Shown here: positions 1-64,000 of the stretch, in pieces
Layout of the letters: each line of letters begins with the position of its first letter
Position numbering within the stretch: the stretch's first letter is position 1
Assembly: GCA_964596015.1 (NCBI GenBank)
Contig: CAZQSB010000001.1
Coordinates: 48,191 to 112,190 of the forward strand
Direction of reading: 5' to 3'
Source: an uncultured bacterium
Lineage (GTDB): Bacteria > Joyebacterota > Joyebacteria > Joyebacterales > Joyebacteraceae
Length of the DNA: 64,000 bases
Program-made: the position numbers and the translations under genes
Notes under the pieces: model-generated
Seen by the model: only the letters and a program-made list of their open reading frames with translations
What the model was told of the DNA's origin: nothing
Databases searched by the model: none

Positions 1-1556
1 ACGTTGACGGCGTGGACGATCGTGTCGTTCAGATGCTCCTCGTCGCGGACCTGCAGAGCCACCTGGTGCATGCCGCGGGTGTCGAAAGTGGTCACGGTCG
101 TCTTGATCGCGTTCCAGTCCGTGTCCCAGACGCCGTCGTTCTCAAAGTCCCATCGGACCTCGAGCGACGCGACCTCGCTGTCCGGATCCGTCACGATGCC
201 GGCGTCGAACTCAACGAGGGTTCCGACCGCGGCGAAGGGAGGATCGACCTCGAACGCGGCCTCCGGCGGAGAGTGCGATCCGGCGAGCGTCATGACGCCG
301 TCGAGCTGACTGATGCGCTGGGCATCCTCCGGCTCCGCGGCGACCAGACAGGAGACAACGGGGATCTTCTTCTCACCTCCCGAGACGACCTCGGTCGAGA
401 AGCAGATGCCCTGAACGACCGGACAGACCGCCTCGAGATAGTCGGCGCAGGCGTCGTTCTCCTCTCCCCAGAACCACGCGGCGAAGAGGTCCGCGCGCTC
501 GGACACAAGCCCCATCACGCCTTCGACGAAGCCGTAGGTGTCGGCCGAGCCGATGCGGCCGGCAAGGGCGCCCGTCTCGACGGAATCGAGGTCGAGAGCG
601 GAGGCGTCGGCTTCGGGAGAGACGCCCCCCAAGAGGCCGACAAGGGAAGTGACCATCCGCGCGGCGTTCCACGTCGAGGCCAGTCCATCACCGGTCGTCG
701 CGTCGAACGTCCTGAAAGAGCCGCGGAAGAAGGCCACGTCGTAGGTTCCGTCACCCAGGTCGACGTAGGTTTTCGTCGCCGCTACGGCGTCGACGACCGG
801 GGGCCAGCTCGGCGTGACCCGCACGCGGTTCCTGGACGAGTCGACGAGGAACAGCAGCGTGTCGCCTCCGCCGACCGTGGTGAGGCGCCCGGCGTAGTAC
901 ACCGGGTCGGGATTCACGCACGCGATGTCATCGCCGTCGGCGTCCTCGATCCATGGAGACGCGAGCGGCTCGAGCGGTTCCGAGTGATCGTCGAGCACGT
1001 CGATGAGGAGCTCGCTGGCGAGCTGCATCAGCGCAGGCTCGAGGTTCCCTTCGAGCCTCGACGATGACGAGCTCGCGACGACCGCCTCGGCCGCCGCGAC
1101 GATGTCGGGCCACGTGGCCTTCGCCTGGGCCGCCGCGACGACCTCGTTTCTGTCGGACGACGAGAACATGAGGAGATAGGGATTCATCATGACGAGCGAC
1201 AGCGCGGTCGAGGTCGCGTCGATGGTTATGTCGGTCGTCTCGTCCTGCGGGACGTAGCCGAGCAGCGCGGGCGCGCCGTCTCCGTCAACGACGGCGACGA
1301 CCTGGGCCCGGTCGTTGTCCGGTATCAGGACGGAGTACGTCCCGTCCGCTCCGACCTCGGCGCGTTCGGCGATAGAGACCACATCGAACTCGGCGACGTC
1401 GGCGACTGCCCCCTCCGGAAGCGCGACGGTCCCGCTCACGCGTCTGAGGGCGATAGTCTCCACCGGGGCGTCGGACGGGCCGACGGAGCTGGCGCACGAC
1501 CCGAGGACGAGCCCCATCACCAACAGCGCCAGCACCCGCGTTGTCGCACCTCTCAT
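1..1556 (-). CDS. Lipoprotein with C-terminal PKD-like domain (partial; C-terminus lies beyond the window edge)
   Basis: Minus-strand frame is open from position 1 to the ATG at 1556. It is missing from the ORF track because no stop lies in the window. N-terminus MRGATTRVLALLVMGLVLGSC is a signal peptide with a lipobox Cys. The last part, RWDFENDGVWDTDW...GMHQVALQVRDEEHLND, looks like a PKD domain. Confidence 0.75.
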   Translation of the reverse strand, partial: MRGATTRVLALLVMGLVLGSCASSVGPSDAPVETIALRRVSGTVALPEGAVADVAEFDVVSIAERAEVGADGTYSVLIPDNDRAQVVAVVDGDGAPALLGYVPQDETTDITIDATSTALSLVMMNPYLLMFSSSDRNEVVAAAQAKATWPDIVAAAEAVVASSSSSRLEGNLEPALMQLASELLIDVLDDHSEPLEPLASPWIEDADGDDIACVNPDPVYYAGRLTTVGGGDTLLFLVDSSRNRVRVTPSWPPVVDAVAATKTYVDLGDGTYDVAFFRGSFRTFDATTGDGLASTWNAARMVTSLVGLLGGVSPEADASALDLDSVETGALAGRIGSADTYGFVEGVMGLVSERADLFAAWFWGEENDACADYLEAVCPVVQGICFSTEVVSGGEKKIPVVSCLVAAEPEDAQRISQLDGVMTLAGSHSPPEAAFEVDPPFAAVGTLVEFDAGIVTDPDSEVASLEVRWDFENDGVWDTDWNAIKTTVTTFDTRGMHQVALQVRDEEHLNDTIVHAVN

Positions 1557-1761
1557 GGCTCCCCTGCTCCCTTCGCGAACGACCCCTCGCCGGCCACGCG
1601 CGCGCCTGCGGCGCACGGCCGCATGCATCCACGCGGGTGTCAGTGCAAGGGATGTACCAACGCGCGGGAACCCGCGGCCTTTCCCGTCCAGCCGCTCGCC
1701 GGACGCCGACCGGGACCGGGGCCTTTCCCGTTCCCGTCGCTCTCCCGGACAATTGACGAGG

Positions 1762-1801
1762 GGAACAAGAAAGAGGCCGGCCGCCATCGGCGACCGGCCT
1801 C
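1762..1801 (-). terminator. Rho-independent terminator after the M14 peptidase gene
   Basis: On the minus strand, stem GAGGCCGG...CCGGCCTC (1773-1801) with an inner CGCC/GGCG pairing, followed by TTTCTTGTT. It lies 25 nt after the stop at 1827. Confidence 0.65.
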
Positions 1802-1826
1802 GCTTCGTGGATTCTGTCGGTTGACG

Positions 1827-4445
1827 CTAGCGGAGCACGACGACCTTCCCGTGACGTGTCTCCCGCGGCGTCGAGACGCGGACGAAGTAGAGCCCGCTTC
1901 CGAGACGATGTCCGGTCTCGTCGCGGCCGTCCCAGGCCAGCTCTGTCCTGCCCGGGGACACCGACCCCGCAAGGAGCGTGCGGACCAGCCGGCCGTCCAC
2001 GCTGTAGACCTCGACTCTCGCTTCCGTCGCGACGGGCGAGTCAAAGGCGATCATCGTCCGCGCGGCGAACGGGTTCGGCAGCGCCGGATGGAGAGCGAGC
2101 TTCGTCGGTCCACCCTCGATGCCGGTGTTCTCGACAGTGAACGAACCCGTGTCCATCAGCGGACCGCGCTCGGTTCCGTCATCTGCATATGCCGTCCAGT
2201 AGTAGGTCCCGTTCGAGAGCGACGAGCCCACCGTCCAGGAGGTCGTCCCGCTGCCCTCGGCGACGCCGGTCGTCGAACAGACGAGGCCTGTCCTCTCGGC
2301 GTCGCTGTATACGAGGAAGCCGTACGTCAGCACGTCGCCGGCGTCGGGATCGGTCGCGTTCACGACCTCGAGCGTGGGCGTCGACGTCGAGACCGTGCCG
2401 CCCGCTGGCGGGTCGGAGAGCGACGGCGTCTCGGGAGGCGCGTTCGACGGGTCCGGTCCGTAGATCATGACGTCGTCGACGAACCACCCGTTGTCGGTGA
2501 CGTACGCGTCCGAGTTGAACCGGAATCGGACCTTGAACTGATCGGTGCCAACGTAGGGCGAAAGGTCCAGCTCGACCTGTTCCCAACCCCCGTTGTCACC
2601 GTGGTACCTCGGACCGACCTGCAACCAGGTCGAGCCGTTGTCGGTGGACGCCTCGACGTAGCAATAGTCGTAGTCGAGCTCGGTCTGCACCCGGTGCCAG
2701 AAGGTCATCTCGGCGGCGGAGGCGTTCGAGAAGTCGAGCGGTCCGGCGAGCTCGATCCATGTGTTCCGGTAGTTGCCGTAGGAGCCGGACGGGCTGTCGG
2801 TGTACGAGTTCGTGGAGGAGTGGTACACCGACGACGAGAGCCCCCAGTACCCGTCGTTTTCGACCCAGTTGCCTGTCCCGCTCTCCATGTCGTCTGAGAA
2901 GACGAGGGTCGGCGTGCCGACCATCCAGGAGAGGTCCTCCTCGGCGTAGAAGCCGTCGCCGGATATCTGGAGCGTCAGCGTGAGGCCGTGAGCGTCCGGA
3001 CAGGAAGCGTCGAGCGTGAAGGAGAAGGGGTCGGCCGAGTTGTCGGCGCTCGAGAGGGCTGGAATCGACCCGAGGGTCGTTGTGGCGTCGTGAAGCGTCA
3101 CGTACGCGTCGTCGGTGACGAGCGTCATCTCGACGTCGGTCATGCCGAGTCCGACGCCCTGGTTCTCGATGGTCGCGACGAGGTCGAGCGTCTCCCCGGC
3201 GTCCGGCTCGCCGTCGCCGTCGCCGCCCGAGAGAACGTAGTCGTCGAGCGCGAGATAGCCGCCGGCCACTCTCGTCACGTAGATCTGCGGCCAGAGGTTC
3301 TCCGCGTTCAGGCCCGCGATCTCACTCTCCTGGGGCCAGAAGTCGGTGCCGGCCACCTCGATGCAGAGCGAGAGCACGTCGGCGACACCGTAGGCCCAGT
3401 CGCAGGTCGTTCCGCTGCAATCGTAGAGGATCTCTCCCGCCTGTCCGACCTGGTAGCCGTTGTACTTGGCCATCTCGTTCGCCATCGTGCGGAAGAGCGC
3501 GTCGTCGGCCGTGTGCTGGGTGTAGTCGTAGCCCCACGGCAGGAGCACCATGCCGGCCACCGAGTGGAAGGTGACGTTCGTCACGAACTCGTGGTCGAGA
3601 ACGAAGTCCCTGTAGGCCTGGATCTCGGGCTCGGAGAACGCCGAGGTCCCGCAGTAGGTATCGTTGCAGGGATTGAAGGAGATGCCGGACGTACCCCACA
3701 TGTAGTCGTAGTTCCTGTTCGGGTCGACGCCGTAGCAGGAGGACCCATCATTGTCGCGGCGGTTCTTCCGCCACATTCCGCCGCCCTGGGGATAGGTCGT
3801 CTCGTTGTAGACGTAGCCGTCGGGGTTCACGATGGGCAGGAACCAGATCTCGCGGTTGTCGACGAGGAACGTGGCCTCCGGGTCGGAGCCGTAGTTCTGG
3901 CAGAGCCAGTTCATGTAGTGAATCTGGACCTCGAGGGACATGGGCTCGCGCGCGTGGTGCATCCCGTCGAAGAGAACCTCGGGCTCCGTCTCGTCGACGT
4001 CCGGGTTGTCGGAGATCTTGATGGCCCAGAGCGCGCGTCCCTCCCACGAGGAGCCGATGGACTCCCGGGCCGTCGTGATCAGCGGGTAGTTCGCGTGAAG
4101 ATCATCGAGAAAGTCGATCATCTCCGAGTAGGTATGGAACTCGCCGAAGTTCGGTCCTCTCATCCGGGAGGAGTAGTAGCGCTCCATGTCCTCGATCTCG
4201 ACCGTGAGCGCGTAGCCGAGTGAGCGGAGCTCCTCGAGCTGTTGCGCGTCGGTCACGATCTGGACCATCACTCCGGGCTTCGACCGCATGACGTCGAGAC
4301 CAGGGATGCTCACGAACTCCCTCCACTCGGCGCGCGAATCGAACTCCACGAGGGCCTGGATCTTCGCAACGTCGGCCGCGGTCCCGGCGGTCGAGACCAG
4401 CATGACCAGCGCCAGCGCAAGAACGATGTAGCGGGTCGTCCTCAT
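1827..4445 (-). CDS. Secreted M14 zinc carboxypeptidase with FlgD-Ig/T9SS-like C-terminal domain
   Basis: Signal peptide MRTTRYIVLALALVMLVSTAGTA. M14 zinc motifs HHAREPMS and FHSVAGMVLLPWGY. MAM/M6-like middle region. C-terminus PNPFAARTMIAFD...VEVYSVDGRLVRTL...GLYFVRV. RBS GGAAGGAG lies 7 nt upstream. Confidence 0.9.
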   Translation of the reverse strand: MRTTRYIVLALALVMLVSTAGTAADVAKIQALVEFDSRAEWREFVSIPGLDVMRSKPGVMVQIVTDAQQLEELRSLGYALTVEIEDMERYYSSRMRGPNFGEFHTYSEMIDFLDDLHANYPLITTARESIGSSWEGRALWAIKISDNPDVDETEPEVLFDGMHHAREPMSLEVQIHYMNWLCQNYGSDPEATFLVDNREIWFLPIVNPDGYVYNETTYPQGGGMWRKNRRDNDGSSCYGVDPNRNYDYMWGTSGISFNPCNDTYCGTSAFSEPEIQAYRDFVLDHEFVTNVTFHSVAGMVLLPWGYDYTQHTADDALFRTMANEMAKYNGYQVGQAGEILYDCSGTTCDWAYGVADVLSLCIEVAGTDFWPQESEIAGLNAENLWPQIYVTRVAGGYLALDDYVLSGGDGDGEPDAGETLDLVATIENQGVGLGMTDVEMTLVTDDAYVTLHDATTTLGSIPALSSADNSADPFSFTLDASCPDAHGLTLTLQISGDGFYAEEDLSWMVGTPTLVFSDDMESGTGNWVENDGYWGLSSSVYHSSTNSYTDSPSGSYGNYRNTWIELAGPLDFSNASAAEMTFWHRVQTELDYDYCYVEASTDNGSTWLQVGPRYHGDNGGWEQVELDLSPYVGTDQFKVRFRFNSDAYVTDNGWFVDDVMIYGPDPSNAPPETPSLSDPPAGGTVSTSTPTLEVVNATDPDAGDVLTYGFLVYSDAERTGLVCSTTGVAEGSGTTSWTVGSSLSNGTYYWTAYADDGTERGPLMDTGSFTVENTGIEGGPTKLALHPALPNPFAARTMIAFDSPVATEARVEVYSVDGRLVRTLLAGSVSPGRTELAWDGRDETGHRLGSGLYFVRVSTPRETRHGKVVVLR

Positions 4446-4566
4446 CCTGCGGCTCCTTCCGCTCAGTGAACCGGTGTGCCGCTGTTGTCGTCGCTGTCGG
4501 TGTCCGTATCACATACCTAACCCGGCGCGCTCCCGCCTCCAAGGCCGGATGCGCGCCCAATACCTT

Positions 4567-4575
4567 ATGATATCA
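4567..4575 (-). promoter_or_regulatory. Possible extended -10 promoter element (TGATATCAT) for the M14 gene
   Basis: Local AT-rich island in a GC-rich intergenic region. The minus strand reads TGnTATCAT about 120 nt upstream of the ATG at 4445. No good -35 element. Confidence 0.3.
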
Positions 4576-4641
4576 CAGATTATGCAGCGAAGCAATGATG
4601 AGCCGTTCAGGTGGGCGACGGGCCGCGTCGCGCCCGAGCGC

Positions 4642-5361
4642 TCAGGGAGGCGTGAGCTCAGCAACGCCGCTCCGGAACGGCTCCCACGCGGCGGCAAGCC
4701 CCGGGAGCGGCTCGGAGGAGACCACCGAGAAGCCGTCGCAGCGACCCCTCCACAGCGTGTAGTACCGGGGGCGCCCGGTCCCGCGCTCCGGATGGGCGGC
4801 ATACAGAACCCGTCCTCCGGTGACCAGCAGACTGTTCAGGCAGGTGAAGTCCGCTACATCATCGAGTGAGGTCGACAGTGAGCCGGCGATGTCCGATGGA
4901 TCCACGCCGGCGAGGATGTGGAGGAACAGGAGTTCCGAGTCCGTTCCGCCCCGGGGAAGGAGTCCCTCGGGACGCCGGAGGCGCGACGTATTACGAACGG
5001 CTCCGTTGTGGCAGTACGCCCACTCGGCGCCCATGTGCGTCGCCGCGAAGGGATGGGTGTTCTCGAGCGACACTCCGGCGTCTCCGGTACTCCGCCGGGC
5101 GTGGAGAACAAGTCTGTCGGTCTCGATCAGGGTCAGCGTATCGAGCGCCGGGTCGTCGAAGCACGGGATCGTACCCCGTGCCGTCCTGAGACGTCCGTCC
5201 TCCTCCCAGACCGCCCCCCACCCGTCGGCGTGGACGTACTCGCTGCCGCGCTCGGTATACTCGTGCCGGTGCGGTGGATTGTCGTTCGAGGCCATCGCGC
5301 GAAGCCCCTCTATGAGCGGCGCGACATCGAAGCGGCCGGCGGCCGCGAGCATCCTGCACAT
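4642..5361 (-). CDS. Class II (Ntn) glutamine amidotransferase, YafJ-like
   Basis: Internal start gives MCRMLAAAG with the nucleophile Cys at position 2. Also ADGWGAVW, HARRSTGD..ENTHPF and YCHNGAV. The track ORF start at 5397 is probably too long. Confidence 0.8.
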   Translation of the reverse strand: MCRMLAAAGRFDVAPLIEGLRAMASNDNPPHRHEYTERGSEYVHADGWGAVWEEDGRLRTARGTIPCFDDPALDTLTLIETDRLVLHARRSTGDAGVSLENTHPFAATHMGAEWAYCHNGAVRNTSRLRRPEGLLPRGGTDSELLFLHILAGVDPSDIAGSLSTSLDDVADFTCLNSLLVTGGRVLYAAHPERGTGRPRYYTLWRGRCDGFSVVSSEPLPGLAAAWEPFRSGVAELTPP

Positions 5362-5433
5362 GACGTGGTTCCTCCCGACGACGATGGTATCCGTCACGAG
5401 GCCGCCGCGTCAACGCGCGGGCTTCCGGCTCGA

Positions 5434-5463
5434 TTGACAGACTGCCGACGGCGAGACTATACT
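5434..5463 (+). promoter_or_regulatory. Sigma70-type promoter upstream of pdaD
   Basis: TTGACA (5434-5439), 18-nt spacer, TATACT (5458-5463). Confidence 0.5.
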
Positions 5464-5594
5464 CGACCCGATCCCGCGAGCGGTCCGGGCGGCGCGGGAC
5501 GGTCCTTTCTGTCCCGGACATCGGAGGTGGCGGCCGACCGCGAGCCGCATCGCTCCGGGGAAGCAGCGTATCTCGCGGCGTGAGGGCACCGAAG

Positions 5595-6170
5595 ATGAAG
5601 CAGGCCCCCGAGATCTTCCTCACCAAAGGAGTCGGCCGCCACAAGGAGAAGCTCGCCAGCTTCGAGATGGCCCTGAGGAAGGCCGGACTCGCCACGTTCA
5701 ATCTCGTCCGCGTCTCCAGCATCCTTCCTCCCGGAGCCAAGATCATCGCGAAGCGGAACGGGTTCTCGAGACTGACCGACGGACAGATCCTCTTCGTCGT
5801 CATGTCGGACAACGCGACGAACGAACCGCACCGCCTGATCGCCGCCTCGATCGGCATCGCGAGACCGAAGGACCGCGAGAAGTACGGGTATCTCTCCGAG
5901 CATCACAGCTTCGGCGAGCGCGAGGGGATCGCCGGCGACTACGCCGAAGACCTCGCGGCTCAGATGCTGGCGACAACACTCGGCGTGCCGTTCGACCCGG
6001 ACTCCAGTTACGACGACCGCAAGGAGATCTGGCGGATCAGCGACGCCATCGTTCGCACGAGCAACATCACGCAGACCGCCGTGGGCGACAAGGGTGGCAT
6101 GTGGACGACGGTGGTCGCGGCCGCGGTCTTCGCGGTCCCCCCGCTGAATCTCGACGGGACGGGCGACTGA
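5595..6170 (+). CDS. pdaD: Pyruvoyl-dependent arginine decarboxylase
   Basis: MKQAPEIFLTKGVGRHKEKLASFEMALRKAGLATFNLVRVSSILPP, which includes the Ser-Ser self-cleavage site typical of PdaD. The ATG at 5595 lies inside the track ORF 5580-6170. Confidence 0.9.
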   Translation: MKQAPEIFLTKGVGRHKEKLASFEMALRKAGLATFNLVRVSSILPPGAKIIAKRNGFSRLTDGQILFVVMSDNATNEPHRLIAASIGIARPKDREKYGYLSEHHSFGEREGIAGDYAEDLAAQMLATTLGVPFDPDSSYDDRKEIWRISDAIVRTSNITQTAVGDKGGMWTTVVAAAVFAVPPLNLDGTGD

Positions 6171-6181
6171 CGGGACACACC

Positions 6182-7072
6182 GTGACATCTGATCGCGTGA
6201 CATGGCCGGAGTTCCTCGGCGTCGAGCCGTCGGAGCGTCCTCGGGCGGTGGTGCTTCCCGTGCCCTTCGAGGCGACGACAAGCTACCTGGAGGGAACGGT
6301 CGACGGCCCCCGCGCCATCCTCGAGGCCTCGGCGCAGGTCGAGCTCTACGACGAAGAGGCGGGCGACGAGCCGTGGCGCGCCGGAGTGGCGACGCTCCCG
6401 CCCATCGATGTCGAGGGCGGACCGGACGAGGTGCTCACCCGGATCGCCGACGCCGTCGCGAACGAACTCGAGCGCGGTCGCTTCGCTTGCTCTCTCGGCG
6501 GGGAACACACGGTGACGGTCGGCTGCGTCCGCGGCGCGGCGCGCCATCACCCGGACCTGGCCATCGTATCGATCGACGCGCACGCCGACCTCCGCGACAG
6601 CTACCACGGAAGCCCCTACAGCCACGCCTGCGCCATGCGCCGGGTCGCCGACGACGGTCATCCCGTCGTCGAGGTGGGCATCCGGAGCCTCTCGGCCACC
6701 GAGGCGGCCGCGCTCCCGGGTCTGAACGTGGTTCTTGTCACGGGGCGCGACATCGACGCGTCGCGCGGGAACCGAGGGAGAGAATGGATCGACCGCGTTC
6801 TGGACGCGGTCGCATCAAGACCGGTCTACCTGAGCGTTGACCTGGACGGACTCGACCCCTCGGTCGTCCCCGGCGTTGGCACGCCGGAACCGGGAGGTCT
6901 CCTCTGGTTCGAGGCTCTCGACCTCACCGCCCGGCTCTTTGAGCGCTCGAACGTCGTCGCCGCAGACGTCGTCGAGCTCCTCCCCCGCGCGGACGACGCG
7001 GTCTCCTCCTTCGCCGCGGCCAGGCTTGTCTACAAGATCCTCGGCCACGCGCTTCGGAAGGACCCATCCTGA
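6182..7072 (+). CDS. speB: Agmatinase (ureohydrolase family)
   Basis: GGEHTVT, SIDAHADLRD and SVDLDGLDPSVVPGVGTPEPGGL (Mn-binding motifs of the arginase/agmatinase family). GTG at 6182 (or 6197) just after the pdaD stop; the track start at 6101 overlaps pdaD. Confidence 0.9.
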   Translation: MTSDRVTWPEFLGVEPSERPRAVVLPVPFEATTSYLEGTVDGPRAILEASAQVELYDEEAGDEPWRAGVATLPPIDVEGGPDEVLTRIADAVANELERGRFACSLGGEHTVTVGCVRGAARHHPDLAIVSIDAHADLRDSYHGSPYSHACAMRRVADDGHPVVEVGIRSLSATEAAALPGLNVVLVTGRDIDASRGNRGREWIDRVLDAVASRPVYLSVDLDGLDPSVVPGVGTPEPGGLLWFEALDLTARLFERSNVVAADVVELLPRADDAVSSFAAARLVYKILGHALRKDPS

Positions 7073-7150
7073 TCCGGGACGGCGGTTCAGGCTCCTGATC
7101 CGGAACTCCGGCCCCGGCGCCCGGACCCAGCGGCTTCCCGCCGCGCCCGG

Positions 7151-7831
7151 TCACCTCTCTCGATCACACAGAAGACGGAAGTGCGCCGCGGCCCGCGAGA
7201 GAAGCGGTCCTCCGTCGTGCCGGAACCGCGACCTCTCGAAGCCGGCCCAGGCCTCGTCGACATCGAGCACATCGGCCGCGTAGCAGGGATGGAACTGAAC
7301 GCCGTAGACCGGGGCGTGTACTCCTCGCAGGGCCTCGATGGCCCCTCCCGCCGAACGCGCGACCACCTCGAAGCCCGCCGGCGCCGCCGATACGTACTCC
7401 GCGTTCTGCTCTGGCATGGAGAGGCGGTCTCCGGCCCGTCCCAGAAGAGGGTCGTCCACTTCGACCTCGATGTCGAAGATGCCGACCCTCTTCCTCTTCG
7501 TCAGTATCTCCGCGCCGAACGCCGCGGCGACGAGCTGGTGCCCGAAGCAGACACCGAGGACGGGCACCCGCCGCGCTCCCGCGAGACGGACGACGTCCTG
7601 CTCTTCGAGCATCCACGGCAGCCTCTCCTTCACGCTGCGGTCGCTTCCGGAGAGCACGAGGGCGTCGGGCGCGCAGGCGGCGAACCACCGGTCCGCTTCT
7701 CCGAAGCCGGCGGTCGGGTCCATCACGCGCGTCTCGAACGCCGCGCCGAAGGCGGCGGCGAGGCGCGTCGCTCCGTAGTCGGAATCCGGCAGGTCGTTAC
7801 TGACCACGACGAGTGTGTGGCGTCTCGACAT
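7151..7831 (-). CDS. Type 1 glutamine amidotransferase-like protein
   Basis: GVCFGHQLVAAAFGA nucleophile elbow and VQFHP. Its start overlaps the end of the upstream gene by 35 nt. Confidence 0.8.
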   Translation of the reverse strand: MSRRHTLVVVSNDLPDSDYGATRLAAAFGAAFETRVMDPTAGFGEADRWFAACAPDALVLSGSDRSVKERLPWMLEEQDVVRLAGARRVPVLGVCFGHQLVAAAFGAEILTKRKRVGIFDIEVEVDDPLLGRAGDRLSMPEQNAEYVSAAPAGFEVVARSAGGAIEALRGVHAPVYGVQFHPCYAADVLDVDEAWAGFERSRFRHDGGPLLSRAAAHFRLLCDRER

Positions 7832-8915
7832 GGAAGGCCTTCTCCCCCTTCGCGACAGCGGGGGCCGCGATCCGGAGCAGCCTCCGGAGAGGCATCATCT
7901 TCAGAAGGACCGCGATCGCTCCCGGACCGAGACCGCGCATGAGTCGTCCGGGAAGGACTAACTCGTTGACGAGGGGAAGGACCTCGTGGCGGACCCTCTT
8001 CGCGTAGTCCGTCAGGGCGTCGCGCTGGGCTGAGAGCGCGTCCTCGACGCACTCCGCGGCGATGCGTCCGCTTCTTACCGCGTGAGGGATCCCCTCACCC
8101 GTTACCGGGTCGGCGAATCCCGCGGCGTCCCCGACCAGGAGCGCCCTGCCGCGACCCGCGGGGCCGGCGGTTGTCGGCACGGGAAACGCGAAGGGTCCTT
8201 CGTGAGGGAGTTCGCCCAGGCCCTCACGGTCGAGGAACGAGCCCAGGAGTCGCCTGAGTTCGGTCGAGGTGCTGCGCGCGCCGTAGACCCCGACTGAGAG
8301 ATGGTCTCCCTTCGGGAAGACCCAGCCGTAACCACCGCGGACGGCGCTCAGGTCGAAGATCGCACGGTCAAGCAGAGAGTCGAAGCCGCCCGGCGTGAGC
8401 GGAACGCGGACGTAGATGGCGCCACCGGCCCTCTGCGCCGGAAAGCCGAGGGTCGCTCTGGTCCTCCCGACCACGCCGTCCGCCGCGACCAGCCACGGCG
8501 CGCTCCAGCGTCTCCCGCCGGCCTCGACGACCGCGCGGTCCCGGGCTTCGACGAGCCTCGCGGGCGCTCTCTCGACGACGAGGGCGCCCGCGCCGCGCGC
8601 GCGCGACAGAAGCCAGGCATCGAGCTCGGAGCGGCGCGTCGTGACGACCGCCGGGCCGTCGCCCCTCCAGGTGACGGCGACATCGTCCGAGAGCACGATC
8701 TCGCACACGGCGGGCGATGAGAGAACGATGCTCGCAGGAAGGTCCCGGAACAGCGGCAGTGCGCGGACCGAGAGACCGCCGGCGCACGGCTTCGGGCGTG
8801 GGAAGCGGGCCTTCTCGAGAAGCGCCACGGACAACCCGAGGTCGGCCGCCCGCGCCGCGCACGATGCTCCCGCCGGACCTCCCCCGATCACGATGAGGTC
8901 ATGGCCTGTCTGCAA
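7797..8915 (-). CDS. FAD-dependent oxidoreductase, geranylgeranyl reductase family
   Basis: DLIVIGGGPAGASCAARAADLGLSVALLEK...PCAGGLS and LVGDAAGFADPVTGEGI. Confidence 0.85.
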   Translation of the reverse strand: MQTGHDLIVIGGGPAGASCAARAADLGLSVALLEKARFPRPKPCAGGLSVRALPLFRDLPASIVLSSPAVCEIVLSDDVAVTWRGDGPAVVTTRRSELDAWLLSRARGAGALVVERAPARLVEARDRAVVEAGGRRWSAPWLVAADGVVGRTRATLGFPAQRAGGAIYVRVPLTPGGFDSLLDRAIFDLSAVRGGYGWVFPKGDHLSVGVYGARSTSTELRRLLGSFLDREGLGELPHEGPFAFPVPTTAGPAGRGRALLVGDAAGFADPVTGEGIPHAVRSGRIAAECVEDALSAQRDALTDYAKRVRHEVLPLVNELVLPGRLMRGLGPGAIAVLLKMMPLRRLLRIAAPAVAKGEKAFHVETPHTRRGQ

Positions 8916-8927
8916 GACCGGGCTCCT

Positions 8928-10676
8928 CTAGTCGGCCACGAAGCGCAACTGTCCGAACGTGTGCGGGTCGTAGTCGATGGGAACCTGCCAGTCGGCGGGC
9001 GGCCAACCTCCCGGCTGCTTCCTGCGGAAGTTCAGACCGACAGGGCCGGCCGGAGGCCCGTCGAGCCCGAGCTCGGCGAACGGAACGCTGAGCTCGACCG
9101 TCCAGAAGTCGGCGCCGGTGTCGGTCGACGCCGCGATGTTCCCGTTCCAGTCGATGTGTGTCGTATACCACATCGTCTCGTCGAACGTGATCCGCTGGTC
9201 GAAGATGGTGCCGAGCGGGTTCACGTAGACCTGGTAGACGACCATCTCGCCCGTGTCGGGCTGAATGAAGAAGCCGACGCAGTCCTCAGCGTAGACCGGC
9301 CCGTCTCTCTGTTCGGTCTCGGCCACCAGGTCCTCGGGGCCCGGGTCGCGGCAGACAGCGGCGAGATAGAGATTCTGGTCATCGTACCCGAAGCGGAACA
9401 CGGTCGCTCCCTCGACGCCGGGGACGCCTTCCTCGGAGTAGAAGACGTCCTCGACGCCGGCGCGGTCCCAGCAGGGCTCGATGACCCGGCCGTCGACGCG
9501 CGGCGCGGAGTCGAACGGCTCGGCTTCTGCGACGCGCACGATCCGAGGGGTCCCGGTCGCCCTGATCTCGCGTCCGTCGCTCAGCGGGTAGCGGATCGAG
9601 TAGCTCGGGACCGGGAAGAGAGCGCCACGCGACGCGCCACGGAAGGAAACCCGAGTCGATCCTTCGGGCTCGATGGTCACGGGAGCCGACTGCGGATCGA
9701 TGCTCCAGTTGTCGGGAACGCTCCAGGAGACGGAGCCGTCGAGTACGTCCGAAGTGTGGTTCTCCACCAGCACTGTGATCTCCTCGTCGACGGTGTCCTC
9801 GCCTTCGAGGATGACGGGCTCCGCCCGGACGTACCGACCCTCGGCCTGGCGGATCTCCTCCTGCAGCTTCAGGGTCGAGACGTCGGAACCGTGGACGCCG
9901 CCGAGTTCGACGACCGCAAGCTCGTACCCCTCGTCGTTCACGGTCACCCAACCGAACTGGAAAAACTCTCCCCTCGCGGTCGAACTGTCCGTTGCGAGGG
10001 TCCCGCCGCCCGAACTCCCCATGGAGACATAGCTCACGCCGTCGTATTCGGCGGAGAAGTAGTGATGCAGGTGCCCCGTGAAGTGCACGTCGACCTCGTG
10101 GGTCCTGAGAATCTCGTGGAGAGGCTCCACTCCTCCCAGCGCCAGCGTCTGGGTCCAGAGGGGCTTGTGGGCGAAGACGAACATGTGCCCGGCGCCCGCG
10201 GCGCCCGCGAGGTCGGCCTCGAGCCACTCGAGCTGGTCCGGATCGTCGGACCACGACTCGATGCGCGAGTTGTCGAGCACGACGAAGTGAGCGTTTCCGT
10301 GATCGAACGAGTAGTACGGAGCGAAGCCGGTCCGCTCACTGTAGACGGTCTCGGATTCGTCGCTCCAGATGTCGTGATTGCCCGGCGTGAGATACACCGG
10401 GCATTCGAGCCTGTCGAGGAAGCTGAAGATCGTGTCCCATTGAGCGTTCGCGAGTTCCATGTCATCCATGTAGCCCTCGATCTGATCGCCCACGGTCACG
10501 ACGAAGTCGGGGTTCAAGCGACCGATCTCCTCGATGACCCTCGGATAGACGCCCTCTTCGTGGCCGCCGGTCCTGTCGCTCAGAACCGCGAAGTGGAAAC
10601 CCTCCTCCGCGCCGGACGCCGCCGCGGCGAAGAGAGCGATGAGCGCGAAGAGAGCGATTACCATTCCCGTCTTCAT
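8928..10676 (-). CDS. Secreted metallophosphoesterase with C-terminal CBM9/DOMON-like domain
   Basis: Signal peptide MKTGMVIALFALIALFAAAASGA. Motifs FAVLSDRTG, GDQIEG, GNHD and GHLHHY. C-terminus DGRVIEPCWDRAG...FWTVELSVPF. Confidence 0.85.
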   Translation of the reverse strand: MKTGMVIALFALIALFAAAASGAEEGFHFAVLSDRTGGHEEGVYPRVIEEIGRLNPDFVVTVGDQIEGYMDDMELANAQWDTIFSFLDRLECPVYLTPGNHDIWSDESETVYSERTGFAPYYSFDHGNAHFVVLDNSRIESWSDDPDQLEWLEADLAGAAGAGHMFVFAHKPLWTQTLALGGVEPLHEILRTHEVDVHFTGHLHHYFSAEYDGVSYVSMGSSGGGTLATDSSTARGEFFQFGWVTVNDEGYELAVVELGGVHGSDVSTLKLQEEIRQAEGRYVRAEPVILEGEDTVDEEITVLVENHTSDVLDGSVSWSVPDNWSIDPQSAPVTIEPEGSTRVSFRGASRGALFPVPSYSIRYPLSDGREIRATGTPRIVRVAEAEPFDSAPRVDGRVIEPCWDRAGVEDVFYSEEGVPGVEGATVFRFGYDDQNLYLAAVCRDPGPEDLVAETEQRDGPVYAEDCVGFFIQPDTGEMVVYQVYVNPLGTIFDQRITFDETMWYTTHIDWNGNIAASTDTGADFWTVELSVPFAELGLDGPPAGPVGLNFRRKQPGGWPPADWQVPIDYDPHTFGQLRFVAD

Positions 10677-10812
10677 GTGTCGCCTCCTCTGAACGTCGCG
10701 ACGCGGTCTTCGAAGAACCGCGGACGACCCGCCGAACCGTCGGAGGTCGCTTCAGGAGATGCTAGCTCGGAACGCTCGAATCGGTCAACGACGCTGCTCG
10801 ACAAGTTTCTGT

Positions 10813-10840
10813 TTGACAGCCCAATGGCCGTTGCTACTAT
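10813..10840 (+). promoter_or_regulatory. Sigma70-type promoter
   Basis: TTGACA (10813-10818), 16-nt spacer, TACTAT (10835-10840). It sits inside the longer ATG-10824 reading frame, which argues for the GTG start at 10890. Confidence 0.5.
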
Positions 10841-10889
10841 CGTACGAGCACGCGGCCGCTACCCCGATGAGATTCCTGGAGGACATGAG

Positions 10890-11243
10890 GTGCCGATCTG
10901 CCCCGAATGCAAACGCGAGTTCGCGGACGGCGCGGAGGACTGCCCGGACTGCAAGGTTCCCCTCCTCGCGACCGAGGAGACCGAACTCGAAGAGACCGAG
11001 GACACCGACGTCAACGAGAACGTCGACGACGACCTTCCCTCCGAAGGTCTCGTCGTCATCGAGACCGAAGTGGATGAAGCCGGAGTCGGACGCCTGCGCG
11101 AGTATCTCGAGGAGAGCGGCATTCCCTGCTTTCTGAGCAACGAGCTTCACCCGCACGAGCCGGCGAACGCTTCGACCAAGGTGCTTGTCCCCCGGGAGAT
11201 GGCGAACGACGCCCGGAAGCTCGCGCGGAACTGTCCCCGCTGA
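10890..11243 (+). CDS. Small acidic zinc-ribbon protein (CPEC...CPDC), weakly DUF2007-like C-terminal half
   Basis: GGAGGA RBS 6 nt before GTG 10890. VPICPECKREFADGAEDCPDCKVPL, then an acidic linker, then GLVVIETEVDEAGVGRLREYLEESGIPCFL. An alternative ATG lies at 10824. The rest of track ORF 8901-11243 is an antisense artefact. Confidence 0.6.
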   Translation: MPICPECKREFADGAEDCPDCKVPLLATEETELEETEDTDVNENVDDDLPSEGLVVIETEVDEAGVGRLREYLEESGIPCFLSNELHPHEPANASTKVLVPREMANDARKLARNCPR

Positions 11244-11253
11244 ACCGAAATCG

Positions 11254-11736
11254 TCATCGCTTGTAGCCGATCTTCTTCAGGAACTCGACGCGCTCCTGGA
11301 CGTCGTCGTCCGTCTCGACGCCTTCGGGAGTGAAGCCGTCGACGACGCCGAGGATGCCTCTCCCCTGGTCCGTCTCGCCGATGACGACCTCGACCGGATT
11401 GGCCGTGGCGCAGTGGATCCCGCAGACCTCAGGACACGACTTGACGGCGTTCAGGACGTTGATGGGAAAGCCGTCGCCCATGACGACGACGAAGCTGTGC
11501 CCCGCGCCGATCTCCGTCATGATCCTCACGGCGACATCGATGAGGTCCGGATCCGTGCCGTCCCGCCTGACGAGGCGGGGCCCGGACGCCTCGGCGAAGG
11601 CCAGTCCGAACCTGAGCCCCGGAGCGGACGAGGTCATGGCCTCAAAGAGGTCCTCGACTGTCTTGATGAAGTGGCTCTGCCCGAGAATGACGTTCGAGCC
11701 CTCGGGGAACTCCATGCGGACGGTCTTGAGTTCCAT
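11254..11736 (-). CDS. Adenosine-specific kinase family protein (PF04008-like)
   Basis: MELKTVRMEFPEGSNVILGQSHFIKTVEDL...FPINVLNAVKSCPEVCGIHCATANPVEVV...GILGVVDGF...FLKKIGYKR. RBS GAGGGAGGAGA precedes the ATG at 11736. Confidence 0.75.
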   Translation of the reverse strand: MELKTVRMEFPEGSNVILGQSHFIKTVEDLFEAMTSSAPGLRFGLAFAEASGPRLVRRDGTDPDLIDVAVRIMTEIGAGHSFVVVMGDGFPINVLNAVKSCPEVCGIHCATANPVEVVIGETDQGRGILGVVDGFTPEGVETDDDVQERVEFLKKIGYKR

Positions 11737-11782
11737 TCTCTCCTCCCTCTGTGTGCCCTCTCTCGCGAAGCGGATCTCCCGC

Positions 11783-11811
11783 AGTATCGGCCACGCGAAC
11801 GCCGGCGTCAA
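11783..11811 (-). promoter_or_regulatory. Sigma70-type promoter for the adenosine-kinase-like gene
   Basis: Minus strand: TTGACG (11811-11806), 17-nt spacer, GATACT (11788-11783). Confidence 0.4.
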
Positions 11812-11827
11812 CGAAGCGGAGAATGGC

Positions 11828-11902
11828 GTCGCCGCAACCAGCGGCGAGTGACGTTCCCGCGACCGGCGGCGAATGGCGTTGCCGCGACCGGCGGCGAGGC
11901 GT
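11828..11902. repeat. Three tandem 25-bp units, each carrying GCCGC-N5-GCGGC
   Basis: gtcgccgcaaccagcggcgagtgac / gttcccgcgaccggcggcgaatggc / gttgccgcgaccggcggcgaggcgt. A degenerate fourth unit lies upstream (about 11803-11827). Confidence 0.85.
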
Positions 11903-11932
11903 TAGACTCGGCTCGTTCCCGCGGGAGGGACG

Positions 11933-13078
11933 ATGCGCATTCTGTTCATTGCAGAAGTCCAGTGGCGGTCCCAGGTCTCGAGGAAGCACCAGCTCATCCG
12001 GCTCTTCCCGGAGGACTGGAGCGTGTTCTACGCGTCGCCCATGAACACGGCGGCGGGCGAGAACAGTTTCCGCGTCCGGACGGAGCGGCCCGGGCCCGTC
12101 GTGCGATATGTCTCCCTGCCGCTTCCCAAGCCCGACGCTCGACTCGCCGCGCTCAGAACCGCGACCCCGCTCCTCGAGCGGCTCGGCAGACTCCGCCTCA
12201 GCTCCATCGCGTCGTCGTTCGCGCCGGACATCGTCGTCTGCTCGTACATCTGGGCGCACCGCGCCGTCGCCGACATCCGACGCCGCGGGATTCCGGCAGT
12301 GTACGACCTCAACGACCTTCACTACGACTTCTACCCCGACCGCCGCTCCGAGGCCCGCGAGGCGTTCGCGGCGCTTGTGTCCGAGGTCGACGACGTCGTC
12401 GCGTCCTCGGAGAGGCTCCGCGCCGTCGCGGGACGCGGCACGGTCATAGGGAACGGCGTGGACCTCGAGACCTTCCGCGGCCGAGCGTCGGGCGAGCAGC
12501 CGGATGAGCTCGCCACCTCGCCGCTGGCGGGCAGGGACGATCTCGTCGCCTACGTGGGCTCCGTCGACGACCGCGTGGATTTCGACATGCTTGAGCGGAC
12601 GGTGGCGGCGCTTGAGAACGCCGGGAGGTCGGGGCTCCTGTGCGTGGGGCGGATCTTCGACCCGGCCCGGAAGCGGGCGCGGGCGCTTCAGGACAAGTAT
12701 CCGGCGCGCGTGCTCTTCACGGGGAGGATCGCCTACGAGCGACTGCCGTCCTTCCTGTCGAGCGCTTCGGTCGGCATCGCGCCGTTCGTCCTGAACGAGA
12801 AGACGGCCGCCATCAACCCGAACAAGCTCTACACCTACGCGGCCATGGAGCTCAACATCGTCTCGACGCCGTTCTCCGAGGAGGTCCGCAGAAACGGAGA
12901 TCTTGTCTACCTCGCCCGAGACGCGGACTCGTTCGCGGCGGCCGTCAAGAGCGCGCTCGGCGACGATGAGCGCCGCCGAGCGGTACGTCCCGAGATCGCG
13001 CTGTCGAACAGCTGGAACGAGAAGGCGAAGGCCTACATCGAGGTGCTCACTGACCTGGTCTCGGGACGTCGGGACTGA
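11933..13078 (+). CDS. Glycosyltransferase (GT-B fold, family 1/4-like)
   Basis: MRILFIAEVQWRSQVSRKHQL... and a C-terminal half with GSVDDRVDFDML...LFTGRIAYERLPSFLSSASVGIAPF...NPNKLYTYAAMELNIVST. Confidence 0.8.
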   Translation: MRILFIAEVQWRSQVSRKHQLIRLFPEDWSVFYASPMNTAAGENSFRVRTERPGPVVRYVSLPLPKPDARLAALRTATPLLERLGRLRLSSIASSFAPDIVVCSYIWAHRAVADIRRRGIPAVYDLNDLHYDFYPDRRSEAREAFAALVSEVDDVVASSERLRAVAGRGTVIGNGVDLETFRGRASGEQPDELATSPLAGRDDLVAYVGSVDDRVDFDMLERTVAALENAGRSGLLCVGRIFDPARKRARALQDKYPARVLFTGRIAYERLPSFLSSASVGIAPFVLNEKTAAINPNKLYTYAAMELNIVSTPFSEEVRRNGDLVYLARDADSFAAAVKSALGDDERRRAVRPEIALSNSWNEKAKAYIEVLTDLVSGRRD

Positions 13079-13637
13079 CCACCCCTTCCGGTCCGGCATC
13101 GCGGTCCTTCTCGCCGAGTTCCACCCTGCCGGGTCCATCCTCGAAGATCTTCTCTCCTTCGGGCAGACCGTCTTCTCCGGTCGTCTCGTGGTCCCGCGCG
13201 TCGTCCCGCATGTACCAGGGCGCGAGATAGAAGTAGATGGTCTCGTGCGAATCGTAGTAGCTCACCCGGATGTCGACCCACTCCGAGTAGTATCCCTCGG
13301 CGTACGCCTCGATGCGGAACTCGCGGTCCTCGCATCCGCCGCAGCCGTCGTAGTAGACGTAGCCGAGGTTCGCGGTGACATAGCCGTACGGGCCGACGCC
13401 CCAGGTTCCGATGTAGTCCCAGGACCACCATTCCTCCTCGTAGACCTCGACGGCGGCCCAGGGAATGGGCGCGCCTGTTCTGTAGTCGTACACGTAGGCG
13501 CGGAAGCTGGCCATGCGGGGCGGGCGATGTGTCGAGTCGCACCACCAGCAATCGTCCCACACGATGCATCCCGACAACACGAACGGGACGATCACGATAA
13601 GCGCCGCGACAATCCACCTCTTCGCATCTCGGTTCAT
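13047..13637 (-). CDS. Trp/Tyr/Cys-rich lipoprotein, function unknown
   Basis: MNRDAKRWIVAALIVIVPFVLSGC (lipobox) followed by IVWDDCWWCDSTH. The middle resembles a carboxypeptidase-regulatory-like beta sandwich. RBS GAGAGGAGGA. The 3' end overlaps the convergent glycosyltransferase gene by 32 nt. Confidence 0.7.
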   Translation of the reverse strand: MNRDAKRWIVAALIVIVPFVLSGCIVWDDCWWCDSTHRPPRMASFRAYVYDYRTGAPIPWAAVEVYEEEWWSWDYIGTWGVGPYGYVTANLGYVYYDGCGGCEDREFRIEAYAEGYYSEWVDIRVSYYDSHETIYFYLAPWYMRDDARDHETTGEDGLPEGEKIFEDGPGRVELGEKDRDAGPEGVVSPDVPRPGQ

Positions 13638-13713
13638 CGTCCGGTCCTCCTCTCGAGCGTTGACGCCGCCGGGCGGCCTTCGGAGTCGAGGCGACCCCGG
13701 GGGGAACGCGCCG

Positions 13714-14952
13714 TCAGTCCCTCAAGACCTCCACCTCGAAACGTATCCAGCGGATGAGCGGCGGGTCCCATCGCCCGGGCCTCTCGGTCGCGAAGTCGAC
13801 GACACGCATCTCGAGCCGCACATCCTCGTCCTCGAGAAGCTCCTCGTACACCCTGTCCGTGTTCGGACGGTGTCCTCTCCGGCCTTCGACGTCGATGCGG
13901 AAAAGAACCTCGTCACGTCGCTGCCCGTTCCGCTCGATGCGCCCCTCGAGCTCGGTCGGCTCCCCGGAACGGCCCTCGACGCATTCCACAACGAGGACTG
14001 CGCCCTGGGCGATCTCGTGATAGTAGGCGTCGTCGTCATCGTCGATGGTGAAGACGTCGCGGAAGATGATGCGGGGCGCAGCAGGCCGTTCTCTGCCGTC
14101 ACGGCGCCCCTGGTCACGGTCTCCCCGCCACGGGTCGCCGTACCACCCATGTGGGTCACCGTGCCACGGATCGCCGTGAGGATGGTCGTAGCCCCAACCG
14201 AGTCCAGCGACTCGGAAGCTGATCTGGTCGCACGACCAGCTGCCCGGCCTGTCGTACCACGGCTCGGGAACGGGCCAGACGGGCGGCGACGGAACGACCA
14301 CGCGGCCGCGGCGGCCCGGCGAGTGCCACGGACCGGGCCGCCCTTCCACGATGACTCGACCCCGGTGAGGACGGCGCGGGGGGACCCATGCGCCTCCTCT
14401 GCCGCCGGGCCAGGGAGCTTCGTGAGCGCACGCTACGAGCGTCTCAACGCCACCCGGCCCGGCGATGCGGAGTGAGTACCGTCCGTCTCGAGGGATACGA
14501 TACGTCCTATCGGGACGAACGAAACTCGAGCCGGACCACCTGTTCGGGAACAGCACGCGGACTTCGCCATCCGTCGTGTAGTCGATGATCGTCACGTACG
14601 CGGAACGGTCGACGCGGAAGAAGACCCAGAGCGGGTCGCCCGGCGCATAGACGCCCCAGGGACCGCGGTCCACCCAGACCTGCACCCTCGGCGCGCCGTG
14701 ATGGTGCCAGGGGTGACCGTGTTCCCAGTCGCCCCACCCTCCCCACGGGGGCTCAGGCACGACATCGACGCGACCGCGCCGTCCGTCATCCGGATCCTCG
14801 ACCGCCTCACTCCCGCGCCCCTCGGGGCGGGCCTCCTCGACCGCGATGTCCGCGGCCGGGGAGGCCACGCAGAACGAGAGGAGCACAAGGAGTGTGCAGA
14901 GTGCGGTACAGAGGATGTGCCGGTCGCCTGCATTCCGAAGCACAGCTGTCAT
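13714..14952 (-). CDS. Exported DUF4384-domain protein with His/Trp/Pro-rich segments
   Basis: N-terminal hydrophobic signal. DUF4384-like core WVFFRVDRSAYVTIIDYTTDGEVRVLFPN...YRIP...LVACA. Flanks PWGGWGDWEHGHPWHHHG and HPHGDPWHGDPHGWYGDPWRGD. RBS AAGGAGG. Confidence 0.75.
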   Translation of the reverse strand: MTAVLRNAGDRHILCTALCTLLVLLSFCVASPAADIAVEEARPEGRGSEAVEDPDDGRRGRVDVVPEPPWGGWGDWEHGHPWHHHGAPRVQVWVDRGPWGVYAPGDPLWVFFRVDRSAYVTIIDYTTDGEVRVLFPNRWSGSSFVRPDRTYRIPRDGRYSLRIAGPGGVETLVACAHEAPWPGGRGGAWVPPRRPHRGRVIVEGRPGPWHSPGRRGRVVVPSPPVWPVPEPWYDRPGSWSCDQISFRVAGLGWGYDHPHGDPWHGDPHGWYGDPWRGDRDQGRRDGRERPAAPRIIFRDVFTIDDDDDAYYHEIAQGAVLVVECVEGRSGEPTELEGRIERNGQRRDEVLFRIDVEGRRGHRPNTDRVYEELLEDEDVRLEMRVVDFATERPGRWDPPLIRWIRFEVEVLRD

Positions 14953-15125
14953 GAGACCGCCTCCTTCTTTCGAATCCAGGGCCTCAGTGCGCGACGGGGC
15001 CGACGAACGATCAGTGCCCCTGCGGCAGATTTTGACGCGTGGCGGGCGGCGCTATTCAGTCGACCGGACGACCACAGAGCAGACGCCGCAGTGGACCGCG
15101 CGGTCCGACGGCACGCGCCGGAAAG

Positions 15126-15159
15126 AGACACGCCGGGCGGAGGTTCGCCCGGCGTGTCT
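15126..15159 (-). terminator. Strong hairpin (14-bp perfect stem) after the sigma/anti-sigma/secreted-protein unit
   Basis: AGACACGCCGGGCG-gaggtt-CGCCCGGCGTGTCT. On the minus strand it is followed by CTTTCC. It lies 38 nt downstream of the stop at 15197. Confidence 0.55.
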
Positions 15160-15196
15160 TCGCTTGTGACTTGGTTCCGGCGCGCCGGGAAACGCC

Positions 15197-15712
15197 CTAT
15201 CCGCGCGCGGAGAGCGCGAGAATGAGCACTCCGCTCTCGATGGGCGGCCCGCCCAAGAGAACGGTGCCCCCGTTCTCCAGACGGATCCTCGTTCGAAGCA
15301 GGATCTCGGGGTCTGTCGGCCTCCGCCCCTCGGGGGTCGGCTGACGGGGAACGTCGCGCGAGAGCGTGACCAGCATCTCGATGCGGCGGCGGTCCTCACC
15401 TTCGAAGCGCTGGGGCTCGACGACCAGCGTGAAGCGACCGGGTATCGCGATGCGCGAGGGTTCACCGAAGGTCGCCTGGGTCTGCATGCGGCCGAGGAAG
15501 GCGTAGCGGGTGTAGGCGAAGAGGCTTGTCAGCTTCTGGGAGTACGCCGCCAACCTTGCGTCGACCCGTGGCTCGTTCTGCGGAGCGGCCACGTCGCGGG
15601 CCGTCGTCGAGGCGCCGATCGAGGTCACCTCCACCCTGATCTCGTCGGCGGAGAAAGCGGGAACGGCGGCGAGGAGAATCGCAGCGGCGGCGAACACGAT
15701 AGCAGTTCTCAC
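15197..15712 (-). CDS. Secreted hypothetical protein
   Basis: Signal peptide MRTAIVFAAAAILLAAVPAFSA. No recognisable domain. It lies 20 nt downstream of the anti-sigma gene. Confidence 0.7.
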   Translation of the reverse strand: MRTAIVFAAAAILLAAVPAFSADEIRVEVTSIGASTTARDVAAPQNEPRVDARLAAYSQKLTSLFAYTRYAFLGRMQTQATFGEPSRIAIPGRFTLVVEPQRFEGEDRRRIEMLVTLSRDVPRQPTPEGRRPTDPEILLRTRIRLENGGTVLLGGPPIESGVLILALSARG

Positions 15713-15731
15713 GTTCCTGGCTCCCCTCTGG

Positions 15732-16271
15732 CTACCTTGCCCCGACGCCGTCCGAACCGGGCCCGGGGCCCGTCTCCTCGGCGAAGACCCAGATGACCGT
15801 CATCTCGGGATCGTCTGACGTGAAGAACATCGGCGTGTAACCGGAGGTGTACGACTCGATGCTGTCGACGATGCACTCGTTGCCGTCGCCTCCGCCGCGG
15901 AGCGCCCCGATGGGACCGAGGACGACGAGCGCCAGCACGGCCACGGCGACCGCTCCGACGGTCGCGAGCGCGAGGCGCCGGTCGAGTCTCTGGACCGGCC
16001 TCGCCTCAGGAGAGCGGGCGCGCGTCGACTCGCGATCAACGCGGTCGAGCGCCGCGGAGAGCTCGCGATCGAACTCCCGCCAGCGTCGGTCCGAGACCGG
16101 CGGCGGGGTTGACATCTTCAGAATCCTATCAAACGACCTGATCGAGTCAAGCTCGGCCGCGCACGAGGGGCACTGCTTGATGTGACGCTCGATCCTGGCG
16201 CGGCGACGCGGAGAGAGCTCGCCGTCGACATACGCCGTGAGGTAGCGCGAGATGCGGCACGTGCTGCTCAT
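15732..16271 (-). CDS. Membrane anti-sigma factor (zf-HC2/ZAS type)
   Basis: MSSTCRISRYLTAYVDGELSPRRRARIERHIKQCPSCAAEL (H-x3-C-x2-C). One TM segment, LALATVGAVAVAVLALVVLGPIG. ATGA start/stop overlap with the sigma gene. The track start at 16679 is too long. Confidence 0.85.
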   Translation of the reverse strand: MSSTCRISRYLTAYVDGELSPRRRARIERHIKQCPSCAAELDSIRSFDRILKMSTPPPVSDRRWREFDRELSAALDRVDRESTRARSPEARPVQRLDRRLALATVGAVAVAVLALVVLGPIGALRGGGDGNECIVDSIESYTSGYTPMFFTSDDPEMTVIWVFAEETGPGPGSDGVGAR

Positions 16272-16906
16272 GGTGTCTCGTTCTCCGTTTCCTCGTCCTC
16301 TGTTCCCACGGCGTTGCCTGCGTCGACGTACGGCGCGAGCATCGCGCGGAGCTTCTTCCGGGCGTAGTGGAGCCGCGACATCACGGTTCCTATCGAACAG
16401 CCTACGACCTCGGCGATCTCCTTGTAGGAGAGCCCCTCGATCTCGTAGAGCACGAACACCGACTTGTGATAGGGCGGCAGCGCGTCGATGGCCCGCTCGA
16501 TCTGCTCGCCGAGCTCGCCGCTCAAGGCGCTCTCCGCGGGATCGAGGAACGGGCCGCGCTCCCCGGGAAGCGTGTCGGCGAAGTCCGCGACCTCCTCCGG
16601 AACCGAGAGCGACGCCACCGACCGGGAGTGCTTCCTCGTATAGTCGATGCACGTGTTCATGGCGATCCGGTAGAGCCACGTCGAGAAGCTCGACCGTCCC
16701 CCGAAGCTCCGGATGCCCTTGTAGGCCCGGATGAAGACGTCCTGGGCGAGGTCGAGCGCCAGGTCGGGATCGCGCGCGAAGCGATAGGCGACCGCATAGA
16801 CGACGTCCTTGTATCTCTCGATGAGAGCATCGAACGCATCGCGGTCGCCCGCCTGAGCGGCCTTGACCTGCTCGAGGTCGAGTTTCCGCTTGTCTCGCTC
16901 AGGCAT
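16268..16906 (-). CDS. ECF (sigma-70 family group 4) RNA polymerase sigma factor
   Basis: Region 2 DAFDALIERYKDVVYAVAYRF...DLAQDVFIRAY...FSTWLYRIAMNTCIDYTRK. Region 4 LSYKEIAEVVGCSIGTVMSRLHYARKKLR. Confidence 0.9.
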   Translation of the reverse strand: MPERDKRKLDLEQVKAAQAGDRDAFDALIERYKDVVYAVAYRFARDPDLALDLAQDVFIRAYKGIRSFGGRSSFSTWLYRIAMNTCIDYTRKHSRSVASLSVPEEVADFADTLPGERGPFLDPAESALSGELGEQIERAIDALPPYHKSVFVLYEIEGLSYKEIAEVVGCSIGTVMSRLHYARKKLRAMLAPYVDAGNAVGTEDEETENETP

Positions 16907-16923
16907 GATCCCCCGCAGCGTTC

Positions 16924-16954
16924 TTAGACGGGCGCCCCCTCGGGGCTATTCAAG
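16924..16954 (-). promoter_or_regulatory. Possible ECF-type autoregulated promoter
   Basis: Minus strand reads TTGAATA-N16-CGTCTAA about 20 nt upstream of the sigma ATG. This resembles the generic GGAAC/TGAAC-N16/17-CGTC pattern of ECF promoters. Confidence 0.3.
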
Positions 16955-17024
16955 GAAGGATCGCGCGGCGCCGGCGTCCAGTGAATGAGGCTCCGCTCAC
17001 TGTTCGAAGGCGCTCTCTTCGGGT

Positions 17025-18380
17025 CTAATAGCGGATCTCGCCGAACTCCTCGAGCTTCCCGGTGATGATGTCCCGGATCTCCTCGAGACGCTCCTCGGTC
17101 CTCGCTTCGAACCGCATGACGATGACCGGCTGCGTGTTGGAGGCCCTCACGAGACCCCAGCCGTCGCCGAAGAGGATCCGCACGCCGTCCACGTCGATGA
17201 CGTCGTAGTTCTCGGAGAAGTACTCCACGGCCTTTCTCACCATCTCGAACTTGGTCTCGTCGTCGGTGGTCTCTCCGCGGATCTCGGGGGTCGAGACGTA
17301 GGAGGGGATCGTCGAGACGAGCTTCGAGAGCGGCTTCTCCGACCGGGACAGCATCTGGAGAATGCGCGCGGCCGAGTAGATGGCGTCGTCGAAGCCGAAG
17401 TAGTCGTCGGCGAAGACCATGTGCCCGCTCATCTCGCCGCCCAGCGGCGCGTCGACCTCATGGATCTTCCGCTTGAGCAGCGAGTGACCGGTCTTCCACA
17501 TGAGCGGTCGGCCGCCGTGCGCCTCGATGTCCTCGACGAGGGCCTGCGAACACTTGACGTCGAAGACGATGTCGGCTGGACCCTTCTCCAGGACCTCTCT
17601 GGCGAGAAGGGCCAGCATCTTGTCCGCATAGACGACGTCGCCGTTCTCATCGACGGTTCCGACCCGGTCCGCGTCCCCGTCGAAACCGATGCCGATGTCG
17701 GCGCCCTCGCGTTTCACCGCGGCGATGAGGTCTTGAATGTACTCCATCACGGTCGGGTCGGGATGGTGATTCGGGAAGTCGCCGTCGGGCCGGCAGAAGA
17801 GCGGGATCACGTCGCACCCGAGGCTCTCGATGAGCTCCGCCGCGACGAGGCTGGCGCAGCCGTTCCCGCAGTCGACCACGACCTTCAGGCGGCGGTCGAG
17901 AGAGATGCGTTCGCGGACGGCGTCCGCGTAGCCGCTGAGGACGTCGGCGTCGGAGAGCTCGCCCGTCCCCTTCTCGAAGTCGCGCTCCTCGATGAGCTTC
18001 CTGATCGCCTGGATCTCCTCGCCGAAGACCGAGGCCTTCCTGAGATTCATCTTGAAGCCGTTCATGTCGGGCGGATTGTGGCTGCCCGTGATCATGAGCG
18101 CCGCGTCGACGGGAAGCTCGAACTCGCTGTAGTACAGAACCGGGGTAGGAACGACCCCGATGTCGATGACGTCCGCGCCCGACGCAGTGATGCCCTTCGT
18201 GATGAGAGCGCGGAAGCGATTGGTCGAGTGCCGCACGTCGCCGCCCAGCGCGACCTTCTTCGCGTCGCGTCTCAGGACATAGGTTCCGAATCCCCTGCCG
18301 ATGAGCTCGACAGTTTCGTCCGTGAGGTCGCGGTCGACGACGCCGCGGATGTCGTACTCCCTGAAGATGTAGTCCTTCAT
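17025..18380 (-). CDS. Phosphomannomutase/phosphoglucomutase
   Basis: TGSHNPPDMNGFK active-site loop, GFDGDADR metal loop and GGEMSGH sugar loop. Confidence 0.9.
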   Translation of the reverse strand: MKDYIFREYDIRGVVDRDLTDETVELIGRGFGTYVLRRDAKKVALGGDVRHSTNRFRALITKGITASGADVIDIGVVPTPVLYYSEFELPVDAALMITGSHNPPDMNGFKMNLRKASVFGEEIQAIRKLIEERDFEKGTGELSDADVLSGYADAVRERISLDRRLKVVVDCGNGCASLVAAELIESLGCDVIPLFCRPDGDFPNHHPDPTVMEYIQDLIAAVKREGADIGIGFDGDADRVGTVDENGDVVYADKMLALLAREVLEKGPADIVFDVKCSQALVEDIEAHGGRPLMWKTGHSLLKRKIHEVDAPLGGEMSGHMVFADDYFGFDDAIYSAARILQMLSRSEKPLSKLVSTIPSYVSTPEIRGETTDDETKFEMVRKAVEYFSENYDVIDVDGVRILFGDGWGLVRASNTQPVIVMRFEARTEERLEEIRDIITGKLEEFGEIRY

Positions 18381-18392
18381 CGTATCTCCCTC

Positions 18393-19118
18393 TCAGATGC
18401 CCAACGCCGTCATCCAGCCGGCGGAGTCGTCTTCGTCCTCGTCGTCTTCCGGTTCGCTCTGCTGGTCCTCCGGCGGGGCCGCCTCCCCGGCGTCGACGGT
18501 GCGACCCGCCGCCTTCGACAGCTCGTGCACCCACCGGGTGGTGTCCGGAACGTCGAGCCTGAGCGCCCCTGCCTCGCGGCCGGAGAGCTTGAGCTCCAGA
18601 ACGACGCCGCCCTCGCCGCGCCTCGTCGTCGCCCCGACGACGGTCTCCGCGTCCGGCTCATCGGGCCTGAAGGGGAAGCGCGACGGCGCGCCACCGGAAC
18701 CTTCGAGAATGTAGACAGCGGCCCTCGAGAGCACGACGGCGCCGCTCTTCCTTCTGCCCGCCTCGCCGTCGGGCGAGACCGTTCTCCAGGAAGCTTCGTC
18801 GGACCGCGCAAGCATGCCCTCCCGCGAGGCGCGCTCCAGCATCTCGCTCCTGGCCCGTTCGTTTCTCACTCGCTTCACGACCTGGGTCAGCACGCCGATG
18901 AGCACCGTCGCCACATACGGGATGGCCGCCCCGGCCCTGCCGAGCTCCGAGAGATCGATGCCCTCAAGGTCGAACTCCGGAATGCCGAACCGGCCGGAAC
19001 CGGCGACGCGGTAGACGATGTACGCGAGCGCGAGAACGACGAGCGCGACGATCGCCCAGCGCTCGTCGCGTTCGTGCGCTCTCGATCCTGTTTCTCTCGG
19101 GCGCATGCCGTTCATCAT
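18393..19118 (-). CDS. Membrane protein, function unknown (two N-terminal TM segments, acidic tail)
   Basis: WAIVALVVLALAYIVY and IPYVATVLIGVLTQVV. Possible bacterial PH-like middle region. C-terminus EDQQSEPEDDEDEDD. Packed tightly between trpS and the mutase gene. Confidence 0.6.
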   Translation of the reverse strand: MMNGMRPRETGSRAHERDERWAIVALVVLALAYIVYRVAGSGRFGIPEFDLEGIDLSELGRAGAAIPYVATVLIGVLTQVVKRVRNERARSEMLERASREGMLARSDEASWRTVSPDGEAGRRKSGAVVLSRAAVYILEGSGGAPSRFPFRPDEPDAETVVGATTRRGEGGVVLELKLSGREAGALRLDVPDTTRWVHELSKAAGRTVDAGEAAPPEDQQSEPEDDEDEDDSAGWMTALGI

Positions 19119-19121
19119 GAC

Positions 19122-20105
19122 CTATCGGTACCTGACGCCGGTCCTCTCCCTGACCTCTTCCATCGTCTCCGCCGCGAGTTTCCCGGCCCTGTCCGAACCG
19201 TCCCTGAGGATGTCCCAGACGCCGTCCGGATCGTCCAGGAGGCTGCCCCGCCTCTCCCTGATCGGCGCGATGAGCTCCTTCACGTGCCTCGTGAGGATCC
19301 TCTTACAGTCGAGACAGCCGATCCCGGCGGTTCTGCATCCCCGGGCGCACTGGTCTATCTCCTCCTCGCTCGAGAAGATCCTGTGGTAGTTCATGATGTT
19401 GCAGATGTCCGGGTTGCCGGGGTCCGTCCTTCGCTTCCTGGCGGGGTCGGTCGGCGCTGTCGCGAGTTTCCGCTCGATGACCTCGTCCTCGTCGTCCAGG
19501 TAGATGCAGTTGTCGAGGCTCTTGCTCATCTTGTTGACGCCGTCGAGTCCGAGGACCCTGGCGCCGCTCGAGAGAACCTCTGCGGGCTCCGGGAACGTGT
19601 CGCCGAAGATGCTGTTGAATCGGCGGGCGATCTCCCGGGTCAGCTCGAGATGAGGAACCTGATCCTCGCCGACGGGAACGATGTCCGAACGGTAGAGCAG
19701 GATGTCAGCGGCCATGAGGACCGGATATCCGAAGAGCCCGAGGTTCACGTTCTCGGGATGCTGCCGCACCTTCTCCTTGAACGTCGGTACGCGTGAGAGA
19801 CGGCCCATGGGTGTCACGCAGTTGAGTATCCAGGCCAGCTCCACATGCTCGGGGACCCAGGACTGGACCATCAGGATGCTGCGCTCCGGATCGAGCCCGG
19901 CCGCAAGATAGCTGGCGGCCGCGTCCAGGACCCGGTCTCCCATCTGGGACGGATCGTAGCGGACGGTCATCGCGTGATAGTCGACGATGCCGAAGATCGG
20001 CGTGTAGTCGTCCTGGAGCGAGAGCCACTGCCTGATGGCTCCGAGGTAGTTGCCGATGTGAAGTCGACCGCTGGGCTGGATCCCGCTGAAGAAGTGCCTT
20101 GCCAT
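19122..20105 (-). CDS. trpS: Tryptophan--tRNA ligase with a Cys-cluster insertion
   Basis: FSGIQPSGRLHIGNYLG (HIGH motif), KMSKS, and the typical VGEDQVPHLELTREIARRFN. Extra Cys cluster C-x17-C-x3-C-x6-C-x2-C. Confidence 0.95.
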   Translation of the reverse strand: MARHFFSGIQPSGRLHIGNYLGAIRQWLSLQDDYTPIFGIVDYHAMTVRYDPSQMGDRVLDAAASYLAAGLDPERSILMVQSWVPEHVELAWILNCVTPMGRLSRVPTFKEKVRQHPENVNLGLFGYPVLMAADILLYRSDIVPVGEDQVPHLELTREIARRFNSIFGDTFPEPAEVLSSGARVLGLDGVNKMSKSLDNCIYLDDEDEVIERKLATAPTDPARKRRTDPGNPDICNIMNYHRIFSSEEEIDQCARGCRTAGIGCLDCKRILTRHVKELIAPIRERRGSLLDDPDGVWDILRDGSDRAGKLAAETMEEVRERTGVRYR

Positions 20106-20170
20106 GGGTGCTCTCCGGGCCGTATTCCCAGGGCGCCCCGGAAAGGGCGCCCGCGTCTCTCGTGGCTGTC

Positions 20171-20200
20171 ATGCTAGCACGCGCCGCGCGCGGTGTTCAA
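20171..20200 (-). promoter_or_regulatory. Sigma70-type promoter for trpS
   Basis: Minus strand: TTGAAC (20200-20195), 18-nt spacer, TAGCAT (20176-20171). The leader contains a GGGCGCC/GGCGCCC hairpin at 20132-20153. Confidence 0.4.
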
Positions 20201-20275
20201 CAGCGTCGGGCTGCATGCGACGGCGGGTCGAAGGTGTCCGGGCTCCGCTCCCGCGGAAAGAGAGGGAACTCTTCC

Positions 20276-22495
20276 TCAGGACCCGTCGCCGGTCTCCCGC
20301 AGCTCTCGCACTCGTTCGATGCCTCTCCTGGCGTCGTCCGAGAGCGGGTTCATGCGAAGCGCGTACCTGTACGCGGCATCGGCCTCGTCGAGAGCTCCCG
20401 CGGCTTCGTGGTAGATGCCGACAGCGAGGTAGAACCTCTCGCTCGTCGCGGCCGGCAATTCGCTCTCGTCGAGCCGCGCCCTGGCCCTCGTCAGGACCTT
20501 CTCTGCCTCATCCAGTCTTCCGAGCCCGACGAGCGCCACGGCGCGGTCGCTCAGGTGTTCGAAATCACCCGGGGAGGCATCGAGAAGGATGTCCACGTTC
20601 TCGAGAGCGTCCTCGTACCGACCGGCGGAGAGATAGATGCGCGTCAGGAAGGAACGTCGATGGGGTGTGTCGGTCGAGAGCCGGACGGCCCGCTCGACGG
20701 CCTCGATCCCCGGCTCCTGGCGCCCCGAGCGAATGAGCGCCTGACCGTAGTCGAACCAGTACGCCGACCGCTCCGGCATGAGCCGCGCGGCCGCACCGAG
20801 CTCGTCGACCGCCCGTCCCCACTCGTTCCGCTCCACGGCGGCCAGCCCCAGTTCGTGATGCGCCCGCGCCCTGTCCTTCGGGTCGACCTTCGGGATGATG
20901 CGCGACGCGTCGACCACGAGGTCGAGAGGCCGCGTCTCGGTGACAAGCTCGAAGGTCTGGTCGGCGGAGTCGATCTCGATCCACTCCTCGTACGACCAGC
21001 CGCCGAGGTCGATCGTGAGAGGAAGCGGCGTTCGGTAGGCCTCTCCGTCCTGTCGGATCGTACCGCGAACGAGATGGCGGCCGCCCTCGGTCGGCGTGGT
21101 CTCGTACTGCAGAGAGTAGGTCGGCAGGTCCCCCCTGACGACCCAGTCGTAGACGAACCAGTCGAGGCTCCGCCCGGCGACGTCCTCCACTGAGCCGATC
21201 ACGCGACCGAACGGCGCGACGCTCCCGCTCCACTCCTCCCGCACCCGTCGAAGACCGGCGCAAAGCACGTCGTGCCCGACGACATGCTGGAGGACATCGA
21301 AGAACGCCGCGCCCTTGCCTCGAGAGAGGCGCTGGTCGTCGCAGGGCTCCGTGCCCACACAACCGCTCAAGGGGAGCCATCCGCCGGATTCGATGAGCGC
21401 GCGCACGTACTGGTAGCGACGGAGTTCGCGCCTGCGGCGCACCTCCTCTTCATCGCCGGCCGACTGAAGCCACATCAGCTCGGCGTGAGCGGCGAGACCA
21501 TCGGAGACGAGCGGCGCGACGTCGATGGACCACTCCCAGAAAGACGACGCCAGCGATGCCGTCAGGAGCGCCCTGGCGTTGCCGCCGCCCTGGACGGTGG
21601 AGGGAAGCACAACGAGGCCCGGGCCGTCGACGGGATGCGCCGGGCCGGCTCCGGGCTCGGTCACCACGATGTGCAGCCAGTCGAACGGATACGGGCCGTA
21701 GCATGACTCGAGAAAACGGAGGGCCACCTTCACGTCGCCCATGGTGAGCTCCGTCGCGCCCTCCCGGGTCGCTCGACGATGGAAGCTCACGCCGGCGCTT
21801 CCCCGGAACCCCCACTCGCTCTCGAGCGACGTGACCAAAAGCGCGGCGGCCCGAATCGGAGTCTGTGTCTCCCAGACATCGCCGACAGGATGCGCTTCGG
21901 TCGTATCGCCCGGCGGGACCATGCCGGACAGCGTTCCGGTGCAGACGCTCGCAAGTCCCGCTGGATAACGCACGACCAGGGTGAGGAGCGCGGGGTCGCG
22001 GCCCGTCGCGTTCGGATACCACGCCTGCTCGGGGGACAGCATGAAGAACGTCGCTCCGCCGCCCGGGTGACCCGCCGTGAGACCGCGGCCCCTGTATGAG
22101 ACGACGACGGTGACCTCCCGTCGCCCGTCTCCAGGGACGGTCACGTCAAGCGCACCCCCGTCGGAGAAGAAGTCCAGCGGCCGGCCGGTCTCATCCTCGA
22201 CCGCGACGACCGTGAGGGCCGGGTCCAGCGCGAGTTCAAGGACGTCCCCTGTCAACGCGACGGTGAGGCGGTCGACGGCCGTCAGCGACCGGGCGTTCGG
22301 ATCCACGGTGGCATCGATCTCGTGACGGATGATGTCCTGCCGCTCGAGCAGGATCGCGCTCTCGCGCGCTCGGCCACGGTCCGCCTCGTAGATCTCCTCA
22401 GCAGCCTCCCTCATGTGCCCGAGAGCCGGGGCGACAGGCTGCGCAGCGGCCGAGGCCGCGGCGACGAGGAGTATCAGGATGGCTGCGCACTGCAT
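20276..22495 (-). CDS. Secreted M1-aminopeptidase-like protein lacking HEXXH, fused to C-terminal TPR repeats
   Basis: AGGAGG RBS 4 nt before the ATG at 22495. Signal MQCAAILILLVAAASAAAQ. M1-like FLESCYGPYPF, but the HEXXH position reads SLASS. The C-terminal third is TPR repeats. Confidence 0.8.
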   Translation of the reverse strand: MQCAAILILLVAAASAAAQPVAPALGHMREAAEEIYEADRGRARESAILLERQDIIRHEIDATVDPNARSLTAVDRLTVALTGDVLELALDPALTVVAVEDETGRPLDFFSDGGALDVTVPGDGRREVTVVVSYRGRGLTAGHPGGGATFFMLSPEQAWYPNATGRDPALLTLVVRYPAGLASVCTGTLSGMVPPGDTTEAHPVGDVWETQTPIRAAALLVTSLESEWGFRGSAGVSFHRRATREGATELTMGDVKVALRFLESCYGPYPFDWLHIVVTEPGAGPAHPVDGPGLVVLPSTVQGGGNARALLTASLASSFWEWSIDVAPLVSDGLAAHAELMWLQSAGDEEEVRRRRELRRYQYVRALIESGGWLPLSGCVGTEPCDDQRLSRGKGAAFFDVLQHVVGHDVLCAGLRRVREEWSGSVAPFGRVIGSVEDVAGRSLDWFVYDWVVRGDLPTYSLQYETTPTEGGRHLVRGTIRQDGEAYRTPLPLTIDLGGWSYEEWIEIDSADQTFELVTETRPLDLVVDASRIIPKVDPKDRARAHHELGLAAVERNEWGRAVDELGAAARLMPERSAYWFDYGQALIRSGRQEPGIEAVERAVRLSTDTPHRRSFLTRIYLSAGRYEDALENVDILLDASPGDFEHLSDRAVALVGLGRLDEAEKVLTRARARLDESELPAATSERFYLAVGIYHEAAGALDEADAAYRYALRMNPLSDDARRGIERVRELRETGDGS

Positions 22496-22637
22496 GTGTC
22501 CTCCTGTCAGCGGGTCTCTCGCCAGCCGAATGGTACCACCGACCTCTCGCTTCGGCAAGAAGGGCGCCGGCTGGGGCGGTGTCCATAGTGTTGTGTGACT
22601 TCACTCGGGCACATCGTCCATTGTCCCAGCCCTTCGC

Positions 22638-22667
22638 TTGACGCGCGCTCGCCGGCCGGTCTACCAT
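22638..22667 (+). promoter_or_regulatory. Possible sigma70-type promoter for iscU
   Basis: TTGACG, 18-nt spacer, TACCAT. RBS GGAAGGAG precedes the ATG at 22703. Confidence 0.35.
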
Positions 22668-22702
22668 GGAGGGGTTGAAGACCCCGGAAGGAGCTTGATC
22701 AC

Positions 22703-23092
22703 ATGAGTCCCGTCTACAGTGAGAAGGTCCTCGAGCATTTCAGGAACCCCCGCAACGTCGGCGAGTTCGAGAAGCCCGACGGCGTCGGGGTCGAGGGGAA
22801 TCCCGTCTGCGGCGATCTGATGGAGATACAGATCATCGTCGAGGACGGCCGCATCAAGGACGCGCGGTTCAAGACGTTCGGCTGCGGTTCCGCGATCGCG
22901 ACCAGCAGCATGGTCACCGAGATGGCCAAAGGGAAGACGCTCGAGGAAGCGCTTGAGATCACGAGGGAGAGCGTCGCGGGCGAGCTCGACGGCCTCCCCC
23001 CGCAGAAGATGCACTGCTCCAATCTGGCGGCCGACGCGCTCCACAAGGCCATCAGAGACTACATGGAGAAGCACGGGGAGAGCGACTCGTAA
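22703..23092 (+). CDS. iscU: Fe-S cluster assembly scaffold IscU/NifU N-terminal type
   Basis: YSEKVLEHFRNPRNVG...NPVCGD...FKTFGCGSAIASS-like...MHCSNLAADAL (three ligand Cys). Confidence 0.9.
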   Translation: MSPVYSEKVLEHFRNPRNVGEFEKPDGVGVEGNPVCGDLMEIQIIVEDGRIKDARFKTFGCGSAIATSSMVTEMAKGKTLEEALEITRESVAGELDGLPPQKMHCSNLAADALHKAIRDYMEKHGESDS

Positions 23093-23212
23093 TCAGGGAG
23101 GCCCGGCCCCATCGCCGAACGGCTCGGACCGGGTCGTCGCGGAGTCCGGGAACGGGGAAGACGCGACAGGCGCCGCGGCCCGCCCGCCCCGCGCCCGTGC
23201 ATGCCTCACGCC

Positions 23213-25486
23213 TCAGCGCACGCCGAGTTCGCGGTAGACCGCGGCGTAGCGGTAGACCCTTCGCACATAGTCCGCCGTCTCAGGATAACCGATGTCCTCG
23301 ACGAAGACATCGCTGTCACCCGAACCGCTGTAGTTCCACCACCGCTTCACACTCTCCGGACCTCCGTTGTACGCGGCGAGCGCCCGGAGCACGTCGCCCT
23401 CGTAGTCCTCGATGAGCCCGCTCAGGTAGTACGTCCCGAACATCACGTTGACGGCCGGATCGAGGAGACGTTCGGTGGAGTAACCGCGATAGCCGAGCTT
23501 CCGGGCGAGCCAGCGTCCCGTTGACGGCATGATCTGAGACAGGCCACGCGCCCCCACCCAGGAGACGGCCTCCGGCTCGAAGAGGCTCTCCTGTCTCATG
23601 AGGGAATAGAAGACGTCCGGTGGAACGCCCCATCGCCGGCACTCTCCCTCAACGATCCCCCTGAAGTGCGTCGGGCAGATCCGGCGCCTGAGATAGAACG
23701 GAGCGTCGCCTATCTCCCGCTCGGGCGACATAGCCAGGATCCGCTCGGCCAATCGTATGGCTCGCTTGCGGAGTCCGATGCGCTCGTAGTGCGCGATGAG
23801 TACGTCCAGCATGCGCGGGTCGCGGCCGAGCGACTCCTCCAGTCGGTCGAACTCGCTCTCCGCGAGGTCGCGCATGTGGAGTGAGAAGAGAAGGTCGGCC
23901 CTCGCGAAGACCGGATCGGAGAGAAGCTCCCGCCGCAGGAGCACGCGACCGTTCGGAAAGTAGACCTCGTCGTACCATCTCCCGAGCCAGGTCGCGAACT
24001 CCATCGCCTCGGCGCCGATCGCGCGTCCGTCCCTCAGCGCACCCGCGGGCGCGGCACCGAGCATCTCGCGGGCGCGGTGGGAGTAGTAGGAGTCCTTCGA
24101 CTCTCTCGCCGCGAGCCTGAAGAGCTCCTCGGCTTCGCGGTCTCGTCCCAGCGCATCCAGGGCCTTTCCGGACCAGAAGAGCGCTCTCGCGGCGTCGGCG
24201 CCCTCCCCCGCGGTGTGCAGGTCCGCGAACGACGACTGGGCGCCGTGGAGGTCGCCGCTCTTGTAGAGGCACAGGCCCGCCCGGAAGCGGGCGTCGGGCG
24301 CAAGAGCCGACCCCGGGTAGAGTTCGGACAGCGAGCGGAACGCCACGACGGCTTCGCCCCAGCGCTTCTCCTCTTCGAGGAAGCGCGCCTTCTCCCAGAG
24401 CGCTCCGGGGGCCTCGGGGCTTCCGGGATGAAGCGCGACGTACCGGTCGTAGGTCGCGAGCGACTCATCGTCGCGGCCCGACGCGCGGCGGCAGTACGCC
24501 AGCTTGAGCCACGCCAGGTCGTAGTACTCGGAGCCACCTCCAAGATCTATGACCTCCTCGTACTTCGCGGCGGCGGCGCGGTAGTTTCCCAGCCTCTGGT
24601 ACGACCGGCCGAGGAAGTAGGTCGCCTCGCGGACGAACTCGCAGTGATTGTCGTGTCGGAGGTACCAGGCGAAGAACTCCTGCGCCTCCCGGTACCTGCG
24701 CCTGTTGTAGAGCACCAGGCCCTGACTGTATCGGTCGGTGAACGCCCGAGAGAGCTTCCGGGCGTCGACCATGGCCTCGTAGGCGCGCGGAGACCTCGGG
24801 TACTCCTCGACGACCCTCGCGTACGCCGCGACGGCGCCTTCGGCGTCGCCTCGCCGCTCGAGGGCGTCGGCCAGCTTGAGTCCCGCGGCGGCCCTTTCGT
24901 GATAGCCGTGCGACTCGGCCGCGAGCATCCGATACCACTGGATGGCGAGATCGTGCTTCCCGTCCTCAAGATACGACGCCGCTATCTCCTCGACCGCCTC
25001 AAGATCGAAGACTCCCTTTTCCTCGTCGTCGGTCACCCTGCGAAGGAGGCCGACGGCGAGCCCTGTCTCGCCGAGCTTCCGGTGGCACGCGGCCATTCTG
25101 ACGAGAATGAGGTCCTCGATCTCGGGCAGGTGAGGAATGGCCTCTCTGTAGGCCAGAAGCGCCTCGTCGAACCGCTCGTCACGTTCGAGCGAGCGTGCTG
25201 TCATGAACCGCGCCCTCTGGCTCAACCTGCGGAAGTAGAGACCGGGCGGGTCGTCGGCCGGTCCGACGCGGTCCGCTGCGCGGTCGTAGAGGCCAGCCGC
25301 TTCCGCGTACGAACCGGTCTCGTAGGCCCGCTCCGCCGTCTCGTAGAGCGAGTCGGCCGCGGCGCGCCAGGTCGCCCCCGCCTGAAGAGGCAGGAGCGCG
25401 AGGAACGCCACGGCGGCCAGTGGCAGCGTCAGGCGCGTCATGGCGCGTCGCTTTCCGTGTGTGAGGTGTCGCCCGAAAAAGTCCAT
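23213..25486 (-). CDS. Lytic transglycosylase (SLT domain) with N-terminal TPR/superhelical region
   Basis: C-terminus EAVSWVGARGLSQIMPSTG...AAYNGGP. Signal region MTRLTLPLAAVAFLALLPLQAGA. Start at 25486 or 25441. The track start at 25777 would overlap ptsI by 270 nt. Confidence 0.85.
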   Translation of the reverse strand: MDFFGRHLTHGKRRAMTRLTLPLAAVAFLALLPLQAGATWRAAADSLYETAERAYETGSYAEAAGLYDRAADRVGPADDPPGLYFRRLSQRARFMTARSLERDERFDEALLAYREAIPHLPEIEDLILVRMAACHRKLGETGLAVGLLRRVTDDEEKGVFDLEAVEEIAASYLEDGKHDLAIQWYRMLAAESHGYHERAAAGLKLADALERRGDAEGAVAAYARVVEEYPRSPRAYEAMVDARKLSRAFTDRYSQGLVLYNRRRYREAQEFFAWYLRHDNHCEFVREATYFLGRSYQRLGNYRAAAAKYEEVIDLGGGSEYYDLAWLKLAYCRRASGRDDESLATYDRYVALHPGSPEAPGALWEKARFLEEEKRWGEAVVAFRSLSELYPGSALAPDARFRAGLCLYKSGDLHGAQSSFADLHTAGEGADAARALFWSGKALDALGRDREAEELFRLAARESKDSYYSHRAREMLGAAPAGALRDGRAIGAEAMEFATWLGRWYDEVYFPNGRVLLRRELLSDPVFARADLLFSLHMRDLAESEFDRLEESLGRDPRMLDVLIAHYERIGLRKRAIRLAERILAMSPEREIGDAPFYLRRRICPTHFRGIVEGECRRWGVPPDVFYSLMRQESLFEPEAVSWVGARGLSQIMPSTGRWLARKLGYRGYSTERLLDPAVNVMFGTYYLSGLIEDYEGDVLRALAAYNGGPESVKRWWNYSGSGDSDVFVEDIGYPETADYVRRVYRYAAVYRELGVR

Positions 25487-25506
25487 GTCGTCAGGTGCTC
25501 TTCCGG

Positions 25507-27303
25507 TCAGGAGCCCGGATGGGCGCGTCCCGCGCCGGAGCTCCTTGCGGCGCGGGCGTCGCCGGATTCCGGGGCGCCGAGGTTGATGAGCTGTTCGACG
25601 TCGGCCGCGGTCGACGCGTTCAGCGCTTTCTCCGCGAGAAGCCGCGCCGTGGCGATGTCGGTCTCCCTGATGGCCTTCTTCGTGAAGAGCATGCGGATCG
25701 AGGCGACGCTGAACTCGCGAACGCCGAGACCGATGAGGAGCGGTACGTACTCCGGGATGCCGCCCATCTCGCCGCAAAGCGATATTGGCTTCCCGGCCTT
25801 CTCAGCTCCCTCGACGGCGCTCCGGATGAGCCCCAGGACCGCCGGATCGTGCGGTCGGTACAGGTGGTCGACGAACGCGTTCCCGCGATCAACTGCGAGC
25901 GTATACTGGACCAGGTCGTTAGTCCCGATGCTCAGGAAGTCGCACTCGCGCGCCAGACGGTCCGCGACCATCGCGGCCGACGGGATCTCGATCATGACGC
26001 CCGCCTGGACGTCCTCCGCGTGCTCGACACCGTCCGTCCGGAGTCCGTCCCTCGCCTCCTCAAGCTTGCCCTTCGCCGCCCGGAGCTCGCCGACGGTCGA
26101 GATCATGGGCCACAGAATCCTGACGTCGCCGTGGACCCCCGCCCTGAGGATGGCCCTCATCTGCGTCACGAAGAGGTCGGGCCGGTCGAGCAGCAGCCGG
26201 ATCGACCTGTAGCCCAGATACGGGTTGTGCTCACGGTAGGGGTTCTCGGGACCCACGAACTTGTCGCCCCCGATATCGAGCGTCCGGATGACGACCGGAC
26301 GGCCCTCCATCGTCTCGACCACGTCCCGGTAGACATTGTACTGCTCGTCCTCCGAGAGGAACATGCTGGCCGCGATGAAGAGCATCTCGGTCCTGAACAG
26401 ACCGACGCCGTCGGCGCCAAGACGCTTCGCCTCGCGGGCGTCCTCGATCGAAGCGATGTTGCACAAGAGACCGATCCGCTCACCGTCGGCGGTCTCAGGG
26501 TCCAGTTCGATGTAAGGCGAGAGGTCGGCCCAGTCCTTCGCCTCCTGCTCCTGGAGGGTGCGATAGCGCTTGAGCTCGGCGTCGGTGGGGTTCACGACGA
26601 TCATCCCGTCGTCGCCGTCGACGACGAGCGTGTCGCCGGTCTCGATACGGTCAAGCCCCTGCTTGATGCCGACGATGGCCGGCACGCCCAGCGACCGGGC
26701 CAGGATGGCCGCGTGGGTCTCCTTGCCGCCGAGCTCGGTGACGAACCCGAGGATCCGGCCGCGGTCCATCGAGACCGTGTCCGAGGCCCGGAGTTCCCGG
26801 GAGACCACGATCATGGGATGAACGAGAGGACAGTGGGCCCACACGCCCAGCATCCGCTCGATGACCCGCTTCCCGATGTCGGTGATGTCGTAGGCGCGGT
26901 CCCGCAGGTAGGCGTCCGTAGAGGAAGCGAGAACGCCGCTCACGCGCTTCATCTCGTCGGCGACCGCCGCCTCGGCGTTCGTATGCTCCTCGCGGATCCG
27001 ACGCTCGATCTCCCGGGTGACCATCCGGTCCTCGAGGATCATCGAGTGCACGAGGAAGACGTCCGCCTTGTCCTGACCGAGCTCCTTCGAGATGCGCTCC
27101 GCATCCTTCGTGAGCTCCTCTTTGACGAGAACGACGGCGCGGCGGAAGCGCTCGATCTCCGCCTCCACCTGATCCTCCTGGATCTCGATGCGCTCGACCT
27201 CGTCGAGGATGTCCCCGTAGACGAAAGCGGGCCCCACGACGATGCCGGGGGAAGCGGGTATCCCGTGGAGGATCATGCTCCTGCCGTCTCCTGGCTCGCT
27301 CAC
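25507..27303 (-). CDS. ptsI: Phosphoenolpyruvate--protein phosphotransferase (PTS enzyme I)
   Basis: GIPASPGIVVGPAFVY, GGKETHAAILARSLGVPAIVG (phospho-His region), FLSIGTNDLVQYTLAVDR and SLCGEMGG. Confidence 0.92.
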   Translation of the reverse strand: MSEPGDGRSMILHGIPASPGIVVGPAFVYGDILDEVERIEIQEDQVEAEIERFRRAVVLVKEELTKDAERISKELGQDKADVFLVHSMILEDRMVTREIERRIREEHTNAEAAVADEMKRVSGVLASSTDAYLRDRAYDITDIGKRVIERMLGVWAHCPLVHPMIVVSRELRASDTVSMDRGRILGFVTELGGKETHAAILARSLGVPAIVGIKQGLDRIETGDTLVVDGDDGMIVVNPTDAELKRYRTLQEQEAKDWADLSPYIELDPETADGERIGLLCNIASIEDAREAKRLGADGVGLFRTEMLFIAASMFLSEDEQYNVYRDVVETMEGRPVVIRTLDIGGDKFVGPENPYREHNPYLGYRSIRLLLDRPDLFVTQMRAILRAGVHGDVRILWPMISTVGELRAAKGKLEEARDGLRTDGVEHAEDVQAGVMIEIPSAAMVADRLARECDFLSIGTNDLVQYTLAVDRGNAFVDHLYRPHDPAVLGLIRSAVEGAEKAGKPISLCGEMGGIPEYVPLLIGLGVREFSVASIRMLFTKKAIRETDIATARLLAEKALNASTAADVEQLINLGAPESGDARAARSSGAGRAHPGS

Positions 27304-27361
27304 GGCTTCCCTCTCTCCTTCGGGAGCCCGGGGATCGTTGCTCGAAACGCTTCCCGAGAGC

Positions 27362-28735
27362 TCAACCGACCTGTTTCGCGGCCTGAGAGGCCGCGATGAG
27401 CACCGGGTCCCACACCGGCGAGAACGGCGGCGCGTAGCTCATGTCGACGACGGCCAGCTCCTGGACGCTCATCCCCGCGAAGATGGCGGTCGCGACCGAG
27501 TCGACCCGCTTCGCGGCGCCCTCCGCCCCGACGAGCTGCCCTCCCAGGATCCTCCCAGTCGGCCTGTCGAACACCAGTCTGACGTGAAGCGGTTTCGCGC
27601 CGGGATAGGCGTGCGAGCGAGACGAGGACACGATCTTCACCGCGCCGCAGTCGAATCCGAGCTCCGCCGCCTTCTCCTCGGAGAACCCGGTGCTCGCCAC
27701 CTCCAGATCGAAGACCTTCGAGACGTTCGTGCCGGCGATGCCTCCGAAGAGCTCTTCTCCGCCGGCGGCGTTCGTGCCGGCGACACGTCCCTGTTTGTTG
27801 GCGGTCTGCCCGAGGGGCACCCACGACGGTTCCCCGGACACGACGTGATAGTGCTCCGCGCAGTCTCCCGCGGCGAAGATGCGCTCGTCGCTGGTCCGCT
27901 GACGGCGGTCTACCTTGATGGCGCCGTACGCGCCGAGTTCGAGGCCGGCCGTCTTCGCCAGGTCGACGTTCGGCCGGACTCCCGTTCCCGCGATGACGAT
28001 ATCGGCTTCGATGCGACGTCCGCCAACGACGGCGTGGGTCACGCTCTCGTCGTCGCCTTCGAAGCCCTCCGCGCCGACACCCGTGTACACACGGACGCCG
28101 TTCTTCTCAAGCTCACCGCGCACGACCTCCGCCATGTCCTCATCATAGGTCGAGAGGATGCGCGGCGCCAATTCGACGATTCCGACCTCGAGGCCGAGGT
28201 TCGAGAGCGCGTCCGCCATCTCGAGACCGATGTAGCCGGCCCCGACCACGATGGCGCGTTTCACGTTCTCGCGCTTCAGGTGGAGCTTGATCTCATCGGC
28301 GTCGGGAATGCTCCTGAGGGTGAAGACGCCGGCAAGTTCCGTGCCTGGGACGGAAGGCTTGACGGCGACGGCGCCGGTCCCTATCACCAGCGCGTCGTAT
28401 GAGATCTCGCGCGTCGTCTCGTCCTCGAGCGTCGCGTAGACGACGCGGCGGCCTGCAGCGTCGATCGCGACGGCCGGCGACCCGAGTCGGACATCGATGC
28501 CGCGCTCGTCGCGGAACTCACTCGCATCGACGGCGATGAGGTCCTCCCGATGCTCGACGATCCCCTCGATGTAGTATGGAAGCGAACACGCGCTGTACGA
28601 CACGTCGTAGCCCCGCTCGAGCACGACGATGTCGAGGTCTGGTCTTCTGCGTCTCGCGCGGCTCGCGGCGCTCATCCCGGCCGCGTCGCCGCCGATCACG
28701 ACCAGTCGTCCGTTTTCCGGGATCAACTCGGGCAT
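27362..28735 (-). CDS. FAD-dependent pyridine nucleotide-disulfide oxidoreductase (CoA-disulfide reductase/NADH oxidase family)
   Basis: LVVIGGDAAGMSAASRARR, a single redox Cys in SYSACSLPYYIEG, a second dinucleotide fold AIVVGAGYIGLEMA, and AAGDCA. Confidence 0.85.
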   Translation of the reverse strand: MPELIPENGRLVVIGGDAAGMSAASRARRRRPDLDIVVLERGYDVSYSACSLPYYIEGIVEHREDLIAVDASEFRDERGIDVRLGSPAVAIDAAGRRVVYATLEDETTREISYDALVIGTGAVAVKPSVPGTELAGVFTLRSIPDADEIKLHLKRENVKRAIVVGAGYIGLEMADALSNLGLEVGIVELAPRILSTYDEDMAEVVRGELEKNGVRVYTGVGAEGFEGDDESVTHAVVGGRRIEADIVIAGTGVRPNVDLAKTAGLELGAYGAIKVDRRQRTSDERIFAAGDCAEHYHVVSGEPSWVPLGQTANKQGRVAGTNAAGGEELFGGIAGTNVSKVFDLEVASTGFSEEKAAELGFDCGAVKIVSSSRSHAYPGAKPLHVRLVFDRPTGRILGGQLVGAEGAAKRVDSVATAIFAGMSVQELAVVDMSYAPPFSPVWDPVLIAASQAAKQVG

Positions 28736-28825
28736 CAGGACCTCCGCCTGCGGAAGACTCGGGGTGTCGGGACGAGTGTCATGTCATGGGTAGCACACAG
28801 CGACTCCGGCGAACAAGGCTGTAAC

Positions 28826-29072
28826 GGAAAGGGGGGACGGCGCGAGCCATCCCCCCCGAACTTCCCTCTGTCGCTCCGCCCGAAGCGCCACATCATCCCA
28901 TCACTACTTCCTCCCCAGAAGGAAGCCTGCGAAAAACCACCGTGAACCGGGTATCGAGAAGGGCGACGGCGAAGCTCGCGAAATCGCGCGGTGTCACGCC
29001 GGAGCCGGCGACACGCCGCCCGGCCCAGGTTCTTCGAGAGAGCTCCGGGCCCCCCGACCGCCGGAGCGACCA
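28826..29072 (-). ncRNA. Candidate structured leader RNA or cis-regulatory element (unclassified)
   Basis: Predicted transcript from the promoter at 29079-29107. A 9-bp helix joins 29070-29062 to 28878-28870 and encloses several hairpins. It is followed by an 11-bp G/C hairpin (28857-28831) and UUUCC. No convincing ORF. Confidence 0.3.
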
Positions 29073-29078
29073 GGAGCG

Positions 29079-29107
29079 ACTGTAGCAGTCAGACCATTAG
29101 AAGTCAA
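29079..29107 (-). promoter_or_regulatory. Near-consensus sigma70 promoter with AT-rich upstream element
   Basis: Minus strand: TTGACT (29107-29102), 17-nt spacer, TACAGT (29084-29079). Preceded by AATAGATTTTAT. The only strongly AT-rich block in this intergenic region. Confidence 0.5.
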
Positions 29108-29161
29108 ATAAAATCTATTCATACTATGAGCTTAGGAACAAACCTGCCCGGACAAAGCGAT

Positions 29162-29187
29162 GGGGACGGCTGCGATGCGCCGTCCCC
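29162..29187 (-). terminator. Hairpin terminator after hsp20
   Basis: GGGGACGGC-N8-GCCGTCCCC, 32 nt after the stop at 29219. On the minus strand it is followed by ATCGCTTTGTCC. Confidence 0.5.
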
Positions 29188-29218
29188 TGTTCGTTGTCAC
29201 GAGCCTGCTGTTGTCCTG

Positions 29219-29665
29219 CTAGCCCGTGTTCACCTTGACCTTCTTGCCCTTCGCGACCTCGGTCTTGGGGATGGTCACGGTCAGCACACCGTCCTTCTGC
29301 GATGCGGAAACCTTGTCCACGTCGGCGCTTCGGGGAAGAGTGAAGATCCGCTTGAAGGAGCCGTAGCTCCGCTCCATGCGATAGAAGTTCTTCTCCTTCT
29401 CCTCCTCTTCCTGCTTCTTCTCACCCGAGATCACGAGCTGGTTCTCGTCGACGCTGACGTCGATGTTCTCCGGGTCGACGCCGGGAACCTCGGCCGTTAC
29501 GATGATCAAGTCGTCGGTTTCGGACACGTCGACGCTGGGGTTCCAGTCGAACTCGGACAGGGAGGCCGGCGCCATCCAGTTCCTGAGAAGTCGGTCGAAT
29601 GCCTTGTCGAGCTCATCCTGAACCGCCGGCAGATTGCGTCTTGGTCTCCAGCGTACCAGCTCCAT
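29219..29665 (-). CDS. hsp20: Hsp20/alpha-crystallin family small heat-shock protein
   Basis: WNPSVDVSETDDLIIVTAEVPGVDPENIDVSV...FYRMERSYGSFKRIFTLP...KDGVLTVTIPK. RBS AAGGAGG. Confidence 0.92.
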   Translation of the reverse strand: MELVRWRPRRNLPAVQDELDKAFDRLLRNWMAPASLSEFDWNPSVDVSETDDLIIVTAEVPGVDPENIDVSVDENQLVISGEKKQEEEEKEKNFYRMERSYGSFKRIFTLPRSADVDKVSASQKDGVLTVTIPKTEVAKGKKVKVNTG

Positions 29666-29793
29666 ACACTTGCCTCCTTTCCTGTTCTGTGCCTTTCATC
29701 GTCCCGGGGAGCCGCAGCCATCGCTCCCGGCATTGCTGCTCCCCACACTCCGTGTATTCTGATGCGGAGATGCTCGTTCGGTTGCACGAGAAC

Positions 29794-29823
29794 GAAGCCC
29801 CCGGCCAAGCGGCCGGGGGCTTC
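29794..29823 (-). terminator. 13-bp perfect hairpin after the small anti-sigma gene
   Basis: GAAGCCCCCGGCC-aagc-GGCCGGGGGCTTC, 35 nt after the stop at 29858. On the minus strand it is followed by GTTCTCGTG. Confidence 0.5.
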
Positions 29824-29857
29824 TCATGAGTTCGGGAACTCGACAGGACGGAGGCGG

Positions 29858-30124
29858 TCAGGCGTCGCCCTCGTCCGTCTCGCCGCGTCTGCTCTCGAGG
29901 CAGGCCTCGAGCGCCTCAGAGAGTCTGCGGCGCACGTTCTCCGGGACCTCCTCGACGAACGACACCTGCCTGTGCAGCACGATGGTCTGCTCGAACGTCC
30001 TGAAGAGAACCCGCGCGTCCTCGCAGGTCTCCATGTGCTCCTCGAACTCGATCCGGACCTCCGTGGAGAGGTCGCCGTCGATATACGCGGAGAGGAGCTG
30101 CCAGAACTCGGTGCAGTCGAGCAT
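29858..30124 (-). CDS. Small soluble zf-HC2-like anti-sigma factor (incomplete ZAS motif)
   Basis: MLDCTEFWQLLSAYIDGDLSTEVRIEFEEHMETCEDARV. This is the typical anti-sigma N-terminal helix pattern, but H-x3-C-x2-A replaces H-x3-C-x2-C. No TM segment. Confidence 0.7.
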   Translation of the reverse strand: MLDCTEFWQLLSAYIDGDLSTEVRIEFEEHMETCEDARVLFRTFEQTIVLHRQVSFVEEVPENVRRRLSEALEACLESRRGETDEGDA

Positions 30125-30223
30125 CGTTCCCCCGTCGTCCGTCCGGCGCTCAAGAGAGCGCGCGACGCGTCATCCTCCGGGCCGCGTCGGGAGACGTTCG
30201 GTCCCCGGCCGCGACCGTGCCTG

Positions 30224-32158
30224 CTACGCTTCCTCCCCGCCGACCGGCTCGGCGCGGCCGCCCAGGTGCTCCGCGAGGAACTGCTCGGCCATGCCGTAGA
30301 ACCTGAGACGGTTCTCCGGCCTCGCGAAGCCGTGTCCCTCGTCCTCGAAGAGGATGTACTCGACCTCGATCCCCTTCTCGCGCATCGCCTCGACGACCTG
30401 CTCGGATTCGGCCTGCTTCACCCTGGGGTCGTTCGCGCCCTGCGCGACGAGCATCGGGATCTCGATCTGGTCGACGTGGAAGAGCGGCGAGCGCGATTTC
30501 AGGAACTCCTCGTCCTTCTCGGGGTGTCCTACCCGCTGGTACATCATCTCGAGCATCGTGCTCCAGTACGGCGGGACCGTTTCGATGAACGTCACGAGGT
30601 TGCTCGGTCCCATGGTCGCGACCGCGCAGGCGAAGAGGTCCGGAGTGAACGTCGCGCCGGCCAGCGCCGCGTACCCACCGTACGAGTGGCCGTACACGGC
30701 GACCCGCTCGGGGTCCGCGTAGCCCTGGTCGATGGCCCACTGGACCGCGTCGGTGAGGTCGTCCTGCATGGCTCCGCCCCACTCGCGATTGCCGGCGTTC
30801 AGGAACTCCTTGCCATAGCCGGTCGAGCCCCGGAAGTTCACCTGAAGGCAGACGTAGCCTCGGTTGGCGAGCCACTGGGCCTCCGGATTGTAGCCCCAGG
30901 TGTCCCGATGCCAGGGACCGCCGTGCACATTGAGGACCAGCGGAAGGTCTCTGCGGTCCGCGTCGGGCGGGAACGTGATGTACCCATGCACCTCGAGACC
31001 GTCCCTGGCGGTGTAGGACACGGGCTCCATCTCAGCGAGCGTGTACTGCGTCAGGTCCGAGCGGTGAACGAACAGGAAGTCGGCCGCCTTCGGGCCGCGC
31101 GTGTAAACGTAGTAGCTGATGGGGCCGTCGTCCTTCGTGAACGCGACCAGCCACGTTTCGAAGTCGTTCGTGTAGCTGACGACGCTGTACTCGCCCTCGT
31201 CGATGGCGCGGATGGCCTCGAAGTCCGGGGCGATCGAGTCGTCGATGACCTCCCACTCCTCGCGGGCCCGGGTGAAGCTGACGGCCAGGACCTCGAAGGT
31301 GTCGGGATGGAGCATCACGTCGCTCACGTCGTACATCGGGTCCGACGCGATGACCTCGATCTCCTCGGTGTCGAGGTCGTACCGGACCAGGCGTCCGGCG
31401 TTCGCGTTCCGCGAATCGATGAGATACATCGAGCCGCCGCCCTTCGTGAAACCGACCGGGCCGCTCGTCATGTTGTCCACGGCGTCCCACGACAGGACGT
31501 GCCCCCACGTGTCGTCCTCGCTCTCGCGGACGAGAAGATCGGTGCCTCCCTCAGGGTTCATGGCCAGCGCGCCGCGAACCTGCATGTCGAAGTCGGTGAC
31601 CCACCCGAGGATGTTCCCCGGGTTCCTGGCGGCCAGCTCCATCTCGCCTGAAGCGATGTCAAGGCGGTAGACGTCGTGGAGTCTCGGGTCCTGACGGTTC
31701 ATCGCGATGAGCATCGTGTTCGGGTGGTGCTTGCTGACGTCCACGACGCGGACCTGGACTCCCTCGTACGGCGTCAGGTCTCGGGTCTCGCCGGTGTCGA
31801 GGTTCACCGCGTGGAGACGCCAGTTCTCGTCGCCGTCCTTGTCCTGCAGGTACATGAGATGGACGCCGTCGTACGCCCAGAAGTACTGAAAGATGCCGCG
31901 CTTCGTGTCGTTCGTCACGGCCTCGGCGTCGTCGCCGCCGGGCGTGCCGACCCACACGTTCAGGACGCCGTCGACCGGCGCGATGTATGCGATGTGCTCG
32001 CCGTCGGGGGATATCCTCGCCCGTGCCTTCTCCGGATTGCCGAACAGCACTTCGCGCGGAATGAGCTCGACCTGTCCCCCGCCGCACGAGGTCAGGACCG
32101 CCGCCATGCCCGTCGCGAGGACGAGAAGCGCAAGAACAGCCGTAAGTCTTCTCTTCAT
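30224..32158 (-). CDS. S9 family serine peptidase lipoprotein (prolyl oligopeptidase/acylaminoacyl peptidase-like)
   Basis: MKRRLTAVLALLVLATGMAAVLTSC lipobox. N-terminal beta-propeller-like half. VAVYGHSYGGYAAL nucleophile elbow, with later D and H (FEDEGHGF). The ATG at 32158 has RBS GGGAG. Confidence 0.9.
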   Translation of the reverse strand: MKRRLTAVLALLVLATGMAAVLTSCGGGQVELIPREVLFGNPEKARARISPDGEHIAYIAPVDGVLNVWVGTPGGDDAEAVTNDTKRGIFQYFWAYDGVHLMYLQDKDGDENWRLHAVNLDTGETRDLTPYEGVQVRVVDVSKHHPNTMLIAMNRQDPRLHDVYRLDIASGEMELAARNPGNILGWVTDFDMQVRGALAMNPEGGTDLLVRESEDDTWGHVLSWDAVDNMTSGPVGFTKGGGSMYLIDSRNANAGRLVRYDLDTEEIEVIASDPMYDVSDVMLHPDTFEVLAVSFTRAREEWEVIDDSIAPDFEAIRAIDEGEYSVVSYTNDFETWLVAFTKDDGPISYYVYTRGPKAADFLFVHRSDLTQYTLAEMEPVSYTARDGLEVHGYITFPPDADRRDLPLVLNVHGGPWHRDTWGYNPEAQWLANRGYVCLQVNFRGSTGYGKEFLNAGNREWGGAMQDDLTDAVQWAIDQGYADPERVAVYGHSYGGYAALAGATFTPDLFACAVATMGPSNLVTFIETVPPYWSTMLEMMYQRVGHPEKDEEFLKSRSPLFHVDQIEIPMLVAQGANDPRVKQAESEQVVEAMREKGIEVEYILFEDEGHGFARPENRLRFYGMAEQFLAEHLGGRAEPVGGEEA

Positions 32159-32171
32159 CTGTCTCCCTTTC

Positions 32172-32792
32172 CTAATGGACCCCGGGCGCGCTCGCGTGCG
32201 CGCCCGTACCACGTGAGAAATAGTCCGTGAGCTTCTCCCTCAGGAAGAGGCGCGCCCTGTGAAGGCGCGACTTCACCGCCGGCACCGAGAGCCCGAGCAC
32301 GCTGGCCGTGTCGTCCGTCGAGAGGCCGTGGATGTCGCGGAGCACGAAGACGATCCGGTTATCGGGCGAGAGCTCGTTGATGTGCTTCGTGAGAACACCC
32401 GAAAGCTCCTCGTTCATCACGTCGCTCGAGGGATCCGTCGTCCAGTCCGGGATCTGGCGCGGCATGGACTCGTGACCGACCATGACCGGCTTGTCGATGG
32501 GGACCGTGTCGAGCTTCTTCTTGCGGATCCTCATGAGGCAGGCGTTCGTCGCGATGCGGTAGATCCACGTCGAGAACTTCGCGTCCTGACGGAAGCCGGG
32601 GAGCGCCTCGTAGGCCTTGATGAAGACCTCCTGGAGACAGTCCTCGGCGTCCTCGGGGTTCCCGAGCATCTTGAGGCAGAGGCCGTACACGTTCGATTCG
32701 TGTCGTTCGACGAGCTCGCTGTACGCCTGGGTGTCGCCCTTCTGGGCTCTCGATACGAGTTCCGAATCCGTGGGAACCGCGTTCTCGCGCAA
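32172..32792 (-). CDS. ECF RNA polymerase sigma factor
   Basis: QKGDTQAYSELVERHESNVYGLCLKML...DCLQEVFIKAY...FSTWIYRIATNACLMRIRKKK. Region 4 LSTDDTASVLGLSVPAVKSRLHRARLFLR. Apparent TTG start with GGAG 6 nt upstream. Confidence 0.9.
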   Translation of the reverse strand: MRENAVPTDSELVSRAQKGDTQAYSELVERHESNVYGLCLKMLGNPEDAEDCLQEVFIKAYEALPGFRQDAKFSTWIYRIATNACLMRIRKKKLDTVPIDKPVMVGHESMPRQIPDWTTDPSSDVMNEELSGVLTKHINELSPDNRIVFVLRDIHGLSTDDTASVLGLSVPAVKSRLHRARLFLREKLTDYFSRGTGAHASAPGVH

Positions 32793-32808
32793 ATGCGGAC
32801 TCCGGGCG

Positions 32809-32840
32809 CCGGCCGGGAGCGTTGTCGGGCTCCCGGCCGG
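32809..32840 (-). terminator. 12-bp perfect hairpin between malic enzyme stop and sigma start (no U-tract)
   Basis: CCGGCCGGGAGC-N8-GCTCCCGGCCGG. Confidence 0.4.
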
Positions 32841-32854
32841 ACAACCGCGAGGAA

Positions 32855-34210
32855 CTAGAGCTCGGGCGGCGCGGGGATGAGCCCTTCCTTCATCAGGACC
32901 TCGGTCTGAGACCGCGCCTCCCTGATCTTCTTCTCGGCCATCTCGTACAGCTCATCGCGCGACATTGTAACACGAGCGACGCCCTGCTCAATGGCCTTCA
33001 TGCCGACTGCGGTCGCTTCCCTGGGGAAGACCTCCCACTCCGTCATGTCCGGGACGATGTACTCCTCGTGGATTCCCTTGTCCTCGGCGCACTTGGCGAG
33101 TTCCTCGGCGGCGGCGATGCACATCTCGTCGGTGATGGTCTTCGCCATCACATCGAGGGCGCCGCGGAAGATAGCCGGGAAGCCGATGGAGTTGTTGACC
33201 TGGTTGGGGAAGTCGGAACGGCCGGTCGCGACGATGCGCGCGCCCGCCTCCCTGGCCTCCCACGGCCAGATCTCCGGGACCGGGTTGGCGCAGACGAAGA
33301 CGATCGCGTCCTTCGCCATGCCCTCGATCCACTCCTTCTTGACCGTATCGGGGCCCGGCTTCGAGAGGGCGATGAGCATGTCTGCGCCCTTCATGGCGTC
33401 GGCCGGGGTGCCGACGAGGTTCTCCTCGTTGGTCATCTGCGCCAGCTCCCACTTCTCCTTGTAGTCCGGCAGGTACTCATCCTTCCGGCCTTCGTGGAGG
33501 GTGCCCTTGCTGTCGCACATGATGATCTTACCCGGATCGGCGCCCGCGCTGATGAGGAGGTTCGCGATGCGCACATTCGATGCGCCCGCGCCGATCATGG
33601 CGATCCTGACCTTCCCGAACTCCTTGCCGACGACTTTGACCGCGTTGATGGCGCCCGCGACCGTGACGGCGGCCGTGCCCTGCTGGTCGTCATGCCACAC
33701 CGGGATGTCGAGCTCTTCGCGGAGTTCCTTCAACACACGGAAGCACTTCGGCTGCGAGATGTCCTCGAGGTTGATGCCGCCGAACGCCGGAGAGATGAGC
33801 TTCGTCGTCTCGATGAGAACGTCGGGGTCCTTCGTGTCGACGGCGATCGGCACCGCGTCCACGCCGCCCAGGTACTTGAAGAGGAGCGCCTTGCCCTCCA
33901 TCACGGGCAGGCTGGCGTGGGGCCCGATGTCGCCGAGACCGAGGACGCGCGTGCCGTCGGTCACCACGGCGACGGTGTTCTTCTTGTTCGTGTGCTCGTA
34001 GACCTTCTCGGGATTCGCATGGATGTCCTTGCAGGGCGCCGCAACGCCGGGCGTGTACCAGATGGAGAAGTCGTCGAGGCTTCGCACGACGCACTTCGGT
34101 ACGACCTGGTACTTGCCGCCGTAGAAGGGATGAAGAACCATAGCGTCGTGGCTCGGCTTCTCCGCCTTCTTGACGAGTTCCTCCTTGGACATCTTCTTCA
34201 TCTCTGCCAC
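32855..34210 (-). CDS. NAD(P)-dependent malic enzyme (no PTA-like domain)
   Basis: VAVVTDGTRVLGLGDIGPHASLPVMEGKALLFKYLGGVDAVPI, INLEDISQPKCF and MIGAGASNVRIANLL. GTG at 34210 or ATG at 34201. Confidence 0.92.
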   Translation of the reverse strand: MAEMKKMSKEELVKKAEKPSHDAMVLHPFYGGKYQVVPKCVVRSLDDFSIWYTPGVAAPCKDIHANPEKVYEHTNKKNTVAVVTDGTRVLGLGDIGPHASLPVMEGKALLFKYLGGVDAVPIAVDTKDPDVLIETTKLISPAFGGINLEDISQPKCFRVLKELREELDIPVWHDDQQGTAAVTVAGAINAVKVVGKEFGKVRIAMIGAGASNVRIANLLISAGADPGKIIMCDSKGTLHEGRKDEYLPDYKEKWELAQMTNEENLVGTPADAMKGADMLIALSKPGPDTVKKEWIEGMAKDAIVFVCANPVPEIWPWEAREAGARIVATGRSDFPNQVNNSIGFPAIFRGALDVMAKTITDEMCIAAAEELAKCAEDKGIHEEYIVPDMTEWEVFPREATAVGMKAIEQGVARVTMSRDELYEMAEKKIREARSQTEVLMKEGLIPAPPEL

Positions 34211-34281
34211 TTCCGTGCTCCTCTCTGCTCCTCCTGGCCCCCGGTCGTGGGGGGCTCGGCGGTCCCTTCAGCCCTCCGGCT

Positions 34282-34319
34282 GAAACGAAAACGGGCGCGT
34301 CCCGTTCCGGGCGCGCCCG
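34282..34319 (-). terminator. Canonical rho-independent terminator closing the hdr/frd-like operon
   Basis: Minus strand: CGGGCGCG-N12-CGCGCCCG followed by TTTTCGTTTC. It starts 4 nt after the stop at 34323. Confidence 0.7.
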
Positions 34320-34322
34320 CGA

Positions 34323-34802
34323 TCACATCCATTCGTTCTCGCGCACGTGCGAACCGAACTCCTCGCGGATGATCTGAGCGACGAGCCGGGGGACGGCTTC
34401 CCTCACGGCCTCGCGTTCCTCCTCGGGACCTCCCCCGCCGGCGACCTCGATGGCGTAGATGGAGATCTCGTTCGGGAGCCAGGAGCCCTTCCCCTCGTCG
34501 ACCATGACCTTCGCCCGATACTCGGTGTCGTGGTCCGAGTCGGCCATGCGCTCGAGCTCGAGACCCGAGAGACCGAGCCTCCGGAGCTCGCTCACGTCGC
34601 CGTCCCCGGTCCGCACGCAGTCGACGACGACGACCTTGTCATAGCCGGCCGCCAGCCCGAAGAGGTCGAAGCCCAGCGCGGTCGTCTCGACGATGTCGAC
34701 CCGCGGATCCCGGAGAACGGAGTGAACGCCGCGGGCGACGGCGAACCCCACGTCGGGGGAACACTCCCTCTCACCTGACAGTCCAACGATGAGTGTCTTC
34801 AT
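34323..34802 (-). CDS. Hydrogenase maturation protease (A31)-like protein, divergent
   Basis: MKTLIVGLSGERECSPDVGFAVA...DIVETTALGFDLF...VVVVDCV...DSDHD. This parallels the HybD/HycI pattern (GxGN..DDGxG, DGGT, D, H) with substitutions. Confidence 0.55.
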   Translation of the reverse strand: MKTLIVGLSGERECSPDVGFAVARGVHSVLRDPRVDIVETTALGFDLFGLAAGYDKVVVVDCVRTGDGDVSELRRLGLSGLELERMADSDHDTEYRAKVMVDEGKGSWLPNEISIYAIEVAGGGGPEEEREAVREAVPRLVAQIIREEFGSHVRENEWM

Positions 34803-34866
34803 TGTCGTGGCTGCCCCCCATCCCATCACCGTCCGGCCGTCGTCCACGTTCACGACCGAAGCCTCG

Positions 34867-36495
34867 CTAGCTCAGGACCTTGATGCGGTGCTCGACCGTC
34901 TCCTCGCGACGGTAGTCCGGGAGGAGTATCGGCGACTTGCGCTTCTTCGGGACTCTCGCGCCCTTGAGCTCCTCGTGGTAGCTCTTGAGGTGCTCGAGCG
35001 AGAGCTTGCCCTGCCGCTTCATTGACGCCGCACGCTCGGCGGCCGCCAGACCGGCCCTCCTGCCGAAGACGACGACATCGAGAAGCGAGTTGCCCATCAG
35101 GCGGTTCGTCCCGTGGACGCCGCCCGCCACCTCGCCGGCGGCGTAGAGATTCTTGACCTTCGTCTCGCCTGTCGCGTCGATCTCGAGACCGCCGTTCTGG
35201 TAGTGCTGTGTCGGGTAGATGAGGATCGGCTCGGTGGCCAGGTCGATACCGAAGCGCTCGTACTGGCGGTACATGGCCGGGAGCCGGTTCTTGACCGTGC
35301 CCTCGCCGTGCTTCTGTTCGATGACGACGGTGTCGAGCCAGACGGCGGGCTGTCCTGATGGCGTCACGACGCCCTTTTCGCGCCCCAGACACTCGCGGAT
35401 GATGGCGGCGGCCTCGACGTCGCGGGTCTCGAGCTCGTAGACGAAGCGGTTGCCCTCAGCGTTCACGATCTGTCCGCCGATGCTCCTGGTCTTCTCGGTG
35501 ACGAGGAGCCCCAGAAGCTGCTCGGGATAGGCTGCACCCGTAGGGTGGTACTGGATGGTGTCGAGGAACGCCAGCGGCGCGCCGGCGCGGTAGCCGAGAA
35601 CCAGCCCGTCGCCCGTGGCGCCGTAGTGGTTCGAGGTCGGGAAGCCCATCACGTGAAGCCGCCCGCCTCCGCCGGTCGCCAGAATGACGGTCTTCGCCCG
35701 GACGATGACGAACTCCTCGGTCTCCATGTTATAGAGAACGGCGCCCGTGACCTTCTTCCCGTCGGTCAGAAGCTCGTAAGCCGCGGCGAACTCCATGAAG
35801 GGAACCTCGCGGTTCTGGATCTCGTCCTTCAGGGTCTTCATGATCTCGCCGCCGGTGTAGTCGCGGCACGCGTGCATCCGCTTCCGCGACGTACCGCCGC
35901 CATGGATCGTGACCATCGTGCCGTCCGGCTCCTTGTCGAACATCACGCCCAGCTCTTCAAGCCACGACAGCACCGGCGGCGCGTCCATCACGAGAGCCTC
36001 GACGAGGTCGGGGTCGTTCTTGTAGTGGCCGCCGCCCATGACATCGAGATAGTGGATGGCCGGCGAGTCGTTCTCCTTGTCGGCCCCCTGGATGCCGCCC
36101 TGGGCCATGACGGTGTTCGAGTCGCCGAGACGGAGCTTCGTGACCAGCAGGACATCGGCGCCCTGCTCCTGCGCGACGAGCGCTGCCGCCGCGCCGGCGC
36201 CTCCGCCTCCGACGACGAGGACGTCGACGTCGTAGTCGACCTCCGAGACGTCGAACTTCGATGGCTCGATGACGCTGTACGCCTCGAAGATCTTAGCGTA
36301 CTCCTTCGGCGTCCTCTGGCCCTTCGAGGGGCCGATCTTGATCTCGGCGAATACCTCGTCGCGGTAGTCCGGGTGATACCCCTCGAGGAGCTTCTGGCGC
36401 TCTTCGGGCGACATCAGAGGGATCTCCTCCGTGAGCCGGTGCTCGCGGGTCGCCTCGAGACGCTTGATCGATTCGCGCATGCTCTCCGGATACAC
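34867..36495 (-). CDS. Fumarate reductase/succinate dehydrogenase flavoprotein-like FAD protein (non-covalent FAD type)
   Basis: VLVVGGGGAGAAAAL, SNTVMAQGG (Asn where the histidyl-FAD His sits), IQYHPTG, TEKTRSIGG and TNRLMGNSLLDVVVFGRRAG. About 75-aa N-terminal extension. Confidence 0.85.
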   Translation of the reverse strand: MYPESMRESIKRLEATREHRLTEEIPLMSPEERQKLLEGYHPDYRDEVFAEIKIGPSKGQRTPKEYAKIFEAYSVIEPSKFDVSEVDYDVDVLVVGGGGAGAAAALVAQEQGADVLLVTKLRLGDSNTVMAQGGIQGADKENDSPAIHYLDVMGGGHYKNDPDLVEALVMDAPPVLSWLEELGVMFDKEPDGTMVTIHGGGTSRKRMHACRDYTGGEIMKTLKDEIQNREVPFMEFAAAYELLTDGKKVTGAVLYNMETEEFVIVRAKTVILATGGGGRLHVMGFPTSNHYGATGDGLVLGYRAGAPLAFLDTIQYHPTGAAYPEQLLGLLVTEKTRSIGGQIVNAEGNRFVYELETRDVEAAAIIRECLGREKGVVTPSGQPAVWLDTVVIEQKHGEGTVKNRLPAMYRQYERFGIDLATEPILIYPTQHYQNGGLEIDATGETKVKNLYAAGEVAGGVHGTNRLMGNSLLDVVVFGRRAGLAAAERAASMKRQGKLSLEHLKSYHEELKGARVPKKRKSPILLPDYRREETVEHRIKVLS

Positions 36496-36512
36496 TTCTC
36501 TTCGCCTCCTCG

Positions 36513-37193
36513 TTACCGGGGCTCCATGTCCCTGTTGTTGTAGAGCTCCTTGAGCTCCTTTGTCTTCGTCTTCTTGAGCTTGTCGATGTCCTTCTTGTAC
36601 TTGCCCTTCTCGAGCTCACCGACGCGCTTCTCGAGATGCTTCGACTTCTCGGCGACGTGACGCGAGTAGAGGCGACGCGCGAGAAGGCCGACGTTGTACT
36701 GGACGATCTCGGCCGGGCAGCGCGACGCGCACAGCCCGCACAGGATGCAGTCGAAGGAGAGGTCGGCCGTCTTGGCGATGTCCCCCCTGAGCGCGGTCTG
36801 GATGTACTCCATCACCTCGATGTCCTGGGGGCAGGCCTTCGTGCAGGCGTTGCATGCCAGACAGCGATAGACCTCGGGATAGAGCTTGAGGACGGTCTCG
36901 GCGTTGGCCTCGAGGTCCTCGATGTCGTACGTGGCCTTGTTGCCGGGGTAGAACGGCAGCTCCGTGAGGTACATCCCGTCCTGGACGACCTCCTGGCACG
37001 CGAGCCCCACCTTCAGGCGGTAGTCGTCCTTCGTGCGGTACACGGTCCCGCAGGCTCCGCAGAAGGCGCCCCTGCATCCGCACCCGCGCACCAGCCTGTA
37101 CCCGGCGTACTCCATGGCCTTCATGATGGTGAGGTTCGCGGGAACCTCGTACTGCTTGCCCATCACGTAGATGGTGACCATCTCCTCTGCCAT
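36513..37193 (-). CDS. FrdB/SdhB-like iron-sulfur protein (2Fe-2S plus two 4Fe-4S motifs)
   Basis: GCGCRGAFCGACG...LAC, CLACNACTKACP and CILCGLCASRCP. RBS GGAGG precedes the ATG at 37193. Confidence 0.85.
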   Translation of the reverse strand: MAEEMVTIYVMGKQYEVPANLTIMKAMEYAGYRLVRGCGCRGAFCGACGTVYRTKDDYRLKVGLACQEVVQDGMYLTELPFYPGNKATYDIEDLEANAETVLKLYPEVYRCLACNACTKACPQDIEVMEYIQTALRGDIAKTADLSFDCILCGLCASRCPAEIVQYNVGLLARRLYSRHVAEKSKHLEKRVGELEKGKYKKDIDKLKKTKTKELKELYNNRDMEPR

Positions 37194-37247
37194 CGTGTCG
37201 GTCCTCCCTCGCGTCGGGCCGCACTCGGGATGCGGCACGCGGCGGTT

Positions 37248-37820
37248 CTATCGCTTCGCCTTGGCGCTCTTCTTCCCGGTGGTCTTCTTCCCGGACGCCC
37301 TCTTCGCGCCCGGCTTCTTTCTCGGTCTCTTCTTCTCGCTGCTCTTCGCGCTCTTCTTCGCGTCCGTCGCCGTTTTCGGCTTCCTCTCGACGTCCTCTCT
37401 GTCGCGTGGAAGCGTGCCCTCATCGAGCGTGAGCGGGCCGAGTTCCTTCACGTCCTTCACGAAGTCGTTCATCACGCGGACGAGTTTGTCGCCCTCGGCG
37501 GCGGAGATCCACTCGAGCCTCAGCCGGTCGGGCTCGATGCCGAAGTCCTCGAGCATCCTCTTCAGGAGCGAGATCCTCCGCATCGTCTTGTAGTTGCCGT
37601 CCTGGTAGTGGCAGTCGCCGGGATGGCACCCGCCGATGAGGACGGCGTCCGCTCCCTCGCGGAACGCCCACAGAATGTGCTGGGGATCGACCCTGCCGCT
37701 GCAGTTGACCCGCACCACAACGCCGTTCGGCGGATACTGCTTCCTCGACGTCCCGGCGAGGTCTGCTCCGGCGTACGTACACCACTTGCAGAAGAAGCAG
37801 ACGATTCTCGGTTCGAACAT
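37248..37820 (-). CDS. mvhD: MvhD/FlpD-like (methyl-viologen-reducing hydrogenase delta subunit family) protein with Lys-rich tail
   Basis: IVCFFCKWCTYAGADLAG...VRVNCSGRVDPQHILWAF..GADAVLIGGCHPGDCHY. The C-terminal ~50 aa read KPKTATDAKKSAKSSEKKRPRKKPGAKRASGKKTTGKKSAKAKR. RBS GGAGG. Confidence 0.85.
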   Translation of the reverse strand: MFEPRIVCFFCKWCTYAGADLAGTSRKQYPPNGVVVRVNCSGRVDPQHILWAFREGADAVLIGGCHPGDCHYQDGNYKTMRRISLLKRMLEDFGIEPDRLRLEWISAAEGDKLVRVMNDFVKDVKELGPLTLDEGTLPRDREDVERKPKTATDAKKSAKSSEKKRPRKKPGAKRASGKKTTGKKSAKAKR

Positions 37821-37822
37821 CT

Positions 37823-39781
37823 CTATTCCTCCAGGGCCGCCGTGACCATCTTGTAGATCTGGTCGTCCGTGAGGTTCCTCTGTGTCGCCGATCCTGACGG
37901 ACACGCCGCGATGCAGGCGCCGCATCCCTCGCAGATCGCTTCCTGGATCCTCGCGACCTTCTTCTCGTCATCGAACTCGGCGGCGTCGTAGGGACAGACC
38001 GACACGCAGACGCGGCATCCCGCGCAGGTGTCCTCGTCGATCACAGCGATGATGGGCTCTCTGTGGTACTCCTCCTCGGCGAAGAGAGCGGCGACCTTGC
38101 TCGCCGCGCCCGACGCCTGGGCGACGGCTTCCGGGATGTCCTTCGGCCCCTGCGCCGCGCCTGCGAGGTAGAAGCCCGGCGCCAGGCTCTCGACCGGGCG
38201 GAGCTTCGGATGGGCCTCGGAGAGGAAGCCCCACTCGTCCGTGTGGATCTTGAGCTTGTTCGCGAGCTCGCGGGCGGCGCCGCTGGGGACCATGCCGAGG
38301 CCGAGCACGACCATGTCGGCCGCTATCTCGACCTTCTTCCCCGTCAGGGTGTCGACGCCCCATACGTAGACCTTGCCGTCCTCTTCGAAGATCTTCGAGA
38401 CCTTGCCGCGGATGTAGAGGACGTCGTCCTCCTCGGAGGCGCGCTGGTAAAACTCCTCGTATCCCTTCCCCGCGGTCCGGACGTCCATATAGAAGAGATA
38501 CGCCTGCCCCTCATGCACTTTGTGCTTGTAGAGCATCGCGTGCTTCGTGAGGTACATGCAGCAGACCTTCGAGCAGTACGGAAGGTGCATCTCCGGGTCG
38601 CGCGAGCCGACGCACGTCAGGAAGACGACCTCGTTCGGCACCTGGCCGTCGGACGGCCTTCTCACCTCCCCGCCCGTGGGTCCCGAGGCGGAGAGCAGCC
38701 GCTCGAACTGCAGGCTGTCGACGACGTCCGGGATCGAGCCTCCGCCGTACTCGCCGATGTTGGTGATGGGATAGAGGTCGTAGCCGGTCGCTACGACGAT
38801 GGCGCCGACCTCCTCCTCAACGAACTCGTCCTTCAACTCGTAGTCGACGGCGTCGACCGGGCAGATCTTCTCGCAGATGCCGCACTTGCCCTTCTGGAAG
38901 TAGAGGCAGTGCTCGGCGTCGAGGACAGGCTTGTTGGGAACCGCCTGCGGGAACGGCGTGTAGATGGCCTTGCGGTCGGCGAGGCCCTCCTCGAACTCGG
39001 ACGGCGTCTTCGAGGGGCACTTCTCCGAGCAGAGCCCGCAGCCCGTGCAGACGTCGCGGTTCACGTAGGCCGTCTTCTTCCTGATCCTGACCTTGAAGTT
39101 GCCGACGTAGCCCCCGACATCGTCGACCTCGCTGTAGGTCATGAGCTTGATCCTGGGGTGCTGCGAGACCTCGACCATCTTCGGCGTGAGAATGCACTGC
39201 GAGCAGTCGAGGGTCGGGAACGTCTCTGAGAGCTGGGCCATGTGCCCGCCGATCGACGGGCTCTTCTCCACGAGGATGACCTCGTAGCCGGCGTTCGCGA
39301 TGTCGAGCGCAGCCTGGATGCCGGCCACTCCCCCGCCGACGACGAGCGCGCGGTGCGTCATCGGGACCGAGATGGGCTCGAGCGCCTCGTCGAGCTTCGC
39401 CTTCTCGACCATAGAGCGGATAATGCGGATGGCCTTCGCGGTCGCGGCGTCTTTGTCCTTCTGATGCACCCAGCTGCACTGCTCACGGATGTTCGCTATC
39501 TCGACGCGGTAGGGGTTGAGGCTTGATGCGGTCGCGGCCTTCCTGAAGGTCGCCTCATGGAGCGTCGGCGAGCAGGCCGCGACGATCACGCCCGTGAGAT
39601 CGTGTTCCCTGATCGCTTCCTTGACCAGGTTCTGGCCCGGGTCGGAGCACATGTACGTGTAGTCGGTCGAGTACACGACCCCGGGGTACCGGGACAGCTC
39701 CTCCGCAACCCGCTTCGTGTCGACCACGCCGGCGATGTTCGAGCCGCAGTGGCAGACGAAGACCCCGATGCGAGAATCCAT
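37823..39781 (-). CDS. hdrA: Heterodisulfide reductase subunit A-like flavoprotein
   Basis: IGVFVCHCGSNIAG, ALVVGGGVAGIQAALDIANAGYEVILVEK, TLDCSQCILTPKM and FLTCVGSRD, plus four ferredoxin-type CxxCxxCxxxCP motifs. The track ORF start at 40678 is an artefact. TGATG junction with hdrB. Confidence 0.92.
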   Translation of the reverse strand: MDSRIGVFVCHCGSNIAGVVDTKRVAEELSRYPGVVYSTDYTYMCSDPGQNLVKEAIREHDLTGVIVAACSPTLHEATFRKAATASSLNPYRVEIANIREQCSWVHQKDKDAATAKAIRIIRSMVEKAKLDEALEPISVPMTHRALVVGGGVAGIQAALDIANAGYEVILVEKSPSIGGHMAQLSETFPTLDCSQCILTPKMVEVSQHPRIKLMTYSEVDDVGGYVGNFKVRIRKKTAYVNRDVCTGCGLCSEKCPSKTPSEFEEGLADRKAIYTPFPQAVPNKPVLDAEHCLYFQKGKCGICEKICPVDAVDYELKDEFVEEEVGAIVVATGYDLYPITNIGEYGGGSIPDVVDSLQFERLLSASGPTGGEVRRPSDGQVPNEVVFLTCVGSRDPEMHLPYCSKVCCMYLTKHAMLYKHKVHEGQAYLFYMDVRTAGKGYEEFYQRASEEDDVLYIRGKVSKIFEEDGKVYVWGVDTLTGKKVEIAADMVVLGLGMVPSGAARELANKLKIHTDEWGFLSEAHPKLRPVESLAPGFYLAGAAQGPKDIPEAVAQASGAASKVAALFAEEEYHREPIIAVIDEDTCAGCRVCVSVCPYDAAEFDDEKKVARIQEAICEGCGACIAACPSGSATQRNLTDDQIYKMVTAALEE

Positions 39782-40701
39782 CACCCCTCCCTGGCGGCGC
39801 ACCTCGCGGCCAGCACGGGCCGCGGGTCGACGTAGTTGTCCGTGAAGTCGAGGTACTTCTCGTCGATGCCGAGCGCCACGCCCAGAAGCTGCGTGAAGTA
39901 GATCACGGGGATCTTCTCGAACCCCCTGACGCGTTCGGCAAGCTCTTCCTGCTTTCTGTCGAGGTTGTACTGACACAGAGGACACGTCGTCACGATGACG
40001 TCGGCGTCGCGCTTCAAGGCCGAGCCGACGACGGTCCTCGAGCACGAGACGGCGATCTCCTCGTCGTTGACGACCTGAAACCCGCCGCAGCACTCGCTCT
40101 TCATGGGAAAGTCGACGACCTCGCATCCCATGGCCTCGAGGAGCCCCTCGAAGATGGTCGGCTGCTCGGGGTCGTCGAACTCCAGCTCCTTCGCCGGACG
40201 AAGGAGCATGCACCCGTAGTAGGGCGCCACCCTGAGATCGCCGAGGTGCTCCTTCACGCGCCTGGCGACCTCGTCGTAGCCGACGACGTCCCGCAGGAAC
40301 TCGATGTAGTGCAGCACGTCGACCTGCCCGACGTAGTCCTCGCCCGTGAAGCTCTCGATCGACTCGCGTCGCTCGGTGTCGGCCCTGAGGAAGAGGTTCG
40401 CCTTCTCGCGCTTCTCCTCGTCCTCCTTCATGACCCTGTTGGCGCGCTTGAGGACGTGGTAGCAGAACGAGCAGAGCGTCACGACCTTGTCGCCCATCCT
40501 CGAGGCGTACGAGAGGTTCCTGACCGGCGCCAGGATCTCCATGACGCTGTCGGTCACGAGCGGGAAGACCGCGCCGCAGCACGTCCAGATCGGCATCTCG
40601 TCGAGTTCGAAGCCGAGGGCCTTCGCGCTCTCCTTCGCCGACATATCGAAGTCCCGGGCCCTCTCGTGCAGCGTGCATCCCGGGTAGTAAGGGATCTTCA
40701 T
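39781..40701 (-). CDS. hdrB: Heterodisulfide reductase subunit B-like (two CCG domains)
   Basis: MKIPYYPGCTL, IWTCCGAV, YYGCML, SECCGGF and TTCPLCQYNL. RBS GGAGG. Confidence 0.9.
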   Translation of the reverse strand: MKIPYYPGCTLHERARDFDMSAKESAKALGFELDEMPIWTCCGAVFPLVTDSVMEILAPVRNLSYASRMGDKVVTLCSFCYHVLKRANRVMKEDEEKREKANLFLRADTERRESIESFTGEDYVGQVDVLHYIEFLRDVVGYDEVARRVKEHLGDLRVAPYYGCMLLRPAKELEFDDPEQPTIFEGLLEAMGCEVVDFPMKSECCGGFQVVNDEEIAVSCSRTVVGSALKRDADVIVTTCPLCQYNLDRKQEELAERVRGFEKIPVIYFTQLLGVALGIDEKYLDFTDNYVDPRPVLAARCAAREG

Positions 40702-40720
40702 TCCTGCCTCCGGTCCTTCC

Positions 40721-41137
40721 TCAGCCGTTGAGCTTCCTGAGCGCACCGACGACGCCCATCTGCGGAGCGTCCGTCACCATCACCGCCGTCACCTCGTCGG
40801 CGTCCACCACCGGCCTGGAGAGGCGCTGTCTCAGGACGAGCGCGCGAAGCGCGTCGCAGATGCTCGAGAATTCGACGCCCCTGGGACAGCGCGACGCGCA
40901 CTGGAGGCACGAGGCGCAGATCCAGATCGTCTTCGACTCGAGAACGGGCTGGATCTGTCCGAGCTGGAGCAGATGGATCACCTCGCTGGGGATGATGTCC
41001 ATCTCCTCGACGACGGGGCATCCGGCGGAGCATCTGCCGCACTGATAGCACGCGCCGAGGTTCTGGCCCGACAGGTCGACGATCCTCCGGATGACCTCAT
41101 CCTTGATGGCCGCTCCGGTCAGTGTAATCCTCATCAT
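40721..41137 (-). CDS. hdrC: Heterodisulfide reductase subunit C-like (2x 4Fe-4S)
   Basis: CYQCGRCSAGCP and CASCLQCASRCP. Start uncertain: ATGATG at 41137/41134 lies very close to GGAGG, and an alternative ATG lies at 41185. Confidence 0.85.
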   Translation of the reverse strand: MMRITLTGAAIKDEVIRRIVDLSGQNLGACYQCGRCSAGCPVVEEMDIIPSEVIHLLQLGQIQPVLESKTIWICASCLQCASRCPRGVEFSSICDALRALVLRQRLSRPVVDADEVTAVMVTDAPQMGVVGALRKLNG

Positions 41138-41214
41138 TCCTCCGGAACTCCACTCCTCCGACCCGGGAAGCCGCGTGACCGGCATCCCCCGGCGGCCGGG
41201 GCGGATATGAACAG

Positions 41215-41236
41215 GGGTAGGTGAACCCACCTACCC
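41215..41236. repeat. Perfect 9-bp inverted repeat GGGTAGGTG-aacc-CACCTACCC
   Basis: Read directly from the sequence. It lies about 80 nt upstream of hdrC in a 630-nt non-coding region. Confidence 0.9.
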
Positions 41237-41691
41237 GCTACGCGAACCGGTCAACGAGCGCGCCGTCGGAACATCGTTCGTTCTTGAGAAGGCCTGCTGT
41301 GGGCTTCCCCCCGCGCCCGCACGGCACCGATCGACCCCGCCTCTTCCCTGAAAACCGACCCAGCCGTGAATCTCGACTGGCTCGCCATTCATCTACTCGA
41401 CAAAGGGTCACCGCAGTGCCCGCTGTGCGGCGCCGCGGTGACCAGACTCGCAAGAGGGTACTAGAGAAAGACCCCGGGTGTCAACCTGGAAACGCCCCGC
41501 GCTTGGCCATCTCTCGGGTCCCGCGGCGGTTCCCGGCACGGCGTTCCTGCAGCGCGGTTCCGGTGACGGAGCGTGGTCCGGCTGAACCACCCGTCAGTTT
41601 CGGACGGGGCACCGTCTTCGGAGCGCGGCCGGTCGAAGAGCCGGAGGGCGTCGCCGCGCAGGGGGTCCCGGGCGGCCCGGGGACGGTCCGG

Positions 41692-41721
41692 TTGACACGT
41701 CCGGCGCGGCGCGCGTAGAGT
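41692..41721 (+). promoter_or_regulatory. Sigma70-type promoter for fba
   Basis: TTGACA, 18-nt spacer, TAGAGT. AAGGAG RBS 7 nt before the ATG at 41773. Confidence 0.45.
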
Positions 41722-41772
41722 GACGATGTCCCGGCACCACAACATAATGACCGACTGCGAAGGAGCAACATC

Positions 41773-42801
41773 ATGGACCAGAGGTCCCTGAGCGCGACGG
41801 CCCGGGCGCTCGTCGCCGCCGGGAGGGGCATCCTTGCGGCCGACGAGAGCACGGGCACCATCAGGAAGCGCCTCGCCGGCATCGACGTCGAGTCGACCGA
41901 GGAGAACCGCCGGAGATACCGGGAGCTCCTCTTCTCGACGGAGGGCGTCGAGAGCTTCATCTCGGGCGTCATCCTGTTCGACGAGACCATCAGACAGAGG
42001 AACGACGACGGTGTCCCCTTCCCCGAGCTTCTCTCGAAGCGCGGGATCATCCCGGGTATCAAGGTGGACCGCGGAGCGAAGCCGCTGGCGGGGCACGACG
42101 GGGAGAAGGTCACGGAGGGCCTGGACGGACTTCGGGAACGCCTCGATGAGTACCGCGGGCTCGGCGCCGGGTTCGGAAAATGGCGGGCCGTCATCACCAT
42201 CGGGGACGGCATCCCGACGCGCGCGTGCATCGACGCGAACGCCCACGCGCTCGCGCGCTACGCGGCGCTCTGCCAGGAAGCGGGCCTCGTGCCCATCGTG
42301 GAGCCCGAGGTCCTGATGGACGGCACGCATTCCATGGCCCGCTGCGAGGAGGTGACGGAGGCGACCCTTCGGAGCGTTTTCGCCGCGCTCGCCGCGCAGG
42401 ATGTCCTCCTCGAGGGAACGCTTCTCAAGCCCAACATGGTCCTCCCGGGCAAGGAGTCCGGCGAACCGGCGACCCCCGAACGGATAGCCGAGGCGACCGT
42501 GGGCTGCTTCAGACGGGTCGTGCCCGCCGCCGTTCCCGGGATCGTCTTCCTGTCGGGCGGCCAGTCGCCCGAGGAGGCGACGGCGAACCTGAACGCGATG
42601 AACGCGATGAACGCGATGGGCGAACATCCCTGGCAGCTCAGTTTCTCATACGGTCGGGCGCTTCAGCAGCCTGTGCTCCAGGCCTGGCGGGGCGATCCAT
42701 CGTATGCCGACGCGGCCCGGAAGGCCTTCTACCGCAGAGCCGAGCTCAACGGAGCCGCCCGGTACGGACGGTACGAGCCGGCGATGGAGCATTCGGGCTA
42801 G
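41773..42801 (+). CDS. fba: Class I fructose-bisphosphate aldolase
   Basis: GILAADESTGTIRKRL, ISGVILFDETI, LLKPNMV (Schiff-base Lys region) and LSFSYGRALQ. Confidence 0.92.
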   Translation: MDQRSLSATARALVAAGRGILAADESTGTIRKRLAGIDVESTEENRRRYRELLFSTEGVESFISGVILFDETIRQRNDDGVPFPELLSKRGIIPGIKVDRGAKPLAGHDGEKVTEGLDGLRERLDEYRGLGAGFGKWRAVITIGDGIPTRACIDANAHALARYAALCQEAGLVPIVEPEVLMDGTHSMARCEEVTEATLRSVFAALAAQDVLLEGTLLKPNMVLPGKESGEPATPERIAEATVGCFRRVVPAAVPGIVFLSGGQSPEEATANLNAMNAMNAMGEHPWQLSFSYGRALQQPVLQAWRGDPSYADAARKAFYRRAELNGAARYGRYEPAMEHSG

Positions 42802-42918
42802 GCCTGGTGGCCGCCCGGCTCGCCCCCGGGACTCTCGGGGACTCCGTACGATGACGAGGTCGCCGGGCGCCGTCGAGCTCTCCCTCGCCTCAGCCGACGC
42901 GTTCTTCAAGGGACACCG

Positions 42919-44307
42919 ATGATCCAGAGGGAACGCGTTCACGTGCTCGCCCCCGCCGAGGTGCGGGACGGCCGCTATGTCCTCTACTGGATGCAGCAGT
43001 CACAGCGGGCCCGCGTGAACCACGCGCTCGAGTACGCCGTCCGCCGCGCGGAGGAGCTGAAGCTCCCGGTGGTCGCGGTCTTCGGGATCACGAGGCGGTT
43101 CCCGGAGGCGCAGCGGCGGCATTACGCCTTCATGCTCGAGGGACTCAGCGAGACCAGGCGCGACCTCGAGGAGCGCGGCGTTCCGCTGGTCGTGCGCGAT
43201 GTCCCGCCGCCCGACGCGGCGCTCCAGCTCGAAGGCGACGCGGCGCTGGTCGTGACCGACGTCGGATATCTCAGGGTCCAGCGTTCGTGGAGGAGCAAGG
43301 TCGCGTCCCGCTCCAAAGCGCGGGTGGTCGCGGTGGAGTCGGACGTCGTCGTTCCGGTCGAGACGGCATCCGACAAGGAGGAGTACGCCGCCAGGACGAT
43401 CCGCCCGAAAATCCGCGAGCACCTCGAGCGGTTCCTCGCTCCTCTCGAGGAGACATCGCTGTCGCGCGACGCCATGGACATGGACCTCGGATCGGTTCGG
43501 GTTGACGACGTCGAGGCCCTCATGGACGAGCTCGACCTCCCCGGACGGTCGCGGAGGGTCTCACGGTTCCGCGGCGGCCCGTCCGAGGCGGAGAAGCGGC
43601 TCGACGCCTTCATCCATCACGGACTTCGCGGATACGGCGAGAACCGCAGCGACCCGGGAGAGGAGCATATCTCGCACCTCTCGCCCTATCTCCACTTCGG
43701 CCAGATCTCGCCGCTCGAGATCGCGCTCAGGATCGAATCGGCGAGAGGCACGTCGCGGGAGGACAAGGAGGCGTTTCTCGAGGAGCTCATCGTCCGGCGC
43801 GAGCTCTCGATGAACTTCTGTCTCTATAATGACAGCTACGATTCGTTCGACTGCCTCCCCGACTGGGCGCGGGGCACGCTTCAGGCCCACGCGGACGACG
43901 ACCGCGAGGTCGTCTACGGCGAGAACGACTTCGAGCGCGCCCGAACGCACGACGAGTACTGGAACGCCGCGCAGCGGGAGATGGTCGCGACCGGCAAGAT
44001 GCACGCGTACATGCGCATGTACTGGGGGAAGAAGATCATCGAGTGGACCCGCACGCCGGAGGAGGCCTTCGATGTCGCGCTCCGGCTGAACAACCGGTAC
44101 GAGCTGGACGGGCGAGACCCGAACTCTTTCGCCGGGGTCGCGTGGTGTTTCGGAAAGCACGACCAGCCGTTCAAGGAACGCGATGTCTTTGGACAGGTGC
44201 GCTGGATGAGCGCGTCCGGCCTTGAGCGCAAGTTCGACATGGCCGCGTACCTCGAACGGGTGAACGAACTGGAAGCGGAAGCGGAAGAGCGCGCCGGCGA
44301 CCTGTGA
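42919..44307 (+). CDS. phr: Class II CPD deoxyribodipyrimidine photolyase
   Basis: GRYVLYWMQQSQRARVNHAL, SHLSPYLHFGQISP and WNAAQREMVATGKMHAYMRMYWGKKIIEW. Confidence 0.9.
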   Translation: MIQRERVHVLAPAEVRDGRYVLYWMQQSQRARVNHALEYAVRRAEELKLPVVAVFGITRRFPEAQRRHYAFMLEGLSETRRDLEERGVPLVVRDVPPPDAALQLEGDAALVVTDVGYLRVQRSWRSKVASRSKARVVAVESDVVVPVETASDKEEYAARTIRPKIREHLERFLAPLEETSLSRDAMDMDLGSVRVDDVEALMDELDLPGRSRRVSRFRGGPSEAEKRLDAFIHHGLRGYGENRSDPGEEHISHLSPYLHFGQISPLEIALRIESARGTSREDKEAFLEELIVRRELSMNFCLYNDSYDSFDCLPDWARGTLQAHADDDREVVYGENDFERARTHDEYWNAAQREMVATGKMHAYMRMYWGKKIIEWTRTPEEAFDVALRLNNRYELDGRDPNSFAGVAWCFGKHDQPFKERDVFGQVRWMSASGLERKFDMAAYLERVNELEAEAEERAGDL

Positions 44308-44365
44308 ACGGCCGGGCGCGTGCCCCCGCGCGGCGTCAACCGACCGTCTTTGAGGAGAACAGGCG

Positions 44366-45337
44366 ATGACAACACGAAGCGACGTTCCCTGGGAGAAGCC
44401 GAGACTGGGCATCAGCACATGCCTTCTGGGAGAGCGGGTCCGCTATGACGGAGGCCACAAGCGCGACCGGTTCCTGACCGACACGTTCGGGAAGTTCGTC
44501 GAATGGGTGCCGGTCTGCCCCGAGGTCGAATGCGGCCTTCCCATCCCCAGGGAGTCGATGCACCTCGAGGGAGACCCGGACGCCCCAAGACTGGTCACAT
44601 CGCGGACCGGTATCGACCTGACGAAGCAGATGAGAGACTGGGCGGCGAAACGCGTGCGCGAGCTCGAGACGGAGAACCTCTCGGGGTTCATATTCAAGGC
44701 GAACTCGCCGAGCTCCGGCATGGAGCGCGTGAAGGTCTTCGACGAGAAGGGCATGCCGCACAAGGTCGGGTCGGGGCTCTTCGCGCGTGCCTTCATGGAC
44801 CACTTCCCGCTGCTCCCGGTCGAGGAAGAGGGGCGTCTGCACGACCCGCTCCTGCGCGAGAACTTCATCGAGAGCGTGTTCTGTCTGAAGCGCTACCGCG
44901 ACGCGGCGAGGGGGAGACGTTCGGCCAGGGCCCTCATCGACTTCCACGCGGCGCACAAACTCCAGATCATGGCGCACAGCCCGGCCGTGCTGAAGGAGAT
45001 GGGGCGGCTCGTCGCGCGCCAGAAGGAGCTGGGAAGAAACGAGCTCTTCGACCGTTACGAGGAGCTCCTCACGAAGGCGCTCAGGCTCAAGGCGACGCCG
45101 GGAAAGAACGCGAACGTGCTCCAGCACGCGCTCGGGTATTTCAAGAAGGAGCTCACGGCCGACGAGAAGCTCGAGGCCCTGGAGATCATAGAGTCGTACC
45201 GCAACGAGGTCGTCCCGCTCGTGGTGCCGGTCACACTGATCTCCCACTACGCGAGGAAGTACGAACCCGAGTATCTGGCCCGACAGACGTTCCTCGACCC
45301 GCACCCGGGCGAGCTCAAGCTGAGGAACCACGCGTGA
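44366..45337 (+). CDS. ybgA: YbgA family protein (DUF523/TudS-like plus DUF1722)
   Basis: LGISTCLLGERVRYDGGHK...VPVCPEVECGLPIPRE, then a DUF1722-like helical half. RBS GAGGAG. Confidence 0.85.
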   Translation: MTTRSDVPWEKPRLGISTCLLGERVRYDGGHKRDRFLTDTFGKFVEWVPVCPEVECGLPIPRESMHLEGDPDAPRLVTSRTGIDLTKQMRDWAAKRVRELETENLSGFIFKANSPSSGMERVKVFDEKGMPHKVGSGLFARAFMDHFPLLPVEEEGRLHDPLLRENFIESVFCLKRYRDAARGRRSARALIDFHAAHKLQIMAHSPAVLKEMGRLVARQKELGRNELFDRYEELLTKALRLKATPGKNANVLQHALGYFKKELTADEKLEALEIIESYRNEVVPLVVPVTLISHYARKYEPEYLARQTFLDPHPGELKLRNHA

Positions 45338-45410
45338 CACCGCGGTTGCCCGGGCGAGCTCAAGCTGAGGAACCACGCGTGACACCGCGGTGGCCGGGGC
45401 GAGCCCGGGC
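45304..45410. repeat. Tandem 45-bp duplication (2 full copies plus 1 degenerate copy) spanning the ybgA stop codon
   Basis: cccgggcgagctcaagctgaggaaccacgcgtgacaccgcggt occurs at 45304-45346 and again at 45349-45391. A partial third copy starts at 45394. Confidence 0.9.
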
Positions 45411-45450
45411 GGGGTAAGCCGCGCAGGACATGTTCACTGGGAGGCGATGG

Positions 45451-45990
45451 ATGAGAGCACTGTTGTCGGTTCTCTTCGCGGCGACGCTGACGTTCGCCGC
45501 GGCCGCGGGCGGAGCGCAGGATACGACGCCCGGGAGCGGGACGGCCCCGGCGGCCGACACGTCGGGTGTTGGAACCGGAGAGACGGCCGTCTCGGAAGCG
45601 GATTCTGCGAGAGCGGCGCGGGAGATGGAGGTCGGCAGGCTGATGGTCCAGCGCTGCGCGCAGTGTCACGGCGAGGGGCGGCCCGCGGCGGGGCTCAGCC
45701 TCGAGCGGGTCCACTTCCCGCAGTCGATGGTCGGGGTCGCCAGCGCGCAGGTCGACACGCTCTCTCTCGTGGAACCCGGCGAACCGGACCGGAGCTATCT
45801 CGTCTGGAAGCTCGAGGATCGGGACGACGCCGTCGGCAGCCGCATGCCGATCGGTCCGAAGCCCCTTCCCGAAGCGCAGATCGAGCTCGTGAAGAGCTGG
45901 ATCGCCGCGCTGCCGCAGGAGACGGCGCCGGCCGACACCGCCCGTTCCGGCGATGAACCGCCCGAGGGGAAAGTCGGCGAGGGAAGCTGA
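45451..45990 (+). CDS. Secreted c-type cytochrome-domain protein (single CxxCH, PSCyt-like)
   Basis: Signal MRALLSVLFAATLTFAAAAGGA. CAQCHGEGRPAAGLSL...EPGEPDRSYLVWKL. GGGAGG RBS 6 nt before the ATG at 45451 (the track start is 45430). Confidence 0.7.
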   Translation: MRALLSVLFAATLTFAAAAGGAQDTTPGSGTAPAADTSGVGTGETAVSEADSARAAREMEVGRLMVQRCAQCHGEGRPAAGLSLERVHFPQSMVGVASAQVDTLSLVEPGEPDRSYLVWKLEDRDDAVGSRMPIGPKPLPEAQIELVKSWIAALPQETAPADTARSGDEPPEGKVGEGS

Positions 45991-46078
45991 CCACATGTGA
46001 GGACATGCGCGAGGCCGCGGCCGGTCGAACCGCGCAGAGAGACGCGGACCGCGGCCGCCTGATGACGGGATGTTCCCC

Positions 46079-48157
46079 ATGAGCAGGAAGAACAGGCTGG
46101 CGGACGAGCAGAGCCCGTACCTCCTCCAGCACGCGACCAATCCGGTGGACTGGCACCCATGGGGCGACGAGGCGTTCGAGCGAGCGCGCTCCGAGGAAAA
46201 GCCGCTCTTCATCTCGATCGGCTACGCCGCGTGCCACTGGTGCCACGTCATGGAGGAGGAGTCCTTCGAAGACGAGGAGGTGGCGGCGCTCCTGAACGAC
46301 GCCTTCGTGTGCGTCAAGGTCGACCGCGAGGAGCGGCCCGACGTCGACCGCGTCTACATGGACGTCGCCATGATGATGACCGGACGAGGCGGATGGCCGC
46401 TGACGATCATCGCGTCTCCCGACGGGACCCCGTTCTTCGCCGCGACGTACATACCGAAGCACAGCAGATTCGGCCAGCCGGGGCTCGTTGAGCTCGTCCC
46501 GAAGATCGTCGAGCTCTACCGGCGGACCCCGGGCGAGATCGACCGGGTCACCTCACAGGTCCGCGCCGCCCTCAGGAACCCGCAGTCCCCGCCACCCGAC
46601 GAGCCGGACGAGGCCCTTCTCGCTCTCGCCCGGGACGATCTGAGAGCGCGCTTCGATGAGCATCACGGCGGCTTCGGCGACGCGCCGAAGTTCCCGTCGC
46701 CGCACCAGCTCATGTTCCTTCTGAGGTGGTGGAGCAGAACGGGCGACCGCGCGTCGCTCAACATGGTCACGAGGACGCTTGAGGAAATGGAGCGCGGAGG
46801 CATCCACGACCAGCTGGACGGGGGCTTCCACAGATACTCGACCGACTCACGCTGGCATCTCCCCCACTTCGAGAAGATGCTCTACGACCAGGCGCTCATA
46901 GCGCTGGCTTCTGCGGAGACCCGACAGGTCACCGGCGAGGAGCGCTTCGCGAAGCTGGCAAGCCGAACGCTCGACTACGCGCTTCGGAGGCTCGGCTCGC
47001 CGGAGGGAGGGTTCTTCTGTTCCGAGGACGCGGACAGCGGGGGCGGCGAGGGTCGCTTCTACCTGTGGACGACCAGAGAGGTGCGGGACGCTCTCGGCGA
47101 CGACGCCGAGCTCGTCATCATGGCGCACGGGCTGACCGAGGACGGCAACGCGGTCGACGAGGCGACGGGAGAGACCACGGGATTGAACGTTCTTGGCGCG
47201 GGCCGACCGCTCGAGTCGCTGGCCGCCCGGCTCGGAGAGCCCGTCGACGACGTGGCGGAACGTCTCGAGCGCGCCCGGTCGTCGCTCCTCCGGTTGAGGG
47301 AGAAACGTGAACGACCGCCGCTCGACGACAAGGTGCTGACCGACTGGAACGGCCTCATGATCGCGGCGCTCGCCTTCTCGTGCCGCGCGTTCGGTGAGGC
47401 GCGCTTCGGTGAGGCGGCGGAACGCGCCGCGGAGTTCGTCCTCGACATCATGAGCGACGGCGACAGGCTTCTGCACCGGTACAGGGGCGGCTCGGCGGGG
47501 GTCCCCGGCAACCTGGACGACTATGCGTACCTCGTCTGGGGCCTCATCGAGCTTCACGCGACGACCCAGGACATGCGGTGGCTCGAGCGCGCTCTCAGGC
47601 TCACGGCCTCGATGCTGGAGCACTTCACCGACGCGGACGGAGGATTCCACTTCACGCCGGACGACGGCGAGAGACTCGTGGCGCGCCCCAAGGAGATCTA
47701 CGACGGCGCGACCCCCGCCGGAAACTCGGTGGCGGCGCTGAACCTCGCGCGACTGGCCGGCCTGACCGGACGCCGCGCTCTGGAGGAGGCCGCGGCCCGG
47801 ACGGTCCGCTCGGCGACCGGGTCGGCGCGCATGCACCCTTCAGGTCACGCTTTCCTTCTCTGCGCGGCCGACCATCTGATCGGACCATCCGCGGAGGTCG
47901 TCATCGCCGGGCGGAAGGACGCCGACGACACCAGAGCGTTCACGGCGGCCCTGGCGAGCCGGTTCCTTCCGCGCACGAGCGTGCTCGTGAAGGAAGGGGA
48001 CGAGGCGGCGCGCGTCGCCCCGTGGACCACAACGCTCGAGTCGCGGGATGGGAGGGCGACGGCCGCGGTCTGTCGCGGCGAGACATGCGGTCTGCCGGTC
48101 ACGGACCCGGCCGAGATGCTGGCCCGGCTGGAGGCCGGCAGCACGGAGACGGAATGA
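46079..48157 (+). CDS. Thioredoxin-domain protein YyaL/DUF255 (N-acylglucosamine-2-epimerase-like C-terminus)
   Basis: [54 protein letters not shown]...[12 protein letters not shown]. Confidence 0.9.
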
Positions 48158-49068
48158 AGAGAGACAAGGCCATCGAGGTCCATCCACTGCGCCCCGGCGA
48201 GGAGATGCTCTGGCTCTCGGTCGCGAGCGCGCCCGATGAGGTCGCGCTCAGGCGCCCGGCGTTCACCGACCTCGTTGGCGGCGAGAAGCGTCGCGACCGG
48301 CGATGCCATCTCATCGCCGTGTCGGAAGGCCGCGCCGCGGGAAGGCTCACGGGGACGTTCCTGAACCCCAGACTGTACTTCATCCAGGAGCTCCAGAGCA
48401 GCACGCCGGGAGCGTTCGCCGAGACCGCGAGAGTGTTCGGCGGCTACCTCGCCCGCTCCTTCGAGCAGGACAGCATCGAGGTCCTCTCGTGGGACAGACC
48501 CGACCTCCGCGAGCTCAACAGAGCGCTTCTCGACTCGGGCTTTCGCGTGGGACGGCGCAAGGTGTTCGTGGAGCTGGACCTGACGGACTTCGCGTCGAGA
48601 ACGGCCGCGCCGTTCTCGTACGTATCGCTCGCGGACGTCGGGGAGCGGGCGTTCGTCGACGTGATGTCGAGAGCCGCCGAGGGCGACCCCTTCGAGGATG
48701 TCACGGCCCGCGACCCCACGACGGACTTCCGGGAGCTGGTGGAGTACGCCGGCGAGACGTTCGACCCGACCTGGTGGCGCATCGCGAGGAAAGGCAGACG
48801 GACCATCGGGGTGGTCCTGCCCCAGCGCTTCCCCGGCCCGGCCAGCGAGGGAACGCTCTTCTACGTCGGAGTGCTGCCTCAGGAGAGGGGCAGGGGCTTC
48901 GGCCGCGCGCTTCACGCGGAGGGCCTGGGGTTCCTGGCGCGCGCCGGTGTCCGCCACTACATCGGCTCGACCGACGAGAGGAACGCGCCGATGATCAGGA
49001 TCTTCGAGGCCAACAAGTGCCGCAGGAAAGGCGTACAGCTCTTCCTGACGGCGTCCGCGGCCGGCTAG
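48154..49068 (+). CDS. GNAT family N-acetyltransferase (two-domain)
   Basis: ATGA overlap with the upstream stop. [16 protein letters not shown] acetyl-CoA motif A in the C-terminal half. The track ORF 47578-49068 is over-extended. Confidence 0.7.
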
Positions 49069-49099
49069 GGAAGAGCTCCCCCCGACCCGCCGGCGGCGA

Positions 49100-51709
49100 T
49101 CATCCTCCGTCGACGCTCTCCGACGCCCGTGGTCCGGGACGTCCGGTCCCGGCCGCGGCGTGTGAGCGCTTGTCCTCGTACATCGCCTCGTCGGCCTTCG
49201 AGAGCGTCTCCGTCACCGACGTCAGGTCGTACGGCTCCCACCGAGCGAAGCCCATCGAAAGATCGAAATCGACACCGTCGGGGATCCCGCTGGCCTCGCG
49301 CCAGCGCTCGAACGCCTCCCTGATGCGGGCGCACACGGGGCCGGGCTCGCCGGCGAGCCCCGGCATCATGATGAGGAACTCGTCCCCGCCGTAACGCACG
49401 ACGATCTCTGACGTCCTCACGTGTCCCGCCAGGAACCGCGCGACGCCCCGAAGCACGTCGTCGCCCATCACGTGGCCGTGGGTGTCGTTGACCTGCTTGA
49501 AGCGGTCGATGTCGACCATGAGGAACCCGATGGGCTCACCCGAGCGCCGAGACCGTTCGGTCTCCCGCTCGACGGCCTCCTGGAAGTAGTTCCTGTTGTA
49601 GAGACCCGTGAGCCGGTCGCGGATCGCCTCTTCGTGCAGTCGGTTCTCAAGCCTGATCCTGCCGGCGGCCTGACGGGCGTGGTCCAGCAGGAGGTCCGTC
49701 AACCGGACGTCGTCGGTGGTGAACGCGGCCGACGTCATGGCGAAGCAGTGCAGCACGCCCAGGTCCTCGGCCGGGAACGAGAGCCCTCGCTCGAACCCCT
49801 CGGGAGCGGGCATCCCGCCGACGTCATCGTCGCTCGTGAAGAGCTGCATCCTGCCGGTCCGAAACGCCTCGCCCAGATGTCCCGCCTCGTCGACCGGCAT
49901 GGGCTCCGGCTTCGTCTCACGACCACGACAGCACGTCGCGGCGAGCTCGAGCATGCCGTCCTCCTCGACGAAGAAGCCACACGCGTCGATGCTCAGGATG
50001 CTGCGGGCGGCTTCCGTGATGAGCGCGTAGATCTCTCCCAGATCCCTGCATTCGGCGAACCGCTTCACGACTCCATGGAGTTCTTCCAGCTTACGGCCGG
50101 CCTCTGCGGTCGCGAGCTCGGCGCGCTTCTGCTCGGTGACGTCCGAGATCATCACGAGGTCGTGCGTCGCGCTGCCCTCATCGTCGGTCAGGACGGTTCC
50201 GTGGATCCGCCCGGTCTTCTCGTCGCCGTTCTTGGTCACGAAGGACACGTCGTACGGCGGGATCGGGCGTCCGGCCATCCGCTCGAGGAAGCGCTTCATG
50301 AGGCGCCCCTTGGTCTTGTTCGGGATGAACGGCAGGAAGAGGATGTTGCGCCCGACGATCTCGTCGCGCGGGTATCCCAGCCAGTCCTCGATACGGCCGT
50401 TCACGTCGACCACGCTGCCCTTCCTGTCCATCAGAACGATCGCCTCAGGCGAGAGGTCGAACACCGAACGGTACTTCGCCTCGCTCCGCCTGACCTCCCG
50501 CTCGGCCTTCTTCTCCTCGGTCACGTCGCGGGCGAAGATCGCAAGCCGCTCGACGGCGCCGTCCGCGCCGGGTACGGGATGCACCCGGACCGAGTAGACG
50601 CGCCCGTCCTCACGCACCTCTTCCTCGGCGGCCTCGCCTGTGCTCGCCACGCGGCGAAGGACCTTCAGCCGGTGCTCCCTGAGCCGCCCCTCGAAGAGCT
50701 CGTCGGACGGCCGCCCGACGACTTCGGAAGGCGCGCGCCCGACCTGGGACGCGGCGTTCATGTTCACCGCGATCACGTTGAGATCGAGGTCGAGCAGCAC
50801 CGCGCCGCCCGGGAAGTTGTCAATGAGGGTCTGCGCCGTCTCGCGGCTCTGCATGAGGTTCCGCTCTGCCCGGGAATGTTCGATGGCGCGGGAGAGCTGC
50901 TCCGCGACGGCGTCCAGGAGATAGCGCTCCTCCTTGAGGAAAGGGTCTCCCTGCGCGCTCTCGGGTACCTTCTTGTAGAAGACCTCGACGGAACCGATCT
51001 TCTCGCCGTCTGCGACGAGGTCCGAGGCCATACGCCAACGGGTCTCGCGAAAGTCCTTCGACGCGTACGTGTTCGGACCAACGACGACGCGCGCGCACGC
51101 GAGCCCGGGATACTGCCAGCCGGAGGGGAGGATGGATACCACGTCCCTGGCGATCTGTGCATCGGTGCGGGCATGCGAGTGGAGCTTCTGCATGATCGAG
51201 TAGAGACACTGGAGCTCCTTCACGCGCTCAGCGAGGTCCCGGGACCGGCGCCGGACGAGTTCCTCTACCGCCTTCCGTTCGGTGATGTCATGGAACATGC
51301 CGAAGGTGCCGTCGTAGCGTCCCTCATCGTCGTAGCGTGGGGAGACCGTCACGATGACGTGTCGCTTCTTCCCGTCGGTTCTCCGGACGGCGAGCTCATA
51401 CTCGCCCCGCTCGCCGCCCCGCCTCCTCCCCGTCTCGTCCGCGAGGCGTGACCAGTCATCTGCCGAGACGAACTCAAGGAGCGAAGCGCCGATGAGCTCC
51501 TCACGCGGGATGCCGAGGATCTCGGCCCCGGCGTCGTTCACATAGACGAACCGCTCGTCCTTGTCGACGACGCTCACCCCCTCGCCGACGTTCTCGACGA
51601 TGGCGCGGAAAGCATGGTCGGCGAGGCGCCGGCCGTGAGCCCCGGTTCCTCGGCGGCCCTTCGCAGTTCGGTGGTCGTGTCTCTCTTCAGGAACAGCGTG
51701 CCCCATCAC
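49100..51709 (-). CDS. Multi-PAS/GAF sensor diguanylate cyclase (GGDEF)
   Basis: Several PAS-like blocks (e.g. FRAIVENVGEGVSVVD, YRSVFDLSPEAIVLMD), a GAF-like region, and C-terminal RLTGLYNRNYF...MVDIDRFKQVNDTHGH..GD..L...RYGGDEFLIMM. Confidence 0.9.
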   Translation of the reverse strand: MMGHAVPEERHDHRTAKGRRGTGAHGRRLADHAFRAIVENVGEGVSVVDKDERFVYVNDAGAEILGIPREELIGASLLEFVSADDWSRLADETGRRRGGERGEYELAVRRTDGKKRHVIVTVSPRYDDEGRYDGTFGMFHDITERKAVEELVRRRSRDLAERVKELQCLYSIMQKLHSHARTDAQIARDVVSILPSGWQYPGLACARVVVGPNTYASKDFRETRWRMASDLVADGEKIGSVEVFYKKVPESAQGDPFLKEERYLLDAVAEQLSRAIEHSRAERNLMQSRETAQTLIDNFPGGAVLLDLDLNVIAVNMNAASQVGRAPSEVVGRPSDELFEGRLREHRLKVLRRVASTGEAAEEEVREDGRVYSVRVHPVPGADGAVERLAIFARDVTEEKKAEREVRRSEAKYRSVFDLSPEAIVLMDRKGSVVDVNGRIEDWLGYPRDEIVGRNILFLPFIPNKTKGRLMKRFLERMAGRPIPPYDVSFVTKNGDEKTGRIHGTVLTDDEGSATHDLVMISDVTEQKRAELATAEAGRKLEELHGVVKRFAECRDLGEIYALITEAARSILSIDACGFFVEEDGMLELAATCCRGRETKPEPMPVDEAGHLGEAFRTGRMQLFTSDDDVGGMPAPEGFERGLSFPAEDLGVLHCFAMTSAAFTTDDVRLTDLLLDHARQAAGRIRLENRLHEEAIRDRLTGLYNRNYFQEAVERETERSRRSGEPIGFLMVDIDRFKQVNDTHGHVMGDDVLRGVARFLAGHVRTSEIVVRYGGDEFLIMMPGLAGEPGPVCARIREAFERWREASGIPDGVDFDLSMGFARWEPYDLTSVTETLSKADEAMYEDKRSHAAAGTGRPGPRASESVDGG

Positions 51710-51885
51710 TTCCTCCCATGGCGGAGCTTCCGAACGCGCCTCTCGGCGTTCGGACAGGAAACTGCTTCAGGTTGCTCATCCGAGAGCGTCGCGGGTTCTT
51801 CTGCGCGCCTCGGTCGCGTTTCATGAGTTTATCCTGCAACGATTGTGCCGAAGGACGAGCGCCACTCATTCTGACGAAACGCGGT

Positions 51886-51915
51886 TTGACGAACCGTGGG
51901 AGATGCGGCTAGAGT
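51886..51915 (+). promoter_or_regulatory. Sigma70-type promoter for the repeat-protein/HEAT operon
   Basis: TTGACG, 18-nt spacer, TAGAGT. This is the same -10 hexamer as the fba promoter. Confidence 0.4.
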
Positions 51916-52019
51916 CGCCTGTCGCACATGCGACGCGCGGTCGGGCGTGCTCCCGCGGAGCCCGTCCGCCGCGCAGGACCCCGGGAGCACGTCGAAAGGC
52001 CCCACACACGGGAGGAACC

Positions 52020-53903
52020 GTGAAGCACGCTCTCCGGCTCATCCTCGCCACCCTCCTCTGCCTCCCCGCCGCGGCCGGCGCGGGAGCGCCCGATGGAGCG
52101 GCCGGCCTCATTGCGGACGCGCTGAGGTCTGTCGCGCTGGACCGGGACGACCTCTCATTCCGCACGGACTACGCCGACCATCCGGACTCGTTCCGCCTCG
52201 CGCTCGTTGACTCGCTCCTCGAGGGCCCGCTCGACACCGAGTCGTTCGTTCTCTCGGCGGCGGACGCGGCGATGGAGGCGACCTCGCTCGAGGCCCTCGT
52301 CTCGGCGTGCGCCTTCGACCTCGGGCTCCGGCTGGAGGGAGTCGGGTGTCCGACCGACCCGGACGGCCGGATGGAACCGAAGGCGGGCGGCCCGGAGCTG
52401 CTGGACGTGCTGCTGCCGGCCTTCGCCCGCGTCGACGCGCTCGTCGACGAGGCGCTCGAGGAACTCACGGACGAGGAGCGGGAGTTCCTCCGGGAGAACG
52501 CCCCCGTGCTTCTCGAGGAGGAGGAGTTCGACCCCGACAAGCCGATCGACGAGAGAGAGCGGGAAGAAGAGGAAGAGGAAGAACTCGGCGACCGGCTCCT
52601 CGAGATCGCGGGACGTATCGACTACGGGAAGCTCGCCGAGGCGGGACGGATCCTCGCGGCGGCGGTCGACGCGGCGGTCCCGCTCGCCGTCGACATGGCG
52701 GCGGCGCCGCCGGCTCGGGAGGAGGTCCCCGAAGAGGCGCCCGTCGAGGGTGACGTCCTCAGGGTGTTCGACTCGCCGCACGGGTTCCTCGTGATCGGCG
52801 GACCCGGCGCGACGCTCTACAGGGGAGCGTTCCCCCTGATCATCGACCTTGGAGGGGACGACGTCTACGACCAGAGGCCCGAAGGGCGGCCTCAGACGGC
52901 GTCGGTCATCGTGGACGTCGACGGGGACGACACCTACAGAGGCCGGCACCACGCCCTCGGCGGAGGGTTCCTCGGAGCCTCGGTCCTCGCGGACCTGGCG
53001 GGCGACGATGAGTACCGCGCCGCGAGCTTCTCGATCGGTTCGGGGCTCTTCGGGGTCGGAGTCCTCTACGACCGAGACGGGAACGACCGCTACGTCGGCG
53101 ACACGTGCGTCGAGGGCGCGGGCGCCTTCGGGATAGGAGTCCTTCATGACGAGGCGGGAAACGACGTGTACGAATCCGCCCTCTTCTCACAGGCTTTCGG
53201 CTTTGTGATGGGTTCGGGGCTCCTCCTCGACCGGACAGGCAACGACCTCTACGTGGCCGGCCTCAAGTACACGGACGAGATCCGGTACTTCGACCACTAC
53301 CTCAGTCTGTCGCAGGGCTTCGGGTTCGGATGGCGGCCCGACGCCTCAGGCGGCATCGGCCTGCTGGTCGACGGCGAGGGGAACGACGTCTACACGTCCG
53401 ACATCTTCGGGCAGGGTTCGAGCTACTGGTTCGCGGTCGGCGGACTCGTCGACCATGCCGGGAACGACCAGTACGTCTCGTACCAGTACGCGCAGGGCGC
53501 CGCCACGCACATCACGGTCGCCGCGCTCATAGATGTCGAGGGAGACGACAACTACGTTTCGAAGGGCGTCTCGCAGGGCTGCGGTCACGACCTCGCGATC
53601 GGCATACTCCACGACCTCGCGGGAGACGACAACTACACCTGCCACGACCTGTCGCAGGGGGCCGGGAACGCGAACGGGATAGGGGTGCTCCTGGACGACG
53701 CCGGGAACGACGTCTACTCGGTCCGGAACCCGCTCAACACGCACGGCTACGGCAACAGGCGGCGCGAGTACGGGAGCGTCGGGCTGTTCATCGACGCCGG
53801 GGGCATCGATACCTACTCCGGTCTCGGCGCCGACGGCACGTGGTGGACGCAGAGCTTCCACGGCGTCGGGATCGACGCCGGAGATGAGGAGGACGAACGA
53901 TGA
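52020..53903 (+). CDS. Secreted repeat protein with 12 copies of a ~26-aa D-x-x-G-(N/D)-D-x-Y unit (predicted beta-solenoid), function unknown
   Basis: GTG at 52020 after GGGAGGA. Signal KHALRLILATLLCLPAAAGAGA. Acidic helical N-terminal part (EREREEEEEEE). Repeats: GGDDVY, GDDTY, GDDEY, GNDRY, GNDVY, GNDLY, GNDVY, GNDQY, GDDNY, GDDNY, GNDVY, GIDTY. Confidence 0.75.
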   Translation: MKHALRLILATLLCLPAAAGAGAPDGAAGLIADALRSVALDRDDLSFRTDYADHPDSFRLALVDSLLEGPLDTESFVLSAADAAMEATSLEALVSACAFDLGLRLEGVGCPTDPDGRMEPKAGGPELLDVLLPAFARVDALVDEALEELTDEEREFLRENAPVLLEEEEFDPDKPIDEREREEEEEEELGDRLLEIAGRIDYGKLAEAGRILAAAVDAAVPLAVDMAAAPPAREEVPEEAPVEGDVLRVFDSPHGFLVIGGPGATLYRGAFPLIIDLGGDDVYDQRPEGRPQTASVIVDVDGDDTYRGRHHALGGGFLGASVLADLAGDDEYRAASFSIGSGLFGVGVLYDRDGNDRYVGDTCVEGAGAFGIGVLHDEAGNDVYESALFSQAFGFVMGSGLLLDRTGNDLYVAGLKYTDEIRYFDHYLSLSQGFGFGWRPDASGGIGLLVDGEGNDVYTSDIFGQGSSYWFAVGGLVDHAGNDQYVSYQYAQGAATHITVAALIDVEGDDNYVSKGVSQGCGHDLAIGILHDLAGDDNYTCHDLSQGAGNANGIGVLLDDAGNDVYSVRNPLNTHGYGNRRREYGSVGLFIDAGGIDTYSGLGADGTWWTQSFHGVGIDAGDEEDER

Positions 53904-54880
53904 GAACGCTGGTCGTCCTTTGTCTGTTCGCTCTCGCGGCGCCGGTCGCGGCCCAGGAACCGGGTGAGGCCCCGCCCGACACGCTGGCGCTCGCGAAGAT
54001 GTCGCCCGAGGAACTCTTCGTCCGCGCTTCGTCGGCCGAACTCCAGTACGCAGGTGACCTCGAGCCGGCCCGTCGACTCCTCGCGCGGAAGCACGGGGAG
54101 TCGATCCCGTATCTCGTGACCGAGCTCGACACCGATCAGCCGAGAGAACGCATCGCGCTCGAGAACATCTTCGTCAGGATCGGAGAGGACGCGGTTCCGG
54201 CGCTGGTCGAGGCCCTCGCGCGCGAGGCCCGCCGCGACGACACGACGCGCGGGGCGCGTCTCGCCGCTTACGTCCTGGCGAGGATCGGAGACCCGGCAGC
54301 GGTTCATCCTCTTGTGGAACTTCGGGAACACGACGAGTGGAAGATGCGCTCGTCGGTGGCCGACGCGCTGGGCCACCTCGGTGGGCCGGAGGCGGTCGAG
54401 ACCCTGGTGGGCTTTCTGGATGACGGGGACGACTCGGTCAGGAAGGCCGCGGCCGCGTCGCTCGACCGCGCCGCGCGGGACGAGGCGGAGCTCGTCCTGG
54501 AACGCGCGGTCGACGGGCTCCTTCGGGCTCTCGAGGACGACTTCTACGGCGTGCGATACGCGGCGTCGGACGCGCTGGGACGACTGGGCGACGAGGTCGT
54601 GCCCCATCTCGCTGAACGCGTCGGGAGAGGTGAGCCGCGGACCCGGATGATGACCCTCCGCTCGCTCGGTCTGGTCGGGGGCCGCGACGCGCTTCGTGCC
54701 ATCGCGCCACATCTCGAGGACGACGACTGGGCGGTGCGGGCGCAGGCGGCCGAGGCGGCCGGCAACGCTGGGACGATGTCGCGTTCCGTCAGGAGAAGGC
54801 TCGAAGCGATGGCCGGGAGCGACCCTCACCCTCTCCCGGCAGCGAAGGCGGCGGAGGCGGCTTCGGCGGCGGGTTCGTAG
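53900..54880 (+). CDS. Secreted HEAT-repeat (PBS-lyase HEAT-like) protein
   Basis: ATGA overlap with the upstream gene. Signal MRTLVVLCLFALAAPVAAQ. Repeats such as DEWKMRSSVADALGHLGGPEAVETLVGFLDDGDDSVRKAAAASL. Confidence 0.8.
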   Translation: MRTLVVLCLFALAAPVAAQEPGEAPPDTLALAKMSPEELFVRASSAELQYAGDLEPARRLLARKHGESIPYLVTELDTDQPRERIALENIFVRIGEDAVPALVEALAREARRDDTTRGARLAAYVLARIGDPAAVHPLVELREHDEWKMRSSVADALGHLGGPEAVETLVGFLDDGDDSVRKAAAASLDRAARDEAELVLERAVDGLLRALEDDFYGVRYAASDALGRLGDEVVPHLAERVGRGEPRTRMMTLRSLGLVGGRDALRAIAPHLEDDDWAVRAQAAEAAGNAGTMSRSVRRRLEAMAGSDPHPLPAAKAAEAASAAGS

Positions 54881-54890
54881 ACCATGCCGC

Positions 54891-56999
54891 TCAGCGGGCG
54901 CCGCGCATCAGCTGCCGCACAAGCTCCATGTTCGCCTCGAGCTTCTGATCGCCCGGTCTCAGGCGAAGCGCGGCCTCGAGCTCGGCCAGCGCCTCGCTGT
55001 ACTGCCCCGTCCGCGCAAGGACGATCGCCAGGTTGTTCCTCGCGTCCACGAACCCGGGCGCGATCGACACTGCCCGCGAGTACGACGCGATCGCCGGGGC
55101 CGGTCGGTCCATCTGTTCATAGACGGTCCCGAGCGCGTTCCACGCCTCCGCGAACGACGGCCTGAGGGTGACGGCCGCCCGGAGCTCGCGTTCCGCGTCC
55201 TCGAGACGGCCCGACCGCAGATAGAGCGAGCCCAGGTTGACGCGCGCTTCCGGAAGCCCGGAATCCCTTCTGACCGCCTCCTCGAAGGCGCCTATGGCCT
55301 GCTCGATCTTCCCGCCGCGCCACAGTAGGGCGCCGAGGTTGTTGGGCGCGCTTCCGAGCGTCGTGTCGGTCGCCGCCGCGCGGCGGTACATCGCCGCCGC
55401 CTCTTCGTCCCGTCGCAGACCCTCGAGCGACAACCCCATGTTGTTCATCGCCTTCGCATAGCCGGGCGAGAGCTCGAGCGCGCGCGCGTACGAGGCGACC
55501 GCGAGGTCGTATCGCCCCTTCTGAGCGTGCGCGAGACCGATGGTGTTGTGTGTCTGCGCGCGGTCGCCGACGTGCGTGCCGTAGAAGTCGATGTTCACGA
55601 AGGCGAAGAGGCCGACGAGGAGCACCAGCCAGGGGACGGCCCGCCGCAGCGCTCCGCCTCTGACGAGATCGAAGAGCCACGCCGCGGCCGCGACGGCGAG
55701 CACGATGATGCCGGGGACCACGGGCAGGCGATACCGGGCGTTGATGAAGAAGAGAAGCACGCTTCCCATGTAGGTCACGATGAAGGTGATGAGAAGCAGC
55801 CCCTCACGCCTCCGCGCGAAGGCGAACATCCCCAGGATGCCGAACGGAGCCACGAGACCGAACGACAGCCAGGACAGCGAGCGGAAGAGCGGAGAGTGAT
55901 CGCCGAAGTAGTAGATGTCCTTGTTGTTCGCGAGCTCGAACGAGTCCCAGAAGAGCACGAACTTCCTGACGTAGAGACGCGCGGCCTCTGCGGGCCTCTC
56001 TGTCAGGAACCGTCTTCCCCTGGCGTACCACCAACTCGACGCCTCGCTGGGAGCGAGTTCTCGGCCCGCGTCGCGCTCAGCGAGACGCACGGCGTCCTCG
56101 TACTCCCAGGCCTCCCCCAGCTCGGGGAGGACGGCGGCAACGCCGTCCGACCCCGGATTGTTCCCGATGTAGAAGTTGACGCCACCCTGCGACGCGATCA
56201 GAACGAAGTCATCTCCGACAAGGTGGTTCCTGAGCGTCACCGGCGCGACCACGAGCGCGACCGCGACGGCAAGCACCGCGAACCGGAGCGCGGCCGAGCG
56301 AAGGGGGCTCGCGCACACCAGCGGCGTCGTCCCGGCGCCGTCGCACGCGGGCGGAGGCTCACCGTCCAGTCTCCTCCTCGCCTCGCTCCACCAGGCCCAA
56401 AGGAAGATGAAGGGGATGAACACCAGCACGTTGGGCCGCGCTGTCGCCGAGAGACCGAGAACGACGCCGGCCAGTCCCCAGCGCGCCCACGTCGGTCGCT
56501 CGTCTGCGCGCAGCAGGAGAAGGAGAGCGAGGGAGTCGAGCATCACGATGAGCGACACTATGAGCAGCTCGTTGTCGAAGTAGAGGAAGAACGGATAGAG
56601 GGCGGCGACGGCGCCCGCGGCCACAGGCCACGCCCCGCGGACGAGACGCCGCGTCAGGAAGTAGACGATGACCGGCGTGAACGCCCCCCACGTGATCTGG
56701 ACGAGGCGCGCCGCGAGAAGGCTCCCGTCGAAGACACGGAGGACGAGGCCGAGAAGATACGGATAGAGCGGCGCGCGGAAGAACACGGCCGCGCCGAGCC
56801 AGTCGCCCGCCGCCAGCGCCTGAGCCCACTCGACATGGTAGAGCTCGTCGAGCATGGGCGTGTCGGCGAGAGGGCTCGCCTGAAGGTGAAGCACGTAGAC
56901 GAGACGGAGGGTCCATGCCACTCCGTAGAGAATGAGGGCAGTGACCGCCGGGCCGGGCATCCTCCCCGCGTCGTGAGCGCTCGGTTCCGTGGTCGTCAT
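54891..56999 (-). CDS. Membrane glycosyltransferase family 39 (ArnT/PMT-like) fused to C-terminal TPR repeats
   Basis: About 450 aa of multi-TM region with LDELYHVEWAQAL and FFRAPLYPYLL. C-terminal TPR repeats (AHAQKGRYDLAVASYARALELSPGYAKAMNNMG...). Confidence 0.85.
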   Translation of the reverse strand: MTTTEPSAHDAGRMPGPAVTALILYGVAWTLRLVYVLHLQASPLADTPMLDELYHVEWAQALAAGDWLGAAVFFRAPLYPYLLGLVLRVFDGSLLAARLVQITWGAFTPVIVYFLTRRLVRGAWPVAAGAVAALYPFFLYFDNELLIVSLIVMLDSLALLLLLRADERPTWARWGLAGVVLGLSATARPNVLVFIPFIFLWAWWSEARRRLDGEPPPACDGAGTTPLVCASPLRSAALRFAVLAVAVALVVAPVTLRNHLVGDDFVLIASQGGVNFYIGNNPGSDGVAAVLPELGEAWEYEDAVRLAERDAGRELAPSEASSWWYARGRRFLTERPAEAARLYVRKFVLFWDSFELANNKDIYYFGDHSPLFRSLSWLSFGLVAPFGILGMFAFARRREGLLLITFIVTYMGSVLLFFINARYRLPVVPGIIVLAVAAAAWLFDLVRGGALRRAVPWLVLLVGLFAFVNIDFYGTHVGDRAQTHNTIGLAHAQKGRYDLAVASYARALELSPGYAKAMNNMGLSLEGLRRDEEAAAMYRRAAATDTTLGSAPNNLGALLWRGGKIEQAIGAFEEAVRRDSGLPEARVNLGSLYLRSGRLEDAERELRAAVTLRPSFAEAWNALGTVYEQMDRPAPAIASYSRAVSIAPGFVDARNNLAIVLARTGQYSEALAELEAALRLRPGDQKLEANMELVRQLMRGAR

Positions 57000-57168
57000 G
57001 CGATGGTCTCCGGTTCGCCGCGAACCTACCGTCCCTCGGGAGTTTAGCCGATTCCGGGCCGGATGTCACGCCTCGCGGACCGCCCTCGGGCCGGGTCTTG
57101 AGGAGCCGGCCAACGCAGAATCACGGTCTACCGTACAATACTAACTGAGTTGTTTGTCCACATTTCGA

Positions 57169-57197
57169 TTGACACTCAACCCGATATGCCGTACACT
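57169..57197 (+). promoter_or_regulatory. Near-consensus sigma70 promoter in an AT-rich island upstream of the paralog pair
   Basis: TTGACA (57169-57174), 17-nt spacer, TACACT (57192-57197). AT-rich sequence lies upstream. About 200 nt before the first ATG. Confidence 0.55.
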
Positions 57198-57398
57198 CAA
57201 TGCGTATTGCGGGAGACTCTCGCGGGAGTTCTCCAAGACGATGGTGATTGAGGTAATTGGCAGGCTGCGACGGCCTTGCCGGTCGGCGCGGCGCTCGCGT
57301 CCGCGTGATCGCGAGCACATGGCGAACCGTCCTGCGGTGGTGGGTGGCGACCAGGTGACGCATCGTGCTCGGCACCACGGGGAAAGGAGAGGGACGCA

Positions 57399-58061
57399 AT
57401 GAAGAAGCTTGCGCTGGCGATTACGCTGCTGGCGATCATGCTCTTCGTCGTGGCGCCCGCGGGGGCGACCACGTACAGTGTCGGGATGACAGGTCTCGGC
57501 AGCTTCATGAAGAGCCCGGTCGTCTACAACTTCAACTTCATGTTCGGACTCACGGGGACGTGGTCGTTCACCATCGACGACTCGCTCTGGCCTGACCCGT
57601 CCGATCCGGACGCGCGGTTCGACTACATCTGGAACACGTTCTTCGCGGGCAACTACGACGCGACTCCGGGCGCCCAGGCGTGGAGAGGGTACTTCGACGC
57701 TCAGACGCTTCCGTCGACTCCGCAGTTCACGATGAACGTCACCTCGCCGATCTCGGGCACCTTCGGCGGCGACATAACTTTCGTCGTGCAGGTGCGCGAC
57801 ATCTACTCGGATGGTATCCTCGACGAAACCGAGAAGTTCAATGACCACAACATCAACGCCACGATCATCCTGAACCCGACGCTCGGCACGGGCGATCTCG
57901 TGAACATGTGCGGGCATGGTTCAATGTCCGGCGGAGACTTCAATTTCGTCTATCCTCCGACCGACGATTCGCTTACGATGTTCGGGCAGATTCAGATCAA
58001 CCCCTGCCCGAGCCCGGTCGAGGATTCGAGCTGGGGCACGATCAAGGCGCTGTATCAGTAA
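57399..58061 (+). CDS. Secreted protein, unknown family, paralog 1 (C-terminal SWGTIKALYQ tail)
   Basis: RBS AAAGGAGAGGG. Signal MKKLALAITLLAIMLFVVAPAGA. One DxxSDGILDE Ca-loop-like motif. Ends NPCPSPVEDSSWGTIKALYQ. Confidence 0.85.
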   Translation: MKKLALAITLLAIMLFVVAPAGATTYSVGMTGLGSFMKSPVVYNFNFMFGLTGTWSFTIDDSLWPDPSDPDARFDYIWNTFFAGNYDATPGAQAWRGYFDAQTLPSTPQFTMNVTSPISGTFGGDITFVVQVRDIYSDGILDETEKFNDHNINATIILNPTLGTGDLVNMCGHGSMSGGDFNFVYPPTDDSLTMFGQIQINPCPSPVEDSSWGTIKALYQ

Positions 58062-58145
58062 CAACGAAGCCGAGACACTCGGCTGAACAGGATTTGAGTG
58101 GAGAGGGAAGGCGTCCCTGCGGGGACCGGGCAAAAGGAGAGGAAG

Positions 58146-58799
58146 ATGCGTGCACTGACGATCGCTGTGATGGTGGCGTTGCTCGCTTTCGTTTCGGTCG
58201 CGAGCGGCTACACGCTGTACTACGGTTCCGGCAACGGCGACTTCATGGACGTCCCGCCGGTGTTCACCGGTGGCATGGACCCGGGCGGCGACATTACGGC
58301 CGGCTCGTGGACGATCACGATCACCGACGACGGCTGGCCGACCGACCCGATCGACCGGGCCGCGTACATCTGGGACACGTTCTACGCTCCGAACTACACA
58401 CCCGGCACCCCCGGGTTCTGGAAGGGCTACTTCGACACCGACCACGGTCTGTCCGCGATGAACGCGCTCCAGATCGTCGATGAGACGGGCGGCGGCGTCA
58501 TCGGTACGATGGGCGGCGTCTGCTCGGTCGAGATCCAGGTCGAGGACTCGAACTCGAACGGCATCCTCGATGAGGGCGAGTTCTGCAGCGGCAGCCTCAC
58601 GGGCCTCGTCATCATCATCCGCGACGGCAGCGGCATCTACGACGGCATGTGCGGCACAGGCAACTACTTCGGCAGCTACGTCAAGGACTGCCCCGGTACG
58701 TACGAGACCTGGCAGTTCGGCATGTACCTGTTCCTCAGCGACTGCTCGTCGCCTGTGGAAGAGGCCAGCTGGGGCAGCATCAAGGCCCTGTACCAGTAG
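58146..58799 (+). CDS. Secreted protein, unknown family, paralog 2 (C-terminal SWGSIKALYQ tail)
   Basis: RBS AAAAGGAGAGG before the ATG at 58146 (the track start is 58098). Signal MRALTIAVMVALLAFVSVASG. Aligns with paralog 1 throughout. Ends SDCSSPVEEASWGSIKALYQ. Confidence 0.85.
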   Translation: MRALTIAVMVALLAFVSVASGYTLYYGSGNGDFMDVPPVFTGGMDPGGDITAGSWTITITDDGWPTDPIDRAAYIWDTFYAPNYTPGTPGFWKGYFDTDHGLSAMNALQIVDETGGGVIGTMGGVCSVEIQVEDSNSNGILDEGEFCSGSLTGLVIIIRDGSGIYDGMCGTGNYFGSYVKDCPGTYETWQFGMYLFLSDCSSPVEEASWGSIKALYQ

Positions 58800-58929
58800 G
58801 CGCTTCGTAGGAGCGGGCGACGCCGGACGCGCACCACGAAGAACGACTGGAGCGCGTCGCCCCACGTCAGGGCCGGCGGCACCGCCGACGAAGCGACGCC
58901 CACCGAGAAGACTGCTGCGGATAAACTGA

Positions 58930-61900
58930 ATGCCCCGGAATGTAGGGTGTGGTGAGAGGGGCCGGGCTGGTATGTGGCTCGGCCCTCTCTCACCCCTGGC
59001 AATCGCGCTCGTCCTCCTCCTCGCGCTTGCGGGGATGACCGCGGGAGCCGCCACGGTACCGGTTGAGGGAGGCGGCCCTGCGAGCACCGAGAAGAGCGCG
59101 GCCGCTCCGGTTACGATAACTCTCGACCTTGTGGATATGACGACGGACGCGACGCCCACGCGGGGCCCGCGTCCGTCAGGCGTTTTCTGGGACAAGGAAG
59201 ACCCCGAACTCATCCGCCTCGTCGCGGTCCCGCACTGCCGCGAGGCTCACGTTCTCTCTGTGAACTCCCTCGCCACGGACGGTTCGCGCCGCGCGCTGGA
59301 CGCCGGGGCGGCGCGTGTGACCGAGCTGGCGCGCATCAGAGAGCAGACCGTCGCCGTGCTCGCGCTGGACCGGGCGGCCCTCGCGGGCGCCGCTCGCGTC
59401 GAGGTCGTCATTGAACCGGTCGATCCTGTCGGGCCTGTCGCGCGGACGACCGGTCCCTTCACAGCGACCTGCCGCCGCGCTCTGAGCGGATACGACCCCC
59501 GGACACCCGCGACCTGGTCCCCGCCGGCTCGACCAGAGACGAGAACGGGAACGGTCACCTACTGCTACTCGATGAGCGACTGCATCGCCGCGGGCATCGA
59601 CTTCCTCTTCATCGCCGCCGCCGACTTCGCCTACGCCCCGGCCATCTACGCGCTCGCCAACCACCGCGCGGCGTATCTCGGCCTCAATGTGGGCATCGTC
59701 TCGACGGACGCCATCGACGACCTGTCTCCCGGGACGCTCAGAGCGTTCATCCAATCGGTCTACGACTCGGAGAGCGCCGAGCACTTCGGTGACGGACGGC
59801 TCGGGTTCGTCCTTCTCATCGGTGACGCCTACGCGGACGACAACCAGACCGAGATGATCCCCGCATACTACGGATACGGAGGGAACGAGGAGGCGTCGGA
59901 CCACTACTACGCCTGCGTGAGCGGCGACGACGACTTTGAAGACATCATGCTCGGGCGTCTCCCGGCCGGGAACCTGACGGAGGTTGTCAGGGTCGTCGGC
60001 AAGACCGGGGGCTACATGCCGCTGTCCAAGGGCATGGAGTGGCGCGACAGCATGTTGCTGGTCGGCGGTCTCTTCTATACGACCAAGCAGGAGTACGTCG
60101 ATCTCTTCGACGAGTACCAGGAGATCGTTCCCGGCCCGATGACCGTGGACCGCATCTACCGACACGACTATATGAACGACTCCCAGTGCGCCGCGGACCT
60201 CGTCAGCGAGATCAACGACGGGCATCTCTTCGCCACCTTCGTCGGAGACGGCTGGATCCACGAGTGGCACAGGACGATGAAGTCGACGCACATCGAGCTT
60301 CTGGACAACATGGATCGGCTCCCGATCGTCCTGTCGATGGCGTGCATGACCGGGTGGTTCGACAACACGACCCAGGTAGGCCCAACCGGCTCTTACGACT
60401 GCTTCGCGGAGCAACTCGTGAATGCCGAGAACTCCGGAGCCATCGCCTGTTTCGCCGCGCCGCGCCCGACCGACGGCGGGGTCTACAGGACGCTGACCAA
60501 GGAGGTTTTCCGCTCCGCGTTCGAGGAGCACTGCGTCTATCTGGGCGAACTCTTCGCGACGGCGAAGCTCATGCATCTCCAGAGCGGCGGGCAGACGAAG
60601 TACGTGCGCCACTTCAACCTCTTCGGCGACCCTGCTCTCATTTTCGCCTGGGACGAAACGCCGTCCTCCGGCGCCGACCTCGTCGTCAGACCGCACGAGA
60701 TCTGGACCACGCCAGAGCATCTGAGCCACCACGATGAGCTCACGGTCGGAGTCACTCTCACGAACCAGAGCGTCGTGGACGCCCAGGCGGTGACGCTCCG
60801 CGCGACGTTCGACGGTCCCGCCGGCCAGTACGTGGACCAGGTCACTCTTCCCCTCCTCGGCGCATGGTCGGAGACGGAATACGTCTTCGTCCTGCCTCAG
60901 TCGGCGGCCGGAAGCGCCACACTGACGATCACGGCCGATCCGTCGAACGTCATCGCCGAGATCGACGAGACGAACAACGAGGCGCAGATCGAGCTCTTCA
61001 TCTACCCGTCCGTGCCCGGATTCCCGATCGACATGGCGACCGAGCCCTGCGCGCCGGCCGTCTCGGTAACGCAGGGCGGACAGGCCTCGATCATCGTCCA
61101 GGACGAGGAAGCCAGAGTATGGTCGATAGCCGCCGATGGTTCGGTCGCCTGGCAGTCCGACCCGGCGACCGCGCCGCTCGAGTACGGCCCGGAGATGGCC
61201 GTTGCAACGGGCGATCTCGATGGCGACGGCGAGCCCGAGACGGCCGTGCTCCGACGCATGGGGGCGGCGGCCTACGAGACCGATGGCTCACCGATGTGGA
61301 CGGTGAACACCTCTGATCCGCTCGGTCGGCCTGTGATCGCCGACGCCGACGGCGATGGCGACGGCGACGTCATACTCGCGACATGGAACCTCTTCGGCGG
61401 CGAGTCCGTCATCACGGCGATCGACGAGGACGGGAGCACGATCTGGTCGTGGACCGTCCCGGACGGCGGCCGGGTCTCGACAGCCCCCGTCGCGGGCGAC
61501 TTCGACCTGGACGGCCGTCTGGACGTGGCCTGCGGCACCGATCAGGGCAACGTCTGGGCGGTCAGCTGCGCCTCGGGCCAACCGGTCGAGCTCTGGCCGG
61601 CCGCGTCGCCGGGCAGCAGCGTCAACACGTTGGCCCTGACCGACGAGGAGGGCGACGGGCGCCTGGAGATCCTCGTCGGCTGCGACCACATCGTGTCGTT
61701 GTCCGCTCTCGACGGTTCCGAGCGGTGGTCCCGCGATCTCGACGGACCCGTGACCGCCACGGCCATCGGCGACCTCGACGAGGACGGCGACAAAGAGGTC
61801 GTCGTCGGCACGGTCTCAGGCACGGTCTACCGCATCGATGACGGGGTCCCACTCTGGGGCGTGAGCCTGGGGGCGCCCACAAGCGAGTCGTTCGTCATCG

Positions 61901-64000: not shown

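What the first reader, a model, noticed from the sequence alone, without database searches (positions are those of the whole stretch)
34323..41137. Single operon joining HdrCBA-MvhD to a soluble fumarate-reductase-like FrdBA pair, with no hydrogenase or other obvious electron-input module
Seven co-directional genes are tightly packed, with a TGATG junction between hdrB and hdrA and a 2-nt gap between hdrA and mvhD. The unit is bounded upstream by 630 nt of non-coding DNA and downstream by a canonical terminator (34282-34319). The genes are hdrC, hdrB (two CCG motifs), hdrA, mvhD, an FrdB-like Fe-S protein, an FrdA-like flavoprotein and an A31-protease-like gene. In methanogens MvhD bridges the MvhAG hydrogenase to HdrABC. 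Methanogen thiol:fumarate reductase TfrB fuses an FrdB-like Fe-S domain to an HdrB-like CCG domain. Here those parts are separate genes in one operon together with HdrA, the bifurcating flavoprotein. This suggests a flavin-based electron-bifurcating or confurcating complex acting on fumarate/succinate or a related dicarboxylate. A malic enzyme gene follows immediately after the terminator. I know of no characterised complex with this composition.
Basis: partly seen in the sequence, partly recalled or inferred. Interest (0 to 1): 0.65.

Follow-up and report, generated by a model that had tools for sequence, protein, structure and literature searches.

The report
Hdr-coupled soluble fumarate reductase operon
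A seven-gene operon in an Eisenbacteria-like genome links the electron-splitting heterodisulfide-reductase machinery to a soluble fumarate reductase; the pairing is real, widespread in anaerobes and already noted in two papers, but this copy lacks the usual NADH or hydrogen input module, and no such enzyme has been purified.

Summary
Seven co-directional minus-strand genes (hdrC, hdrB, hdrA, mvhD, an SdhB-like Fe-S gene, an FrdA-like flavoprotein gene, a HycI-like gene) lie between a 635-nt intergenic region and a strong terminator.

The flavoprotein keeps every dicarboxylate-binding and catalytic residue of E. coli FrdA. It lacks the covalent-FAD histidine and the C-terminal domain, and it has a conserved 88-residue N-terminal extension. 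It falls below the cut-offs for TfrA, NadB and SdhA/FrdA.

The Fe-S/flavoprotein pair occurs in about 600 or more species-representative genomes. Hdr genes lie upstream in 37 of 51 informative loci. Fumarase, malate dehydrogenase, malic enzyme or an AAE exporter is present in 49 of 80 loci. Input modules differ: FlxABC (26 loci), MvhAG hydrogenase (4 to 6), or none, as here.

The Flx form has been described genomically as the "succinate operon" of Pseudoclostridium thermosuccinogenes, and tfrAB genes next to flx-hdr were described in rTCA clusters. Neither has been characterised biochemically.

The window is therefore a donor-less variant of a known but untested kind. Its HycI-like gene belongs to a subfamily, found so far in Eisenbacteria-type contigs, that has lost two of the three nickel ligands. 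The electron donor remains unknown.

The parts
41455..41484 (-). Putative sigma-70-type promoter: TTGACA at 41484-41479, 18-nt spacer, TACCCT at 41460-41455.
   Evidence: The TTGAC and TAnnnT blocks are conserved in 4 of the 5 aligned upstream regions (window, L082, L081, L002). Sequence read. Function is inferred. The consensus scan did not report this site.
41406..41443 (-). Conserved inverted repeat GGTCACCGC-N20-GCGGTGACC, just downstream of the putative promoter. It could be an operator or a 5' mRNA hairpin.
   Evidence: The GTCACCG...CGGTGAC arms are conserved, with small differences, in the window, L082, L081 and L002; the L005 copy is the most divergent. Sequence read. Function not tested.
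40721..41137 (-). hdrC: 138 aa, two [4Fe-4S] motifs.
   Evidence: Fer4_8 and Fer4_17 hits; TIGR03290 HdrC 60.5 bits against a cut-off of 160. Cys at 30/33/36/40 and 74/77/80/84.
39781..40701 (-). hdrB: 306 aa, two complete CCG motifs (ligands of the non-cubane [4Fe-4S] clusters).
   Evidence: PF02754, 73.7 bits, two stretches. TIGR03288 178.5 bits and NF042965 SdhE 177.5 bits. 149 bits to methanogen HdrB 8RVV_B. Cys pattern.
37823..39781 (-). hdrA: 652 aa, the bifurcating FAD/Fe-S subunit.
   Evidence: 731 bits, residues 3-647, to M. wolfeii HdrA 5ODC_A. NF040770 HdrA2 829 bits against a cut-off of 1100.
37248..37820 (-). mvhD/flxD-type [2Fe-2S] subunit, 190 aa, with a Lys-rich tail of about 55 residues.
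   Evidence: PF02662 178 bits over residues 6-128. Matches the C-terminal MvhD domain of HdrA2 at 172 bits. The tail is absent from L081 and L082, whose products are 145 and 143 aa.
36513..37193 (-). SdhB/TfrB-like Fe-S subunit, 226 aa: one 2Fe-2S domain and two 4-Cys [4Fe-4S] motifs.
   Evidence: Fer2_4, Fer4_9 and Fer4_10 hits. Weak matches to TfrB and dhsB. Cys at 38/40/45/48/66, 111/114/117/121 and 149/152/155/159. Adjacent to the flavoprotein gene in 71 of 80 loci.
34867..36495 (-). Soluble fumarate-reductase-type flavoprotein, 542 aa. Non-covalent FAD, no Succ_DH_flav_C domain, conserved 88-residue N-terminal extension.
   Evidence: PF00890, 277 bits. Best NCBIfam hit is TfrA at 355 bits, against a cut-off of 718. 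FrdA catalytic residues are conserved. Foldseek best matches are E. coli FrdA and M. smegmatis Sdh1.
34323..34802 (-). HycI/HybD-like gene (159 aa, or 176 aa from the GTG at 34853), probably catalytically degenerate.
   Evidence: PF01750 22.9 bits against 23. The subfamily has about 120 protein clusters, most on contigs whose lengths match those carrying the flavoprotein. Only 1 of the 3 metal-ligand columns is invariant.
34282..34319 (-). Intrinsic terminator ending the operon.
   Evidence: -33.9 kcal/mol, z = -3.25, followed by a U-tract.
32855..34210 (-). Malic enzyme gene after the terminator. It is a functional neighbour, not part of the operon.
   Evidence: PF00390 and PF03949. Malic enzyme is also linked to the pair in 9 other loci. 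It is absent at this position in L081 and L082.

Best explanation
The operon encodes a cytoplasmic complex in which a canonical bifurcating HdrA, with MvhD, HdrC and HdrB, is wired to a two-subunit soluble fumarate reductase.

Proposed electron path:
- Electrons reaching the HdrA flavin are split.
- One goes uphill to ferredoxin.
- The other goes downhill through HdrC, the HdrB CCG clusters and the three clusters of the SdhB-like subunit to the non-covalent FAD of the flavoprotein, which reduces fumarate to succinate.
- Fumarate (E0' about +30 mV, textbook value) thus replaces, or sits directly behind, the heterodisulfide (about -140 mV) as the high-potential acceptor.

Relatives feed the flavin through FlxABC (NADH) or MvhAG (H2), both docked on the MvhD/FlxD subunit. 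The Eisenbacteria-type operon in the window has lost that module, so its donor is unknown. The candidates are:
- a module encoded elsewhere that docks on MvhD;
- a diffusible hydride carrier used directly by HdrA plus MvhD, as F420H2 is by Methanosarcina HdrA2B2C2;
- reduced ferredoxin alone.

Shown: gene content, cofactor motifs, catalytic residues, and conserved linkage to Hdr and to C4-dicarboxylate genes. Inferred: complex formation, direct electron transfer, bifurcation and direction.
For: 1. Every FrdA substrate or catalytic residue is present and invariant in the family:
- His232 -> H317
- Thr244/Glu245 -> T333/E334
- Arg287 -> R358, within the motif LETRD
- His355 -> H431
- Arg390 -> R465

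2. Structural and profile matches favour FrdA/SdhA and TfrA over NadB.
- The best Foldseek matches are E. coli FrdA and M. smegmatis Sdh1; NadB ranks 34th.
- The best profile hit is TfrA.

3. Genomic context in the 80 related loci points to fumarate:
- class I fumarase alpha/beta in 34 loci
- malate dehydrogenase in 17
- AAE-family permease in 18
- malic enzyme in 9
- 2-oxoacid:ferredoxin oxidoreductase in 10
- at least one C4-dicarboxylate gene in 49 of 80

4. Linkage to Hdr is conserved. Of 51 loci with at least 7 kb upstream, 37 carry hdrA or hdrB on the same strand. The linkage spans Bacillota, Anaerolineae, Acetothermia, Thermoplasmata and Methanofastidiosum.

5. Input modules vary while Hdr and the reductase pair stay constant, which fits a modular bifurcating enzyme.
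- FlxCBA is present in 26 loci.
- MvhG/MvhA is present in L001, L041, L062 and L071, and mvhA alone lies next to hdrC at the cut ends of L045 and L048.
- L001 reads malic enzyme-fumA-fumB-hdrC-hdrB-hdrA-mvhD-mvhG-mvhA-FeS-flavoprotein.

6. The Hdr parts look functional. HdrA matches the solved bifurcating HdrA over its full length. HdrB has two intact CCG motifs.

7. The pair resembles known CCG-containing fumarate enzymes. Fe-S protein plus HdrB covers the two halves of TfrB, and HdrB scores equally well against the CCG subunit SdhE of methylmenaquinol:fumarate reductase.

8. Published proposals reach the same conclusion for the Flx form. In P. thermosuccinogenes the operon is highly expressed and changes about 4-fold between 1% and 20% CO2 (PMC7282089). 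The rTCA clusters are described in PMC6315080.

9. There is a precedent for an HdrA plus MvhD unit working without a separate donor module: M. acetivorans HdrA2B2C2 (PMC5296606). The window's HdrA and MvhD score best against the HdrA2 model.
Against: - No biochemical data exist for any member. Complex formation between the Hdr and reductase parts is inferred from gene linkage only.
- Fourteen of the 51 informative loci have the Fe-S/flavoprotein pair without nearby hdr genes, for example the WOR-3 and Syntrophomonadaceae loci. The reductase can therefore work with other partners.
- The window has no donor module among the ORFs scanned, so bifurcation cannot be specified for this organism.
- Intact CCG motifs are equally compatible with real thiol/disulfide chemistry at HdrB.
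- The AlphaFold model is only moderate (pLDDT 71).
- Sequence identity to the published P. thermosuccinogenes proteins could not be tested. Only gene order and gene sizes match.
Confidence: 0.6

Rival explanations
1. Thiol-mediated coupling, i.e. two enzymes rather than one wire. HdrABC/MvhD reduces an unidentified disulfide (a small molecule or a DsrC-like protein). A TfrAB-like activity, formed by the Fe-S/flavoprotein pair together with a CCG protein, then re-oxidises the thiols to reduce fumarate.
For: - Both CCG motifs of HdrB are intact.
- TfrAB of Methanothermobacter is a thiol:fumarate reductase, and TfrA is the best-scoring characterised family.
- Both publications considered thiol shuttling.
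Against: - Bacteria of these phyla are not known to make CoM or CoB (general knowledge).
- The Fe-S subunit carries no CCG domain of its own. The only CCG protein in the operon is HdrB, so oxidation and reduction of the thiol would occur at the same site.
- hdrB sits immediately next to the Fe-S gene in many loci (L015, L017, L041, L045, L048, L062). That suggests one contiguous electron path.
Confidence: 0.15
2. Reverse, confurcating operation. The complex oxidises succinate to fumarate and uses reduced ferredoxin to pull electrons up to a mid-potential acceptor (NAD(P)+ or H+). This would solve the energetically hard succinate-oxidation step without a membrane.
For: - Flavin-based bifurcating enzymes are in principle reversible (PMC5861303).
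- The pair occurs in Syntrophomonadaceae and other likely syntrophs, next to kor, fumarase and malic enzyme genes.
- FrdA and SdhA active sites are the same, so sequence does not fix the direction.
Against: - The mean of +30 mV and about -450 mV is about -210 mV (textbook potentials). That is unfavourable for NAD+ or H+ reduction except at extreme product ratios.
- In the only organism with physiological data, the operon accompanies succinate production.
- AAE-type exporter genes accompany the operon in 18 loci.
Confidence: 0.1
3. No bifurcation in this lineage. With the donor module lost, the complex is a simple reduced-ferredoxin:fumarate (or NAD(P)H:fumarate) oxidoreductase, and HdrA serves only as an entry wire.
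For: - There is no Flx, Mvh or Fdh module in the window or in four syntenic relatives.
- HdrA2B2C2 can use reduced ferredoxin alone as donor.
- The hydrogenase-protease-like gene has degenerated, which fits a long-lost hydrogenase.
Against: - HdrA and MvhD are the best-conserved proteins of the operon (85-86% identity to L002 and L005). That argues for retention of their full function.
- Dissipating about 480 mV would be wasteful.
- A donor could be encoded outside the window.
Confidence: 0.1
4. The flavoprotein is not a fumarate reductase. It acts on another substrate (L-aspartate as in NadB, or another unsaturated acid such as urocanate), and the Hdr linkage serves that reaction.
For: - All family-specific NCBIfam cut-offs are missed: TfrA 355 against 718, NadB 306 against 453, SdhA/FrdA 305 against 567.
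- The architecture is unusual, with an N-terminal extension and no C-terminal domain.
Against: - The full fumarate-binding set of residues is invariant.
- The position of NadB Glu121 is His198. I assigned this by eye from the remembered E. coli NadB sequence; it is not a tool alignment.
- NadB has no Fe-S partner (general knowledge).
- Fumarase, malate dehydrogenase and malic enzyme genes are the dominant neighbours.
Confidence: 0.05

Closest known systems
'Succinate operon' of Pseudoclostridium thermosuccinogenes: fumarase, Flx-Hdr (7 genes), a novel 2-subunit fumarate reductase (Koendjbiharie et al. 2020, PMC7282089; preprint 10.20944/preprints201912.0288.v1, not held)
   Same: - Both have HdrB, HdrC, HdrA, an MvhD/FlxD subunit, a ~225-aa Fe-S protein and a ~535-aa flavoprotein in one operon.
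- Gene sizes in the paper's supplement (261 aa, ~108 aa, a 5.3-kb block, 225 aa, 534 aa) match the Firmicute relatives of the window's genes.
- Both are linked to C4-dicarboxylate genes.
- The proposed function is the same: bifurcation from a donor to ferredoxin and fumarate.
   Different: - The window lacks FlxA, FlxB and FlxC and has no fumarase gene nearby.
- Gene order is hdrC-hdrB rather than hdrB-hdrC.
- The window has an extra HycI-like gene.
- The window's flavoprotein is 57-62% identical to those of the Firmicute loci with this architecture; it was not compared with P. thermosuccinogenes itself.
- The published system is itself a genomic and transcriptomic proposal, not a purified enzyme.
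tfrAB-flxABCD-hdrABC-korABCD rTCA gene clusters of tubeworm symbionts and Thioflavicoccus mobilis (Rubin-Blum et al. 2019, PMC6315080)
   Same: - A TfrAB-like fumarate reductase is interspersed with Hdr genes.
- The authors proposed a complex that bifurcates electrons to fumarate reductase.
- kor genes also sit next to the pair in 10 of my loci.
   Different: - The Flx module is present there and absent here.
- The setting there is autotrophic rTCA.
- Whether those tfrAB genes belong to the same sequence family could not be tested here.
Thiol:fumarate reductase TfrAB of Methanothermobacter
   Same: - It is soluble.
- TfrA is the best-scoring characterised family for the flavoprotein (355 bits).
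- TfrB combines SdhB-like Fe-S motifs with CCG domains, which corresponds to Fe-S protein plus HdrB here.
   Different: - The score is far below the TfrA cut-off of 718.
- The match covers only TfrA model positions 6-413 of 546, so the TfrA C-terminal part is missing.
- The window protein has an 88-residue N-terminal extension instead.
- The Fe-S and CCG parts are separate genes.
- HdrA and MvhD are present.
- The window comes from a bacterial lineage, and CoM/CoB are known only from methanogen-type metabolism (general knowledge).
MvhADG-HdrABC of Methanothermococcus/Methanothermobacter (PDB 5ODC)
   Same: - HdrA matches 5ODC_A over its full length (731 bits).
- HdrB matches 5ODC_B (130 bits).
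- HdrC and MvhD are present.
- Relatives L001, L041, L062 and L071 also carry MvhG/MvhA in the same operon.
   Different: - There is no MvhA or MvhG in the window.
- An extra fumarate reductase pair is present.
- The terminal acceptor is presumed to be fumarate, not CoM-S-S-CoB.
HdrA2B2C2 of Methanosarcina acetivorans (Yan et al. 2017, PMC5296606)
   Same: - An HdrA plus MvhD unit works without a hydrogenase or Flx module.
- HdrA2 is the best NCBIfam model for both the window's HdrA (829 bits) and its MvhD (172 bits).
   Different: - HdrA and MvhD are separate genes here and fused there.
- Both scores are below the cut-off of 1100.
- F420 use is unknown for this lineage.
- The acceptor differs.
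Membrane-bound quinol:fumarate reductase and succinate dehydrogenase (E. coli FrdABCD, M. smegmatis Sdh1)
   Same: - The flavoprotein fold and the complete catalytic residue set are shared.
- These are the best structural matches, with TM about 0.6 and 30-36% identity.
- The Fe-S partner starts with a 2Fe-2S domain.
   Different: - There are no membrane anchor genes.
- The covalent-FAD His is Asn127.
- There is no Succ_DH_flav_C domain.
- Both ferredoxin-type cluster motifs in the Fe-S subunit have four Cys, so there is no 3Fe-4S motif.

Membership tests
Hdr/Flx-linked soluble fumarate reductase operon (P. thermosuccinogenes type) | Adjacent genes for a ~225-aa Fe-S protein and a ~535-aa FAD_binding_2 flavoprotein of this specific family. 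| tested here: met
   - The window pair is 226 aa and 542 aa.
- The two genes are adjacent in 71 of 80 related loci.
- Published gene sizes are 225 and 534 aa.
- Direct sequence comparison with the published proteins was not possible.
Hdr/Flx-linked soluble fumarate reductase operon (P. thermosuccinogenes type) | hdrA, hdrB, hdrC and an mvhD/flxD gene in the same operon. | tested here: met
   The arrangement is conserved in L002, L005, L081 and L082.
Hdr/Flx-linked soluble fumarate reductase operon (P. thermosuccinogenes type) | FlxA, FlxB and FlxC NADH-dehydrogenase module in the operon. | tested here: not met
   - There are only 54 nt between mvhD and the Fe-S gene.
- No Flx-like gene was found among the window ORFs scanned.
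- The module is present in 26 of 51 informative loci.
Hdr/Flx-linked soluble fumarate reductase operon (P. thermosuccinogenes type) | Linkage to C4-dicarboxylate genes (fumarase, malate dehydrogenase, exporter). | tested here: inconclusive
   - Only a malic enzyme gene is adjacent in the window, and it is missing at that place in L081 and L082.
- Across the family, 49 of 80 loci have such genes.
Bifurcating HdrABC (methanogen type) | Full-length HdrA with a thioredoxin-reductase-like FAD domain and all Fe-S domains. | tested here: met
   731 bits to 5ODC_A, residues 3-647 of the query against 4-647 of the chain.
Bifurcating HdrABC (methanogen type) | HdrB with two CX31-39CCX35-36CXXC motifs, and HdrC with two 4Fe-4S motifs. 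| tested here: met
   Cys positions; PF02754 matched in two stretches.
Bifurcating HdrABC (methanogen type) | Scores above the NCBIfam equivalog cut-offs, i.e. CoB-CoM heterodisulfide specificity. | tested here: not met
   HdrA2 829 against 1100, HdrB 178.5 against 345, HdrC 60.5 against 160.
Bifurcating HdrABC (methanogen type) | Ferredoxin reduction coupled to reduction of a high-potential acceptor. | not testable with these tools
   This needs enzyme assays.
MvhADG-HdrABC | [NiFe] hydrogenase subunits MvhA and MvhG encoded with MvhD. | tested here: not met
   - None was found among the window ORFs scanned.
- Both are present in relatives L001, L041, L062 and L071.
- The rest of the genome could not be searched.
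Thiol:fumarate reductase TfrAB | TfrA equivalog score and a full-length match. | tested here: not met
   NF004900 scores 354.8 bits against a cut-off of 718, covering model positions 6-413 of 546.
Thiol:fumarate reductase TfrAB | TfrB: SdhB-like Fe-S domain fused to two CCG domains in one polypeptide. | tested here: not met
   The Fe-S protein has no CCG domain. The CCG domains are in the separate HdrB. Weak matches to different parts of NF004898 are shown.
Quinol:fumarate reductase / succinate:quinone reductase (FrdABCD, SdhABCD) | Catalytic residues His232, Thr244, Arg287, His355 and Arg390 (E. coli FrdA numbering). | tested here: met
   H317, T333, R358, H431 and R465 are all invariant in 22 family members. 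R358 was assigned by motif (LETRD against LGPRD/LASRD), because HMMER's alignment is ambiguous at that point.
Quinol:fumarate reductase / succinate:quinone reductase (FrdABCD, SdhABCD) | Covalent FAD histidine, C-terminal Succ_DH_flav_C domain, membrane anchor subunits, and a 3Fe-4S motif in the Fe-S subunit. | tested here: not met
   - His44 is replaced by Asn127, which is invariant.
- There is no PF02910 hit.
- There are no anchor genes.
- Both cluster motifs have four Cys.
L-aspartate oxidase NadB | Equivalog score, a Glu at the amino-group-binding position (E. coli Glu121), and no Fe-S partner. | tested here: not met
   - TIGR00551 scores 306.5 against a cut-off of 452.75.
- The position is His198, invariant in the family. 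I mapped it by eye from the remembered E. coli NadB sequence, not from a tool alignment.
- An Fe-S partner is always adjacent.
- NadB structures rank 34th in Foldseek.
HybD/HycI hydrogenase maturation endopeptidase (peptidase A31) | Family score above cut-off. | tested here: inconclusive
   - The window protein scores PF01750 22.9 against 23 and TIGR00072 45.3 against 47.45.
- Relatives L002 and L005 score 27.5 and 30.7 bits.
HybD/HycI hydrogenase maturation endopeptidase (peptidase A31) | Three conserved Ni-binding ligands (Glu/Asp16, Asp62, His93 in HybD numbering; numbering from memory). | tested here: not met
   - In 27 members of the subfamily only the Asp62 equivalent (D61) is invariant.
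- The first-ligand column is P/S/A/N/E/K/V/G.
- The His column is His in about 6 of 27.
- The window copy keeps D61 and the His but has Pro at the first position.
- Canonical copies in L041, L045 and L047 keep all three.
HybD/HycI hydrogenase maturation endopeptidase (peptidase A31) | Encoded next to its [NiFe] hydrogenase large subunit. | tested here: not met
   No hydrogenase gene was found in the window or within 10 kb in L002, L005, L081 or L082. By contrast, L041 and L045 have mvhA immediately upstream of a true HycI gene.

The most novel reading that the evidence does not exclude
In the Eisenbacteria-type lineage the hydrogenase was lost from an ancestral Mvh-Hdr-fumarate reductase operon, and the remaining six proteins form a self-sufficient bifurcating (or confurcating) enzyme. 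This enzyme would take a diffusible hydride carrier such as NAD(P)H directly at HdrA/MvhD. The former hydrogenase maturation protease has lost its nickel site and would have been recruited as a structural or assembly subunit of the complex. That would be a new minimal architecture for flavin-based bifurcation, and a first case of an A31 protease fold reused outside hydrogenase maturation.
Probability: 0.15. Interest if true: 0.7.

Novelty: new variant of a known kind. Interest (0 to 1): 0.45.

Why it matters
Fumarate is a much stronger oxidant than the heterodisulfide. An Hdr-type enzyme that couples fumarate reduction to ferredoxin reduction would let fermenters and autotrophs conserve energy from succinate formation without a membrane or quinones. 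No such enzyme has been demonstrated biochemically.

The family found here is large and is about 60% identical across phyla. It includes gut Lachnospiraceae and Phascolarctobacterium, Sporomusa, Anaerolineae, WOR-3, Acetothermia, Thermoplasmata and Methanofastidiosum. A single biochemical characterisation would therefore re-annotate hundreds of genomes and could revise energy balances for succinate production and for the reductive TCA cycle.

Comparing the window's donor-less variant with the Flx and Mvh variants offers a natural experiment on how input modules are exchanged on one bifurcating core.

The window itself does not reveal a new principle. Its value is as a variant and as a pointer to an under-studied, already proposed enzyme class.

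Tried and rejected
- **Preprint.** I tried to read the 2019 preprint that first described the reductase. It is not held, so I rely on what PMC7282089 says about it and on gene coordinates in that paper's supplement.
- **Biochemical characterisation.** Searches for 'bifurcating fumarate reductase', for Flx-Hdr with fumarate, and for papers citing the preprint found nothing beyond the two genomic papers.
- **Sequence link to published proteins.** P. thermosuccinogenes and Thioflavicoccus were not among the 80 loci kept, so a direct sequence comparison was not possible.
- **Donor module.** Pfam scans of 20 further window ORFs found no hydrogenase, Flx, Fdh or Nfn gene. Looking up the window's own HycI-like protein returned only a 1.6-kb contig, so the rest of the 186-kb source contig could not be read. 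Literature on Eisenbacteria hydrogenases was uninformative.
- **Leader RNA.** Rfam found no family in the window at gathering thresholds. In the operon leader it found only a chance-level lncRNA hit, so a known riboswitch is rejected.
- **NadB reading.** Rejected on profile score, on the residue at the Glu121 position, on the presence of an Fe-S partner and on gene context.
- **Membrane-bound QFR/SQR reading.** Rejected: no anchor genes, no covalent-FAD His, no C-terminal domain.
- **Reference phylogeny.** NCBIfam bit scores were used as a proxy.
- **Multimer docking.** Only a monomer model was made, with pLDDT 71.

Full report
**1.

ORF listing, Pfam and NCBIfam scans confirm seven co-directional minus-strand genes.

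| Gene | Coordinates | Size | Key evidence |
|---|---|---|---|
| hdrC | 40721-41137 | 138 aa | two 4-Cys ferredoxin motifs |
| hdrB | 39781-40701 | 306 aa | two complete CCG motifs |
| hdrA | 37823-39781 | 652 aa | full-length match to 5ODC_A |
| mvhD | 37248-37820 | 190 aa | PF02662, 178 bits |
| Fe-S protein | 36513-37193 | 226 aa | one 2Fe-2S-type Cys group, two CxxCxxCxxxCP motifs |
| Flavoprotein | 34867-36495 | 542 aa | FAD_binding_2, 277 bits |
| HycI-like gene | 34323-34802 | 159 aa | borderline HycI scores |

- The TGATG overlap between hdrB and hdrA and the 2-nt gap between hdrA and mvhD are exactly as described. The other gaps are 19, 54, 17 and 64 nt.
- The terminator at 34319-34282 folds at -33.9 kcal/mol (z = -3.25) and is followed by a U-tract.
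- The upstream intergenic region is 635 nt, and no ORF in it has coding-like composition.
- Pfam scans of 20 further ORFs across the window found no hydrogenase, Flx, formate dehydrogenase or Nfn gene.
- The gene after the terminator is a malic enzyme.

**2. What the parts are**

*Hdr subunits.*
- HdrA is a canonical bifurcating subunit. It scores 731 bits over residues 3-647 against the solved Methanothermococcus HdrA (5ODC_A).
- HdrB scores 149 bits against methanogen HdrB. It scores equally well against the CCG subunit SdhE of methylmenaquinol:fumarate reductase.
- HdrA and MvhD score best against the HdrA2 model of Methanosarcina, in which the two are fused (829 and 172 bits).

*Flavoprotein.*
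- It belongs to the FrdA/SdhA/NadB superfamily but falls below every curated cut-off. TfrA scores 355 against 718, NadB 306 against 453, and SdhA/FrdA 305 against 567.
- It has no Succ_DH_flav_C domain.
- It has an 88-residue N-terminal extension that is conserved across the family. All 80 related loci match from residue 1 or 2, except one that starts at residue 8.
- Alignment to E. coli FrdA shows the full catalytic set: H317, T333/E334, R358, H431 and R465. All are invariant in 22 family members.
- The covalent-FAD histidine is an invariant Asn127.
- R358 was assigned from the LETRD motif, because HMMER's alignment is ambiguous there.
- An AlphaFold model is of moderate quality (pLDDT 71, pTM 0.78). 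It matches E. coli FrdA and M. smegmatis Sdh1 best, and NadB ranks 34th.

*Solved structures.* There is no close homologue of the flavoprotein or the Fe-S protein in the PDB.

**3. Related loci**

The flavoprotein's closest database relatives are 64-93% identical, 529-553 aa long apart from one partial sequence, and include MAGs named Candidatus Eisenbacteria.

The 80 loci kept are 57-79% identical to the window protein. They span WOR-3, Thermoplasmata, Methanofastidiosum, Acetothermia, Anaerolineae, Fibrobacterota and many Bacillota. The Bacillota include Lachnospiraceae, Phascolarctobacterium and the complete genome of Sporomusa rhizae.

Gene mapping gave the following:
- The Fe-S gene is adjacent to the flavoprotein gene in 71 of 80 loci.
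- Of 51 loci with at least 7 kb upstream, 37 have hdrA or hdrB on the same strand.
- Of those 51, 26 also have three genes matching FlxC, FlxB and FlxA: two ferredoxin-domain proteins and a PyrK-like FAD/NAD protein.
- Three of the 51 have only the FlxC-like gene.
- Four have [NiFe] hydrogenase small and large subunit genes. L045 and L048 also show mvhA next to hdrC at their cut ends.
- Four have Hdr genes but no donor nearby.
- Fourteen have no Hdr genes nearby.

Neighbouring genes are dominated by C4-dicarboxylate metabolism:

| Neighbour | Loci (of 80) |
|---|---|
| Class I fumarase alpha/beta | 34 |
| AAE-family permease | 18 |
| Malate dehydrogenase | 17 |
| 2-oxoacid:ferredoxin oxidoreductase | 10 |
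| Malic enzyme | 9 |

Locus L001 is especially telling. It reads malic enzyme-fumA-fumB-hdrC-hdrB-hdrA-mvhD-mvhG-mvhA-FeS-flavoprotein. That is the window's gene order with a hydrogenase inserted between mvhD and the Fe-S gene. In a neighbour-joining tree of the flavoproteins, the window, L002 and L005 form a clade next to L001 and two Thermoplasmata loci.

**4. The window's own lineage**

Four relatives with 75-79% identical flavoproteins share the seven-gene order. They are L002, L005, L081 (a 1.14-Mb contig) and L082 (a Candidatus Eisenbacteria MAG, GCA_016936055.1).
- L081 and L082 share much of the surrounding synteny with the window: thioredoxin-domain protein upstream, and sigma factor, S9 peptidase, disulfide oxidoreductase and PtsI downstream. 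L082 also shares the photolyase and DUF1722 genes.
- None of the four has Flx or hydrogenase genes within the fetched flanks.
- The malic enzyme and the class I aldolase that flank the operon in the window are absent at those positions in L081 and L082. The link to malic enzyme is therefore local to the window, although it recurs in other phyla.

**5. The HycI-like gene**

True HycI genes (40-43 bits) sit directly after mvhA in the Acetothermia/Bipolaricaulota loci L041 and L045.

The window's copy belongs to a small subfamily.
- A search of 5.8 billion proteins found only 120 clusters.
- All are 45-83% identical and 132-188 aa long. Many sit on contigs of the same lengths as those carrying the flavoprotein.

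I recalled the three nickel ligands of HybD/HycI from memory. In an alignment of 27 members, only the Asp62 equivalent (D61) is invariant.
- The first-ligand column varies (P, S, A, N, E, K, V, G).
- The histidine is present in about 6 of 27 members.
- The window copy keeps the Asp and the His but has Pro at the first position.

Other blocks and a C-terminal REEFG...W motif are well conserved. I read this as a former hydrogenase maturation protease that outlived its hydrogenase and is kept for another role. That reading is inference.

**6. What is already known**

- Koendjbiharie and co-workers described a 'succinate operon' in Pseudoclostridium thermosuccinogenes. It contains fumarase, a seven-gene Flx-Hdr complex, a two-gene fumarate reductase and a small hypothetical gene. 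[quoted passage not shown]
- Gene coordinates in their supplement give products of 261 aa, about 108 aa, a 5.3-kb block of five genes, 225 aa and 534 aa. These match the Firmicute loci in size and order. The sequences themselves could not be compared.
- Rubin-Blum and co-workers reported tfrAB interspersed with flxABCD-hdrABC and korABCD in rTCA clusters of tubeworm symbionts and Thioflavicoccus. They proposed a complex that bifurcates electrons to 2-oxoglutarate synthase and fumarate reductase (PMC6315080).
- I found no paper reporting purification or assay of such a complex.
- For the missing donor there is a precedent. M. acetivorans HdrA2B2C2 (HdrA fused to MvhD) uses F420H2 or ferredoxin without a separate donor module. 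Its authors suggested NADH for non-methanogen homologues (PMC5296606).

**7. Mechanism**

The best-supported reading is an Hdr-type flavin-based bifurcating enzyme whose high-potential arm ends in fumarate.
- The proposed path is HdrA FAD to HdrC, to the HdrB CCG clusters, to the 2Fe-2S and two 4Fe-4S clusters of the Fe-S subunit, to the non-covalent FAD, to fumarate.
- The low-potential electron goes to ferredoxin.

*Shown:* cofactor motifs, catalytic residues, conserved operon linkage, exchangeable Flx and Mvh input modules, and C4-dicarboxylate context.

*Inferred:* physical complex, direct wiring as opposed to a thiol shuttle, bifurcation, and direction.

For the window the donor is unknown. 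My rough split is:

| Candidate donor | Estimate |
|---|---|
| Module encoded elsewhere that docks on MvhD | one third |
| Direct use of a diffusible hydride carrier (HdrA2-like) | one third |
| Ferredoxin-only, non-bifurcating operation, or something else | remainder |

Rivals are thiol-mediated coupling, reverse (confurcating) succinate oxidation, non-bifurcating operation, and a different substrate. They are listed with their tests in the rival section.

**8. Verdict**

- The feature is real and well delimited.
- The claim of an undescribed composition is only partly right. The Hdr-plus-fumarate-reductase pairing has been described genomically (with Flx) but has not been characterised biochemically.
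- The window adds a donor-less variant found in Eisenbacteria-type genomes, with a degenerate HycI-like gene.
- My survey also shows an Mvh-hydrogenase variant and the breadth of the family.
- I rate it a new variant of a known kind, of moderate interest.

Noticed in passing
window 41406-41484 (-): A TTGACA / TAnnnT promoter-like pair is followed at once by a 9-bp-arm inverted repeat (GGTCACCGC-N20-GCGGTGACC). Both are conserved upstream of hdrC in four of five aligned relatives, with L005 the most divergent. The repeat could be an operator or a 5' mRNA hairpin. In the window it would leave a leader of about 310 nt.
   Followed up: partly
window 41360-41380 (-): A terminator-like hairpin (CCAGTCGAGATTCACGGCTGG followed by GTCGGTTTTC) lies inside the long leader of the operon. 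No Rfam family matches the leader. It is not obviously conserved in relatives.
   Followed up: partly
window 34323-34853 (-); alignment A3: The HycI-like gene belongs to a small subfamily, named members of which are all Eisenbacteria, that has lost two of the three nickel-ligand positions. It still keeps strongly conserved blocks and a C-terminal REEFG...W motif. It looks like a protease fold kept for a new role in an operon without a hydrogenase.
   Followed up: yes
window 37248-37415 (-) and 36513-36620 (-): MvhD carries a Lys/Arg-rich low-complexity tail of about 55 residues, and the Fe-S protein ends in a Lys-rich tail. The MvhD tail is absent in L081 and L082 (145 and 143 aa). The antisense ORF at 37171-37593 (+), which has coding-like GC3, is a composition artefact of this region.
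   Followed up: partly
L001 192-11603: An uncultured bacterium carries an 11-gene cluster: malic enzyme-fumA-fumB-hdrC-hdrB-hdrA-mvhD-mvhG-mvhA-FeS-flavoprotein. This is the most complete 'H2 to fumarate' version seen. I found no description of this Mvh-linked form in the papers searched.
   Followed up: partly
L041 7790-8164 and L045 2007-2387: A gene for a 23S rRNA-intervening-sequence protein (PF05635, 118 bits) sits between hdrC and hdrB in two Acetothermia/Bipolaricaulota operons. This is an odd insertion inside an otherwise tight Hdr cluster.
   Followed up: no
L042 1450-5943; L064 11644-14871; L003 4650-7673; L021 9576-12530: Anaerolineae, Thermoplasmata and other loci encode giant HdrA-like fusion proteins (985-1497 aa) next to the reductase pair. 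Several of these loci have only the FlxC-like gene and lack FlxA and FlxB, which points to further untyped input architectures.
   Followed up: no
L006, L012, L016, L024 (WOR-3); L025, L030, L038 (Syntrophomonadaceae and Bacillota MAGs): The Fe-S/flavoprotein pair occurs without nearby hdr genes but directly after fumA-fumB. In L025, L030 and L038 the order is kor-fumAB-malic enzyme. The reductase is therefore not obligatorily Hdr-linked.
   Followed up: partly
L081 6829-8796: In the 1.14-Mb Eisenbacteria-type contig, hdrA is called as two ORFs (390 aa and 163 aa) with a 300-nt gap. This could be a frameshift, an assembly error or a pseudogene.
   Followed up: no
window 32855-34210 (-) and 41773-42801 (+): The malic enzyme gene and the apparent class I fructose-bisphosphate aldolase gene that flank the operon are absent at these positions in the syntenic relatives L081 and L082. 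Both look like lineage-specific insertions around a conserved core. The aldolase was identified from its sequence by eye, not by a scan.
   Followed up: partly
window 51639-53903 (+), 57309-58799 (+), 3-1826 (-), 18393-19121 (-): Several long ORFs with coding-like GC3 have no Pfam match at E <= 1e-5. They include a 754-aa ORF and two adjacent ORFs of about 240 aa that lie upstream of a 1518-aa ORF (58930-63483), which was not scanned.
   Followed up: no

What the first reader, a model, noticed from the sequence alone, without database searches (positions are those of the whole stretch)
57399..58799. Tandem paralogous secreted proteins ending in an invariant, unrecognised C-terminal tail (C-x-SPVE-x-x-SWG-x-IKALYQ-stop)
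The two ORFs (220 and 218 aa) both begin with cleavable-looking signal peptides. They align along their length: GTWSFTIDDSLWPDPSDPDARFDYIWNTFF vs GSWTITITDDGWPTDPIDRAAYIWDTFY, VQVRDIYSDGILDETE vs IQVEDSNSNGILDEGE, and MCGHG vs MCGTG. They end NPCPSPVEDSSWGTIKALYQ* and SDCSSPVEEASWGSIKALYQ*. Of the last 33 nt, 28 are identical, while the gene bodies are much more diverged. No hydrophobic anchor or basic stretch follows, so the tail is unlike PEP-CTERM, LPXTG or GlyGly-CTERM tags. It is also unlike the FlgD-type CTD on neighbouring proteins. I recognise neither the fold nor the tail as a named family. A terminal motif held constant between diverged paralogs is what a sorting or processing tag looks like.
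Basis: partly seen in the sequence, partly recalled or inferred. Interest (0 to 1): 0.7.

Follow-up and report, generated by a model that had tools for sequence, protein, structure and literature searches.

The report
Unnamed short C-terminal protein-sorting tag
Two neighbouring secreted proteins end in a 15-residue tail (PVE-x-x-[S/T]-WG-x-IKALY-R/Q-stop) that also ends dozens of unrelated secreted proteins in Eisenbacteria and allied uncultured phyla, so it looks like an undescribed address label whose reading machinery is unknown.

Summary
Window 57399-58061 and 58146-58799 encode tandem paralogs of 220 and 217 aa (36% identical). Both have signal peptides and both end in ...SPVExxSWGxIKALYQ-stop.

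The tail is not specific to this family. These came from Eisenbacteria, Latescibacterota, Krumholzibacteriota, Fermentibacteria, Fibrobacteraceae, Coatesbacteria and Poribacteria.
- Of 132 matches, 114 lie 0-3 codons before a stop.
- The 99 tagged proteins of at least 100 aa, plus the two window proteins, form 56 unrelated clusters (NHL, beta-helix, CHRD, cupredoxin, LTD, choice-of-anchor W/J/V).
- Most have Sec-type signal peptides.
- Unsearched flanks are also conserved (P-V-E upstream, R then stop), while synonymous codons vary.

Paralogs swap the tail for an ~80-aa FlgD/T9SS-type C-terminal domain. The window family's body also occurs without the tail at the N-terminus of giant proteins, one of which ends in a FlgD-type C-terminal domain. 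AlphaFold2 places the tail as a low-confidence short helix outside the core fold. No Pfam or NCBIfam model covers it, and no paper was found.

Best reading: a new, transmembrane-less C-terminal sorting or anchoring tag. The cognate machinery is unknown.

The parts
57169..57197 (+). Sigma-70-like promoter consensus match (TTGACA-17-TACACT) upstream of WIN1
   Evidence: This is a consensus match only, not evidence of function.
57399..58061 (+). WIN1 gene: 220-aa secreted protein, paralog 1 (stop codon included)
   Evidence: GC3 is 0.82. There are 59 homolog clusters at E<=1e-3, and all the named ones are Candidatus Eisenbacteria.
57399..57467 (+). WIN1 signal peptide (aa 1-23, MKKLALAITLLAIMLFVVAPAGA|T)
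   Evidence: Read directly from the sequence. AlphaFold2 models aa 2-17 as a helix outside the core. A GGAGAG ribosome-binding site lies upstream.
57798..57833 (+). WIN1 EF-hand-like 12-residue loop DIYSDGILDETE (aa 134-145)
   Evidence: D134 and E145 are invariant in alignment A1. The profile gives weak PDB hits to recoverin/KChIP EF-hands over positions 72-148. This is an inference, not a demonstrated calcium site.
58014..58058 (+). WIN1 C-terminal tag PVEDSSWGTIKALYQ (aa 206-220), followed by the stop at 58059-58061
   Evidence: It is conserved in all full-length homologs. AlphaFold2 gives a linker at aa 203-208 and a helix at aa 209-219, with pLDDT of about 58-69 against >90 for the core.
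58146..58799 (+). WIN2 gene: 217-aa secreted protein, paralog 2 (stop codon included)
   Evidence: GC3 is 0.91. There are 76 homolog clusters.
58146..58208 (+). WIN2 signal peptide (aa 1-21, MRALTIAVMVALLAFVSVASG|Y)
   Evidence: Read directly from the sequence. AlphaFold2 models aa 2-19 as a low-confidence helix outside the core. An AAGGAGAGG ribosome-binding site lies upstream.
58545..58580 (+). WIN2 canonical EF-hand-type loop DSNSNGILDEGE (aa 134-145)
   Evidence: D134 is invariant and E145 nearly invariant (>=90%) in alignment A4. Calcium binding is inferred only.
58752..58796 (+). WIN2 C-terminal tag PVEEASWGSIKALYQ (aa 203-217), followed by the stop at 58797-58799
   Evidence: AlphaFold2 gives a linker with pLDDT of about 58 and a helix at aa 209-216 with pLDDT of about 72, after a core that ends at aa 199.
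54891..56999 (-). Divergently transcribed neighbour: membrane glycosyltransferase (PMT_2, GT-C type) with a periplasmic TPR domain. The synteny is conserved.
   Evidence: Pfam PMT_2 plus many TPR models. An ortholog sits in the same position in L006, and full-length homologs lie beside other tagged genes in L095 and L089.
58930..63483 (+). Downstream neighbour: 1517-aa C25 (gingipain/PorU-like) peptidase with CARDB, FG-GAP propeller, beta-helix and a FlgD/T9SS type-A C-terminal domain (from about 63211). The synteny is conserved.
   Evidence: Pfam. The best NCBIfam hit is the PorU sortase model at 118.8 bits against a cut-off of 420, so it is not a confirmed PorU. The same gene order is seen in L006, L023 and L088.

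Best explanation
The last ~15 residues of both proteins, consensus (C-x-x)-P-V-E-x-x-[S/T]-W-G-x-I-K-A-L-Y-[R/K/Q]-stop, are a portable tag at the extreme C-terminus. They are not part of the protein fold.

The tag is attached to many unrelated Sec-exported proteins, mostly small, in Candidatus Eisenbacteria and allied FCB-group candidate phyla. It occupies the position that an ~80-residue T9SS-type (FlgD-like) C-terminal domain, or a PEP-CTERM / MYXO-CTERM type signal, occupies on homologous proteins.

Proposed mechanism (inferred, not shown):
1. The N-terminal signal peptide takes the protein across the inner membrane.
2. The exposed tail, a flexible linker plus a short helix-prone peptide, is bound by a conserved envelope receptor or processing enzyme.
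3. That partner determines the protein's final location: retention on, or transfer to, the cell surface or outer envelope.

The two window genes belong to a narrow Eisenbacteria family of beta-rich proteins carrying an EF-hand-like loop. They are tandem paralogs kept next to a C25 peptidase and a PMT_2-TPR glycosyltransferase.
For: Distribution. Of 132 matches, 83 have exactly one residue before the stop and 114 have 0-3. Roughly 100 chance matches would be expected in the whole collection (my estimate from the pattern's information content), with no positional bias.

Modularity.
- The 99 tagged proteins of at least 100 aa, plus WIN1 and WIN2 (101 sequences), form 56 BLAST clusters once signal peptide and tail are removed.
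- Their Pfam domains are diverse: NHL, Beta_helix, LTD, CHRD, NPCBM, FG-GAP, Copper-bind, CAP.
- CHRD, NHL and plastocyanin models end at their last profile position about 20 residues before the stop.

Export. 87 of 99 have signal-peptide-like N-termini by a heuristic, and 7 of those look like lipoproteins.

Selection acts on the peptide.
- Unconstrained flanks are conserved: P at -5 in 59/110, V at -4 in 70/110, E at -3 in 54/110, R at +1 in 73/110, then stop in 81/110.
- Synonymous codons vary freely (GGC/GGT/GGA/GGG; GCG/GCC/GCT/GCA).

Choice of anchor.
- Tagged bodies hit NCBIfam choice-of-anchor W/J/V, ScyF PEP-CTERM, MXAN_6652 MYXO-CTERM and rhombosortase-dependent M36 models.
- Two cupredoxin paralogs in L115 are 48% identical; one ends in the tail and the other in a FlgD-type C-terminal domain.
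- The WIN body occurs at the N-terminus of P0149 (1919 aa, FlgD-type C-terminal domain at its end) and P0137 (2903 aa). In both, the match stops at profile position ~205 and there is no tail.

Structure. In both paralogs the core (pLDDT >90) ends at about residue 200. A low-confidence linker and a short helix follow.

Family conservation. The tail is present in essentially all 59 + 76 homolog clusters.
Against: - No partner has been identified. Clustering all ORFs in the 120 loci found no recurrent non-tagged neighbour that looks like a sorting enzyme. C25 peptidases occur in only 6 loci, 3 of them orthologous. PMT_2-TPR homologs occur in only 3 loci.
- There is no experimental evidence for localisation or cleavage.
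- About 10% of tails are followed by 4-13 extra residues. In four proteins from records labelled Patescibacteria the same decapeptide sits near the N-terminus. A strict free-C-terminus mechanism therefore cannot be universal.
- The core motif positions were fixed by the search pattern, so their invariance across loci is partly by construction.
- Most MAG records are labelled only 'uncultured bacterium', so the taxonomic range is approximate.
Confidence: 0.7

Rival explanations
1. The tail is a minimal or alternative signal for the same type IX secretion system that handles the FlgD-type C-terminal domains. On this reading it is a sub-type of T9SS cargo signal, perhaps read by a PorU-like C25 peptidase, and not a separate pathway.
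For: - FlgD/T9SS type-A C-terminal-domain proteins lie next to tagged genes in at least 34 of the 120 loci.
- The tail and the C-terminal domain are swapped between paralogs.
- The window pair is syntenic with a C25 peptidase whose best NCBIfam hit is the PorU sortase model.
- All lineages that could be named are FCB-group or neighbouring phyla.
Against: - The tail has no sequence or length similarity to either end of the C-terminal domain: 15 residues, helix-prone, against an ~80-residue Ig-like sandwich.
- There is no TIGR04183 or PF13860 hit even at E<=10.
- The C25 hit scores 118.8 bits against a cut-off of 420.
- C25 genes are not generally adjacent to tagged genes.
- Records labelled Patescibacteria, which are not expected to have a T9SS (general knowledge), carry the motif.
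Confidence: 0.2
2. The tail is a generic peripheral membrane anchor. It would be a short amphipathic helix with interfacial Trp and Tyr and basic Lys and Arg, sticking exported proteins to a membrane surface without a dedicated protein partner.
For: - AlphaFold2 predicts a short helix in both paralogs.
- W, I, L and Y fall at i, i+3, i+6 and i+7, with K and R alongside.
- The motif tolerates a few trailing residues and an N-terminal position, as a lipid-binding helix would.
Against: - The helix is only 8-11 residues long.
- The hydrophobic moment is modest (0.27-0.52) and the mean hydrophobicity is low.
- W, G and K are near-invariant, and the P-V-E and terminal R flanks are conserved across phyla and folds. 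That is far more than lipid binding requires, and it points to recognition by a protein.
Confidence: 0.12
3. The tail is a recognition element for a periplasmic protease or quality-control factor of the PDZ or tail-specific-protease type. It would act as a degron or a maturation site, not as a sorting signal.
For: - It sits at the extreme C-terminus, with one residue after Tyr in most cases.
- Peptidases with C-terminal domains are nearby in the window: M14 at 1830-4445 and C25 at 58930-63483.
Against: - A degron shared by dozens of unrelated, conserved extracellular-type proteins would be unusual.
- Known tail-specific proteases prefer apolar C-termini (general knowledge), whereas this tail ends in R, K or Q.
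- The tail substitutes for known surface-sorting modules, which argues for localisation rather than turnover.
Confidence: 0.06
4. The tail is just the conserved last structural element of one protein family, or a conserved nucleotide element such as a terminator or regulatory RNA overlapping the gene ends.
For: - Within the WIN family the tail is the most conserved segment.
- The two window copies are 28/33 nt identical.
Against: - The tail occurs on proteins forming 56 unrelated clusters.
- It is absent from WIN bodies embedded in larger proteins.
- It lies outside the predicted core.
- Across 110 loci the synonymous codon positions vary freely while the amino acids are fixed.
Confidence: 0.02

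Closest known systems
T9SS C-terminal domains (type A, TIGR04183 / FlgD_ig-like PF13860)
   Same: Both sit at the C-terminus of Sec-exported proteins in FCB-group bacteria. Both are modular across unrelated cargo. They occur in the same genomes and loci, and they are interchangeable between paralogs.
   Different: The C-terminal domain is a folded Ig-like domain of about 70-100 residues, whereas the tail is ~15 residues, helix-prone and unstructured in models. The tail gets no HMM hit. Tagged proteins are much smaller, with a median of 243 aa against 763 aa.
Exosortase/sortase-class tripartite signals (PEP-CTERM, LPXTG, GlyGly-CTERM, MYXO-CTERM)
   Same: All are short conserved C-terminal motifs shared by many unrelated exported proteins. 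The tagged bodies belong to 'choice-of-anchor' and related families that carry these signals elsewhere.
   Different: Those signals consist of a motif, a transmembrane helix and a basic cluster. Here the protein ends one residue after the motif, with no hydrophobic segment. No sortase, exosortase or rhombosortase-like gene was found nearby.
Peroxisomal PTS1 (-SKL) read by the TPR receptor PEX5 (functional analogy only)
   Same: Both are very short, transmembrane-less peptides at the extreme C-terminus of folded cargo, and both presumably work by receptor binding. TPR-domain proteins are frequent neighbours.
   Different: PTS1 is eukaryotic, has a different sequence and depends strictly on the free carboxylate. 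Here the link to TPR proteins is only weak co-location and no receptor is known. The PTS1 facts come from general knowledge and were not tested.
Outer-membrane-protein beta-signal
   Same: Both are conserved C-terminal peptides with aromatic and hydrophobic residues on proteins that cross the inner membrane by Sec.
   Different: The beta-signal is the last strand of a beta-barrel and ends in an aromatic residue. Here the last residue is R, K or Q, the tail is predicted helical, and the cargo are soluble folds such as propellers, beta-helices and cupredoxins.

Membership tests
T9SS type A C-terminal domain (TIGR04183 / PF13860-like) | A C-terminal Ig-like domain of about 70-100 residues that matches the family HMM. 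| tested here: not met
   WIN1 and WIN2 get no Pfam or NCBIfam hit at E<=10. Ten unrelated 45-aa tails also get none. The neighbouring proteins do hit these models.
T9SS type A C-terminal domain (TIGR04183 / PF13860-like) | Dependence on the T9SS machinery (PorU/PorV/SprA) for export and cleavage. | not testable with these tools
   Only co-occurrence with C-terminal-domain cargo in the same loci and a PorU-like C25 neighbour that scores below the cut-off.
Tripartite sorting signals (PEP-CTERM, LPXTG, GlyGly-CTERM, MYXO-CTERM) | A signature motif followed by a hydrophobic transmembrane segment and a basic cluster at the C-terminus. | tested here: not met
   The stop codon follows 0-3 residues after the motif in 114 of 132 matches. 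No such NCBIfam model hits the tails.
Outer-membrane-protein beta-signal | The terminal strand of a beta-barrel, ending in an aromatic residue. | tested here: not met
   The +1 residue is R in 73/110 cases, and otherwise K, Q or N. The tail is predicted helical. The cargo domains are soluble folds.
Type I secretion C-terminal signal | No N-terminal signal peptide, with a C-terminal signal of low sequence conservation. | tested here: not met
   87 of 99 tagged proteins have signal-peptide-like N-termini, and the motif is highly conserved.
C-terminal amphipathic membrane-anchor helices (PBP5-type) | An amphipathic helix of at least ~16 residues with a high hydrophobic moment and low sequence specificity. 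| tested here: inconclusive
   The predicted helix is 8-11 residues and the hydrophobic moment is 0.27-0.52. Sequence conservation is very high. This leans against membership, but lipid binding was not tested.
NCBIfam 'choice-of-anchor' cargo families | A body domain that matches a choice-of-anchor HMM and is found with alternative C-terminal anchors. | tested here: met
   This is met for some tagged proteins from other loci: choice_anch_W at 2.2e-55, J at 1.2e-25 and V at 8.9e-25. It is not met for WIN1 or WIN2, whose bodies have no family hit. The WIN family does, however, behave in a choice-of-anchor manner.
EF-hand calcium-binding loop (applies to the body of WIN1/WIN2, not the tail) | A 12-residue loop D-x-[DN]-x-[DN]-G-x-[ILV]-x-x-x-E. 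| tested here: inconclusive
   WIN2 DSNSNGILDEGE fits the pattern. WIN1 DIYSDGILDETE fits at positions 1, 5, 6, 8 and 12. In A1 (WIN1 numbering) D134 and E145 are invariant; in A4 D134 is invariant and E145 nearly invariant. Only weak profile hits to EF-hand proteins were found (E~0.2), and no Pfam EF-hand hit.

The most novel reading that the evidence does not exclude
The tail defines a previously unrecognised protein-sorting or surface-display system of Eisenbacteria, Latescibacterota, Krumholzibacteriota, Fermentibacteria, some Fibrobacterota and neighbouring candidate phyla.

The signal would be a 10-15-residue peptide with no transmembrane segment, read by an as-yet-unknown conserved receptor or transpeptidase. 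The system would run in parallel to T9SS and handle mostly small cargo.

The same decapeptide sits just after the signal peptide of secreted proteins in genomes labelled Patescibacteria. That could mean the receptor-ligand pair is also used, or mimicked, by episymbionts.
Probability: 0.45. Interest if true: 0.85.

Novelty: new variant of a known kind. Interest (0 to 1): 0.78.

Why it matters
C-terminal sorting tags such as LPXTG, PEP-CTERM and the T9SS C-terminal domain have each led to the discovery of a dedicated envelope machine. They are also routinely used to predict surface proteomes.

This tail marks many exported proteins in several major uncultured phyla, and current annotation calls them all 'hypothetical'. 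A profile for it would immediately:
- re-annotate a class of surface or secreted proteins;
- give a handle for phylogenetic profiling to find the cognate receptor or enzyme;
- supply a very short portable tag for display or secretion engineering, if the mechanism is worked out.

The tag also shows that 'choice-of-anchor' families have one more anchor than those catalogued.

Tried and rejected
I switched to a codon-degenerate DNA scan.
- **Pfam and NCBIfam** on the two proteins, on 57 tagged proteins and on ten 45-aa tails found no model for the tail or for the WIN body.
- **Foldseek** of the WIN1 model against PDB and BFVD found nothing at E<=1e-3. The best hit is 2q03, an uncharacterised Shewanella protein, with TM 0.34/0.53.
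- **A PDB sequence-profile search** gave only weak EF-hand hits at E~0.2.
- **The search for a partner enzyme** clustered all 2725 ORFs of the 120 loci. The recurrent untagged neighbours are FlgD-C-terminal-domain proteins, sigma-54-type regulators, TPR proteins and an AmmeMemoRadiSam radical SAM enzyme. None is a convincing sorting enzyme.
  - C25 peptidases occur in 6 loci only.
  - PMT_2-TPR homologs occur in 3 loci only.
- **Literature searches** for the motif strings, and for Eisenbacteria or Latescibacteria combined with sorting or secretion terms, returned nothing relevant.
- **The Patescibacteria proteins** could not be confirmed as M23 peptidases. They contain a PHIHFSVH motif, but Pfam gave no hit at E<=1e-4.
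- **Rejected readings:** core beta-strand; family-specific element; nucleotide-level element; beta-signal; tripartite sortase-type signal.
Full report
**1. The observation**

The window encodes two tandem plus-strand genes.
- WIN1 is 57399-58061 (220 aa).
- WIN2 is 58146-58799. It is 217 aa from the ATG that follows an AAGGAG ribosome-binding site. The mechanical ORF extends to a GTG at 58098.

Both have the third-position GC bias of real genes in this 67% GC window (0.82 and 0.91). They are 36% identical over their full length (E 3e-29). They end NPCPSPVEDSSWGTIKALYQ-stop and SDCSSPVEEASWGSIKALYQ-stop. The last 33 nt are 28/33 identical.

Both start with a basic residue or residues, a hydrophobic run and a small-x-small cleavage motif. 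The degenerate DNA pattern for [ST]WGxIKALY occurs only at these two places in the window, with 0 expected from shuffles (relaxed six-frame regex).

**2. The protein family**

WIN1 has 59 homolog clusters and WIN2 has 76 in the 5.8-billion-protein collection. Almost all are 213-233 aa. Most of the few named ones are Candidatus Eisenbacteria, and none has a precomputed Pfam domain. An exhaustive profile search of 1.84 billion representatives finds only 64 proteins at E<=1e-3, so the family is narrow.

- Pfam and NCBIfam give no hit.
- AlphaFold2 models of both paralogs are confident (mean pLDDT 89 and 86). Each shows a beta-rich core with one long helix.
- Foldseek finds no convincing relative in PDB or BFVD.
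- Both bodies contain a 12-residue EF-hand-type loop, DSNSNGILDEGE in WIN2. Its first residue is invariant in both family alignments and its last is invariant in A1 and nearly invariant in A4. Calcium binding is an inference.

The tail is conserved in essentially every full-length family member.

**3. Is the tail family-specific? No.**

I therefore scanned one genome per GTDB species with a codon-degenerate, position-agnostic DNA pattern for [ST]WGxIKALY.

Labelled records are mostly Candidatus Eisenbacteria. They also include Latescibacterota, Krumholzibacteriota, Fermentibacteria, Fibrobacteraceae, Gemmatimonadota-labelled MAGs, Coatesbacteria, Poribacteria and one Verrucomicrobiota-labelled MAG. 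Many records are labelled only 'uncultured bacterium'.

- Of the 132 matches, 83 are followed by exactly one residue and a stop, and 114 by 0-3 residues and a stop.
- The clear exceptions are three homologous trypsin-like proteins of Pseudomonadota/Methylophilaceae-labelled records (an internal match), two matches in Bacilli- and Brucella-labelled records that give no readable in-frame motif, four Patescibacteria proteins (see part 9), a match in L009 with essentially no ORF upstream of it, and two probable frameshifted genes (L029, L119).
- Several MAGs contribute 4-7 loci each even in this truncated sample, so each genome carries many tagged genes.

**4. Modularity**

After removing the signal peptide and tail, the 99 tagged proteins of at least 100 aa plus WIN1 and WIN2 (101 sequences) fall into 56 BLAST clusters. 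Pfam finds NHL propellers, right-handed beta-helices, lamin-tail domains, CHRD, NPCBM, FG-GAP, cleaved-adhesin, cupredoxin, CAP and others. No family is shared by more than 3 of 57 representatives.

In 45-residue C-terminal segments, the CHRD, NHL and plastocyanin models end at their final profile position about 20 residues before the stop. No Pfam or NCBIfam model touches the tail even at E<=10.

By a simple heuristic, 87 of 99 have signal-peptide-like N-termini, and 7 of those have a lipobox-like motif.

**5. Selection is on the peptide**

Positions that the search pattern did not constrain are nevertheless conserved:
- P at -5 in 59/110;
- V at -4 in 70/110;
- E at -3 in 54/110;
- Cys at -8 in 25/110;
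- R at +1 in 73/110, then stop in 81/110.

The synonymous positions of the Gly, Ala, Leu and Tyr codons vary freely. This excludes a nucleotide-level element. The full consensus is (C-x-x)-P-V-E-x-x-[S/T]-W-G-x-I-K-A-L-Y-R-stop. Relaxed variants seen in neighbouring genes include I to V or M, A to S or T, L to M, F or I, and Y to F.

**6. The tail swaps with known sorting modules**

- Tagged bodies match NCBIfam choice-of-anchor W, J and V domains, ScyF (PEP-CTERM), MXAN_6652 (MYXO-CTERM), rhombosortase-dependent M36 and PepA (PEP-CTERM) models. These are proteins that carry recognised C-terminal sorting signals in other lineages.
- In locus L115, two cupredoxin paralogs are 48% identical over the whole domain. 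They then diverge: one ends ...DAPIVVESKTWGAIKALYATPR-stop, and the other continues into a typical FlgD/T9SS-type C-terminal domain ending RKMVLLK-stop.
- In the WIN family, P0149 (1919 aa) and P0137 (2903 aa) carry the WIN body at their N-terminus. The profile match stops at position ~205, there is no tail, and P0149 ends in a FlgD-type C-terminal domain.
- FlgD-C-terminal-domain proteins are the commonest neighbours of tagged genes, in at least 34 loci.
- Tagged proteins are small, with a median of 243 aa. The C-terminal-domain-bearing neighbours have a median of 763 aa.

**7. Structure of the tail**

In both AlphaFold2 models the high-confidence core ends at about residue 200, at the conserved Cys. 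A linker (pLDDT ~58) and an 8-11-residue helix (pLDDT ~58-72) follow. The tail is therefore not a core strand. Its hydrophobic moment is modest (0.27-0.52).

**8. Mechanism**

*Shown:* the tail is a conserved, modular, near-terminal peptide on Sec-type exported proteins. It is positionally equivalent to known surface-sorting modules and lies outside the fold.

*Inferred:* it is read by a conserved envelope protein, either a receptor or a processing enzyme, that fixes the cargo's final location. The near-invariance of W, G, K and Y and the conserved P-V-E and R flanks, across phyla and folds, favour recognition by a protein over generic lipid binding.

I could not identify the partner.
- Clustering all ORFs in the loci gave no recurrent candidate.
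- The window pair is syntenic in L006, L023 and L088 with a 1517-aa C25 peptidase. Its best NCBIfam hit is PorU, at 118.8 bits against a cut-off of 420. C25 genes occur in only 6 loci.
- The pair is also syntenic (L006) with a PMT_2-TPR glycosyltransferase. Homologs of that enzyme also lie next to other tagged genes in L095 and L089.
- Both neighbours are leads, not findings.

Rival readings are a T9SS-linked mini-signal, an amphipathic membrane anchor and a protease recognition site. Each is listed with the result that would refute it.

**9. Comparison with known systems, and novelty**

The tail fails the defining features of T9SS C-terminal domains (a folded ~80-residue domain with an HMM hit), of tripartite sortase/exosortase-type signals (a transmembrane helix plus a basic tail), of the outer-membrane-protein beta-signal and of type I secretion signals. 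It behaves like a 'choice of anchor'.

No Pfam (2025) or NCBIfam (June 2026) model covers it. Full-text searches for the motif and for secretion or sorting in these phyla found nothing. Subscription-only literature could not be searched. I rate it a new variant of a known kind, namely C-terminal protein-sorting tags, with unknown machinery.

**10. Side observations**

- In Patescibacteria-labelled loci L002 and L056, the identical decapeptide followed by Gly ([ST]WGxIKALYRG) lies just after the signal peptide of four secreted proteins. Pfam did not classify the one tested (L056:3012-3851).
- Two IMG/VR contigs carry C-terminally tagged genes. Two phage proteins have the motif inside a C-terminal helix followed by 15 more residues.

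Noticed in passing
window 57798-57833 and 58545-58580: Both paralogs carry an EF-hand-type 12-residue loop, DIYSDGILDETE and DSNSNGILDEGE. Its first residue is invariant in both family alignments; its last is invariant in A1 and nearly invariant in A4. This suggests a calcium site inside an otherwise beta-rich fold with no close structural relative.
   Followed up: partly
L002 (two genes, motifs at 1850-1876 and 3190-3216, minus strand) and L056 (motifs at 1068-1094 and 3648-3674, minus strand): In records labelled Kerfeldbacteria/Patescibacteria, the identical decapeptide [ST]WGxIKALYRG lies just after the signal peptide, near the N-terminus, of four secreted proteins. Two contain a PHIHFSVH motif reminiscent of M23 peptidases, but Pfam gave no hit for the one tested. 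The motif may be able to work at either end of a protein, or it may be mimicked by episymbionts.
   Followed up: partly
window 54891-63483; also L006, L023, L088: The four-gene arrangement is conserved in other Eisenbacteria-like MAGs: PMT_2-TPR glycosyltransferase (minus strand), WIN1, WIN2, then a 1517-aa C25 peptidase with CARDB, FG-GAP, beta-helix and a FlgD C-terminal domain. The best NCBIfam hit of the C25 domain is the T9SS sortase PorU, far below the cut-off.
   Followed up: partly
L115:2638-3039 (-) and L115:3188-3898 (+): Two cupredoxin paralogs in one locus are 48% identical. One ends in the short tail and the other in a FlgD/T9SS-type C-terminal domain. This is a clean natural anchor-swap pair.
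   Followed up: yes
P0149 (1919 aa), P0137 (2903 aa), P0140 (333 aa): The WIN body also occurs as the N-terminal domain of giant beta-helix-rich proteins, without the tail. P0149 ends in a FlgD-type C-terminal domain.
   Followed up: yes
L014:1449-2864, with homologs in L044, L049, L007 and L086: An AmmeMemoRadiSam-system radical SAM enzyme (TIGR04337, 385.7 bits) lies directly beside tagged genes of two different families: beta-helix-tagged and CHRD-tagged. This may be coincidental synteny.
   Followed up: no
120 loci: Tail-bearing proteins are small (median 243 aa, maximum 604). FlgD-C-terminal-domain proteins in the same loci are large (median 763 aa). The two C-terminal modules may partition cargo by size.
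   Followed up: partly
L122:6479-6505 and L125:7563-7589 (IMG/VR); L123 and L124: Two phage structural-looking proteins contain [ST]WGAIKALYER inside a predicted coiled-coil-like C-terminal segment with 15 more residues after it. Two high-GC 'viral' contigs carry ordinary C-terminally tagged genes ending ...TWGGIKAFYR and ...TWGSIKAFYR.
   Followed up: no
window 1830-4445 (-): An M14 zinc carboxypeptidase with an InhA-like MAM domain and a FlgD/T9SS type-A C-terminal domain. It is another predicted T9SS-type cargo in the window.
   Followed up: no
L029:6491-6517 and L119:2327-2353: Here the motif is preceded by a typical P-V/T-x-x context but followed by 49-82 further codons. These may be frameshifted or pseudogenised tagged genes, or assembly errors.
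   Followed up: no
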